Position numbers and translations under genes: made by a program
The notes under the pieces: model-generated
Told to the model about the DNA's origin: nothing
Databases searched by the model: none
Seen by the model: only the letters and a program-made list of their open reading frames with translations
Assembly (NCBI RefSeq): GCF_002571385.2
Contig: NW_019218285.1
Span: 42,560 to 106,559, forward strand
Source of the DNA: Stylophora pistillata
Taxonomy: Eukaryota
DNA: 64,000 bases
Direction of reading: 5' to 3'
Shown here: positions 1-64,000 of the stretch, one piece after another
Layout of the letters: every line of letters starts with the position of its first letter
Numbering within the stretch: the stretch's first letter is position 1

Positions 1-497
1 AAAATCAGAAACAAAGATTGGATAATAAGTGTCGGCCTGTGTTGAATCTTCGCGGAAGGCATGGTGTTGATGATTGCAACAGTTTGCTACTGAGAAGAAT
101 TTATGGAAAACTCAGCTAGTATCACATCCGCTTGGGTAATCGCTTAGCCATTCTCGGTCCATATCTCAACAATTTCGGCAGTAATCATTGTAAACCTCGG
201 AAAGAGGAGCTGTACTTCCGCAGTAATTGAGCTGTATACAGGCAACTACTGTTCTCAGAGAGGTTTCGTTAACCCTTGAACTCCTAGATATGATGAACTT
301 GTAACTTCTCCCCATAATATCCATACGTTATCCAGCAAACAGGTCATGAGAATACTCAAACATGTCAGGTAGAACTTGTTACCTTGATCAAACACCAAAT
401 TCTTGTAACTAATTTACAAGGAAACGTGTAGCAGCCGGAGAGGAGAATTCACAATCCGATCTTAAGAGTTTACTATGTATTTCATGTTGCTCTTCAG

Positions 498-2242
498 GAC
501 GATGTGGAGTTTGTATATGAAAAACTAAATGAACGTGTACAAGATTTGAGGTAAGAATCATTCATTTGTCATGATCATCGACATTTTGCTCTCACTGGTG
601 TTTGAACCGATCTTGTTTTTTCTCCCTCGACCCAGTACCTTTGATGAATACGCAGCCGAAGTTAGATCAGGGAGACTGGAGTGGAGTCCAGTACACAAAT
701 CTGAGAAGTTCTGGGTAACTAGCTTTTTTTCCCTAGTAATTGAAGATGTCTGTGATAGTTTCAACTATTTTTACCTGGTTTAAGTTCATTACTTTAGCTA
801 TCTTTTTTTTGACTTTGCCCCTTTAATTCCATTATGATCGGAGATGTATTTCTTATTAACGACAATATTTCAGAGTAGCACCTTTATAAGATAAACCTTT
901 TTGCACAAAAGAATTAAGCTCGCGCTTTGCAAGTATTCTTTTTGAAACCATTTGATCTTTATTTTTTTTTTGTAGAGAGAAAACGCTCAACGTCTAAACG
1001 AAAAGAACTACGAATTGTTGAAGTAAGTTCACAAAATGTATATCGTAGATCTTCGAACATCCCGGTGCCGGGTTTTTTTGTGGTGTGCCTGTGGAACTAA
1101 TGAGTGATGAAAGGTGAACTTAGGACCTGTGCAAGGTCTGATATCTTTTGGTACTATGGTATTCCCACGAAATTTTCCATAGTCAACAGCATGCTAAGGT
1201 TACAACTCGCGGGTGGAGAAGAGATACAAACTAATGTATCTACCCGTTTTTCTTTTTAAAGAATCCTGACTAAACTATTGGACAAGTCTAATGACCCGAC
1301 CATTTTAGCAGTGGCGGCTCACGATACTGGAGAGTACGTACGGCATTACCCACGCGGGAAGCAGTAAGTTTGTTATCCGACCGAAACTTTTCATAGTCAG
1401 AATTTTAATTCCTCCATCCCTTGCTGTGAAATACAGCTTGTCAATTTTACTGGGAGAGTATATTCCATTCATTAACTCCTGTAAAAGAAAGGTAGAGATT
1501 TGTCTTACAGAGTGTAATGAAATCATTTAGATCTGTGTATGATTTGGAAGTACTGCGCGGAAACAGGGGGATGGGTTCTAGACCCAGTCTTCTTCGACCT
1601 AACAGGAACGGCTGTTACATGGTTTGTTATATCCGAGGAATGACTTCTTGTTTTTTTTGTAGTGTGCTGGAGAATCTTGGGTGTAAAGTGATGGTCATGA
1701 AAATGATGACTCATAATGACCCTAATGTTCGTAAGGAAGCTCTTCTTGCTGTACAGAAACTCATGGTTCACAACTGGTGCGTTTTGAGATTACTCATTTT
1801 CCAATTTTTTTTTTATTTTTTTTTTTTATTTTTTATGTTGGTGTGTTCAATCCCCGAGGCTTCAAATTATGGGAAACGCGCCAAGAACCGTAGTTTCCTT
1901 TCTTTGTTTGACGGGAAAAGTTTTGCTGAAGATTTTGCTGGTGACTCAGAAAAACAACAACAACAAAGACTACAACAACAAAACTGAACAACAAAACATT
2001 GTGACTTGAGATTCAAGACTGTGTAACCAGGTCATACAGTAAAACGAGGTTTGCCTGTACCAGTGGGTACAACAATTAGTGAAACATGCATTAAAATATT
2101 GCGGTGGGTTCATTAAAGGTCGAAGGCGCGAGAAAAAATAGCAAGAGAGCAAGAAATAAAAACCTGGTAACGAGTCTTGTAATATTAACTGTCTTTCTCT
2201 TCCTTTAGGGAATATCTCGGAAAGCAGTTGAAGGCTTCCTAA
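498..2242 (+). CDS. ATP6V1H: V-type proton ATPase subunit H, 3' exons (5'-partial gene)
   Basis: GT-AG exons 498-550, 636-714, 976-1022, 1262-1363, 1663-1776 and 2209-2242 splice in frame to [142 protein letters not shown], the conserved subunit H C-terminal domain. AATAAA near 2562. Confidence 0.96.
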
Positions 2243-3962
2243 AAAGAAGAATTAAAATAAATATGCAGCGAAAAAAAGAGACATATTATGAATTTTATGT
2301 GAATATTGTCAATTGAGTTGGAGCGGATTGTCTCGGAAAAGAAAAGTCACGAGAAGCCGATAGAGGTCGAAGAAAGTCTCATCAAAGCTGCGAACTGTCG
2401 ATGATTGACGAGCTGTTATCGATTGATTTCGTTTTTTCCTAGCTCAGTTCCTCGACTCCGAATGTATGCGAGGGTGAAACCTCTTTGATTTGGTAGACGT
2501 TCTGTCCGTTTTAAAGGTGTGTGAATAACTTATGAATATTGAATTCAAACGCATGCAATATAATAAACGTTTCTTTTGAATTTTATGACTTGTAGAAAAT
2601 TTATTTAGGAAGGTTGTTATATTTGCCCATATAACTTAAAAGGGAACTCGGAGGACAGTGTCGGCAAACCCTTTTTAACACCTGAGGGACCGTTCACTTT
2701 TTACAAGTAGGGAGGGCTGGGGGGATTTGGGGGGTCACCAAAAATAAAGCGGCCTTAAAAGGGGGGGTATCTAAAAAAAACAATAAGGCGAAAAGGGGGA
2801 GTCACGTAAAATATTTTTAGTAATGCCTTAACTGAAGTCAGAAGGCGTTAGTTTGTTAATAATTAAATTTGTTTTAAACCATTTCTTGCCATAAAATTTT
2901 GCGCTCGGCAATTTGCGATCGAAAGAGGTCTAAAATCAGATAAGTTTCGACCACAGGGATTTTAGAAAATTTCTTTATCCATCACATCTTAGATATAATA
3001 TCTCCTTTTCCCCATTTCACTGTCTTTTCATAACATTAATTATTAAACACGAGGCATTTAAACGAACAAAAAAAAAATTTGCACATAAGGTATTTCCAAG
3101 CAAATTGTTTTCGCCCACATTATACAAATTAAATTTTTGTGAAACGAAAACACACAAGAGAATCATTCTTTTTAAAGTAGTTCTTCAGGCGAATCCTTTC
3201 AATAAGTGCACTATCACAGCATGAAAAGATAAAACACGTCTCAGTCCCGTGCTGTTTTTACTCTTGAACCTCTCGTATGGCGATGCTTCATTTATAAATA
3301 GATATTGTCCGTTGCTCAGCTGTGTCAGCGACTAACGTATTATGGTTTTCCCTTTGCTGAGAAGAGCTCAGCCATTTCCTTGTTTAGTATTCTATTCAGC
3401 TCGCTTCAATTTTTCCTGAAAATAATTCCCTTACCGTACCAAGGTCAGATTGACCGGCTTGTTTCAAACGTAACAAACGACATTTTGTCAGCATTGTAAT
3501 AAAAGCGGTGAGATGACTGAGAAACAGCTGTCAGATGCAAGAAGCTTAAAATGAACACATTTTTCTTTGATTCAAATTCAAATAACTTGGTAATAATCCT
3601 TATTAATCTCAGGCAGGACCTGACTACATTTTAAAAACTAACTTGATACGCCCTGAATATCAATTTCAAAATGCAATTACGTGCTCTCAGCTCTTTTGAA
3701 TTTAAAGTGCAAGATGAAAGATTTCTTTGTGCACAGGGTACAAGCCTTTTGCTTCCTTCACTACCAGCTTAACGTTTTGTCATTGTAAATATTATATTTT
3801 TGTTTTCATTTTGATATTGTCAACTTAAGACTTGCTAATAGAGAAAACATTCTGATCCGCACCTGCTATCAGACAAAATGCGAAACAACCGACTTAAGTT
3901 TAAATTTAACCCTTAGAGAAGAAAAACAGCTCATTTACGACTTAACAGAGAGAGTTTAAATT

Positions 3963-5030
3963 TTACAGCGCAGAACTCGTTGATAAAACTGTTCCAAATC
4001 GATCGCACCGGCCACTCGAAGAGTTACAACTATAATTTCTCTTAATGTTCCCTTTTGATCTGAAGGAACATAATTTTTTGAAGGCCTTCCGAAATGGTGA
4101 ATACCTCAATCCATAGACGACTGGGTTACAAAACGAATTGGCAAACCCAACCCACATTGTCATCACTAAAACATTTCGAGGAACCTTCATAGGACCAGCG
4201 AGTTTTCTGTAAGTACCAGCCGTGTAAAATGGCGTATAACAGAGCAGGAATATCCCAACAACCAAAGCGAAAGTCCCAGCTGATCTTATTTCGCGCTTCA
4301 ACGAGTGTGTTTCGACTGTTCTCGACCTGTGTTGTGGTTCGCTTTCCTCGCACATGTCCGCGGACGATTCGCGCAGGCTTCGTTCGACTCTGCTCAACTG
4401 CCTGGCTTGTGTAAAGGCGGTTTTGAAGACAACAACGTTGGAGAAGAAAATTATTCCAAATGGTAAAATAACAAATAGTCCCACAAGAAAGAGAATATAC
4501 ATGGAATTTACAGAGGGGTCACGGTTAAAGTAACTTGAGCAACCGTAAGTATCCGCTCGGTACTCAAAGTCAGCTAGCGGTATATTCAAAATGACACTTA
4601 CTGACAGCCAAATAAGCAACAAAATTGTTACCACCCTTCTTCTTGTGACTATGAATTGATAACGAAGTGGTTTCTGGATGGCTATGTAGCGATCAACGCT
4701 TAGCAAACACATATGAAGAATGGAAATAAATGATAACGTGAGGCCAACGGAGGCGATTGCACGACAACAAAACTTGCCAAAAATCCACTCTCCGATGGCA
4801 GTTGTGGTAGCGTTAAGAATCATTATGATCACCATTGTCAAATCAGTCAGCGCTAAGCTAAGCAAGATGAAATTCGTGTTTGTTCTCAGATGGCGGAATT
4901 TCGCCACCGAAATACAGATCAAACCGTTCCCCACAACTGTGGCTATTATAATAAATGTAAACACGATCATCTGAGCGACAACTTTGACAGTCCCATCCTT
5001 TTCAGCATCGTTCGTTTTCCCGTTCAACAT
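3963..5030 (-). CDS. Intronless class A (rhodopsin-like) 7TM GPCR, amine/TAAR-like orphan
   Basis: 355-aa ORF with GN in TM1, LALTD in TM2, DRY, CYTPFY (CWxP-like) and NPVVY. Position 3.32 is Gly rather than Asp. Confidence 0.93.
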   Translation of the reverse strand: MLNGKTNDAEKDGTVKVVAQMIVFTFIIIATVVGNGLICISVAKFRHLRTNTNFILLSLALTDLTMVIIMILNATTTAIGEWIFGKFCCRAIASVGLTLSFISILHMCLLSVDRYIAIQKPLRYQFIVTRRRVVTILLLIWLSVSVILNIPLADFEYRADTYGCSSYFNRDPSVNSMYILFLVGLFVILPFGIIFFSNVVVFKTAFTQARQLSRVERSLRESSADMCEESEPQHRSRTVETHSLKREIRSAGTFALVVGIFLLCYTPFYTAGTYRKLAGPMKVPRNVLVMTMWVGFANSFCNPVVYGLRYSPFRKAFKKLCSFRSKGNIKRNYSCNSSSGRCDRFGTVLSTSSAL

Positions 5031-6281
5031 TTTAGCAGTCTAAACAGCCCCGATCCAAAAGATTTCTAATCAGCTTGCCCCTTATCTTGTCACGCTCCGA
5101 CCTGGTGGGAAATCTACACGCAACTGACAAATCACATGTCACAAAGGCATAATAAGAGTAAAACAATTTTCATTTTGGTAATTTCCATGTACCAATTTTA
5201 TCCCGGTAAACACCTGCTAACGAACGCGAGTTAAATAAATCATCGTTATGAAAACTGAAATGTTCGGCTAATATTTTGCGTTTCCGTTTTGGAACAGCTT
5301 ACATCCAAGCTAAGTAGACAAAATTTTTTCTTGAAAAACAAACAACAGCTCACAAAATAACGCGAATACCACTAAACCTTTTAAATTTTTTCTTTCAGTT
5401 CGACCGGTGTTATGGTAACAAAAGTCTTTCTATGCCGTGTATATATAGTACCCTTTTGCTTTGTTCGTCTTTTTTTTTTCCCATTTGATTATTTTATCAT
5501 CATGGCGGCATTACAAAGTTATTTTATTTGAGAGCGGACAAGGAAAGTCAAATGCAGATTGAAAAAGGTCATGTTCCGATTGCCAATGTCTTTGTTGAGA
5601 GTACGCCAAGAGGCCTTAGAGACAATGCTCAGAATATTATCAATTAAAACTAGACTTTAAGACTGCCACATCTTGATATTCGAAAAACAAACTATTAGCA
5701 AATTTTATGCTGTTATATTTTAACTGGAAGCGCTTTACCTGAAGCAAAGTGTCACCGTCACATGAAGTAATATTCTGAAGTGCAAAGTCCTTCTTAAACA
5801 TTAACCTGTTTATTTTGTCCTTCTGTTCCTTTGTTTGCTGTGAATATAACACCTCTTCATTTTCAATTCAGTTCGAACACATCTACCTAACGTGAAGGGC
5901 AGATTATACGGTAACGTGACGTTATAAAACTCCCAGTCGCTTCATGTTGCGGAAACCGAAGTTTAGAGCCAGCCCAATGTGCCACGTGACTCCTAAGTAG
6001 GCTTTACCTCTTTTTTTTTTTTTACGAGGGTTTAATAAATATTTTAGCAATTCCGACTACATTGATTTCTTTAATAAATAAATTCACTCTATTTAAGCTT
6101 TCCTGCATCTGATAGAAAATATATGGAAATATACTTACACTGACATAATTCACAACCATTTCTGTTTTTTGAAACAATTGTCTCTTTTTCACAAGTGATT
6201 TTAACGACCGAAAACATTAGTTACAGTGTGTGCTTGGAAGACATCCTCTTTGGACAGCCGTGGTTGGAGAACAAAAAACTA

Positions 6282-6771
6282 CTGACTCACTTGCACTTTT
6301 ACTTAAATGCAAAACCCCATCTTGAAACTCGTCATTATCACACAAACTATCATCATCACACAAACTCTCGCCATGAACACACAAACGATCATCATTATCA
6401 CACAAACCCTCGTCATGACACAAGCGATTACCATTATCACACAAACTCTCGTCATTTTCCGCCACCCTAAAAACTCGCCGACCCCTTAAGGGCACTTGTC
6501 GCCTTTCTAAATCGATAAAAATTACATCTCTTGGCCGATCAGCACCATTGGATTCTTGATCTACTTGTACCCCACCATTATGAACAATACCATGACGGCG
6601 CACATAACTATAATAAGTTCAAGGATGCACGTATTCAGTATTCTCTGGAAGATCCATTTGATGCTGAAGTCACCTTTGAGAAGATTGGCTGTATCAAGCC
6701 ATCATGAACGCATAATTACAACACACCGACACACCCATTAATGAGCATAAAAAAATTTCTACCCCGCTCAT
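6282..6771 (-). pseudogene. 5' part of the pocilloporid mitochondrial ORF located after atp6 (mtORF), within the NUMT
   Basis: ATG at 6771, 2 nt after the atp6 stop. Code-4 frame MSGVEIFLCSLMGVSVCCNYAFMMAWYSQ...ENDESLCDNGNRLCHDEGLCDNDD... stays open to the insertion junction. An ORF between atp6 and nad4 is a known pocilloporid feature. Confidence 0.75.
6325..6460. repeat. Minisatellite-like tandem repeats in the mtORF (catcattatcacacaaac-type units)
   Basis: About six imperfect 15-21 bp units encoding (E/G/R)-x-LC-(D/H/V) peptide repeats. Confidence 0.75.
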
Positions 6772-6773
6772 GA

Positions 6774-7451
6774 TTAGTGTAGAAAAATTGTGTCTGCTAA
6801 ATAAATTAATGTCAGCAGACAAAACACATACGCTTGGATCACCGCAACGGCCACCTCCAATAAAGTAATAAACACCATTATAGACATTGCTGATTTAAAA
6901 ACTAAACCAAATCCTGCCAAAATTGCAAATAAAAGATGCCCGGCAGAAAGATTTGCTGCTAAACGAATGCCCAAAGAAACAGCTCGAGAAATATAACTTA
7001 CTGTTTCTATTAAAATTAAAAGTGGTGCTAAAATTAAAGGAGCGCCGCTAGGCATTAAAATGCTAAAGAAGTCTTTTTTAAATTTATAAAATCCAGAAAA
7101 AGTAACTCCAATAACAATAGAAAAAGAAAATCCAAGCGTATTAACAATATGGGTTGTCGGTGTGAAGACATAAGGACATAAGCCTAAAATATTTAAAAAA
7201 ACTAAAAAAACAAAAAGTGAAACAATAAAAGAAAAATATATTAAACCCACATTTCCTAAATTTTGCACTGTTATATAATAAAAATAATTTTCTAGATATT
7301 CATAAACCGATTGCCATCTTTTTGGAATTAATTCAATTCCTTTAAAAAGTAATAAAACAACAATAATTACAAAAGTCATCATTATTGTTGAATTCGTAAA
7401 ACCAAACATTCACACTATGTTAAATTGTTCAAAATAAGAAGAGCTATTCAT
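6774..7451 (-). pseudogene. atp6: Mitochondrial ATP synthase F0 subunit 6, full-length copy within the NUMT
   Basis: ATG at 7451 overlaps the nad6 TAA. 678 bp with one TGA(Trp) at codon 14. Motifs RAVSLGIRLAANLSAGHLL and LEVAVAVIQAYVF. Confidence 0.95.
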
Positions 7452-7984
7452 TATCTATTTATTTGAAAAAAAAGATCTTGTTTTTTACTTAAAAATTCTG
7501 TTTCTTGAGTTAATACAATCACACCAATCATAGCAACTAATAAAATAAAACTGGCCAAAAGAAATAAACAAAAACAAGAAACATATAAAATCTGCCCTAA
7601 GGCCTCAATATTATGATAAGAAATAAGAAATCAAGGAAAAGAAAGGTCTCAATTCTCTATTTGAAAAGAACCCAAAAATAATCCACTTGAAGCAATTTCT
7701 GAAAAAAAAAAAATCCCAATTATAAATCCAATTGGTATATAATTTGTCATATCAACCTCTCTTTTTAAAACCGGAGGATAGTCAGTTAGATTTAATAACA
7801 TAATAACAAATAAAAATAAAATAGCTATTGCCCCAACATAAATAAGTAAAAACATCAAAGCAAGAAAATCTATTCCTAGTAAAAGGAAAAAAACTGCAGA
7901 ATTTATAAAAACAAGAACCAATCAAAAAATAGAAAGAACAGGAGTTAACGCTGAAACAACCATTACTCCTGAGCCAATTATCCC
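7451..7984 (-). pseudogene. nad6: Mitochondrial NADH dehydrogenase subunit 6, 5'-truncated, within the NUMT
   Basis: Code-4 frame GIIGSGVMVVSALTPVLSIFWLVLVF...LIYVGAIAILFLFVIMLL...NIEALGQILY...ASFILLVAMIGVIVLT...KQDLFFQINR*. Confidence 0.93.
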
Positions 7985-8782
7985 TAAAAAAAAAAAAAAA
8001 ACAAGCTTAATTTTTTTAGACGGCGCTGTTCTGGCGGGACAAGAAAAACTTGCTCGAGCTGGTAAGGCTACTCCTTACGTAGACGCGCGTGCAAGTTGCG
8101 CTGTCCCGCGTGTTTCAAGAGTAAAAAAGAAAAGGAATTATTTCCACCACCGTCTGCAGCGTACAGCGAGGGAAACTCTGGCAAAATTTCACGAATATTC
8201 CTCGCGAGGTCGCGCGTGCACGTTGCATAGTCACGTTGCATAGTCAAAAGGAAAAGGAACTGTTTCCACTACAATCCGCAGCATACAAAGTCCAAAACTC
8301 TCGCGCATTTCACGAGAAGTCCATGCAGGAATATAAATTCTATTACAGTGTAGCCTGAACTATTCCCGTAAGTTTTCCAAACTTATCCCCCCCTATTTAC
8401 CGACACGGTCAACAAACCAGTTCTGACGATAGGAAAGAGAGAATATCTACACGCGCGTAAGACGCGTGTAATGCACGCAAATAACACGCAGAGTGCATCT
8501 CTTTTCTGTGCTTTGCAGTTCTTCTTGCGTGATTCTGCAGACGCTGACAATTGAGTCTGTTCTAGGGCTTAGGTAATTAAAACGAAACGCGATAGTAAAA
8601 TTAAAACGAAACGCGATAGATGAAAGGCACCGCAATGGCAGTGGAGCGAGAGGTTTGGGTGGGGTTAAAGAAAGCAGGGAGATTTGGGTCGAGTCGCGTA
8701 AGGAACCCAACCGATCCAATTCGACTCGACCCAAGCTCCCCTCTTGTTTTGGCTCCGCCACTGCTACATCTTCATTATTTAC

Positions 8783-11700
8783 CTGGGCTTGGACTTGAAT
8801 CCATAAAGAAGTCATCCTCTCTAGGGTCGAGTATTGGCGGTGGTTCCTGATCTCCAGATTCTATCAGACATGACAGGCAGTAAAAGTAGTTAAAAACTTG
8901 GACAAACAAGTTATTTCTTATGACTCCAAACTTTTCCCATTGGGAGTTACATAAGATAAACATGTATGTCGTATTGTCCAGACGATCATCACTTTCAACC
9001 CTGATGATAGCAAACAGCCAAAAACGTTTGGTTCAAAAAATTTTAATTTTTTCTAATCTTTCAGCCTTGTACATAGAATATAGTTTAAAACAGTTTTCAG
9101 AAACACTATTCCCTTGGGAAAGAACTCGGTATTGTTTTCCACTAAACACACACATGCATGAAACATTAACTTTCCCTTAATATGGACAGTAAGCAAACCC
9201 TGACGGCAATTGCTAAGAGATAATAGAGAAGAAAAAGCGACAATGCGGAAAACAGTAGCTTTGCGCGTACATACTATGCAAAACAACAACGTTAAGTCAC
9301 CAAATCTTGCGATTTCTGAGAACGGAAACATCGACAGCAAATGAGTCACGTTTGTGTTTGGAACTCAACCTTGGCTAACCTTGAGGTCTGGCACTGCTAG
9401 AGAAGATGAATTCATGGAGCCACTACCGAAATTGTAAGTAAAAATATAATTTTAATCACCGTTTTCCTCACCGTCCTAAATACTTAGGGCCCATGATTAA
9501 AGGTGCCCTGGATCTCACGTGGTAAGCACGATTAATAGCAAAAGGAAAACATTTCTCACCATCTTCACCGTCTCCCTTCGAATCAACTCGTCCTGATTCT
9601 TCGTCACTCAACACTAGTTTAGGTTTTTCCTTTGTCACTTTTTGAGAAGCTTTACCCATTTTCCAAATTGTACTGGATGCATCCTCCAACTCACCCCCTG
9701 CCACTTTCTTTGCAATAGTTTTCTGGATTTTTTCTGCAAATTGCAAAGAGATACAATCAACTAAAGTCGAGTCCTCTTTAGATCAAAATTTAAAGTGAGG
9801 TCAAAAGTAATTCAACAATTGCAATCATGGTTTTCCCTTACTATGCTCTGTGGTTTGTCTAAAAAAAAAATGTGCCACCCCCTAAACTAAACAGATGCAA
9901 AATTAAAACAAAATGAGAATTGCTCCCTCACGTTTTCCTATGCTCCAAGCTAATTGATTGGTTTTACTTCGGGATCAGGGTCATTATTTGAGCAACTGTG
10001 CACCCACCCCTCCCCTAACCCAACATTAACCCTAACTTGTTATCAGTTGATTGTTGTTAGGTCAGGGGTGGGGTGGGTGCACAGTTGTTCAGATATTGAC
10101 ATTGATCCTTACTTTGCATTCTCACTGGCTCCTTGTGATTTTTCCTTAAATCTGATTGGTTGATACGACTTGATGTTGTGACATTTTCCTTAAATCTGAT
10201 TGGTTGATATCATTAGTTGTTGTCATATTTTTCTGTCATCTGATAGGTTGATTGAATTACTCTGTACTTGGTTTTACCGCAGTCAATCTAAGAACACAGT
10301 TTGTGATGATTCAAAGGTTTGTACTTGTTTACACTTTAACTCCCATGAGTGAACAAGGCATAATTTCTCTTTACAATATCAATACAACATCAAGCAGAAA
10401 AGTGACAAGAATAAAGAAAAATGTAAATTAGGGGATTATTTGCTGATTCAATACCAAATTCGCCAAACTAACATAATACAAATTATAGAGGCCCTGATAG
10501 GGTAAATACCAACGGGCAACATGGCGTTGAAACAGCAACATCAGGGAATAAAAATGCAACTTCAAGCACGACATTGATGAAATTCTGACAGCAACATCAG
10601 AACCTTCTGAATGGCGATGTGACAAAGTTGGAAATTCAGATGGGCGACATCTATATCCCCCCTAACAGGCCCTCATTATATGGCAGACATGAAGGAGAAA
10701 CACTAAATTATAAGATCTGTGGAGTGATATGGTTGAAACATAAAAACCTCTGTGACATTTCTTTACCTTTTCTGAACTAATATAGTAAGCCTTATCAAAA
10801 CAAGAAGTAGATGAATTTAATAACACTATAGTACATAAATTAGAGCACCTTGTTTAGCAACAATGTCTGCATTTGTATGGGAGGTCAGTGGAAACAATGA
10901 AATATACTTGGTGTTTCCTGGAAAATGCTAAATAAGATAAAACAGTGTTACTTTGGCAAAAAAATTAGTTTTAAATTGAAGTATCATAATTAGTCAAAAT
11001 GACACTAGTGGCAGTTGCATACACATGGCAGCAACAAGATCTTAGATGGTGCCCAAGAATAGGAAATGAATGTTTAGAAGACAAAGTAGCTTAATAGATT
11101 CCTCGGAATCTTGTCAAGTAGTTGATAAGGAGTCAATGACAGCTTCTAAAAAACAACCCTGTACTTCTGATCATTTCTTAATTCTAATTTAACACTGCTG
11201 ATCTTAAAACAGATGGACTACCTTGATCGAAAAAGTATTAATAGCTGTATTAATTTTCAACTGACTTACAACAACATAACCAGTTCAAGAGGAGACCAGG
11301 CCAAAATTGTAACATTTGTATGACACATTTTATCTAGCACCACCCTTAACTTACATAAACATAATTCCACTGCTGCTTGATCTCTTCAAGCTCTTTCAGT
11401 AAAGAATTTCTGCAGACATATAGATCAAATGAACCCTTGTAGACTGTACAAAAACCTGTAATACTACATAAAACATAGCTGTAAAAAGTTCCACACTCTT
11501 TACTTTCTAAGTACGTACACATTTCTTATTACACGACTCAGGCAGTCAGAGGGCCATTAACTAAAATCAACCAATCAAAATGCTCTATTGCCAGTCAATA
11601 TTCTCTCAGTATTGGACCGGGCACTGTCCCGAATGGTCCCAAATGATACCGCACTTGCATCCCTTTGAACTTCAGTCGTATAATAAACCAAACTTGCTTG

Positions 11701-14130
11701 GGACCATACTGAAAGAATATTGGCTCTCAGTCTTTTTTGTATGGACCTCGCTGCGCTCGGTCCATACTGTGAAGACCTGATNGGGCCGATATTCTCCCAG
11801 TACGGCCCTCGCGCTTGATTAATAAGATATATTTATACCATTTTGCCTGAGTTCTAAAGTAAACAGTAGAGTAACATGTTACCATGTAGTCTGATTGTCT
11901 TCATAAGAGCAGTCCTGAGAAGAACTGTCGTCTGTAGACACAATTGATATTTCAATATCCTTAATAGAAATCACCATCATCATTAGAACTGAATATGACG
12001 TGATTCTGCTAGACAAGTGTTGTTAAAGACATTCACTTCTATCAGCGATTACCTCAGTTCTTCTAAGGACTACTCTCACACAAAGGTCAGGCTACATCAC
12101 CAGATGCCCATGAATTCTACAGTCTCATGAATATAAAAAAGTTTCCCAGCTTTTAATGTGGTTTATAAGATTCCAAGAAGAGAGTAATTTCAAACTTAAG
12201 CACTTGTTTTTTCCTTTTTTTTTTTTTTTTTTTTTTAAAAAAATGACTTGGATACTACACTGGGTTTTAAAATGCATTTAAGTAACATCATATTTCCATG
12301 GTTGTGATGTTTTGAGACAGCACCTACTTTTCAGAAATATTTAAAAAATGCAATAAAATCCCCTGGACACCATGAAGGTTTGGAGAATAATCACAAAGAG
12401 TTACTCATAATCTAACCTTTCCTGGACCTAACATTACTCTTGTTGCCTCTTCGGTATAGAAGTCCCATCCCCCCCTCCTTTAACAGCACCATTCTCTCTG
12501 GGTTGAGATGAGATAGTGGGGTTAAAAAGCTAAGAGACTGGGCACAAGTGAGATACTCACATGACAAATTTCCTGAGGTTTACATTTATTTAGGAGTGTA
12601 CCACACTCAGCACTCAGAGACTTCTACCAACCTTGTTTCACTATTCTCTGTTTCGTTCAGCTCTTTCAAACAAGATTTGTATTTTCTAAATATCTTTTTT
12701 TTCTCTGCATAGAAATAGAAATCTTCAATCAATTATCTTAAAACAACATTTTCTTAAGAGTTGGTAATGAGATCTTTGAATCAATTTGGACAAAAATTGT
12801 AACCATGAATAGAAAGGGTGGTAAATCGAATAATTACGGTGTTAGGAAAAAATAAATACTTCTACTTTGTTTTCTATTTGGTGGGAAACATGGTAACCTT
12901 ATAGTTAGCTTGTTAGGTCTAGTCTTTGTGTTGTGTCCCTGGAACAAAACAATGCCACCCTCCACCCTGGAGTAGCAAAGGGTAATGCTTCCCATCCAGG
13001 GAGGAGAGGTCATACTCCTACTCACTTCATGCTACAGAAATCAGATAAGCTCCTGCCAGATGGGCCACTTGAATTGAATTATGTTCAAGATTATACAATT
13101 CCTTTTCTCCCTGTGACCTTTTTTTCAAAATTTATTGCACAAGTTCTGTAAACCACTACTGTGCATAGAATAAAAGTGTCAGAATCACTTACCAAAGAAT
13201 ATGACTTTTTTCGATCTTTTTTCGATCTTTTTCTGTTTGTCTTCCTTTGCTTTATCCTTAATAGTCTCTTTTAAGACATCAAGCATTCGCTCTTGGACAA
13301 CTCTCACAGTTGCTGGAAGATCACTCTTAAAAAATGGGAAAAATATACCTAATGGTCCATGGTAGAAGAACACACATTTTGGGCTTTCTTCTCAAGGATG
13401 TGAGAGATGGTGAGCCAGTGATCTCAGGAGTAAAAGAGTTGAAAAAGTTTGGGTCTTGATAGAAAAGGGAAAACTGATTAATAGTTGTTCTACTTAAGAG
13501 TAGACAAAAGGAGTTTGCTTGCCATGCATTGTATCTGATTTCTCCATACAGTATCACTTCTGTACCAAACATTTGAGTCATGAGAATTAAGAAAATGATC
13601 ATCAACCTGTTACAAGAGGCTCTCCCTGTCAGAACTGTAGTAAATGTATAGTGAACAGTATGGAGAAGAATAATACATTCAAGTTAACTACTGTGACTGC
13701 TGTGACCGGGATTATTCTTTTGAGGCTCGAGTTATCTTACAATCACGTGACATAAAGCACTCACTTAACCGCAAGGATGGGTACAGTTCAGGCGTGATTC
13801 TTCTCTCGCCTCGTCCGACTATTTTTTTTTAATTTTTAAAATCTTTTTTACAGCAACAATGCCCTATGTGCAAAAAAGAACTTCGTGGCTGTTCTTAACG
13901 CAGAACTCTACTGAACAAAGCTACTTCAAACAGCTCACGAAAAAATTTGATATGACGCGCTGCAAATTACATCTAGAACGACATCGTTCGATTTGTCTCA
14001 CCTTTTTAAGCAGTCTCTGTACGTCTCTGACTTTATTTTTGAGGGACTTATTGTGTTTAATCTTTTCCCGATCGCTTTGCAAAGCCTTTGAGAGACGGTT
14101 AAACCCACGGTTTCTTGATCTTGGACCCAT
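8783..14130 (-). CDS. EFG1: rRNA-processing protein EFG1-like, copy 1 (exons 1-7 intact; original exon 8 replaced by the NUMT)
   Basis: GT-AG exons 14130-14002, 13325-13193, 12704-12632, 11409-11355, 10927-10849, 9733-9560 and 8860-8783 splice in frame: MGPRSR...KNKVRDVQRLLKKSDLPATVRVVQERMLDVLK...KKVIFFEKKKIFRKYK...QQWNYVYHFPGNTKYISLFP...EDDFFM. This matches the Efg1 family pattern as I recall it (K-RD--RLL, LP---R---ER-L, FFE-KK, NY---FP---KYISL-P, acidic DDFF tail). Confidence 0.85.
10488..10674. mobile_element. Small MITE-like insertion in an EFG1 intron
   Basis: Terminal inverted repeats gaggccctgataggg / ccctaacaggccctc, flanked by attata on both sides. Absent from the paralogous intron (~54712). 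Confidence 0.7.
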
Positions 14131-15336
14131 GATGGTGAGCACTGCTTTGTTACAGGAGCATGGGTTGTACTTACGTTACTGTCCGATAAAACATCCGAGG
14201 AGTACTAGAAACTAGTTTCCGAGTCGGGTGGTTCTCGGAAATTGTCGCAAAATCTGTTATGGCGGAACTTATTATTTGCGAATTGTCAAAAGTCGAGCGA
14301 GGTTGATGAACAAGACTTATATTTTTTTATTTACCTTACAGGGTGAAGAGTAAGTCAAGGAACTGTCTGTTACGTGCTGCTGTCTCACAGAGGACAGAGC
14401 TAAAGAATAAATGCTACGTCAAAGGGTATGCGGTCAACAACGCGGGCTCAGGTGTTGTAGGTCTAAAATTTAGCGAAATTAGCGGATAAAAAGAAGGGCT
14501 GACATTTAAAACCAAGGGACTTTGTTTTCGTCAAAGGCATTTTCCTATTTCCAGAGTTTTTAAGGAGAAAATTAATTTTTAGGGGGTGTACCAAGTTTTT
14601 GGAGGTTGTTCTGTAAAAGAAAAGCAGCTAGGAAAACGACACCTCGAAGCAACAGAATAGGAAATCAACCCTGCGAACGACTCAAAATTCGTGTTTCCAC
14701 ACTGTCATTCAGCTCTGTCCCAACAGAGCACTTTTAAGGAGGCGCACGCTGAGGCACGGTGCCCGCGAAATATAAGTCAGCGTGAACTCGCCAAGAAAAG
14801 ATGAGGGCAGAGAGGGGGGAAAGGGAAGACTGACTGACTGGTTTCTCTTTTAAGACCAGGAATTAATGTTCTTTGCAAACAACAAGCAAACAAACGAGAG
14901 GAAAATTAAAAAAGAAAAGGTTATTTTGTTCATTCTCAATTCTGCGATGTTCTGTCTTATTCCCAAGACACCATAAGCCTTCACCCTCCCCCTCCGTCGC
15001 AAAGTGCAAATTTTCTTTCCGCTAGTTTTCTTAGAATCGAGATCCGGAAATACACCGGAAGCTACATCTTATCAAATAAAAAGCTGAGAGAGTAAGATTC
15101 ACCCGAAAGGTGCCTGTACTTGTTCCATGTGAGACTTCAAAATTCATTTATCTTTGAAAGATCAGGACTCAAAGGCAAAACATTTGCCTCACCAGGTGCA
15201 TCATTGCCAGCAAAGCAAGGAGACATTTTTCCACATCAAACAGAAAACTGTAAAACAGTTTTACTCCGACAATATTGCAAAGGAATTTAGCGCTTGAAGA
15301 TTGGTCAAGTGCAGTAACTTCAATATTACTTCTTGA

Positions 15337-16423
15337 AGGGAAAGTACGGTCTTGAAAAAGTTAACTTATGTCAAAAGTTACTTACGAGCGTTTTCCTAAT
15401 TGGCTGATCATTTGAGCGAAAAGCGTTTTAGTTGCGAACAATTACGTTCCAAATATCAGCATTTTCAATTTGAAAACCGCCATCTTTGTTATGACGTAGC
15501 AATAGATAAGCATGCTCCCTTTGTTATGACGTAGCAATAAATAAGCATGCTCCTGCTGAGATGGATGTAAACAAAGAAGGACAACAGTGGCGAGGAGAGC
15601 TCTACTAAGTAAAGTCTTGACTTGGGCGATAGGATATGATATCCTGAAACATGGGCGCCTGCTTAACGAAGGATAATTTCATATTTTGCAAATGTGTCTA
15701 GGATATTTACCGGCAGTGTATTAAATTCCCTTTAGTTTTCTTTCGTAAAAGTATGAGACTGGTGGGTAAAGAAAAGTTACTTGGTGGACTCACAACAGAC
15801 ATATAAAAGACAAGATATACTTATACACTGTTTGGAAAAGCTAACGATATCGAAAGGCAGTTTTGGTCAATAAGACGGATGGTTTCAAAAAACAATATAG
15901 AATAAATAAATGAACATCGTGGCGAATGTGGAAAAGGTAAACGTAGCTTTCAGTTTGAGGCGAAGGTCAACAAGAACAACTTTCATGCCTGTGTGCATGT
16001 ATCTCGCTGGAAGTCTTCTGGACGGGTTTGCAGGGTTTGGCGAGCCATCCTTGCGGGTTTTTCTTGTCAGCCAAATTTATTTTCATATTTCATAGCCCGG
16101 TAGCCTGTGGAGGCTTACACAATTTCCTTTTGAATTTAGCGTGTATTTTGACATTCAGCCACAAGACAGTTCGCCAGAGTTCAACTACTTGAAATTGTTC
16201 TCACAAAGGTCGACCAGGTCAACAAGGACAAAGCGTCGAACAAAGTTTGAGAATTGCTATCCGAGATAGCGTGTTTCTAACCACGAAAGTTGTGAAAAAA
16301 GGCAATTTCAAAGCATTCTTACCGCTAATGCTAAGCAAACTGTATAAAATGGCAGTTACTTTCGAACTCCTGAGGAAAAAGTCTTCTAACTAAGATAAAT
16401 ATTTTCTCGACCGTACTTTCCCT
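15337..16423. mobile_element. Non-autonomous TIR DNA transposon (Kolobok-like: RR termini, TTAA-type target)
   Basis: TIR AGGGAAAGTACGGTC...GACCGTACTTTCCCT, flanked by TTGA and TTAA. Internal ~35-bp tandem duplication at 15484-15553. Absent from the paralog (~60220). Confidence 0.72.
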
Positions 16424-16959
16424 TTAAACATTGTAATATCTCAAATTACTCAAATTAACCTCTCCAATCCAAACTATGTCCTTGTCATCCTGATAGGTTT
16501 CTTTTATAGCAGAGATATTTTTCTACCAGCTGGCACTTTTTCCTAAAGCCGCTTTGTACACCAATTCTCAAATACTTTGGGTGCATTTTGGGGTCGGACT
16601 TACGAAAATGTATCCTGGCTTTTGCCTCCGCATGCCGTGAACATGACAATTTTTTGGATCACCTCGAATGATTCACTCGAATGACTCCCTGCATTCCCGT
16701 AAGCTGACTGAAAAATTTTCTCGCCATCCAAGTCCTTCTACGACCTTACTATAATTTTCAATCTCTCTGAAGACATTTAATATTGAGATGTTATCAAACG
16801 ACTCGCTCAGATTAATAATGACGCCCATCTCTAAAAACTACCACAGGTTAGCGACTGACTGCCTTGAAGATTCGGATAGACTGTTGATCTCAAGTATATA
16901 CGTTTAGATGTCGTTTGTTATGGATATTTTTTGTTTTTTTTAACAAAAATAATGATCTT

Positions 16960-17488
16960 GAACTTGAACTTGAACTTTATTTTTATTTAGACACGGTAAA
17001 TCTATCAGATAAAATGATAATATTATTACAATCTATTATTACAGTTACAATCTATTTTAATCTATATAAACATGATCTAAAATTTAAAAGTNNNNNNNNN
17101 NNNNNNNNNNNNNNNNTGGAAATCAAATTGTTTTCAGTGAGATAACCGTAAACCTGGTCGTAAATGATACGCTCAAACACCTTAGCTACTATAGGGACGA
17201 TAGAAATTGGGCGATAATTGTTTAAGTCGGAGTGATCTCCCTCTTTGAAAAGTGGGATAACCTTTGCGCATTTCCATTCCTGAGGGAAAACACCTGATCT
17301 GATGGACTGATTAAAAATAGAACACAATGGATCAGCTATCAGATCGGCGCACTCCCTAAGAAGTCGCGAAGATATCATATCTAAGCCTGTGGCTTTCGAT
17401 TTACAAAGCTTAGACAAAAGTGAGAACACTTTAGAAGGATTAATACATTTTAACTCAAAACGTTTGTCAGTTCCCTCAAGGTAATGTA
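16960..17488 (-). mobile_element. 5'-truncated CR1/L2-clade LINE fragment
   Basis: RT peptide PQEWKCAKVIPLFKEGDHSDLNNYRPISIVPIVAKVFERII, a (CAAGTT)n tail near 16960-16980, and gatctt on both flanks. Absent from the paralog (~60740). Confidence 0.85.
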
Positions 17489-17915
17489 GATCTTTAGCTT
17501 GCGGAATCTGTGCGGAAATTTGATGGAAGGCTCACGGTTACTGTCGCTTTATTCGACTCCTTTCTCCAAGATGTGTTTTAATGAACGTGGCACTAGCAAG
17601 TGCGACTTTGTATAAGCACAACATTCCCAGGATAATTTTTGTTAGCTAGAGTGGAACAAATACTGGAAATATGCACCAAATAAGAAACCTCTCAGAGAAT
17701 ACACCACGAACATCACGATCGTCACTATTGTTCGCTGCAATAGATATCTCGCAGAGCTCAGTTTGTACTGATCGTTTCCACGAACCCTTGTTTCTTTTTG
17801 ACATTAACTCAAGTGCATATAAAACAGCTTCAAACTTAGATATCGCTGAAATTTGCGGTCAAGCCGAGAGAGAGTAATCTGCACGCCGCAAATTGGAAGG
17901 TTGGAGGAATAAAGG

Positions 17916-20900
17916 ATGGAATCGGAAGAAAAGGTTGAAAAGCTCAAAGAACTATTCCAAAGTCTGTCAAGGCCTCTTTTAAGAGCAATTCTTTGCAACA
18001 ACGAAGTCGATGGCAACTTAACTGCAGCCGTTCGGTGGATACAAAAATTTGAACCGGCGAAAACTACCAAGATGCCCTATCTGCCTGCAGTAGCTGCTGA
18101 AAAGGAGTTAAAAGAGGGTTCATGTTGCACTCCTGATGTTGGATTTAGCCAGAAGGAAAAGAACTGGACAGGAGAAGGTAAACTGAATAAAGACGCTTAC
18201 ACTGCTCAGACCCTAGACTTGAAATGCTGTGTCATTCGACGACATGCCAAGAAAACAACAAAAGAGGAGTGAAGGGTTAGATAGTCTGCGTTGATCAGCA
18301 AACAGGTTTAAATTCAGACAGCAGAAGATTCATAATTGCAACATTTTAGTCCACGGATACCAATTTCTTTTATTATCCTTCACAGGAAATAGCCAGCAAG
18401 CCAGAGAGCCAGACCCTCACAGTTCAACAAACCAAGACTACCACCAAAACAGCTATCAAATCAATCACCTCCACAGTTCAGCAAGCCACCACCAACACCA
18501 ACAAAACTACAATCGACTCAGTCATCTTCACAGTCCGGCAAGCTAGAACCCCCACCAAAACCACGGCCAGCTCTATCGCCTTCACAGTCCAGCAAGCCAA
18601 TATCAAAACCACAATGAACTATATCACCTTCACGGTTCAGCAAACCACCGCCACCATCTGCTGCTCCAAAACCCCGGTCAGCTCAATTGCCTTCACAGTC
18701 CAGCAAACTAAGACTACCACCAAAGCCACAATCCAATCCGGCATCTTCACAATCTCGCAAGCCACCACCACCACCATCAAAGCCACAACTAACTACATCA
18801 TCTTCACAGTACAGCAAATCACTACCACTACTCCACCTGTTGCATCAAATCCACGATCACCTCAATCACCTCCACAGCTCATTAGGCCAGAACAACCAAA
18901 ACCACGGTCGGCCCCATTGCATCCACAATTTAGCAAACAAGAACCACCACCAAAACCACTAACAACTCAGTCATCTTCACAGTCCAGCAAACTACCACCG
19001 CCTTCATGTGTTGCGCCGAATATGCGATCAGCTCAATCTATGTCACAAACCAGGAAACCACTACCGCCACCTGTTGCACCAAAAAAACAATGAACTCGAT
19101 CACTTTCACAGTCCAGAAAACGAGAACGTTCGCCAGAATTAACTCGATCACCTTCATCGTCCAGCAGGAGAGCATTACCACGAAAACCTCTGTCAGATCC
19201 CTCACCTTCACCATCAGACGAGTCAACACCGCCTGTTGCACCGAAACCACGATCAACTCGATCACGCTCACAGTCCAGAAAACGACAGCGTTCGCCAGAA
19301 TTAACTCGATCACCTTCGCCGTCTAAAAGGAAAGCATCACCACGAAAACCAGTCTCAACGAGCACACCAGAACGTCCATTGGAGTCAACTCATTCACTTT
19401 CACCGTTCGGCAGGCAAGCATTACCAGCACCAAAACCGCATTCATCAGGATTTACAAAACAAAGAATCAATTTCAGGCAGGAAGTAGGTAACACATTCGA
19501 AAAAAAAGGTGCAAAACCCAAGAGGTCAATTAAGTTGGATTCTGTAATCTACTACATTGCTTACAATTCAAAGCAGATACATTTCGTCTCAGCTGCGTCC
19601 TAGCTAAGTTTACCTGAACCAATACAGGTAACCCACAAATATCATAATTTGATTTGAGTACAAATGCAAATCTTTATTATTTGGGAGGGTTAACTTTTTT
19701 CCTCTTTCGTTTAGATTGACGATTACAGGGATTGAAACAGTTACAAAAAAGTTCTATATGAAATCTTATTTTGTAAGAAGGCTCTCCATAAGTGTAACCT
19801 ATTGGGTTTGTATCCATTGTTATGACGTCATTGTTTATACGTCATGGTCATGTGACCTGGTGCTCTTCCACGTGTTCGTTCGATCGTAAAAAACTATGTT
19901 GTGTTTGATTTACCTGAGCGGTTTGCTGTCTCCCCACAATCTTATCATGGTGTCAGGAGTGGAATTTTAACCCATTTTCGGAGTTGACAGTGGCTGCTAC
20001 GTCTTCCTGAAAGTTTCAACGATTTTTCCGCGGCTGTTAGCTGACAGAAAAGGTTATAGTCTGCGTTCAATTCTCATATAACATAGCCACCACGACTGCC
20101 GAAGCTCCTGCTCCGCTGAATCTATCCGACCGTTTGCACCAAGGTGAAAACTGGAAATTGTTTCGCCGAGAGTGGAAATTGTATGAACTAGCAGCTAGTA
20201 TTCATAGGAAGGCGGATGAAGTTCGTGTTGCTTCTTTCTTAAACGTTGTTGGCAAGGAGGGATTGGACGTGTACGAAACCTTTCAGTGTGAGGATGCGTC
20301 TCATGCTCTTAAAATCGACAAAGATTTGGAAAAGTTTGAAGAGCGCTGCGTTCCTGCTCGGAATGAAACGTCCGAAAGGTTTGTTTTCTTCAAACGTGAG
20401 GAATTGTTGAGTGAGTCGCTCGATTGCTACATAACAGCATTGATGAAGCTGTCTGAGCACTGTGGTTTTGGAACGCTCCGTGAATCGCTTGTTCGCGATC
20501 GTTTGATTCTTAGAGTAAAGGATGACAAGCTCCTTGGAAAAGCGCCTTGGAAAGCGCGATCTCGACTTGGATAAAGCCGTTGAAATGATCAAGGCTAGTC
20601 AGGTTACTCATTGATTTCGCGAGCCTCGGAAATTTCAAGTGAAGCTTCGGTGCAGGAAGATATCAATGCTCTGAAACACAAACCTAAGCCACAGAGGAAA
20701 TCGGAGAAAAGGATGCTCATGAAAAATTCCACTCGAAACCTGTCGTCTTTCAGGAAACTTAAAGAATGTCTCTTCTGCGGTGGCAAACATGCGCTTGACA
20801 GATGCCCATGTCCAGCATCTGGACAAACATGCCAGAAATGAGGCAAAGTTGGACACTTCGCAGTCAAATGTTGCAGTAAGTCTGAGAATGTGAATGTTAA

Positions 20901-23900
20901 TGATGTAAAGGAAGTTTTGTACATAAATGACATCGGTGGCAAAGATCAGGTTCTTGTTCCAGTCACTCTAAGTGACACTGTTTCAATAACATTCTAGATT
21001 GATACAGGCTCATCAGTAAATATTTTGCCACTAGAGGATTACATCAGAGCCAATAATGATTTCAAAAGAACTAGCATTGTTCCTAAAGATATATCACTAG
21101 CGATGCATGATCACTCAAAGCGAAAGGCATTGGGTTCTGCGAGGATGAAAGTTGAGAATAATGGCAAAAAACATGAACTGAACTTTGTCATTGTTGATCA
21201 AAGGCTTACACCTTTCTTGGGCTTAAAGTCTTGTCAAGGTATGGGTCTCGTTAAAATTATGGTCTCCGGTGTTCATGCCCCTGTTAAGAATGTTGCTGCT
21301 ACTCCAGAGAAAGCTGTATCTGAGAGTATTACTACAGATTCTGTGCTTAGACCCTTTGCTGATGTATTTCAAGATATTGGTTGTTTACTTGGTGTTGACA
21401 GTATTTCATTACATCGGAATGTAAGTCCTGTAGTTCATCCTCCTCGTAGAGTGGCTTTTCCGAAGAAAGATGCCCTGAAGGCAGAGCTGGAAAACTTGGT
21501 TAACAACCAGATTACTACACCTGTTATTGAGCCAACCAATTGGGTATCCAGTGTCTTGGCCGTGCTGTAAAATGATGGATCAATCCGTGTATGCCTGGAC
21601 CCCAAAGATTTGAACATGGCTATTAAACGTTCACACTACCCCCTACCTACAGTGAATGATACTACGTTCCGACTCACCAAGGCAAAGGTCTTCATTGTCA
21701 TGGATGCCGCGTGCAAAAAGTGGGTTTGACTAGTGAAGCTATCAGAGAGTTCCAGCTATTACACCACGTTTTACATTCCATTTGGCAGTTTTCGCTGGTT
21801 AAGAATGCCCTTTGGCATTTCTTCTGCGCCTGAAGTATGGCAGCGGAAAATGAATGAAGCAATTGAGGGTCTTCGGGGAGCGGAGGTCATAGCTGATGAC
21901 TTTCTCGTGTGTGGTTTTGGAGACACAATTGCAGATGCAGTCCTGGATCACGATCAGAATTTAAATGCTTTTCTTGAAAGGTGCCGGAGTCTGAATCTGA
22001 CACTTAATACTCAGAAAGTCAAGCTCCGCCTCTACGAAGTACCTTTCATGGGTCATTTGCTAACTGCTGATGGTACCATTACAGATCCAAGCAAGATCCT
22101 TGCTATTAAGGACATGCCTACCTGAACAGTTGTGACATCACTGAAGAGATTTCTTGGCATGGTTAATTATCTGGCAAAGTTCCTTCCAAACCTGTCCAGT
22201 GTATCGGAACCATTGCATCAGCAAGTTAAAAATGCAGTTCAGCCGGCATGGAATACCGGAGATTGTCATTTCAGTACGATTCCGCCGATTTTACCAAGTT
22301 TGCAAAAGACTGGCATTTCTAACAGATTACCTCCTCGCCTCGCAACCCTCAAAGCAACGGAAAGGTTGAGAGTGCAGTTAAAATCTGTGCAAATATCATG
22401 AAGAAGGCAGCTCTTGGAAAGTTTGATCCATATCTTGCCCTTTTAGACTATCCCATTACACCTACTGAAATTGGCTCCTCTCCGGCTCAAAGGCTGTTCA
22501 GCAGAAGAACGCGCAACCTGCTACTGCTAACACCAAGACTGCTTGAACAAGCAACAGTTCCTCCCATGGATGTGCAGCAAAAGCTAATTGCCACCAGACA
22601 AAAGCAGGCCTACTACTATAACCTCAAAGGAAAGGCATTGCCTGAACTACTACCTAGTCAGACTGTTAGGATTGAGGCAGTTTGTAAGAAAATGATCGGA
22701 TGAGGTCCTGACAAGATTACCTCAAGAGGACTCAAACTTGGTGGAGATGCTGTAGCAATTGGCCTGTCGTATGTGATGGAAGTAAGTTTAAAAAGCTCAA
22801 GTTACCCTCCTCGATGGAAGCTGAGTAAAGTAAAAGCTCTACCTAAAAAGGGACATAGCTCTGAAAGAGGTGACTTTCGGGCTATTTCTCTCTTGAGTAT
22901 TCCTAGCAAAGTGTACTAGGGCATAATAGGAGATTCCATTGAATGCCATTTTAATAAGGGAGGCTTGTCCAGCAAAATCCAGTGGGGTTTTAAAACTGGC
23001 AGGTCAACAGAACTCTTAATGATGATGATGATGATGACTTTATTTAAACTCGGATGAAAATGAGACTTGTTAGGCCTCTAGCAATAAAGATGCTAATATA
23101 CCGAGAAAAATATATGAAGATAAATTACAGAGTTTGAAAATAACATAAGCCTAAATATAAATGATGATATAAATGATGGTGATATAAAATTACAAATTAC
23201 TTAGATTTCTTATCTCATTCCTGAAAGGGCCAAATTGGGCCATTACTCTTAGTTTATCAGGTAATGTATTCCAAGCCTTAGCAGCAGTGCAAAAAGTTGA
23301 TTTGAGGCCGAAAGTTGTGGTCTTAGCTACAAACAAGTTTGTTTTTGCCCCTAAGATTTTTCTTATTTTCTTTAGTATTTACGTCAATGATCTGTCTGAG
23401 GTGCCTAGTTGTGGAAAGATGGAAATGTTTGCTGGCGACACAACTCTATATTGTAAAGGTAATTCCATAGATGATGTCAGCCTTAAGATCCAAACTTCTT
23501 TAACTGAAATAGCTAAGTGGTGTAACAAGAATTGTTGAACAATTCATCGCGATAAAACTGCGGTTATGCTTCTTACCCGTAATGTTTTCATTGCTCCTCT
23601 ACGACCAATCAAACTGGGTGGTCATGCCATTAACTATGTCAACAAGTCATAATGTCTTGGGTTTATGATTGACAATAAGTTAAGCTGGGGACACCACATC
23701 AAAGAGCTATCAATACCTATGGCCAAGAAGGTGAAGCAACTGCGCAGGTTTAAAAGCCTTCCCTCTCATATCTTGGAGTCTATATATTTTAAAGGAATTT
23801 TACCAAGCATCACTTATGGAATTTGTGTATGGGGTAACTGTAGTGAAGCAAAATTAGGTGTTTTAGGGAAAATTCACCTGAGTGCTTCCAAGCTCATCTT

Positions 23901-26900
23901 CAAACAACTTGGAGTTCGTAAGTCCCAATCACTGATACCATCTTCTTGGAAATCCATACGTTACTTCTACAAGATGAGGCTCCTTGACACACAAAGTTTT
24001 TTTATGGGATCTGTCCTGAGTAGGTTGTAACAATTATAAGGAAAAGTCCAAATATACGAAATACGAGGGACAATTTGAAACCAACTCTGGAGAGACCAAA
24101 TTCCAATGTTGAAAGACGGTCTTTTAGACATAGGTCTGCAATAGCGTGGAATTCCTTACTTCATTCTGTTAAAAGCATAGAGGATAAGATATTTAGGAGA
24201 AAACTCCGTTCTCTTTCAACAATTATTGAGAAGATATCTTTTAATCAAACTGCTCTAGTTGGCAACAAGGATTTGGTAAATTGTAAATATTTTTAGGAAT
24301 TTTATCTTACTACCTCTATTGAAATTTATGCTAGGATTATAAACCAGTTTGAATCACTACTCACATTTTAATTTATGCTAGGATTTTTCTACTTTTTTTT
24401 GTAATTACTTTACTTAAATAGAAGCTAGATTTGTCGCAGGTCCACATCAGCTTAATGCTGCCAGTAACCAACCTGCGTTACCAAATAAATTATCTATGTA
24501 TGTATGTAGGTATGTATCAACTATTGTGTTTTCACACTTGTGTTCTCGTCTCTTGAGTATTAAGGCTCTAGAAGAATCCTTTTTCAATTTATTGATCTTG
24601 CAGCATGCCGCTAAATTGCCTTTTGTAAGATTTGTTTCGCAAAACAGTATTTTATACACAAAGTTTTTGTCACTATCACCTANATTAAGCACATCAATTT
24701 GTTTACCTACTTTCTTAATTAACTTAAAATTTAACTCATTGTCAATTACAACTCCTATGAGTTCCACATTATCGCTCGCTTTGACTTGGAAACCATCAAT
24801 ATCAAGTTCTACTAGATCACTTTTTCGCTAGGGAAAAACTAGGATTAACGCCGCACCTGACTGAAGTTTGGAGACAAGAACTGGATAAAACCAAAACTGT
24901 GGGGGTATTGTTTATAGACTTTAAAAAGGCATTTGATTCCAATTGTCATAAAACGATGGCCCTCAAACTCCAAGCTTGTGGAATATCAGGGAACCTATAC
25001 AATCTGATTGAAAATTACTTATCTGAGAGAAAACAGTTTGTTGAGGTCAAGGGGAAAAGATCTAATGAAGTGACAGTCAAGTTTGGCGTACCCCAGGGAT
25101 CAGTACTTGGCCCCAGGCCTTTTAGTATTTACGTCAATGATCTGTCTGAGGTGCCTAGTTGTGGAAAGATGGAAATGTTTGCTGGCGACACAACTCTATA
25201 TTGTAAAGGTAATTCCATAGATGATGTCAGCCTTAAGATCCAAACTTCTTTAACTGAAATAGCTAAGTGGTGTAACAAGAATTGTTGAACAATTCATCGC
25301 GATAAAACTGCGGTTATGCTTCTTACCCGTAATGTTTTCATTGCTCCTCTACGACCAATCAAACTGGGTGGTCATGCCATTAACTATGTCAACAAGTCAT
25401 AATGTCTTGGGTTTATGATTGACAATAAGTTAAGCTGGGGACACCACATCAAAGAGCTATCAATACCTATGGCCAAGAAGGTGAAGCAACTGCGCAGGTT
25501 TAAAAGCCTTCCCTCTCATATCTTGGAGTCTATATATTTTAAAGGAATTTTACCAAGCATCACTTATGGAATTTGTGTATGGGGTAACTGTAGTGAAGCA
25601 AAATTAGGTGTTTTAGGGAAAATTCACCTGAGTGCTTCCAAGCTCATCTTCAAACAACTTGGAGTTCGTAAGTCCCAATCACTGATACCATCTTCTTGGA
25701 AATCCATACGTTACTTCTACAAGATGAGGCTCCTTGACACACAAAGTTTTTTTATGGGATCTGTCCTGAGTAGGTTGTAACAATTATAAGGAAAAGTCCA
25801 AATATACGAAATACGAGGGACAATTTGAAACCAACTCTGGAGAGACCAAATTCCAATGTTGAAAGACGGTCTTTTAGACATAGGTCTGCAATAGCGTGGA
25901 ATTCCTTACTTCATTCTGTTAAAAGCATAGAGGATAAGATATTTAAGAGCAAACTCCGTTCTCTTTCAACAATTATTGAGAAGATATCTTTTAATCAAAC
26001 TGCTCTAGTTGGCAACAAGGATTTGGTAAATTTGAAATGTTTTTAGGAATTTTATCTTACTACCTGTATTGAAGTTTATGCTAGGATTGTAAACCAGTTT
26101 GAATCACTACTTATATTTTAATTTATGCTAGGATTTTTGTACTGTTTTTGTAAATTTTTTCTATTGTTTTTGTAATGCGCTAGCTGATGTTTGGCTGTGT
26201 AGCCGCGTGATGCGGTTCCTGTCAATACCCACTAATTGACCCTTGCTCACCATAGAGTCTCCTGTAGCTATGGTTAAAGCATCCGACTAGATCACGGAGG
26301 GTCGTGGGTTCAAATCCCATCTGGAAACTCGGCTTTCGTAATTACATGTAATTTAATTGGATAGAAGTTAGATTTATCGCAGGTCCACATCAGCTTAACG
26401 CTGCTATTAACTAACCTACGTTAACAAATAAACTATGTATGTATGTCTATATGTATGCATGTATGTATGACCACGCTCCTATGCTGTTGTATCTAGTAAC
26501 CGTACCTATCGAAGAAATCGTAGGCAGCTACGTTTGGTCCCACCTGCGGCAAACCTGCTGGTTAGTTCTGAACAACCACATGATACCAACAAGGAACAGC
26601 AACCTATCCAGTGTGCCACACTCCAAGAAAATTCTGGAGGCAACTCCTGGTCCAGCTAGTCCCACGACAACTACTGTCCCCATGGCGTCCAGCCTTACTG
26701 AAACAAGGAGTGGCCGCACAGTTAGACCGCCAGCCCGTTTTGAAGACTACACGTCTTAGGAAATTTGTGAACAGTGTTGTTAGAGACATTTTTGCTTTGG
26801 ATTGCTTTTAAGGACTTCTCGTTAGGGTTTTCTATCTTTTATAAAGGGGAAGATGTTATGATTTCATTGTTATACACGTCATGGCCATGTGACCTGGCGC

Positions 26901-29900
26901 CCTCCCTCGTGTTCGTTCGAACGTGAACTATTTAAAAAACTAAGTTGTGTTTGATTATACCTAAGCCGTTCGCTTTCTCCCTACAATCTAAACATCCATA
27001 GCAACGTTCTCGCCGGGTAATCGAACAACGCCATTCCAGTTGCTCAATACTGAAGAAAGTGCTAAATCACCAAAAGGCACAGCAGCAGAGCTGGTCACTG
27101 AGCTAATGAATCTCTTCCCTGCGGGATTCCTAGTTACACACCAAGCAGTTGTGATATGACGCGTCATATCACAATTTGTTTTGCATTTTGAAGTGCGCGT
27201 CCGCTGTCCCGAGATGCGATCACTCCCGCTTTTTTGATGGCGCGTGTGCCCAGCGTGACGGTGTTTCTGTCGGAAAAGGTAGAGGAATCCTCAATTTAAA
27301 ACGTAAGGATTGACGGTAACTTATTTGGATTCCTTGTGAATTATTGTGGTGTAATTCGCGATTACACCAGGTATCGACAATTTCTCAGAATTTTTTTAGG
27401 ATTCATTTTCTAAAAGAGAGGCTTTCTCGAGCGGAACAATATTCTTGCTTTGTACTAGAAATACAAGGAGATATCTCTCCTTAAGCGCTCTGAGTTGTAA
27501 TACATGTGTAATTTTTGGTGTTGACACCTGATGCCAAAGTCAAAATCTTCTCCGTGCAGCTTAAGAGACGAAGCTTCCTTCTGAGGTTTATAGCAGACTT
27601 AAAATATCTACGATTGAAACTGCAATATATTTTTAGCTTTTAATAGTTTCATTTTCACTGCAGTCTTTGAATGAGCTGTCAGACAGAACATAGCTAAGCG
27701 TTCCCCCATTTAGAGGCTATCAAGGACAAGTTTCAACCTAGCACCTCATCGAAAATGGATGACGAATACTCATATTATGGTAAGAAGTCTACATTGCAAT
27801 TTGAAATGAATGTAAATCGAAACCAAACGGATAATATTGAATCTTCTTGTGTACCTATAGAAGCGTTTGCACTCGTGATCGTTTAACGGCAAACATTGTA
27901 ACTCTGGTGTTAGGTATAAAATAACTGATAAATGGAGTTATAACGCAATCTAGTAGAGTCTTGCGCCACTTTTAAGCAACAGATCGAGACATTTTTAGCT
28001 TGCATATTGTAGATGTTCATTATTTACGCACCAATGCACTAGTAGGACTTGTGTACACGACTTCGCAAATTTCTCGAATTTGTTATCAATATCTAAGTTC
28101 AAGAAACTACTGAAAAGTGCAGTTGTTGTTTATCATTTTATCAGTGTTCGTGATCTAGGAAATTTTCTTAAAATTAAACACAACAATCTCAAAGGGTTGA
28201 AGCACCTGGAAACAAGTGTTTCAAGTCAATTTCTGATGCAAGTTCATGAAAAGCGCAAAAGAAAGCAAGCTCGTATCAATTCGAAAAATTTGTAAAGGGG
28301 AGATTGAGGCATGGTTAAAGTCTAAAACGGGACCATTTCATTTAATTCTAAGCCCACGGAACGCTTTTAAAAATCACCAATATTTCAAAATCCAAATGTT
28401 ACATTTCGTAGCAAATTTTTAATTATCATTTTCCCCATGCGGTATAACTCAGAATCGGTTCAGGTTAAGCTCATGATAAATGGAAATAGTGTTGTTTTCG
28501 AGGATATTAAAACTAGTTTGGGGCTATTCATTTCCGTGCGGATAAACCAAGCTGAACTTCGTGAAAATCACGACATCGTCATTTACGTCACGACATAATC
28601 TAATTAGGCACCCTGTGGTTAAATCCGGAATTCCAAGCACGTTTTTGAAGTTAGCACGGTTAGGAGTGTGGAAAGTGCAGAGTACGGAGTGCTTTCCACA
28701 CTCCTCATTTTCCATTTAAAACTCTTGAACAAAAGCTCATCTTTCAAACCGGCAGTCTAANNNNNNNNNNNNNNNNNNNNNNNNNNNNNNNNNNNNNNNN
28801 NNNNNNNNNNNNNNNNNNNNNNNNNNNNNNNNNNNNNNNNNNNNNNNNNNNNNNNNNNNNNNNNNNNNNNNNNNNNNNNNNNNNNNNNNNNNNNNNNNNN
28901 NNNNNNNNNNNNNNNNNNNNNNNNNNNNNNNNNNNNNNNNNNNNNNNNNNNNNNNNNNNNNNNNNNNNNNNNNNNNNNNNNNNNNNNNNNNNNNNNNNNN
29001 NNNNNNNNNNNNNNNNNNNNNNNNNNNNNNNNNNNNNNNNNNNNNNNNNNNNNNNNNNNNAGACTAGATCACCCGTTCCGGGCATCACTGTTTCCATAGA
29101 CGTTGGATGAAGGAGAGGGTCACAAAAATTCCGTGCATTCTAGAAGAGTTATCCAGCCATGCTAAGGGAAAATGCGCAGGCCCTATCGGAGAATTAATAA
29201 TGCGTTTTTGAGAAAAATTTTTCAGAACAATTTTTCAGCTAACCCTTTTTTCAGGTTTGCGTTGTTTAAAATTATCATTTCGAGGAAGATTTCGAAAACG
29301 TCGCAAAGCGCCGGTCTAGTCAAACTGCGCGACATGTTCATTATTCCAGATTTTTTTAAATTTGTGGTTTGCTTACAGAGATTTAATGTGTCAGCCTTCG
29401 GAATTACAGAAGCTGTGCAAGGGAAGACAAATAAGTAGTTGCTGCAAATAATAATTTCATACTAACCAAATGCGTGGCAGTACGGAGCGAGCGCAGCGAG
29501 GTCCGTTGAAAAATGACCGAGGGCCAACAATACAGCTCAAGCAAGTGATGTTACGAAGTTTTTTTATCATGGCCTGTAAAGATCCTGAGAGCTCAGGATT
29601 TAACAAGATTGAATATAGCGATCCTTTAATGTCCGCCAACGTGTAGAACGTAGAAACTACGTATTCCGAGCCCGCCGACTTGTCTGCGGTTGCCAATAAT
29701 ACCATACATTGTTACAAGACCGTTCGGAAAAAGTTCTTTAATTTTAATTTTTCGGCTTTCGCTAACAAAAATATACGGCTTATGACCGCTTCCGTGGAAA
29801 TGGTACGTGTGGCAAGGTCCAGTCAAAGTAAGAACTAATCGCACGGTTGGATTTACCTCAAAACTGTCCTGCCATTTCGTAAGTTTTTATAACCTTCAAG

Positions 29901-32900
29901 CTCGAGGTATTAATTTACGTAAATAGTCTATTTTCTCACTGAGCTTTTTTGCTTGAAAATACATGTCCTTGCAACTTTTTACCTCGTGCTTGCGTTTTTC
30001 TGCTAGAAACTCATTGTAGAGAAAGGGTCACACCTGATCACAAGTTTTTTTATAGGTGTGGTCGTTAACTCGATCGAATTGGTTTTAAGTGTTTAGCGTA
30101 CGTTTTGACATACCTTTTTTAGATTTTGACGTTCAAAAAATGTTAAATCGATGTCAGTGACGTTATACACCGACTAATCGCAGCTTCAACATCTGGAGCA
30201 ACCTACAAGCTTTTGATTGTAGTATTTTGAACCTTACCTGGGTAACTGATAATTGAAAATTTGCGACGAAATGCGATCTGTAGATTTTGAAATATTGGTG
30301 ATTTTTGAAAGCGTTCCCTGAGCTCAAAAGTAAATGAAATGGTCCCGTTTTAGACTTACGCCATACTTTAATCCCTCCTATAGAAATTTGTCAAATTGAT
30401 ACGAGCTTGCTTTCTTTTGCGCTCTTCATGAGCAAAGTTCATTTGCCTCTACTCGGTGCACTGATTTCCGCCGTTTTACGGCTACTGACGCTCGACTCAG
30501 TTTTCGTGAATATTCTAGGATAAAGAAGCAAATCTAGGGAAAAAACCTTACCACGTTTCTAAGTTCACTATAGGGTAAATCTGGCAAAAATGCGAAGGTT
30601 TCAAGTTTTTGGTCATGTGCCACATTTTTCGATTTTCACTCGGTTATTTCAAACATTCGCTCTCAAGGCTACAGAATTGACTGTACCTGAAAAAGAATTT
30701 TTAGGAACTTGAGTCTTTCCTCCTTTCCTCTCTCCAATTCTAAATCGTCCTCTTTCCTTTTTCTTCCGTTATATTAATTGTTGAACAGAATGGATGACCA
30801 TCATTTTACTGTATTTTAATGGCAGACAAGGCTCAGGGACATATGTGATTTAGGGAGAATTTTTCAGTGGGGAGGGGGGGAAGGGAAGAGAATCCTTAAC
30901 TGTTTTTTTGGGGAATACAAATTAGCGTTTTTGCCGTACTTTTGTTTCTTTGTCAGTTGACTTGAAGAGATATAACACGATAAATCGTCATGTAAATCGT
31001 GACTGATTTCTCACTTTTTAATTTACAGGCGAAGATGAACGAGAAGGAAATGAAGATCTTTGTTTTTTTAACGTCCGTGACCATGTTGACCAAGATGACG
31101 GAGTTCGTGAGACAATTGAGGAGAATATAGACAGAGAGTTGGATTCATCATCTGCCATAAACAAGAACAAGCAAGAAGGCCAGGAGGAGGAAGAAGAAGA
31201 CTCAGAAGAATTAGAGCGAAAAACAAAAGAACTGCAAGTGATATTCAATTGTTTACCACCAGTTCTTATCAAAAGAGTTCTCGGTCGAGAAGACGTTAAG
31301 GGAAGTATCGAGAAAGCGAGTCGGAAGCTACAAGAGTTTCAAGATATGGAGAATCCTGCAGACAGGGAGACCGCGTTAGGGCAGGGAACCACAGTGGTAA
31401 CAGAAGGCGTGGTAAAATTTGAATACGAGGAGCACAGGGGCCATGATATCAAAGGTAAGGAGTTATCAATTAGATAAAAGGTGTAGGTTTTAAAAGAAAC
31501 TGTAATGTTGTGTCGGTGGGAGGTATTACAATATAATTTAGTTTTATAAACTGAGTTTCTAATATAAATTGGCCACCATAAAGAGTTTCTAAAGCTTAGA
31601 TTTCGAGAGAAAAATGACGAAGAGCTGATACTAAAAACATCAGTTTTAACGTTGACTGATTTTTTGGGGAATACAAATTAGCGTTTTAACTTTTTCTTTG
31701 TTTCTTTGTCATTTGACTTCAAGAGGTATATCATGATAAATCATCATGTAAATCAGGACTGGTCCCTCACTTTTTAATTTACAGGCGACGATGATTACGC
31801 TGAAGAAGAAGGAAATAAAGATCTTGGTTCTTTTAACGCCCGTGAACATGTTGACCAAGATGACAGGGTTCATGAGACAATCGAGGAGAATATAGACACA
31901 GAGTTGGATTTATCATCTGCTATAAACAAGAACAAGCAAGAAGACCAGGAAGAGGAAGAAGAAGACCCAGAGGAGTTAGAGCGAAAATCAAAACAATTGC
32001 AAGGTATTTTCAGTTGTCTACCATCAGTTCTTATCAAGAGAATTCTCCGTCGAGAAGACGTCAAGGGAAGTATCGAGAAAGCAAGTCAGAAGCTACAAGA
32101 GTTTCAAGATATGGAGAATCCTGCAGTCCTTTTTAAAAATCCGGCTGAAGGAAAACCATCGGCGGAAAGACCTGAAGGAAAATTTGAAGCTACTCAGACA
32201 CGCAGCTCTATTAAGCAAGCTTGGGTGGCAGAGGGAAAACCCTACCGAGGCCCTGAACAGGAAAGTAACAGAGGGAGGAAAAAGGGAAGAAAGCCCAGGG
32301 AAAAAAATCAAAAGCAAGGGCAATATGACGATGCAGTACGACACGATGAAGGTAGGAATAGTTGTGATGGTGATATATCAGATCAAAGTGAAGGGAACCA
32401 TGCTTATAGAGGCCACAACCCAACATCGCCACCTGATGCACCGAAACCACAATCAACTCGATCACTTTCACAGTCCAGAAAACCAGAACGTTCGCAAGAA
32501 GTAACTCGGTCACCTTCACCATCCAGCAGGAAAGTATCGCCACGAAAACCACTGTCAGATCCATCACCCTCGCAATCAGGCCAAAAATCAACACCACCAC
32601 CTGTTGCACCGAAACCACAATCAACTCGATTACTCGATCACTCGACACCCAAACCGAAGGAAACGGCTAGTGGACGAGGTGGGAGGCCAGGAGGCAATTA
32701 CCGGGAACAATATCCAATTCCAGGAGATTTTCAGGAGAGCGACCAGTTTCCAGATGCCGAAGATCAATCTCAGTTCATGCTAAGGCAACTGAGCCAACGA
32801 AATCGAGGAAGTAGAGATTGTCATGAAATGCAGGTTCATCCAGTATCTTTGAGGGAGCTTGTCGGCAGTGAAACTATAGCCCCCAGTTCTATTGATGATT

Positions 32901-35900
32901 CCGATAGAGAGAAGGTCAGACAAGATGAACCCAGCAAAATCGGACAGGAAGACAGCGGTAGGGCACAGAACCGCCGTAGTAACAGAGGACGTGGTCAAAC
33001 TGGGATAAGAGGAGCACAAAGCAAGTCCAGTGTGACGGGAGAGGGGCCTGCTGACATGGTGGAAAACGGAGAAGATCGGCCTCAATTTGAAAGAAATAAA
33101 TTACTAATCCAGGGGTTAGGAGGGAAAACAACTGAAGACGGATTGAGGAACTTTATTGAGGCAAAGAGCGGTGGGGAAGAGGTTAAAGACGTACAGATGC
33201 TGAAGAATGGAAATGCCTTGGTCATTATGGCCGATAATATCAAAGGTAGGGAGTTTTTTCAATTGAATAAAAGGGGTATGTTTCAAAAGAAGCTGTGATG
33301 CTGTGTCGGTGGCGGGGGGGGGAGTATTACAATGTAATTTAGTTTTATAAACTGAGTTGCTAATGTAAATTGGCCACCATAAAGAGTTTTTAACGCTTAA
33401 TTTTCGAGAGCGAATGACGAAGAGCTGACACTAGAAACATCAGTTCGAAACGTCAGCTTTACAAACTCTTTACGGTAGCTAATTTTACTATCACCCTAGT
33501 TGATAAATGCGGATTTATGTTCTTTTCGATCGAATATGGAGGGAAAGCAGGAATTGTTTGATAGTGTCGCTTTAATCTGTTCGCGAGTTATCAGGCAAGA
33601 GAGCTCACGCTAACTTAGTTGCAACCTGTCAGTTTCAAGCAATGAACTTATCTTCGATAAACATGTTTGATTAAAAATGTTGTATACTTTGGTTGTACCA
33701 TATTTTTATATTTCGAAATACAAACTCTGATTGCCTTTTCTTTATCAAACTATCAAAATAAGTGAGATCCAAATGATTAATTGATGTTGGTAATATACAA
33801 GTTATTAAATAAGAGTTGTCTTTCAGGATGACATCCAAACGGTAGATTACGAGAAAAAGGTTTGTTGAAAATGCGATCTTTTTATTTCAGATTTCAGAAA
33901 AATCAATACCGAATGCGAAGAAAGAGGTCTGGACGATGCACAGGTTTCCATTGAACAAGTCCCGGTTTGCAAAAGCATCCTTGTCACTGGCTTTTCTAAA
34001 AATGTTACCCATAATTTTATTGAACAGTACTTTGAGAGTCCTCGAAACGGTGGGGGTCCTGTGGAGAAGGTTCACTACATACCGAAAAGTGGCCGAGCTG
34101 TGGTTGTGTTCCAATATACAAAAGGTTTGTAACTCATCGGTCTTAAAAATAGAGGTATGGTCTGATTCTTTCTGGCACAATACCTGACATTCAAAACTCA
34201 AAAAGTGATGATTGATTGATTGTTCTACTCTGTCCGAAACACCCAACTGCCTTTTGGTTTTTCGTCGCTCTCAAGATTAAGGGTCAGAGAGACTTGAGAA
34301 ATGACAAATAACTTTTGACAATGAAAAACTGCGATAAAATGAGAGCCAGTTTAGAATGCTTAAAAAATGCGGCACGAAATGGGATTGTCTTGTTTATGAA
34401 ATGTTGTACATAAGAACAATAAGGCCCAATTTAAACACCCAGAGCGACTCCATTAGGGCTAAACTCTTTGTTTAACTTTTAACGTTTTGTAATTTTATTC
34501 ACCGCTTCATTATATATATACTCGATTTTATTATTATTTTAGTTTACTTGATAATGACGTTCTGGAAACGTCGAAACGTCGTGTCATGCTTTATAATATT
34601 TTATCGCAGTTTTTCATTCTCAAATGTTTTACCAAATCTTTGCTTATACAAATAACTTTCTCCAAGAAATTCCTGACACTGAGTTGTTTCAATCAACAGA
34701 TATGGAAAGGGTATTAACGAGACATGAGGAGAAACCTCACGTGTTACAACAAACCCAGGTGTCAATTGAAGTTTATAAAGAGTTTCTAGAGGTTGAAGAA
34801 GCTGATGTAGTAGATGGTTCAGGTGACTTAGGAGCGACTGCAATCAGAGCCAGTGAAGCTCGAGAGAGCAAGAAGCACGATGCCAAACCAAAACAGTTGC
34901 ACGTACCTGTGGATCCAGATGTCATGGAGTATGTCAATTCCACAGGTTTCCAAGCTGAACTGAACAATTTGATGGCTGTAAAGAAGAGCGAAATCACCTG
35001 GAAAGCCAACAAAAAAATGGCTGTCATAGTGTACCGTGGGGAAGAAGAGAGCAATTCCTGGCAATCTGAATGCGTTAATCAGCTGCAAAGCTACTTCGGC
35101 AAGTTTGCAAAGTGCGATGTGCAGGTCAGCAAGGATTTCTGGGAAGCCGTGGTAGCTAAAGTTCCCAGCATTCGCGCCTGCTTGGGAGTTGTTCCCCCGC
35201 TGGTCAAGACTATTCCAGATTCAAATGTGGCTAGGATCGTTTCATTAGGAACAGATGTGAAAAGTAACGAGGAAAAGGTGAAGTCTAAGTTAGAAGAAAT
35301 CTACCGCGAGGAAACCAGAAAAACTTACTTAAAGAAGAAAATTCCAAATGTTCCTAAGAAGCGCTTAATTTTTCTGAAGAAAATAAAACTTGCTGAGAAA
35401 CTTCAAGAAAAGAACAAAGAGTTGGAGATCAAGTTCGATGGTGAAGCTGAAGAAGTATATTTGGAAGGTCCCCAGCCACNNNNNNNNNNNNNNNNNNNNN
35501 NNNNNNNNNNNNNNNNNNNNNNNNNNNNNNNNNNNNNNNNNNNNNNNNNNNNNNNNNNNNNNNNNNNNNNNNNNNNNNNNNNNNNNNNNNNNNNNNNNNN
35601 NNNNNNNNNNNNNNNNNNNNNNNNNNNNNNNNNNNNNNNNNNNNNNNNNNNNNNNNNNNNNNNNNNNNNNNNNNNNNNNNNNNNNNNNNNNNNNNNNNNN
35701 NNNNNNNNNNNNNNNNNNNNNNNNNNNNNNNNNNNNNNNNNNNNNNNNNNNNNNNNNNNNNNNNNNNNNNNNNNNNNNNNNNNNNNNNNNNNNNNNNNNN
35801 NNNNNNNNNNNNNNNNNNNNNNNNNNNNNNNNNNNNNNNNNNNNNNNNNNNNNNNNNNNNNNNNNNNNNNNNNNNNNNNNNNNNNNNNNNNNNNNNNNNN

Positions 35901-38900
35901 NNNNNNNNNNNNNNNNNNNNNNNNNNNNNNNNNNNNNNNNNNNNNNNNNNNNNNNNNNNNNNNNNNNNNNNNNNNNNNNNNNNNNNNNNNNNNNNNNNNN
36001 NNNNNNNNNNNNNNNNNNNNNNNNNNNNNNNNNNNNNNNNNNNNNNNNNNNNNNNNNNNNNNNNNNNNNNNNNNNNNNNNNNNNNNNNNNNNNNNNNNNN
36101 NNNNNNNNNNNNNNNNNNNNNNNNNNACATGAACATGAATAACGCCGGAGACTTGAGCAAAGCCATAGCAAGACAGAGTGGTCCACAAGTGCAACAGGAA
36201 TGCAACCAACTGGGAAAGCAATCTCCTGGAACAGCGGTATTAACCAACGGAGGTAGTTTACAAGTACCTTATATTATTCACATTATTCCTGGCTCTTCAG
36301 ATAAGAAACATCTCCAGCAATGTTTGGAGGAGGGTCTTCGTATTGCGGACACCAATAACTTTCAAGCGATCTCAATTCCATGTGTTGGCACAGGAGGCTA
36401 CGGCTTGACTGGAGCAGACTCAGCGGAACTGACGTTCAAAGCACTAAATGCATTCAGTGTCCGCTGTAAAAGCATTAAAAAGGTGAGGGTGGTTGTGTTT
36501 CAGGCTTCTATGATGCAGGAGTTTCTACGAGAGCAGAAGAAACAACCACTGCAAGATATTGAAGAAGAAGACAGTGATGCAGAGAATGCAGCTGCTAGGC
36601 AAACCAGAAGACTGAGACGTAGGCAGGTACCAGTCCAAGATAATGAAGACTTTGTAAGAATATCTGTGATCGGTAAAGACAAGTTCAGCGTGAAAGGAGC
36701 CTTGAAATCCCTGAAGAGAAAGTTAGGACCCGCTTCAACATCCTGGCCGGGTTATCGAACAACTAGGGGAGCACCTGATACGCTGAAACTGATATCGAAA
36801 GAGACTTGGAGGGAAGATCTAGGTAACAAATTGAATTAGTATAACCTCCACCAGGCAGAAAAAATATGAGGGATTACCTCATAGTACCATCGATGACCTT
36901 GTTACGAGCAATTGTCTCCGTCTCTACTTACAAGATCTCCTCCATCTTTCCCACTAATATGGGAAAAATCAAGGAGAACTTAATCGCAGGGCAATAATTT
37001 GTATAATTATTTTACAGAGAAAAGAACCCAGCGCTACGTCGGGAAATTGGATGCCCAAGTCAGGGCTTTTGAGCTACACCCAAACGCACTCCAATGTCAC
37101 AACATGCCCTTCAGGGAAAGCTGGCTAGATGGAGAACATATATGGAGAGGAGAGAGTAAGGAATTGGGTTGCTTGAGGCGATGAATTCATCATCAATATT
37201 AAGTACAGCCTAACTAATATAATTATTTTTTTACGGAGATTCACTTGTTAACTAAAGCGTTTTACCCCAATGCCACTTGATGACAGAGGAAATGACGTCA
37301 ATGTTCACTTGGTAAAACTCGATAGCTCTTCACCCAAATGTTTCGAAAGAAACTGTGATGCTGTGTTAGTGGGGGTATTACAATATAATTTAGTTTTATA
37401 AACTGAGTTGATAATGCCAATTGGCCACCTTAACGAATTTCTAAAGCTTAGGTTTCGAGAGCGAATGAGCTGACACTAGAAACGTTAGTTCGAAAGGTCA
37501 GCTTTACAAACTCTCAACAGTGGCAATTTACATATCACCTTAGTTCTTAAAAGCGAATTATGTTGTTTTCAATCGAATATGTAGGATAATCAGGCATTGT
37601 TTGATAGTGTCGCTTTGATCTGTTCGCGAGTTATCAGGCAAGAGAGCTCACGCTAACTTAGTTGCAATTTGTCAGTTTCAAGCAATGAACTTATCTTCGA
37701 TAAACTTGTTTGATTAAAATGTTGTACACTTTGTTTGTGGCTAAATAATTAGGATGCCTCGTGAATACCACCACTTTTTTAAAACTCTGATTGCTTTTTC
37801 TTTATCAAACTATCAGAAATAATTCAGATCCAAATGATCAATTGATGTTGGTACAGATACAAGTTCTTAAATCAGGGTTGTCTTTAACGATGACATCCAA
37901 ATGGTAGATTACGAGAAAAAGGTTTGTTGAAAATGCGATCTTTTCATTTTAGTTCTCAGAGAACCCGATGGCAAGGAGAAGAGGTCTGGACGATGCAAAG
38001 GTCTGGACGATGCACAGGTTTCCATTGAACAAGTCCCGGTTTGCAAAAACATCCTTGAAACTGGTTTTTATGAAAATGATCAGTTCATGTTGGTACTATA
38101 CAATAATAATAATAACACTTATATAGCGCTTATTCGTATGCGTTCTAAGCTATTAAATAAGGGTTGTCTATCAGGATGACTTCCAAACGGTAGATTGAGA
38201 GAAAAAGGTTTGTTGAAAATGCGATCTTTTTATTTTAGAATACAGAAAAAAAAAGTCCAGTCTCGAAAAAAGATTAGGTCTGCACTATGCACAGAAGTAC
38301 AAAGGCAAGCAGAAGAGGTCTGGACGATGCAAAGGTCTGGACGATGCACAGGTCTCCATTGAACAAGTGCCGGTCTGCAAGGGCATCCTTGTCACTGGGT
38401 TTTCAGAAAATGTTACCCATGATTTTATTGAACAGTACTTTGAGAGTCCAAGAAACGGTGGGGGTCCAGTGGAGAAGGTTCACTACTTACCTAAAAGTGG
38501 CCGAGCTGTGGTTGTGTTTCAATATAAAAAAGGTTTGTAACTCATCGGTCTTTAAAATATAGCTATTGTCTAATTCCTTCTAGCACAATACCTGACATTC
38601 AAAGCTCAAAAAGTGATGATTACTCGTCCCGACGATTGGTTTTTCTACTATGTCTGAAACACTCAACTGCCCTTAGTCTTTCATCACACTCAAGATTAAC
38701 GGCCATGAAGAGTTGAGAAACGAGAAAATAACTTTCTCCGGGATATTCCTGACACTTAGTTGTTTTAATCAACAGATATGGAAAGGGTGTTAACGAGACA
38801 TGAGGAGAAGCCTCACGTGTTACAACAAACCCAGGTGTCGATTAAAGTTTATCAAGATTTTCTAGAGGTTGAAGAAGTTGATGTAGCAGATGGTTCAGGT

Positions 38901-41900
38901 AACTTAGGAGCGACTGCAACCGGAGCCAGGGAAGCTCGAGTGAGCAAGAAGCACGATCCCAAAACAAAGCAGCTGCACATACCTGTGGATCCAGATGTCA
39001 TGGAATACATCAATTCCACAGGTTTCCAAGCTGAACTGAACAATTTGATGGCAGTAAAGAAAAGCGAAATCACCTGGAAAGCCAACAACAAAATGGCTGT
39101 AATAGTATACCGTGGGGGAGAAGAGAGCGATTCCTGGCAATCTGAATGCGTTGACAAGATGCAAAGTTACCTCGGCAAGTTTGCAAAGTGCGATGTGCAG
39201 GTCAGCAAGGATTTCTGGGAAGCTGTGGTAGCTAAAGTTCCCAGCATTCGCGCCTGCTTGGGAGTTGTTCCCCCGCTGGTCAAGACTATTCCAGATTCAA
39301 ATGTGGCTAGGATCGTTTCATTAGGAACAGATGTGAAAAGTAACGAGGAAAAGGTGAAGTCTAAGTTAGAAGAAATCTACCGCGAGGAAACCAGAAAAAC
39401 TTACTTAAAGAAGAAAATTCCAAATGTTCCGCAGAAGGGCTTAAATTTCCTGAAGAAAATAAAAATTGCTGAGAAACTTCAAGAAAAGAACAAGGAGTTG
39501 GAGATCAAGTTCGATGGTTAAGCTGAAGAATTATATTTGGAAGGTCCCCAGCAACAGGTTACGGAGGCAGCCAAGAAGTTCTTTACACAAATCACTGACA
39601 CGGTTGAAAAGAAACTTACTTTATCTGCCAGCTTCTTGGAGATTTTAAACACAGATGAAGGGCTTCAGACTGTAAAACGTGAGTTGGAAAGAAACAACCT
39701 GGAAGCAGTGTTCGTTATTGAGAAAGATGCCACCATAGTGGGATCATCAGCAGCGCATGCAGACAACGCGGCGAGGCTCGTGAACAAATTAATGCTGGAA
39801 GAGAAAGTTCAAGTGGACGAGAAAAGCAAGCATTTGTTGAAGTCAGCTGAGTGGCTGAAATTGTGCGACGAATTGAACCAAACGGCTGTTCGTGTCCATA
39901 GAAATAGCTGGAACGATACATATGTAACCGGGTTCCGAGATGACGTCACCGAAGTGATCAAGAAGTTTAATACCTTCCTCGAAAACAATTGCATCAGGAA
40001 GGAACGTTTTGTGTGTGAGTCTGATATTCAGCGGAGGTATCTTCTTGAGCTACGTCAAGATGATCTGCGTACTATACAAGGTAAACTGAAAGATTTTGGA
40101 GTGAAGATTGAAAAAGGAAAAGGCTATGATGATTTTGTCATTTCTGGAAACAGAGAGGGTTTGAAACGTTTAAGAAAGGAGATCGGCGCTGTGATAAATG
40201 CCACTGAGTCGAAAACCTTTGAGGTGAAACAGCCAGGCCTTCGAAAATACTTTGATAGTGGAAAAGGAGATCGGCTGGTGAAATCAGTAGAAAAAGACCA
40301 AGATTGTGCCATAAAAGTCCAGAAAAATATAGGTCGAGGAAGGGTGGACGAGGAGGTGCACCTCCAATCCGTATCCGATGGTTCTACTTCTTCATGCGAC
40401 AGTGAAGATGATGCTGAGGATGACCAAGCTATCACTGTTGGAACTGACGCGTCCACCCTTGTAATTGCCCAAAAGCACAGAGTGTCGTGGAAATCTGGAA
40501 AAATAGAGGCAGAGAAGGTAAGATTGTCACTGTTTTCTTCGCACCAGGAAGATATAACATGAAAATACGTTAGAGGATACGGTTGGCATAGTTACGTAGT
40601 TTGGTTCTTCAATAAGCTCTCACGCGCTCATAGATTGTGGTTCCATGATTGAGTAACTTCTGTCTTGTTGGGAGTGCGAAGTCTGATAACGATAATAATC
40701 TGCCATATCGAAGAAGTAAACAAATTAATAACATTAATTTTTACCGTGTATTGCAGGCGGACGTACTTGTCAGTTCTCAAGGAGCATGCGATGAAGCAAT
40801 CATTAAAGCCGGTGGTCCTCAGGGCGTAACTCCTAAAGTTGGTGACATCGCTGTCTCAGGTGGTTTTTCCTCGGTCAGTCACGTGATTCACACCAACTGT
40901 TGTAAGTGGAACAACGGCGGAGGGGAACCGGTACGAAACAATGAAGTGTGACCCGTAAATGTTATTAAATACGTGTATAAGTGTTCACTTTCGAGGGAAA
41001 GTACCTCTTTAAAATGAATTGACGAGTACTTATTACTTCATTCGATGAAAGCCTTGACAATATCGGATGCCCAAGTGGCGAAGCCTATCCATTATCTTGT
41101 AGGATAAAGCAACTGATGACCCTCTAGCCTTGATTTAATGTTCTTTCCGATGTAGGTTATCCTCACGCATTCTGTTGGGTTTATGACGCCGAAGCAATCT
41201 CAGGAAGAAAGCCTCACCCCTTACCGAATTCTTCGAGAATAATCAATCGAATGTATAACGAGAAGATTTTTGCATACAGTAACTTTCAAATTGTATATGT
41301 GAGCATCCTTGTTAGAAATTTTGAATAATTAGTAAGACAAAGATCTTTCAAGGAGAAAACAAATGTGGTTCTATTCCAAAGGTTATTGCCGAGAGGTTTC
41401 ATCCAAACATTCTTGATCTTGATCCCAAAAGAAAATAGTATATGTGTGAACATCCTAGAAGGCACTCTCTTATCATCCTTTGGAAAGTTTTAGTAAAATT
41501 AAACTTTGATCTTTGGATAACAGATTCAAGGCCCCAGTAATTTGAAAGTTGGATTACGCTATCCACTGGTTAAATCTTTATCCAAGCACGTTTTGCTATC
41601 CTTGCACGTTTTGCTATCGATTGCTATCGATTTGTGATCGACGCAGCACATTTTGCCATCGATTATCCGCTGGATAGCAATGTATCCGTTGGATAGTGCT
41701 ATCTGTCCTTCATATAAGTGGAGCTTGGAGTCTCTCAGGAGTGACCACTGAGTGTTTTTCCTTTCATTATCAATGAATCATCAGCCAGAAAGGTGATCGG
41801 AAGACAGGACAAAATATCAACAAGGGAATATTGCATGACTTAACGCCAAATTCTGACGGCCACATTTATGCAAAGTGTACATAGGACAGTCTAGAGAGTT

Positions 41901-44900
41901 ACTATTGCGATTGTATAGGAGTGACAGGATTAACTAGATCCCCTATTGCCACCACATTATTTATTCAACGACTTCTATTTCATCTTTTGTAGACGCTACG
42001 GGCCATCGTACAAAAGTGCCTGCAAACAGGCGAATCGCTTGGAGTGAATTCCATTGCATTTCCAATCATTGGAACAGGAAACTTACACTTCCCACGCGAT
42101 ACAGCCTCAAGAATCATGTTGGATGAAACTGTTATTTTCTGCCGATCTAACCTTGCTTCTAATTTACGGGACATCCGATTTGTCGTGTTTAACCAAGATC
42201 AAGCGTTAACTGCTGCCTTCAAACAAGAGATGGACAAACTGCAACCCCAGCATATTGGCCACTCCGCCATCAAAGCTGAAGCAAGAGGAATAGGTTCCTT
42301 CTTTGGAAGAGAGAAAACAGTGGTAACATCGGGTGTTGGTATCGAAGTTTTGCAGGGTGACTTGTGCCAGGAGACTTCCGACGCCATTGTGAATATAACA
42401 AGTAAAGACTTGAATATGGACACTGCAGGAAAGTTGAGTAAGGAAGTGAAACGACGTGGTGGTCAACAGATACAGGATGAGTTGAATCAGTTCGGAAAGC
42501 AATCGGGTGGAACTGCATTGATTACCAGCGGTGGAAACCTACCTGCACCAAACATTATTCATTTAATACCGGACACCAACAATAAAGACCACTTCCAACA
42601 GTGCGTAGAAAGATGTCTTCAGCTGGCAGAGAAGCAAAGTCTTCGATCCATTTCTATCCCCGCACTTGGCACTGGAGCTTATGGTATGTCTGCAATGGAC
42701 TCAGCCAGTTTGAAATTTAAGGCCCTTACAAACTTTAGCGCTAGCTTCCGTACCCTTCGCAAGATCAGGATTGTAATCTACGAGGCTCCAATGATGATGG
42801 CATTTCAGCAAGCACATCAAAGGAACTCGTTTTCTTCACAAGCAGGTGTGGTTCAGCGCATGCACTTCCATAGTCCCTTCAAAGTTGAGGTGACAAATGG
42901 CGATTTGACTCAAGAGAATAGCACCGAGGCTATCATGAATATTATCAGCGCGTACATGAACATGAATAACGCCGGAGACTTGAGCAAAGCCATAGCAAGA
43001 CAGAGTGGTCCACAAGTGCAACAGGAATGCAACCAACTGGGAAAGCAATCTCCTGGAACAGCGGTATTAACCAACGGAGGTAGTTTACAAGTACCTTATA
43101 TTATTCACATTATTCCTGGCTCTTCAGATAAGAAACATCTCCAGCAATGTTTGGAGGAGGGTCTTCGTATTGCGGACACCAATAACTTTCAAGCGATCTC
43201 AATTCCATGTGTTGGCACAGGAGGCTACGGCTTGACTGGAGCAGACTCAGCCCAACTGACGTTCAAAGCACTAAATGCATTCAGTGTCCGCTGTAAAAGC
43301 ATTAAAAAGGTGAGGGTGGTTGTGTTCCAGGCTTCTATGATACAGGAGTTTCTACAAGAGCAGAAGAAACAACCAGTGCGAGATGTTGAAGAAGAAGACA
43401 GTGACTCGGAGAATGCAGCAGCTGGGCAAACCAGAAGACTGAGACGTAGGCAGGTACCAGCCCAAGATAGTGAAGACTTTGTAAGAATATCTGTGATCGG
43501 CAAAGACAAGTTCAGCGCGGAGAAAGCCGTGGAATCCTTGAAGAAAGGTTTTTCTGATGCTTGTACAATGGAAAAAGTTGAAAGTGAAGTCGTCAGTCAG
43601 CTTTCCGATAAACAGAAAGATGCCCTGAGAAAAAAAGCGAAAGACCGCGACGTCAAACTTGAAATTGAGGACGGCGTGAACTGCATTGTCGTCCGTGGTG
43701 AACCAACCCAAGCATCTGGAATGGTCGGGGAGATCTGGAAAGAGATCAATGAGAGGACCAAGAAGAAGCAAGAAGAAGAACAGGCGAAGTTGGTTTCAAA
43801 GAACATAGAGTGGAGCTATGAAATGCATGGCGCAAAAGAGGCGTTTGATCCGAAAGCAAATGGTAAGATTGAGTTGGCCTACAGGAAAGAAGAGCCCACG
43901 GCGCAGGTTTTTCTACTCGGAGACAAGTTTGTCATCGACTTGAAGAAAAACTCTGGGCGTGGACAAACGTCTGGTGAACAAATAACACTGTCAAGAAAGG
44001 TTATTGGTACTGGTGAAGGTTAGTTGCTATACATTTTCTTTTATAACTTATTTTGACATAGATTCACTTTTTAACTAAAGCATTTTGCCTCGAAGGAATT
44101 ATTTTTCCCAAAAACTGGACGCCAATGCCAAATGATGACAGAAAAAAAGAGGTCAGTGTTCACTTGGTAACACTAGCTAGCTTTTCACCCGAGTACAAGA
44201 AGGTTATGGATCAAGTTTTGGACCTTGTTCGTTCAGTTGACATCGTGAGCATAGAACGAGTACAAAATCCTTATCTGTATCGGGCCTACCAGTTACTGAA
44301 GCAAAAGATGGAAACTGAGAATGGAGAAAGCAACGAGCGACAATTGTTCCATGGCACAAATCCTGACAACGTACAGAAAATAAATCAATCAGGGTTCGAC
44401 TGGAGATTCTCGGGACATATGCACGGTGAGCATCTCCAATAGATTTGCATTACTCAGTTGATATGTTAGTCCTGAGACTTTAGTGAACTGATGCTACTTT
44501 TGGAACATCTTTCTATCAGCAAAGATAGAAGTGGTTAGAGTTTTGAACTTAAATTGTCTTTTCTACACTATATGTTAAAACTAATTTTGCATCGTCTACC
44601 CTTTTCATACCAGCACAAGGCATCGTACATAACCCAGGTAAAGACCCATTGACCATAACAATGTTTCTCTCGAAAGTTTCTTTTTAATAAGAGCTGGTGA
44701 AACAATGTTATGCGTTCTTCCTTCAAAATTCCTTGGCAAGCCATTTTTTTAAACAAGAGGTCTTCGATGTCAAGGAAAAACCTTTATCGAGGACAAAATT
44801 TTCCCAGCGTTACTTATTTCACAAAGATCAGTGCTTGTCAAAGTAATTGTGCAGAGCTTACCGGAATGGAACTCCGACAACATTATATCCTAAGCTTTGA

Positions 44901-45721
44901 CAAATTTTCTTAACAAATTTTCTTTGTCCAGAGAAAGTTTGCAATTATGGGATGAACGGATAAAATTTAATAATTGTAAAAATTGACTGGAGGGGTTTGC
45001 TTGGATTTAATAGTGGCTCTTCCACGGCTTAGCTTCTCGTTCACTGTCCTCCAGGTAAAAATTGGAGTTTGCAGTTTTGGTTTTTCGGAGAGGGGAATAC
45101 TGGAAAACCCTGGCGAAAACCCATTGAGTCAGGAAGAAAACCACACAAAACGGTCGGGAATCGGAAACAGGCCACAACCACTGTTACCTTACGTCATCTC
45201 TTCCCTTCCCCTTGATAGTTAAATCATTGTGTAACTTCAAAAAAAAACTTTAGGAACTAGCTCCTAAAGATATATCCTCAAGCTTAGCTAACTAAACTGG
45301 AGTCTAGTGTTTAGGACTCTAAAATAAATGAGAAGAATGTTTCACTACAGGCTGCGTGTCCTCCAAGCAATATTAATACAAGTTGGACCGAAAATGACAT
45401 CAATTTGCACTTGACTATTTTTCAGGAGCTAAGTATGGTGCTGGAGTTTACTTTGCCAGAGATGCCTCTTATTCCATACATTACGCAACTCAACCCAGTG
45501 TTGGCACTCATCGAGTTATGTATCTTGCCCGGGTCCTATTGGGTCAATATTGCAAAGGCGAAGAAAGTATGAGAAAACCTCCCCCCAGAGATCCCGCGTC
45601 TCCCGAGATTCTATTTGACTCCACGGTGGACAATTTGTCTAAACCTTCAATTTTTGTCGTGTACCAGGACAGCCAGTGTTACCCAGAATATCTTATCACT
45701 TTCTATAAAGCAGGACAATGA
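17916..45721 (+). CDS. PARP14-like macro-PARP (CUE-like x3, Pro/Ser-rich, RRMs, KH-like region, 3 macrodomains, WWE, ART catalytic domain); internally duplicated, with one in-frame TAA
   Basis: Phase-compatible GT-AG exons: 17916-18177, 31029-31454, 31785-33245, [33891-34124 and 34700-gap] or [38239-38532 and 38776-40517], 40757-40930, 41993-44018, 44096-44425, 45426-45721. Motifs: YFESPRNGGGPV (RRM); SIAFPIIGTG, SISIPALGTG and AISIPCVGTG (macro); WSYE...VIDL (WWE); RQLFHGT, YGAGVYFA and PSIFVVY..QCYPEYLITF (ART). TAA at 39519-39521 where the sister exon has GAA. Exact exon joining is inferred. Confidence 0.8.
18386..19490 (+). pseudogene. Degenerate Pro/Ser-rich tandem-repeat exon of the macro-PARP
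   Basis: Imperfect ~55-bp units (ccttcacagtccagcaaac...ccaccaaaaccacaatc). The 3' part is homologous to 32430-32640 (PPVAPKPQSTRS). Stops and frameshifts occur in each frame tested. Confidence 0.65.
19818..26994 (+). mobile_element. Degenerate Gypsy/Ty3 LTR retrotransposon
   Basis: 5' LTR 19818-19947 and 3' LTR 26854-26994 (TG...CA, diverged), 5-bp TSD TCCAT, PBS TGGTGTCAGGAGTGG (tRNA-Leu type), PPT aaaggggaaga. Contains a gag CCHC knuckle, protease DTGS, RT RMPFGISSAPE/IADD and an integrase C-terminal remnant. Many stops; RNaseH/integrase partly deleted. Confidence 0.93.
22701..26468 (+). mobile_element. CR1/L2-clade LINE nested in the Gypsy integrase region, with a duplicated 3' segment and antisense LINE fragments
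   Basis: RT motifs IDFKKAFD, GVPQGSVLGP and MFAGD(DT); (TATG)n tail at ~26435-26468. The Gypsy frame CKKMIG|PRSY resumes after it. 23371-~24400 is nearly identical to 25121-~26150. Confidence 0.85.
28242..30433. mobile_element. Foldback/MITE-type element with ~200-bp imperfect terminal inverted repeats
   Basis: 28242-~28460 is the reverse complement of ~30230-30433 (aaagcgcaaaagaaagcaagctcgtatcaatt / aattgatacgagcttgctttcttttgcgct). No coding capacity seen; TSD unclear. Confidence 0.72.
33891..37335 (+). pseudogene. Truncated internal duplicate of the macro-PARP (RRM exon, KH-like exon, gap, third macrodomain, remnant of the catalytic-exon start)
   Basis: 34700-35479 matches 38776-39551 and 36127-36690 matches 42955-43520. 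The frame runs into unrelated DNA at ~36720. 37240-37335 resembles 44060-44190 and joins directly to a copy of the intron at 33280. Confidence 0.75.
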
Positions 45722-46863
45722 AACAATGAAGAGAGGATTCTTAAATTAGCGAGGCGGTTTCACTCATCTCCAAAGTATGAAAAGTAATCTCACTGGTAGA
45801 CTCTTTACATTTTTTACAGCTACGAATTCTGAACACGTTGCTTAAAAACAGTGCAATAGGAAGGTCACGATAAAGGCAACATCATGATACACCAAGCAGC
45901 CGTTGATTAAAAGACATAACTTAGTTTGTAAGCGCAATTTCTAGTACCCTCAGGGATAAGGATTTTTGGATTCTCTTGTTTTTAAGGCAATCTAAGTTGG
46001 GTCTAAGTTCGATCGGAACGTTAAAATAATTTTTTTTCTTGTTTGAACTCTCCACAATATAACATAAGCTTAGAATAAAACCTGTTAGCGCTAAAAAGAT
46101 TTTTGTTTTGTCCGTTGCTCAGCTGTGTCAGCGACTGACGTATTATGGTTTTCCTCACGCTGAGAAGAGCTTAAAAGTCATTTCCTTGTTAAGCATTTTA
46201 TTCAGCTCGCTTCAATTTTTCCTTAAAATAATTCCCTTACCGTACCAAGGTGAGATTGACCGGCTTGTTTCAAACGTAACAAACGACATTTGTTCAGCAT
46301 TGTAATAAAAGCGGTGAGATGACTGAGAAACAGCTGTCAGATGCAAGAAGCTTAAATAAACACATTTTTCTTTGATTCAGATTCAAATAACTTGGCAATA
46401 ATCTTTATTAATCTCAGGCAGGACCTGACTACATTTTAAAAACTAACTCGATACGCCCTGAATATCAATTTCAAAATGCAATTGCGTGCTCTCAGCTCTT
46501 TTGAATTTAAAGAGCAAGATGAAAGATTTCTTTGTGCACAGGGTACAATTCAAGCCTCTTGCTTCCTTCACAACCAGCTTAACGTTTTTCATTGTAAATA
46601 TTATATTTTTGTTCTCATTTTGATATTGTCAACTTAACTGAGAGTTGCTAATGAAGAAAACACTCTGATCAGCACCTGCTATCAGATAAAATGCGAAACA
46701 ACCGACATATTTATCTCGCGCTCCTTTCGCACGTTTCTCTCGCGCGTGACGCAAGAGTGACCTGTTCCCCGCGCGAGGAAACTAGTGCTAGCCACCTTAA
46801 GTTTAAATTGAACCTTTAGAGAAGAAAAACAGTTCACTTACGACTTAACAGAGAGAGTTTAAA

Positions 46864-48530
46864 TTACAGAGCAGAACTCGTTGATAAAACTGTTCCAAAT
46901 CGATCGCACCGATCACTCGAAGAGTCACAGCTATAATTTCTCTTCCTGTTCCCTTTTAATCTCAAGGAACATAATTTTTTGAAGGCCTTCCGAAATGATG
47001 GATACCTCAATCCATAAACGACTGGGTTACAAACCGAGTTGGCAAACCCAACCCACATTGCCGTCACTCGGGGACATTTCGAGGAACCTTCATAGGACCA
47101 GCGATTTTTCCGTAAGTACCGGCCGTGTAAAATGGCGTATAACAGAGAAGGAATATCCCAACAACCAAAGCGAAAGTCCCAGCTGATTTTATTTCGCGCT
47201 TCAACGAGTGTATTTCGACTGTTCTCGACGTGTGTTGTCGTTCGCTTTCCACGCACATGTCCGCGGACGATTCGCGCAGGCTTCGTTCGACTCTACTCAG
47301 CTGTCTTGCTTGTAAAGACGGTTTTGAAGACAACAACGTTGGAGAAGAAAATGATTCCAAATGGTAAAATAACAAATAGTCCCACAATAAAGAGAATATA
47401 CATGGAATTTTGAGGAGTCACGGTTTAAGTAACTTGAGCAACCGTAAGTATCCGCTCGGTACTCTGCAAAGTCAGCTAGCGGTATATTTAAAATGATACT
47501 TACTGACAGTTCTTGTGACTATAAATTGATAACAAAGTGGTTTCTGGATGGCTATGTTGTGAGGTAAAGTTGGAAGTTGCTATTTTGAGACTTTTCAGAT
47601 AAGTTTTGCTTTTTGTTTTGTTAAGCCTTGCTTTTTGCGCCTACGTGTTACTTTGGTAGATTTCTAGTTTTGATCTTTTATTTTTAGTGTGTGCTTGAAC
47701 TTGCATGTTGGCTCAGTTCGCGGATTTCTTTCTTACCGTGCTAGACATTTTAATCACTTGTTATGGTTGAGAATAATTAGTTTCATAGGTGGTCATGTTT
47801 GGGTTGGTAAAACTGACCTTAGTTTTACCCACACTGAAGATCCTGTTTGTGCACGTGATTCTCTAACACAGCTCGATCATTGGCGTTTAATTGGTTCCTC
47901 GGTGCTCGCCAAGTACTTCCGGTCGGAGCGAGCCACCCAATTTCCCTATTTGCAAAACAACGAATACACTATGGAAACTCCCACGGTAAGCTAACCCAAA
48001 CATGTCTGTGATTTTTGTACTTAATACGTGGGCACTCCTTGCTAAAAGTAGAAAGAGCAAAAAAAAAAAAAAAAAAAAAAAAAAGAAAAGATCTGAAACG
48101 TTGTAGTGGGAGAGAATAAAATGGAGAAGAGTCTTGGTACTTCTCGTTAAAAATCAAGCGAGTTGCTAAACCTCCCAACAGCTTTGTAGCGATCAACACT
48201 TAGCAAACACATATGAAGAATGGAAATAAACGATAACGTGAGGCCAACGGAGGCGATAGCACGACAACAAAACTTGCCAAAAATCCACTCTCCGATGGCA
48301 GTAGTGGTGGCGTTAAGAACCATTATGATCACCTTTGTCAAATCAGTCAGCCCTAAGCTAAGCAAGATGAAATTCGTGTTTTTTCGTAGATGGCGGAATT
48401 TCCCCACCGAGATACAGATTAAACCGTTCCTTACAATTGTAGTTTTTATGATAAATGTAAACATGATCATCTAAGCGACAATTTTGACAGTCCCGTCCTT
48501 TTCAGCATCGTTCGTTTTTCCGTTCAACAT
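46864..48530 (-). pseudogene. Pseudogenised duplicate of the class A GPCR
   Basis: CAG>TAG at 48473-48471, a solo-LTR insertion just after the DRY codons, a TM4 deletion and several frameshifts relative to 3963-5030. Confidence 0.93.
47555..48180. mobile_element. Solo LTR (626 bp) inside the GPCR pseudogene
   Basis: TGTTGTGAGG...CCTCCCAACA termini, 4-bp TSD GCTA/GCTT and an internal AATAAA. The empty site is in copy 1 at ~4684. Confidence 0.85.
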
Positions 48531-48801
48531 TTTAGCAGTCTAAACAGCCCCCTTCCAAAAGATTTCTAATCAGCTTGCCTCTTATCTTGTGATGCTTTGA
48601 CCTGGTGGGAAATCTATTTGCAACTGACGAATCACAGGTCACAAAGGCACAATATGAGTAAAACAGTTTTCATTTTGGTAATTTCCATGTACCAATTTTA
48701 TCCCGGTAAACACCTGCTAACGAACGCGAGTTAAATAAATCATCGTTATAGAAACTGAAATGTTCGGCTAATATCTTGTGTTTCCCCTTTGGAACAGCTT
48801 A

Positions 48802-49348
48802 TGGAGGCGCGGTGGCCTCATGGTTAGAGCCCCGGCCCGGACATTGTGTTGTGTTCTTAGGAAAGACACTTTACTCTCACAGTGCCTCTCTTCACCCAGG
48901 TGTATAAATGGGTACCGGCAATTTAATGCTGGGGGTAACCCTGCGATGGACTGGCATCCCATCCAGGGGGGAGTAGAAATACTCCTAGTCGCTTCATGCT
49001 ACAGAAACCGGAGTTAAGCACCGGCCTAATGGGCCACTAGGCTCGTAAACAGANGTGGAGGCGCGGTGGCCTCATGGTTAGTGCGCTCGACTCCGGATCG
49101 AGTGGTCCGGGTTCGAGCCCCGGCCGGGACATTGTGTTGTGTTCTTAGGCAAGACACTTTACTCTCACAGTGCCTCTCTTCACCCAGGTGTATAAATGGG
49201 TACCGGCAATTTAATGCTGGGGGTAACCCTGCGATGGACTGGCATCCCATCCAGGGGGGAGTAGAAATACTCCTAGTCGCTTCATGCTACAGAAACCGGA
49301 GTTAAGCACCGGCCTAATGGGCCACTAGGCTCGTAAACAGATTTTATC
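48802..49348 (+). mobile_element. tRNA-derived SINE, two tandem copies
   Basis: Head GGTGGCCTCATGGTTAG...GGTTCGAGCCC (A/B boxes) and a 14-bp TSD tttggaacagctta. Absent from copy 1 (~5300). A single N separates the two copies. Confidence 0.85.
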
Positions 49349-49493
49349 TTTGGAACAGCTTACATCCAAGCTAAGTATCCAAAACTTTTGCTTGAAAAAC
49401 AAACAACAGCTTACAAAATAACGCGAATACCACTAAACCTTTAAAATTTTTCTTTCAGTTCGACCGGTGTTACGGTAACAAAAGTCCTTCTAT

Positions 49494-49731
49494 ATAATTT
49501 GAATATATCAACAAAGTTGAAATGGTAAATTGGCCACCGTTACGATTACAAAAGCTGACGTTTCGAGCGTTAGCCCTTCGCTCCGACGAAGGGCTAACGC
49601 TCGAAACGTCAGCTTTTATAATCGTAACGGTGGCCAATTTACCATTGCAACTTTGTTGAGACATTCAAATTATTTAGTTCCCCCACCGACGCAGCCCCAA
49701 ACAGTTTCTTTCGAAACTATCAGCCTTTATT
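49494..49731. mobile_element. Penelope-like (PLE) terminal palindrome with a hammerhead-like core
   Basis: ~85-bp inverted arms around ...gttagcccttcg ctccga cgaagggctaacgctcgaaacgtcagc..., with a 15-bp TSD caaaagtc(c/t)ttctat. Absent from copy 1 (~5420). Confidence 0.75.
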
Positions 49732-51278
49732 CAAAAGTCTTTCTATGCCATGTATTTATACCGCCCTTTTGCTTTGTTCGTCTTTTTTCCCATTGCTTTT
49801 TTTTATCATCTTGGCGGCATTACAAACTTATTCTATTTGAGAGCGGACACGGAAAGTCAAATGCAGATTGAAAAAGGTCATGCTCCGGTTGCCAATGTCT
49901 TTGTTGAGAATACGCCAAGAAACCTTAGAGACAATGCTCAGAATACTATTAATTAAAACTAGAGTTTAAGATTGCCATATCTTGATATTCGAAAAACAAA
50001 CTATTAGTAAATTTTATGATGTGCTATTGCAACTAGAAGCACTTCAGCTGAAGCAAAGCGTTACCATTACGTGAAGTTATATTCTGAAGTGCAAAGTCCT
50101 TCTTAGACATTAACCTGTTTAATTTCTCCTTCTGTTCCTTTGTTTTCAGTGAATATAACATCTCTTCATTTTCAATTCAGTTCAAACACTTCTCCTTGAC
50201 GTCAAGGGCAGATTTTGTGATAGCGTGACGTTGTAATGAGGAGTTTTGTTTAATTAAAAACTCGATCCGCTGCCGTAAAGAATTAAAAATTAACTTATTA
50301 CGGTTACACTGAAACCATTAGGTAGCATTAACCAAGAAGTTTGAGCCAATTGGCATATAATCCAAAATTGTTCATGTAAGCCTTGTTAGAGCGCACTTCA
50401 ATTAAATGTCGTACAACCAAAACAAAAGAAGTCGCAAAGGCCAAACAGTGCAAACAAACTATCAGCAGCCAATAAGAATTCAGAGTAAAAGCATGCGCGG
50501 GTTAACGCGGGGGACCAGCAGGTCCCGATTGTTATAATCTTTGAATCTAATTGGATGAAAATCAAAGATGGCGCGACTTTGGCGGGCCAATTACATTGCA
50601 AAAGTCAAGTGAGACCACAGCAATTTTCCGGATTTCACTGAGTCTAACTGCTGCCAAAGTCATATCATTTTCAAAATTGTAGCAAGAAGATCGATTGCGG
50701 TAGTAATTTATGACACATATAACAGATTTAGCTCCTTCATAGCCTAACATCAGTATCCTTTTTCTCCACACTGTTAACTCGACATTTCCTAAAATGCTGA
50801 CAAGAAGAATTTAACAATCAAGAGCTTCGTTGTTTGGTTCGTGATCATTTCCTTTATCCTTGTGACTTTAAGCTTGATTCGGGGGTGATATTGTAAGGAA
50901 AATTAGATGATGGTCACTCTTAAGAGACGTAGGGTTAAGGAGTTAACGCAAGTTACCAAATACAATTCAAAACTACACGAAGTAAAGAAAAAACCGAGTT
51001 TTCTTACAAATAACAGTGTGGTCGAGGGTTTAATAAATATTTTAGCAATTCTAACAACATTGATTTCTTTAATAAATAAATTCACACCATTTAAGCTCTC
51101 CTGCATCTGATAAAAAATATATGAAAATATACTTAAGCTGACATAATTCACTATTATTTCTGCTTTTTGTAACAATTGTCTCTTTTTCACAAGTAATTTT
51201 CACGACCGAAAACATTAGTTACAGTGCGTGCTTGGAAGACATCCTCTTTGGACCAGCCGTGGTTGGAGAACAGAAAAA

Positions 51279-52889
51279 CTATTTCTTCTCGACTTTAAAC
51301 TGGGATCGTTTTGGCCTTTTTGAAGTTTTCTTCTGCTTTTTCACATCTTCTTTCACTGCACAGATAGAAAAAAAGAAGAAGAAGAAGAAAAAATAAAACA
51401 AGCTTAATTTTAGTGACGGCGCTGTTCTGGCCGGACTAGAAAAACTTGCTCGAGCTAGTAAGGCTACTCCTCATGAAGACTCGCGTAGACGCGCGTGCAA
51501 GTTGCGCCTTCCCGCGTGTTTCAAGAGTAAAAAAGAAAAGGAATTCTTTCCAACAACGTCTGCAGCGTACAGCGCCGAAAACTCTAGCAAATTTCACGCA
51601 TAGTGCTTGCGAGATCGCACGTGCGAGTTGCATAGTCTCAGGTGTTTTCTGAGTCAAAAGGAAAAGGAATTATTTCTACTACCGTCTTAGCATACAAAGC
51701 CTAAAACTCTCGCGTATTTCACGTGAAGTCCACGCAGGAATATAAATTCTACTACAGTTCGGTCTGAACTATTCCTGCGAGTTTTCCACGCTTGTCCCCT
51801 CTATTTATCGACACGGTGAACACACCAGTTCTGACGAAAGAAAAAGATATCTACACGCGCATAATACGCGTATAATGTGCGCGAATAACACGCAGAGTGC
51901 AGTGATTTTTACTTTGCAATTCTTCTTGCTTGATTCTGCAACCGCTGACAATTGAGCCCGCTCTAGGGCTTCGGTAATTAAAACGAAACGCGATAGCTAA
52001 ATGAAAGGTACCGTAATGGCAATGGAGCGAGAATTTTGAGTCGGGTTGAAGGAAGGAGGGAGATTTGGGTCGAGTCGAGTAAGAAACTCAACCGATCTAA
52101 TTGGACTCGACCCAAACCTTCCTCTTGTTTTGGCTCCGCCACTACTACATCTTCATTATTTACCTGGGCTTGGACTTGAATCCATAAAGAAGTCATCCTC
52201 TCTAGGGTCGAGTATTGGCGGTGGTTCCTGATCTCCAGATTCTATCAGACATGACAGGCAGTAAAAGTCATTAAAAACAGTTTTCGTGAACACTCTTCCA
52301 TCGGGAAAGAACTCAGTATTGTTTTCCACTGAACACATAACATGCCTGCAACATATTAGTACGTTTCATCACATTTGGGGAAACGCTTTGTAGTCAACGC
52401 GCTGCACCGCAGGTGAAGAGATCTGGGTTCGAACCCTGGCCCGGCACGCGATCATAGTGCTGTTTTCTTTCGGCAAGACACTTACTCTCCCCATGCCTCT
52501 CTCCACCCAGAGATATAAATGGGTAAGTAGGAGAGCGCTTAAGTATAAAATATACTTGTTTTGAAGGTTTAGGGTTCTCCCAACAAAGAATTACAAAGTG
52601 CTCACAGTATTCAGAAACCTGGGAGATAGTCAAAATAAAAGTTAGGATTAGCGTTTTGCCTCTCATCAGCAAGTGTTTAATAAGCTTCCCTCCCCCTTCA
52701 TATGGACAGCAAGCAAACCCCTACGACAATTGCCAAGAGATAATAGAGAGAATAAAAAGCTACAGTGCAGAGAACAGTAGCTCTGCGCGTGCATTTCGAA
52801 ACTTTATGTATCTACTGACCGTTCTATGCAAAACAACAACGTTAAGTCCCCAAATCTTGCGTTTTCTGAGAACGGAAACATCGACAGCA

Positions 52890-52931
<42 letters not shown>

Positions 52932-55900
52932 TTTATTTATATAGCGCTAAAATCCAATAATTGTCCAAAGCGCTACCTAATTACAATATAAAATATAAAA
53001 ATATATAATATAAAATATCTACAATATACAATATAATTCAAATATAGCCTAAGTTATCTACTATATAAATCAAAAACATCTCAAAACAAAACGAATCTCA
53101 TAACCTATATGCTAACTTANNNNNNNNNNNNNNNNNNNNNNNNNNNNNNNNNNNNNNNNNNNNNNNNNNNNNNNNNNNNNNNNNNNNNNNNNNNNNNNNN
53201 NNNNNNNNNNNNNNNNNNNNNNNNNNNNNNNNNNNNNNNNNNNNNNNNNNNNNNNNNNNNNNNNNNNNNNNNNNNNNNNNNNNNNNNNNNNNNNNNNNNN
53301 NNNNNNNNNNNNNNNNNNNNNNNNNNNNNNNNNNNNNNNNNNNNNNNNNNNNNNNNNNNNNNNNNNNNNNNNNNNNNNNNNNNNNNNNNNNNNNNNNNNN
53401 NNNNNNNNNNNNNNNNNNNNNNNNNNNNNNNNNNNNNNNNNNNNNNNNNNNNNNNNNNNNNNNNNNNNNNNNNNNNNNNNNNNNNNNNNNNNNNNNNNNN
53501 NNNNNNNNNNNNNNNNNNNNNNNNNNNNNNNNNNNNNNNNNNNNNNNNNNNNNNNNNNNNNNNNNNNNNNNNNNNNNNNNNNNNNNNNNNNNNNNNNNNN
53601 NNNNNNNNNNNNNNNNNNNNNNNNNNNNNNNNNNNNNNNNNNNNNNNNNNNNNNNNNNNNNNNNNNNNNNNNNNNNNNNNNNNNNNNNNNNNNNNNNNNN
53701 NNNNNNNNNNNNNNNNNNNNNNNNNNNNNNNNNNNNNNNNNNNNNNNNNNNNNNNNNNNNNNNNNNNNNNNNNNNNNNNNNNNNNNNNNACCATCTTCAC
53801 CGTCTCCCTTCGAATCAAATCGTCCAGATTCTTCATCACTCAACACCAGTTTAGGTTTTTCCTTTTTCACTTTTCGAGATGCTTTACCCATTTTCCAAAT
53901 TGTACTGGATGCATCCTCAAACTCACCCCCTGCCACCTTCTTTGCAATAATTTTCTGGATTTTTTCTGCAAATTGCAAAGAAATGCAAGCAACTAAGGTT
54001 GAGCCCTCTTTGGATCAAAATTTAAATTGAGGTCAAGAGTAATTAAACAATTGCAATGGTTTTACCTTACTATGCTCTGTGGTTTGTCTAAAAAAAAATG
54101 TGCCACCCTCTAAACTAAACAGATGAAAAATCAAAACAAAATGAGAATTGCTCCCTCCCGTTTTCCTATGCTCCTAGCTAATAGATTGGTTTTACTTTGG
54201 GATCAGGATCAGTATCTGAACAACTGTGCACCCACCCCTCCCCTAACCTAACATTAACCCTAACTTGTTATCAGTTGATTGTTGTTAGGTCAGGGTAGGG
54301 GTTGGTGCACAGTTGTTTAGATAGTGACATTGATCCTTACTTTGCATTCCTACTAGCTCCTTGTAATTTTTTTCCTTACATCTGATTGGTTGATATGACC
54401 GGAATGTTGTGATATTTTCCTTAGATCTGGTTGGTTGATATGATTAGATGTTGTGATATTTTCCTGTCGTCTGATAGGTTGATTCAATTACTCTGTACTT
54501 GGTTTTACCACAGTCAATCTAAGAACACAGTTTGTGCTGATTCAAACAAGGTTTGTACTTGTTTAGACTTTAACTCCCATCAGTGAACAAGACAATTTCT
54601 CTTTACAATATCAATACAACATCAAGCAGAAGAGTGATAAGAATAAAGAAAAATATAAATTAGGGGATTATGTTGATCCAATACCAAATTCTCCAAACTA
54701 CCATCATACAAATTATATGGCAGACATCAAGGATAAATAATAATGAGATCTTTGGATAACCTTTTTGTATCTTTCCTGAAGTAATATAGTAAATTCTATC
54801 AAAACAAGTAAATATATTATAGTACATAAATTACTGCACCTTGCTTAGCAACAATTTCTGCATTTGTATGTGACGTCAGTGGAAACAACGAAATATACTT
54901 GGTGTTTTCTGGAAAATGCTAAACAAGATAAAAAGAGTTACTTAATAAGCAAAAAGTTATTTTTAAATTGAAGTATCCTAACTTGTTTTTTTATCAAGAC
55001 AAAATGACAGTGGCAGTTGCATACACATGGTGGTAACAAGATCTTAGATGACACCCAAGAATAGAAAATGTTTAGAGGACAACGCAGCTTGATTGATTCC
55101 TCTGAATCTTGTCAAGTAGTTGATAAGGGGCCAATGACAGCTTCTAAAAAACCAACCATGTACTTAGTAATTACTCCTTAATTCTAATCAAGCACTGCTG
55201 ATCCTAAAATATATGAACTACCTTGATCAAAAAAGGAAAGCTGTATACATTTTTAGCCCACTGAAAACAACACAACCAATTTAGAGACCAGGCCAAAATT
55301 GTAACATCCGTGTGACACATTTACCATTTGCTACCCTCAACTTACGTGAACATAATTCCACTGCTGCTTGATCTCTTCAAGTTTTTTAAGTAGAGAATTT
55401 CTGCAGACATGTAGATCAAACAAACTCTTGTAGACTATGCAGTACTGTATAGAAATGGCTGTAAAAAGGTCCACATTCCTTACTTTCTAAGTTCTTATAT
55501 TTTCCTTGTACGATTGAACCTGACTTCTAATGTAAATGGTGGAGCAATATGTTATCATGTAGTCTGACTGTCTGCATAAGGGAAGTCCTGAGAAGAACTG
55601 TTGTCTGTGGTTATGATTGATATTTCAATAACTTTAATAGAAGTCATAATCATTATCAGAGCTGAAAACGACTTCTGCTAGTGTGGTATAATTCATTTGC
55701 TTCTTTTCAGTAATTACATCAATTCAGTTCTTCTAAGGACTACTCTCACCCAAAGATCAGGCTACATCCTCAGATGCCCCTGAATTCTACAGTCTTTTGA
55801 ATGTAAAAAAAGTTTCCCAGTCTTCAATGTGGTTTATAAAACTCCTAGAAACAAGTAATTTCAGACCTAAAATGACTTGGATACTACACACCCTCTCACT

Positions 55901-57124
55901 GTTTTTGAATGCATTTAAATAAAAACAAATCGTCATGGCTGTGATGTTCTGAAATTGTACAAACTATTCAGAAATATTTCCAAAAAGCAATAGAACACCT
56001 TTTCTGGACACAAGGGAGGTTCGGTGAATAATCAAAAGTTACCCACAATTTAACCTATTTCTCTTGTTGCCCCTTCCATATCGCTCTCCCCCCTCCCCCC
56101 CCCACCCCCTTCTCAAGACAGGGCAATTCTCTTCTGGGTTGAGAAGAGATTGAGGGGTTAACAAGCTAAGAGACTGGGCACAAGTGAGATACTCACATGA
56201 CAGATTTCCCAAGGTTTACATTTATTTAGGAGTGTACCATACTTAGTACTAAAAGACTTCTACCAACCTTGTTTCACTATCCTCTGTTTCATTTAGCTCT
56301 TTCATAAAAGATTTGTATTTTCTAAATATCTTTTTTTTCTCTGCATAGAAAAAAGAAACAGAAATCTTCAGTGAATTATCTTAAAAAAACGTTTTCTTAA
56401 ATGTCGCTAATAAGATCTTTGAATCAATTTGGACACAAAGTGTAACCATGGATAGAAAGGGTGGCAAATAATTATTATGATGTTAAGAAAAAATAAATAC
56501 TTCTACTTTGTTTTCTGTTTGGTGGGAGATGCCATGGCCTTATGGTCAGCTTGTTAGGTCTAGTCCTTGTGTTGTGTCCCTGGAGCAAAACAATGCCACT
56601 CTCCACCATGGAGTAGAACAGGTACTGGCCTACTGTCAGAAAAGCCTGATGAAATGCTGGTGGGTAACCTTATGAAGGACTGGCTTCCCATCCAAAGAGG
56701 AGCGGTAATACTCCTCGTCACTTCATGTTATAGAAACCAGATCAGCTCCTGCTGAATGGGCCATGTGTCTTGAGTGCATTCTTTGTTTTTTTTTTTTTTT
56801 GCTTCTTTATGTGAAGATAATGCAATTCCCTTTCTTCCTGTAACCTTTTTTACAAAATTTGCTACCCAAGTTTGCCCAACCACCAGTGTACATACAATAA
56901 AGGTGTCAGAATCACTTACCAAAGAATTTGACCTTTTTAGATCTTTTTTCAATCTTTTTCTGCTTGTCTTCCCTCGCTTTATCCTTAATTGTCTCTTTTA
57001 AGACATCAAGCATTCGTTCTTGGACAACTCTCACAGTTGCTGGACAACTGTCACAGTTGCTGGAAGATCACTCTTAAAAAATGGAAAATTTATATTATTA
57101 TACACTGGATCATTGGATAATGCC

Positions 57125-57164
<40 letters not shown>

Positions 57165-57329
57165 ACCAATATACCATAATATCTGATATTATGGTATATT
57201 GGTACCATATTATGGTATATTATATATACCATATACCATATTATGGTATATTGGTATTATACCATAATATTCTGATATTATGGTATAATCTGATATCTGT
57301 ACATTGTAACATCCGGTTTCTTCTTACAG

Positions 57330-57361
<32 letters not shown>

Positions 57362-57440
57362 AGGGCGTTTTTTTTAATAAAACAATTATTCCACTCACGC
57401 TTGTTGGATATAAGATGATTATAGCCAACTTGGCGTTACA

Positions 57441-57474
<34 letters not shown>

Positions 57475-59288
57475 ACATGCTCGTGTAATAATTGTTAAAT
57501 AGTCCATGGTAGAAGAACACATATTTTGGGCTTTCTTCTGAAGGATGTGAGAGATGATGAGCCAGTGATCTCAAGAGTAAAAGTTTGGGTCTTGATAGAA
57601 AACAGGAAACTGATGAATATTTGTTCTACTTAATAGCTGCAGACAAAAGGAGTTTGCTTGCCTTATGTTGTATCTGATTTCTCCATACAGTATCAATTCT
57701 GAATCAAGCATTTAAGTCATGAGAATCAAGAAATTGATCATCAACATGATATAAGAGGCTCTCCCTGTCAGAACTATTAAGTAAATGTAATGTGAACAGT
57801 ATATGGAGAAGAATAATACATTCAAGTTAACTGCTGTGACTGCAGGGGCAACCCTAAAACCCAGAAACCGGAAACCGGAAACCGGAAATTGTGCTTCTGT
57901 AATACTTAGCAGTGTATTAACGAAGTCTAAATCTTGTAGACATATGCTGATTTAAGTTGTAATCTGGTGGACGGAAAATTCGAGAAAATACTTGCTCAAG
58001 TTTAGTTCATAATATTTCAGCTTATAGCTTATAAGGATGCTCGTTGAGTGTTTGAACTGTTTTACAAAACCTTAACTATCTAATGAAACTTACCAGTGAG
58101 CACAACCCAAGACAAGTTGTTCTTCAAATATTTGCAATTAAAGGTTTTCTTTTTCATGACACTGTACTGTTCATGCCTTGATCCTCCATTTTTGCTTAAA
58201 AACAGATTCCAGGCCCATGCGAACATAAACAGACCCACTTCTTGCTACCACTGGTACCAAGGATTTAGATCACTTGTGCAGGACAGGGTGGAAGGCAAAA
58301 TGATGACTTGCTACCCCCTTAACCAGTTATTAATAGAAATGCCCCTTCTCTGTGACATTTGCTGACTTGTTGTGTATCTACTGGGCACGAAGGCCAAGTC
58401 ATACCTCTGGCAAATTGCGTGCAGATCACTTAACAATGAGGCAGTTACAAGCAATCGCACTTTAGTCATTTTTCGGGTACTTATAATCAAATTATGATGC
58501 ACAACACTCTAGGTTGGTATATCCATAGCCCTCACAAGGATTAATGGTCGCCTATTGAACTCAAATGCCAGGAATCCTTTTTATCAAAAGAGCTGTGCTT
58601 TGGTGTCATTTTTTATTGACCTTTTAATATTTCCTGGAGAAAAATTTGCAACTTAACTTTTGTGTATTTGAAAAACTTCGTTTTTGCTTTATTTTTGGAA
58701 TCTGGATTCCTGTTTCCGGTTTCGGAATTTAGCATGCCGGATGCCAGATGCTGCATGCCGCATGCCGCATGCCGGATGCCAGATGCCGGATTCTAGATTC
58801 CTGATTCCTGATTCCTGATTCCTGATTCCTGATTCCTGATTCCTTGTTTTAAGGTTTCCCTGACTGCAGTGATTGTGATTACTCTTTTAGGGCTCAATTT
58901 ATCTTACAATCACGTGACATGAAACAATAACTTGATCACTGGACACTCAGGTCTGGCGTAATATTCTTCTCTCAGTTTTTTTTTGTTTTGTTTTATTAGC
59001 AGCAGCAGCAGCAGCAGCATTGCCCTCTGCGCAAAAAGTGACTTCATAACTGTTCTTAACGCTGAACTCTACTGAACAAAAATACCTCAAACAGCTGACG
59101 AACAAATTCGACGCGCTGCAAACAACATCTAAAAATTCGTAGCATTCGATTTGTCTCACCTTTTCAAGCAGTCTTTATACGTCTCTGACCTTATTTTTAA
59201 GGGATTTGTTGTGTTCAATCTTTTTCCCATCGCTTTGTGACGCCTTTGAGAGACGGTTAATCCCACGGCTTCTCGATCTTGGACCCAT
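51279..59288 (-). pseudogene. EFG1: EFG1-like copy 2 (pseudogene, retains the ancestral exon 8)
   Basis: Same exon structure as copy 1. TAA at codon 38 (59177-59175) and a 20-bp tandem duplication frameshifting exon 2 (~57021-57060). Terminal exon 51355-51279 encodes VKEDVKKQKKTSKRPKRSQFKVEKK*. Confidence 0.88.
57846..58860. mobile_element. Non-autonomous Mutator-like DNA transposon
   Basis: TIR GGGCAACCCTAAAAC / GTTTTAAGGTTTCCC, 9-bp TSD tgactgcag, and subterminal heptamer arrays (GGAAACC)n, (GCATGCC)n and (GATTCCT)n. Absent from copy 1 (~13700). Confidence 0.8.
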
Positions 59289-61026
59289 GACGGTGACCTC
59301 TGATATGTTGAAGTAACAACCGTTGTGCATTTATGATTTTGTCCGAAAGAACAACCGAGGAGTACTAGAAACCAGTTTCCGAGTAGGATGGTTCTCGGAA
59401 ATTGTCGAAAAAATCTGAAATGGGGGAATATTCAATAACATACTTTGCGAATATTACCAACAGTTGATTTAAGTTGATGTACAATAAATATACCCTTGTA
59501 TATTTACCTTATTCGCTATGACTACAGGGTAAAGAGTAAGTCAAGGAACTGTTCGCTACGTACTGGTATGCACAACAGATTATCTATAAAGAGGCGAAAG
59601 AGGCCCATGCTTAGCACGGTGCCCGCGATATGTAAGTCAGCAGTAACTCGTTAAGAGAACTTAAAATTAGGCTGAGAGGGGTAGGGAGGGAAGACTAACT
59701 GGTGTCTCTTTTGAGACCATGATTCACTGTTCTTTACGAGCCACAAGCAAATAAACAAAAGAAAAATTAAGACAGAAGAGGTTTCTTTCTTTCTTTTTGT
59801 TTCTTTTTCAATTTTTCGATGTTCTTTCTTATTCCCAACACCCAATGAACCTTCCCTCCCATCTCCGTCACCAAATGAAAATTCCCCCTTTCCTCTGGTT
59901 TTCCTAGAATCGAAAGCCGGAAATATACCGGAAGGTACATCCCACTAAATAAAAAGACGGGAAAGTAGGATTCAGGCGAAAAATGCCTGTGGTTGTTCCC
60001 TACAGACTTTGAAATTCATTTACCTTTGAAAGATATTGATGAAAGGTAAAGGTATCTATTGGTCGCTTCACCAGTGCGTCATTTCTACCAAAGTAAGTTG
60101 AATTTTTTCTACATTAAACACGAAATGTTAAAAAGTTTTACTCCGACAAATATTTGAAAATATTACAACGGAATTTAACTAGCGCTTGAAGACTGGCCAA
60201 GTTCAATAGCTTCTTTACTTCTTTTGTAATATCTTAAGTTATTCAAATTAACTTTTCCCATCCGAACGATGTACTCGTCATCCTGATCAGGTTTCTTTTA
60301 TTGCTGTTAATTTTTCCTGCCGGCGGGCACCCTTTCCTAAAGCCACTTTCAAAGCGCTTGTTGCACCAATTCTTGGCTTAGAAGAGTGTATTTTGTAGTT
60401 GGAATTGCGACTCCTGGCTTTTGCCTGAGCTTGCCATGAACATTTCAATTTTTTTTATCACCTCGAATGATTCCCTCGAATGATTCCCTGCATGCCCGTA
60501 GGCTGAAGGCAAATTCTCTCGCCGTACAAGTCCTTCTACGATCTTATTGTAATTTTCAATCTCCCTAGAGACAATTAATAGTGATAAGATGTTATCAAAC
60601 GACTCACTCAGATTAATAATACCGCCCGTCTCTGAAAACCACCACAAGTTTAAGACTGACTTCCTTAAAGATTCAGACAGACTGCTGATCTGAAGTTTAT
60701 AAATTTAGCTGTTTGTTATGGATACGTAACAGTAATATTGATCCTTGGCTTGCAGAATCTGTGTAGAAATCAATACAATACTGTCACTTTATTGAACTCT
60801 TTTCTCCAAGATGGGTTAAATGAATGTGGCAGAAGCATATACAACTTTTTATAAACATAACAAACTCAAGATAATTTTTGTTAGCTCAAGTGGAACGAAT
60901 TCCGGAAGTGAGAGAGTCTTGAACATGAATTTTACAAGTTTAACTTATGTGGTGTCTGCAAATCTTTTTTCTTTTTCTCAAAGAGAGAGAAAAGAAGTAA
61001 TTAAAGGAAAAAGTTTGAGCCAAGCA

Positions 61027-64000
61027 ATGGAATTGGAAGAAAAAGTGAAAAAGCTCGAAAAAGAGTTCCCTGGTTTATCCAAGCTTCTTATTAAGAGGAC
61101 TCTTTGTGATGATGACGTCAGAGAGGACCTTACAGAAGCAAGACAAAAGTTGCAGAAGTTCACGAAAGGCCCTTTTTTAATCAATCCAGCAGCGGCGGCC
61201 GATGATAAAGAATTGGAAGGGAATCGTTATAGCCCTCATTTGGACGGACTCAGCAACATAAGAAACACTTTGTGTGAAGAAGGTAGGCAGGTTAACTCAT
61301 GTTGTAGCGTGATGTGCGAGTTAATTTTTTCTCCCAAGCTGAGGGGATTTCTCTAAAGGGGACGATTTCCCAAAAATGTTGTACAAAACGCATCATTCCA
61401 ATGAATAACGCGTGATAAGCTATAGGGAAGCTCCCTGATCATGACCAGTGAGTTGTCTTTTGAGAACTTTCTGTCTTTATCCTTTGAAGAATAAAGGAGG
61501 TTAGGTTAAGCCAGTTAAATAAGCTCGCCTCATTTAATTTAAATTGCATGAGGCAAGGCTTCATGTGCTTTTCGATTGAGTGTTGTAAAACCAAGACCAG
61601 CCTATTACAACGACCAATCAGAAGAAAGGCATTTTCCTTTCTTCTGATTGGCTGTTGTAATTAGTCAAAGTAAAAACAACCGACTGTCTAAAGAGCGGGA
61701 AAAGCGGGTGACCAAGTCGTGAATGGTTTTAGTTTTGCATCTGATTGGTCGAGAGAGTGGCGCGAGTTTTCTGAACCAATCACAGAGTGAAGTAAAGAAA
61801 AACCAATTGCAAGCAATCCCAGACTACTTACGAAACTCGATGAAAATTCCTCTATATACAACTAGTATTGTTTGCGCGAGGAAGCAGGTCGAGTTGAAGC
61901 TTTATAAGTGAGCACAGGCTATCATCTTTCAATAATTTACCTAGAAGATCTCTGTCAATACAACGTTTTCGTTGTAGAGGCACTTGAATCCTGCATAATT
62001 ACAGATTTCTTAAGAAAAATGCTTTCATATGCAGGTGATGCACCAAAAACTAAGAATTCATTTCGAGACAGCCTCGATGGATCTGTTGTCCGAGGCGGAT
62101 CTGCCACTGGTAATCGACCAACGCCATTCCAGTTGCCTAATACTGAAGAACGTGCCTTAAATGGTCGACAAGCAGGGTTTGTCACTGAGCTCTCAAACCT
62201 CGTCTCCACGGGTTTGAAAATTGCCGGTCCACCAAAATACTTAGCATCAGAAAACAGCGAAATACCAAGGAAAAGATCGGTGATCGATTCCAACACAAAA
62301 CTTGGGGGTATTCAGGAGAAGACTAACGCGAAGCAAGTACCCGATCCACCGAAACCAAAACCAAAACCAAACTGGAGGAAACAGCGAGGTAATTAGCTGA
62401 ATCTTTTCAAATTCCAACAGGCACTGACAAGATAGTTCCTGTCCCTTTTTACTGATAGATTCCCCAGCAGGGAAAAGGTTTTCATCGATCTTCCCAAAAA
62501 AATCAGAAAGACATTTTCTTCTCTTTCCTTGTCATGCAAGAAGGATCGAAGGAAATCCTGCTAGGATAGATAGATACTTTATTGGTAAACACTTCGCAGC
62601 ATGAACTGAATTGCGTATTCACAGATATAAAATAAAAATTACTATGTACATGAATTTATNNNNNNNNNNNNNNNNNNNNNNNNNNNNNNNNNNNNNNNNN
62701 NNNNNNNNNNNNNNNNNNNNNNNNNNNNNNNNNNNNNNNNNNNNNNNNNNNNNNNNNNNNNNNNNNNNNNNNNNNNNNNNNNNNNNNNNNNNNNNNNNNN
62801 NNNNNNNNNNNNNNNNNNNNNNNNNNNNNNNNNNNNNNNNNNNNNNNNNNNNNNNNNNNNNNNNNNNNNNNNNNNNNNNNNNNNNNNNNNNNNNNNNNNN
62901 NNNNNNNNNNNNNNNNNNNNNNNNNNNNNNNNNNNNNNNNNNNNNNNNNNNNNNNNNNNNNNNNNNNNNNNNNNNNNNNNNNNNNNNNNNNNNNNNNNNN
63001 NNNNNNNNNNNNNNNNNNNNNNNNNNNNNNNNNNNNNNNNNNNNNNNNNNNNNNNNNNNNNNNNNNNNNNNNNNNNNNNNNNNNNNNNNNNNNNNNNNNN
63101 NNNNNNNNNNNNNNNNNNNNNNNNNNNNNNNNNNNNNNNNNNNNNNNNNNNNNNNNNNNNNNNNNNNNNNNNNNNNNNNNNNNNNNNNNNNNNNNNNNNN
63201 NNNNNNNNNNNNNNNNNNNNNNNNNNNNNNNNNNNNNNNNNNNNNNNNNNNNNNNNNNNNNNNNNNNNNNNNNNNNNNNNNNNNNNNNNNNNNNNNNNNN
63301 NNNNNNNNNNNNNNNNNNNNNNNNNNNNNNNNNNNNNNNNNNNNNNNNNNNNNNNNNNNNNNNNNNNNNNNNNNNNNNNNNNNNNNNNNNNNNNNNNNNN
63401 NNNNNNNNNNNNNNNNNNNNNNNNNNNNNNNNNNNNNNNNNNNNNNNNNNNNNNNNNNNNNNNNNNNNNNNNNNNNNNNNNNNNNNNNNNNNNNNNNNNN
63501 NNNNNNNNNNNNNNNNNNNNNNNNNNNNNNNNNNNNNNNNNNNNNNNNNNNNNNNNNNNNNNNNNNNNNNNNNNNNNNNNNNNNNNNNNNNNNNNNNNNC
63601 AAGAGATTTTCAGGAGAGCGCCCATTATCTAGAAGCTGAAGATCACTCTCACTTCACGCCAAGGCAACTGAACGAACGAGATCGAGGAAGTAAAGACTCT
63701 CATGGAAGGCAGGTGCTTCCAGTATCCCTGAGGGAGATTGGCAGCAGAGAAACTTCGGCCCCCAGTTCTTTTGATGATTCAGATAGAGAGAAGGTCAGAC
63801 AAAATGAACCCAGCAGACGCGGACAGGGAGACCGTGGTAGGACACGGAACCGCGGTAGTCACAGAGGGCGCGGTCAAACTGGAATACGACGAGCAGAGAG
63901 CATTTCCGGTGTGACGGGAGAGGGGCCTGCTGACAACGTGAAAGACGAAGATGGTCGGTCTCAATTTGAAAGAAATAAGTTACTCGTCAGAGGGCTAGCA
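61027..64000 (+). CDS. Second macro-PARP paralog, 5' exons (CUE-like N-terminus; 3'-partial)
   Basis: Exons 61027-61282 (MELEEKVKKLEKEFPGLSKLLIKRTL...) and 62035-62388, plus an open frame at 63600-64000 homologous to 32720-33120 (...QFERNKLLVRGL). Confidence 0.78.

What the first reader, a model, noticed from the sequence alone, without database searches (positions are those of the whole stretch)
17916..33245. Macro-PARP with repeated CUE-like (ubiquitin-binding-like) N-terminal modules
Four related ~45-aa three-helix segments occur: EEKVEKLKELFQSLSRPLLRAIL...GNLTAAVRWI (17916), LERKTKELQVIFNCLPPVLIKRVL...GSIEKASRKL (~31210 and ~31975), and EEKVKKLEKEFPGLSKLLIKRTL...DLTEARQKL (61027). They fit the CUE pattern (L--hFP-L----I---L----G-h--A---L). 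Mammalian PARP14 begins with RRMs and has no CUE domain; ubiquitin coupling is instead known for PARP10 (UIMs) and PARP9-DTX3L. Inference: a coral-specific architecture combining ubiquitin sensing, PPVAPKP SH3-ligand-like repeats, RNA binding, ADP-ribose reading and mono-ADP-ribosylation, possibly an innate-immune effector.
Basis: inference. Interest (0 to 1): 0.7.

Follow-up and report, generated by a model that had tools for sequence, protein, structure and literature searches.

The report
CUE-fold cap on coral PARP14-like genes
A family of stony-coral PARP14-like genes carries a small N-terminal domain predicted to fold like the ubiquitin-binding CUE domain, but it lacks the usual ubiquitin-binding residues, so it likely docks another protein; this rearranged gene copy splices two such domains together and likely stops before its catalytic end.

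Summary
The four segments are real and homologous, and two of them were modelled as three-helix CUE/UBA folds. They are not four modules of one protein. 31199 and 31964 lie in one spliced gene (RNA joints) and come from a recent exon duplication. 17916 is a degenerate remnant without RNA cover; 61027 opens a second tandem paralog. The conserved form in other corals has one module: four named gene models, plus an intron-free 6.5-kb contig that runs from module to PARP domain. The ubiquitin-binding motifs are eroded: hydrophobic-F-P in 0 of 64 aligned modules, second di-leucine position hydrophobic in 2 of 64. PPVAPKP is absent from 6 of 6 other gene models. In this gene the spliced route meets an in-frame TAA at 39519, before the macro-WWE-PARP half, and that allele is seen in 3 of 4 runs. 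Verdict: a new, apparently unreported variant of PARP14-like architecture. Ubiquitin sensing is unproven and less likely than not.

The parts
27664..27779 (+). Exon 2 of gene 1, with start codon at 27755; a non-coding exon ends at 27302
   Evidence: GT..AG joints 27302>27664 and 27778>31028 in contigs of X1 and X3; ATG position; same N-terminus in P0091, P0074, P0186
31029..31454 (+). Duplicated short exon with CUE-fold module 1 (31199-31360)
   Evidence: 87% DNA identity to 31652-32126; joint 31452>31783 in X1 and X3; sister to module 2, support 99/83
31785..33245 (+). Large exon: acidic stretch, CUE-fold module 2 (31964-32125), low-complexity region with two P-x-x-APKP repeats (32429, 32597), start of RRM
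   Evidence: joint 33243>33889 in X1, X2, X3
33891..36822 (+). First internal copy (Y): RRM exon 33891-34124, KH-region exon from 34700, N gap 35480-36126, macro exon to 36822
   Evidence: 94-96% identity to the second copy; joint 34122>34698 in X2 and X3; contigs that match Y run into the gap from both sides
36718..38000 (+). Unique linker read as exons (36718-36822, 37018-37155, 37953-38000) that joins copy Y in frame to copy Z; a PARP-exon remnant lies at 37264-37335
   Evidence: joints 36820>37016 and 37155>37953 in X1, X2, X3; 38000>38266 in X1 only; frame; single match in the genome
38239..40517 (+). Second internal copy (Z): RRM exon 38239-38532 and KH-region exon 38776-40517
39519..39521 (+). 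In-frame TAA in the KH-region exon of copy Z
   Evidence: only internal stop of the joined 3' half; reference T carried by contigs of X2, X3 and X15; the G contigs match copy Y
40757..45721 (+). Macro x3, WWE and PARP catalytic exons (40757-40930, 41993-44018, 44096-44425, 45426-45721), open among themselves; H-Y-I triad near 44350, 45449, 45650
   Evidence: Pfam; joints 44014>44092 and 44424>45425 in X1, X2, X3 and 40929>41992 in X1; motif places
17916..19489 (+). Degenerate remnant: module exon 17916-18177 and Pro/Ser-rich repeat exon from 18386, with frame changes and stops; followed by retroelement relics
   Evidence: GT-AG join stops after 140 codons; depth 0 over 18036-19937 in 4 of 4 runs; paralog of the 61027 region
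61027..64000 (+). Start of tandem paralog 2: module exon 61027-61282, exon ending at 62388, 940-base N gap, large-exon tail from 63600
   Evidence: gene model P0101; 84% identity of 63600-63984 to 32721-33105; continues beyond the window; model and fold search; no RNA test

Best explanation
A lineage of stony-coral PARP14-like genes carries an N-terminal three-helix domain, predicted to have the CUE/UBA fold, that lacks the standard ubiquitin-binding motifs and likely serves as a docking site for another protein rather than for ubiquitin. In the conserved form one module sits before a disordered RG-rich linker and the RRM-KH-macro-WWE-ART chain (shown by an intron-free contig and by gene models). 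The module would bring this likely RNA-binding mono-ADP-ribosyltransferase to a partner (inferred), as SMARCAD1 CUE1 binds KAP1 and the KHNYN CUE-like domain binds ZAP. An antiviral role is inferred from the family only. The gene in this window is a rearranged member of a tandem cluster: the module exon was duplicated recently, both copies are spliced in, the RRM-KH-macro stretch is duplicated internally, and the route traced by the splice joints ends at a TAA before the catalytic half. It therefore likely gives a two-module, non-catalytic product or a decay-prone transcript, unless exons hidden in the N gap splice past the stop.
For: Fold: AlphaFold pLDDT 89 and 93, three helices. Foldseek rank 1 is gp78 CUE (prob 0.97, E 0.62) and Tollip CUE (prob 0.89, E 1.5); most listed rows are CUE/UBA. 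VIA best Z 8.6 HBS1-like, SMARCAD1 CUE1 7.4, Tollip CUE 7.2. Sequence: the 4-module profile retrieves 73 of 1.84 billion proteins, of which P0063, P0070 and P0071 are multi-CUE proteins (E 9e-7 to 1e-4) and the member P0060 passes Pfam CUE at 34.5 bits. Profile against 10 own-genome CUE matches: probability 87.6%, pairwise E 3.5e-6. Motif loss: hFP 0 of 64, xFP 4 of 64, L+hydrophobic 2 of 64, Gln at the second Leu position in 47 of 64; these motifs are called essential for ubiquitin binding in PMC6688830 and FP mutation abolishes binding in N4BP1 (PMC11032371). Constraint: dN/dS 0.074/0.326 between the two window copies and 0.061/0.447 between L040 and L039, over 54 codons. Linkage: L039 holds one intron-free 2061-codon ORF from module to PARP domain, where genomic L040 and L056 have introns. 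Gene 1 structure and stop; model P0091 also ends at the stop.
Against: No fold match reaches E<=0.001, and the tool warns that Z under about 13 in helical bundles may reflect a common arrangement. No partner was identified; the docking role is an inference from motif loss plus conservation. The Phe of the FP motif is kept in 60 of 64 and the first Leu in 62 of 64, and some divergent members left out of the 64-row count keep FP (P0005 first module, P0047, P0060), so weak ubiquitin binding remains possible. One hit of the library search, P0072, is a Sel1-repeat protein, so the weak tail of that search includes noise. Short contigs cannot phase copies that are 94-96% alike, X2 and X3 are only guessed to be RNA, the 38000 joint rests on one contig, and X1 shows only the G contig at 39519.
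Confidence: 0.55

Rival explanations
1. The module is a divergent but working ubiquitin (or ubiquitin-like) reader, and the protein couples ubiquitin sensing to RNA binding and mono-ADP-ribosylation, with tandem copies adding avidity.
For: CUE/UBA fold and distant sequence kinship. Phe and first Leu kept. Tandem modules also occur in P0005, P0021, P0028, P0047 and P0060. Human PARP14 acts in ubiquitin-containing p62 bodies (PMC12084362, abstract) and PARP10 carries UIMs (PMC10450202).
Against: Pro of FP present in 4 of 64, an acidic Glu at the Met position in 31 of 64, second Leu mostly Gln. A two-residue insertion lies between helices 2 and 3. Several divergent CUE domains do not bind ubiquitin (PMC11032371, PMC6688830).
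Confidence: 0.3
2. Gene 1 does make a full-length two-module catalytic protein, by splicing from copy-Y exons hidden in the N gap to copy-Z acceptors past the stop (40757 or 41993), or in individuals without the stop.
For: The exons after the stop are open and spliced. Contigs unlike copy Z and unlike the three assembled paralogs adjoin the gap, so Y holds further KH and macro sequence. The joint 40929>41992 is seen in X1.
Against: No laid contig shows such a bypass. The Y-to-Z linker joints are seen in 3 of 3 RNA-type runs and lead into the exon with the stop.
Confidence: 0.3
3. The repeats are assembly artefacts of a gappy short-read scaffold, and the module is a chance helical stretch or a vestige.
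For: Four N gaps of 300-940 bases lie in or near these genes, and there are many near-duplicate segments.
Against: The 31452>31783 joint and the linker joints are in independent runs. The DNA-like run X15 spans 36604-37041. The two module exons differ by 13%. dN is well below dS.
Confidence: 0.07

Closest known systems
PARP14 (macro-PARP, ARTD8) and PARP14-like proteins of corals
   Same: RRM, KH-like region, three macro domains, WWE and ART in the same order; ART aligns to PARP15/PARP14 at E 3e-53 to 9e-50 for the ortholog P0093. PARP14 homologs in corals are reported (PMC10221186, passages).
   Different: Extra N-terminal acidic stretch, CUE-fold module and long RG-rich linker. The first macro domain is short and scores weakly. 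Gene 1 is internally duplicated and has a stop before the catalytic half.
CUE domain (Pfam PF02845; gp78, Tollip, Cue2)
   Same: Three-helix model with TM about 0.72 to gp78 and Tollip CUE; conserved L..xF, core Leu/Ile and Ala.
   Different: Below the Pfam cut-off, MFP and LL eroded, two-residue loop insertion.
CUE-fold domains with non-ubiquitin partners: SMARCAD1 CUE1-KAP1 and KHNYN C-terminal domain-ZAP
   Same: Both are among the fold matches (6h3a, 9bgl). KHNYN-ZAP is an antiviral RNA system that includes a PARP-family protein (PMC11685948, passages).
   Different: 13-28% identity; SMARCAD1 CUE1 keeps its FP and LL; no partner is known for the coral module.
Invertebrate PARP14-like proteins with added N-terminal domains (HEPN, TRADD-N, DED)
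   Same: Same theme of a variable N-terminal cap on an RRM/KH-macro-ART chain (PMC8195603, passages); HEPN_DZIP3 and TRADD-like_N exons precede another PARP14-like gene on this contig.
   Different: A CUE-fold cap was not in the passages seen; that paper's source-data files were not read and might list it.

Membership tests
CUE domain | Three-helix CUE/UBA bundle of about 45 residues | tested here: met
   Predicted models, pLDDT 89 and 93, with CUE/UBA top matches; no E<=0.001
CUE domain | Sequence homology to CUE | tested here: inconclusive
   Pfam CUE 0 of 5 own modules; profile retrieves 3 true CUE proteins at E 9e-7 to 1e-4; profile-profile 87.6%
CUE domain | MFP/hFP motif after helix 1 | tested here: not met
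   hFP 0 of 64, xFP 4 of 64; 0 of 2 in the transcribed modules; definition from PMC6688830
CUE domain | Di-leucine (LL/iL/ih) in helix 3 | tested here: not met
   2 of 64; Gln at the second position in 47 of 64; register from the profile alignment
CUE domain | Binds ubiquitin at the I44 patch | not testable with these tools
   Needs a binding assay
PARP14-like macro-PARP | Three macro domains followed by WWE and ART | tested here: met
   Exons at 40757-45721; orthologs P0093 and P0201 in one ORF
PARP14-like macro-PARP | N-terminal RRMs and KH array | tested here: met
   RRM_PARP14_3 E 5e-13; KH_PARP14 hits weak, best E 3e-5 in P0091
PARP14-like macro-PARP | Mono-ART triad H-Y-L/I without catalytic Glu (triad recalled, not from a call) | tested here: met
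   FHGT, GVYF and SIFVV motifs in the window; same positions of P0093 align to PARP15; activity not assayed
PARP14-like macro-PARP | One open frame from the N-terminal modules to the ART domain in window gene 1 | tested here: inconclusive
   The traced route has a TAA at 39519; the N gap hides exons that could bypass it
SH3-ligand repeats | Conserved PPVAPKP-type motifs between module and RRM | tested here: not met
   2 in P0091, 0 in 6 of 6 other models, which hold 1-7 RGG and 1-2 PKPK instead
Coral-specific architecture | Absent outside Scleractinia | tested here: inconclusive
   5 of 5 named carriers are scleractinians; most hits are unnamed and the searches need shared words

The most novel reading that the evidence does not exclude
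Stony corals fused a CUE-derived reader to their PARP14-like enzymes, so that one chain recognises a ubiquitin-like or partner signal, RNA and ADP-ribose. The cluster then shuffles this cap into full enzymes, a two-module non-catalytic decoy (gene 1) and a minimal module-plus-ART enzyme (predicted at G000:C500:110029-112365), forming a rapidly evolving immune toolkit.
Probability: 0.25. Interest if true: 0.7.

Novelty: new variant of a known kind. Interest (0 to 1): 0.42.

Why it matters
Links between ubiquitin signalling and ADP-ribosylation are an active topic, and in mammals they run through PARP10's UIMs and the PARP9/PARP14-DTX3L partnership. A conserved CUE-fold cap on coral PARP14-like proteins is a separate evolutionary route to adding a protein-reading module to this enzyme. 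It is a 50-residue domain that is easy to assay, and it would add to the few CUE folds known to bind something other than ubiquitin. I found no paper holding CUE domain, PARP, mono-ADP-ribosyl and macrodomain together (0 papers), and searches listed none on this architecture. The interest is moderate: extra N-terminal domains on invertebrate PARP14-like proteins are a known theme, and no ligand is shown.

Tried and rejected
Complex prediction of module 2 with the genome's own ubiquitin gave no verdict (scores 0.00 and 0.01, mark 0.34, alignment not used, controls not folded); it is not evidence either way. Sequence searches of solved structures with A1 and A2 gave only unrelated weak hits. The Atlas look-up gave no result for either query, so no taxon data came from it. 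A metagenome scan with A1 matched 597 stretches, none confirmed. Raw-read runs X22 and X23 were thinly sampled (about 2 in 100) and divergent, and gave only 2 reads on one joint. The lack of RNA cover at 18036-19937 is weak alone, since contigs show presence, not absence; the remnant reading rests also on the frame breaks and on the separate first exons at 27.3-27.8 kb. The linker 36718-37250 was suspected to be a repeat; it matched only itself and had no Pfam hit, and that search skips common words. P0060 as query found nothing in the genome. The idea that 17916 splices to the 31-kb exons was dropped: no such joint in 4 runs. The idea that the internal duplication is a haplotype artefact was dropped. 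The idea that the 940-base gap hides a second module in paralog 2 (936 bases of exon front are missing) is untested, and model P0101 has none. Earlier findings of the scan: nothing returned. PMC13224862 has 0 occurrences of CUE, UBA, coral or invertebrate.
Full report
Setting. The window is G000:C500:42560-106559 of a 398-Mb animal genome. It lies in a tandem cluster of PARP14-like genes: window 3305-17668 is repeated in pieces at 46108-60907, 32721-33105 at 63600-63984, and 33278-36717 in pieces at 37338-43544. More macro-WWE-PARP copies follow downstream. The named model P0091 (Stylophora pistillata LOC111341422) matches the window's exons at 83-100% in its best segments, so the source is a pocilloporid coral.

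The observation. The four segments are present and related. A pattern fitted to them finds these 4 places and none in 100 shuffles, while the strict hFP pattern finds 0. Pfam CUE hits 0 of 5 own modules. Two protein searches found 5 copies in the genome, all on this contig.

Is the module CUE-like? A profile of the four modules found 73 proteins among 1.84 billion. Most look like single exons of the same gene family; in the weak tail are three multi-CUE proteins (P0063, P0070, P0071) and one unrelated Sel1 protein (P0072), and one family member (P0060) passes Pfam CUE. I aligned 59 of the 73 with 5 own modules (A2). The 14 left out were P0001, P0005, P0012, P0021, P0028, P0032, P0047, P0059, P0060, P0062, P0063, P0070, P0071 and P0072. 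AlphaFold gave three helices at pLDDT 89, and 93 for the 61027 module. Foldseek ranked gp78 CUE and Tollip CUE first, without any E<=0.001. The wide VIA search gave Z 8.6 for an HBS1-like domain, 7.4 for SMARCAD1 CUE1 and 7.2 for Tollip CUE, in a range that the tool calls unspecific for helical bundles. A profile comparison with 10 own-genome CUE matches gave 87.6% probability and showed a two-residue insertion. Together these make descent from CUE likely (about 85%). The 17916 and 31199 modules were not modelled separately.

Does it bind ubiquitin? PMC6688830 (passages) names MFP/hFP and a di-leucine as essential, and PMC11032371 (passages) reports loss of binding on FP mutation in N4BP1. In A2, hFP occurs in 0 of 64 rows, xFP in 4, and Leu plus a hydrophobic residue in 2; the Phe (60) and first Leu (62) are kept. 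Three left-out divergent proteins keep FP in at least one module. The module is nonetheless constrained: dN/dS 0.074/0.326 between the two window copies and 0.061/0.447 between L040 and L039, on 54 codons, with dS saturated in 5 of the 10 window-to-locus pairs. A conserved domain without the ubiquitin motifs suggests another partner (inference). Precedents among the fold matches are SMARCAD1 CUE1-KAP1 and KHNYN-ZAP.

Which modules belong to which gene? Contigs of X1 (RNA) and X3 (guessed RNA) show GT..AG joints 27302>27664, 27778>31028, 31452>31783 and 33243>33889. The joined 5' half is open for 975 codons up to the N gap and holds two modules. These two are sisters (99/83) inside a 7-row clade with the Pocillopora modules (96/99), so the doubling is recent. 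The 17916, 61027 and fifth modules fall in another clade of 29 rows (97/91); the tree has only 54 columns. The 17916 unit has no depth over 18036-19937 in 4 of 4 runs, no joint to the 31-kb exons, and stops after 140 codons when joined at its GT-AG sites. The 61027 module starts paralog 2 in model P0101; this was not tested with RNA. PPVAPKP-type repeats at 32427-32633 are 84.5% identical to 19065-19265 and are absent from 6 of 6 other models, so they look like a local transfer, not a conserved motif.

Linkage to the catalytic domain. In the family it is shown: P0074 and P0186 (Pocillopora), and P0093 (Orbicella) hold one module and a PARP domain in one model; P0092 (Oculina) has the module and macro domains but ends early. 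L039, a 6522-base contig, encodes P0201 as one intron-free ORF of 2061 codons, while genomic L040 and L056 carry introns, so it is most likely a spliced transcript. In window gene 1 the case is different. Joints run on through 34122>34698 (X2, X3), 36820>37016, 37155>37953, 38530>38774, 44014>44092 and 44424>45425 (X1, X2, X3), 40929>41992 and 38000>38266 (X1 only); X15 shows no GT..AG joint and covers introns, as DNA would. The joined 3' half has one internal stop, TAA at 39519 (my join at 40520 included one extra codon, the GT site is after 40517, frame unchanged). The T is carried by contigs of X2, X3 and X15. The G contigs match copy Y at 4 of 4 sites where Y is sequenced and differ from the two downstream paralogs that cover the site. 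P0091 also ends there. So the traced route gives module-module-linker-RRM-RRM-KH-macro-linker-RRM-KH-stop. Contigs cannot phase these copies, and Y has unassembled exons in the gap, so a bypass remains open (about 30%).

Mechanism, step by step. Shown: sequence, splice joints, stop, one-module architecture in relatives, motif loss. Predicted: the CUE/UBA fold. From family knowledge: RNA binding by KH domains and RNA ADP-ribosylation by PARP14 fragments (PMC10450202, passages); macro domains read ADP-ribose. Inferred: the module docks a partner protein, and the gene family acts in antiviral defence. Not shown: any ligand or activity.

Novelty. Searches for this architecture found nothing: all four terms together 0 papers; searches listed no paper on it; a 2026 PARP14 review has no mention of CUE or corals (term search only). 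The library lacks most subscription papers. Added N-terminal domains on invertebrate PARP14-like proteins are known (PMC8195603, passages; its source-data files were not read and may bear on this claim). I rate this a new variant of a known kind, interest 0.42.

Noticed in passing
G000:C500:110029-112365 (L005/L006, outside the window): A Pro-rich ORF with a fifth module has a GT site that could splice in frame to two PARP catalytic exons, predicting a compact module-plus-ART gene without RRM, KH or macro domains. Similar module exons exist in the library (P0011, P0023, P0044). No RNA test.
   Followed up: partly
G000:C500:143212-154771 (L009/L010): Exons for HEPN_DZIP3, TRADD-like_N, RRM, KH, macro, WWE and PARP lie in a row: another PARP14-like gene with a different N-terminal cap.
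   Followed up: partly
window 40757-40930 and 41993-42350: The first macro domain is short and scores weakly, here and in relatives, whereas PMC10221186 reports an active first macro domain for a Stylophora PARP14; that may be another paralog (not checked).
   Followed up: no
window 36718-37155: Unique sequence of unknown origin has been taken up as in-frame exons in three runs.
   Followed up: partly
window 6777-8006 (- strand): AT-rich mitochondrial-like insert: ATP synthase a ORF (Pfam E 1e-43) and a neighbouring ORF that resembles nad6 (recalled label); it is missing from the duplicated segment near 51 kb.
   Followed up: partly
window 3966-5039 (-) and 46867-48470 (-): Intact rhodopsin-family GPCR ORF with a broken duplicate in the second repeat unit.
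   Followed up: no
window 17055-17531 and 20041-26043: Broken reverse-transcriptase-bearing retroelement relics (two RVT_1 hits), with a 99% identical 1-kb repeat at 23371/25121, separate the 17916 remnant from gene 1.
   Followed up: no
P0005, P0021, P0028, P0047, P0060 (library proteins, taxon unknown): Divergent members with two or three modules in one ORF; some keep FP. Tandem modules thus arose more than once.
   Followed up: partly
G000 contigs C243, C106, C153, C745: Dense arrays of PARP14-type RRM exons: 55 matches genome-wide to PF23085.
   Followed up: no
G000 contigs C365, C366, C4141, C194: Long arrays of divergent ubiquitin-like repeats besides the canonical polyubiquitin; candidate ligands worth including in a binding test.
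   Followed up: no
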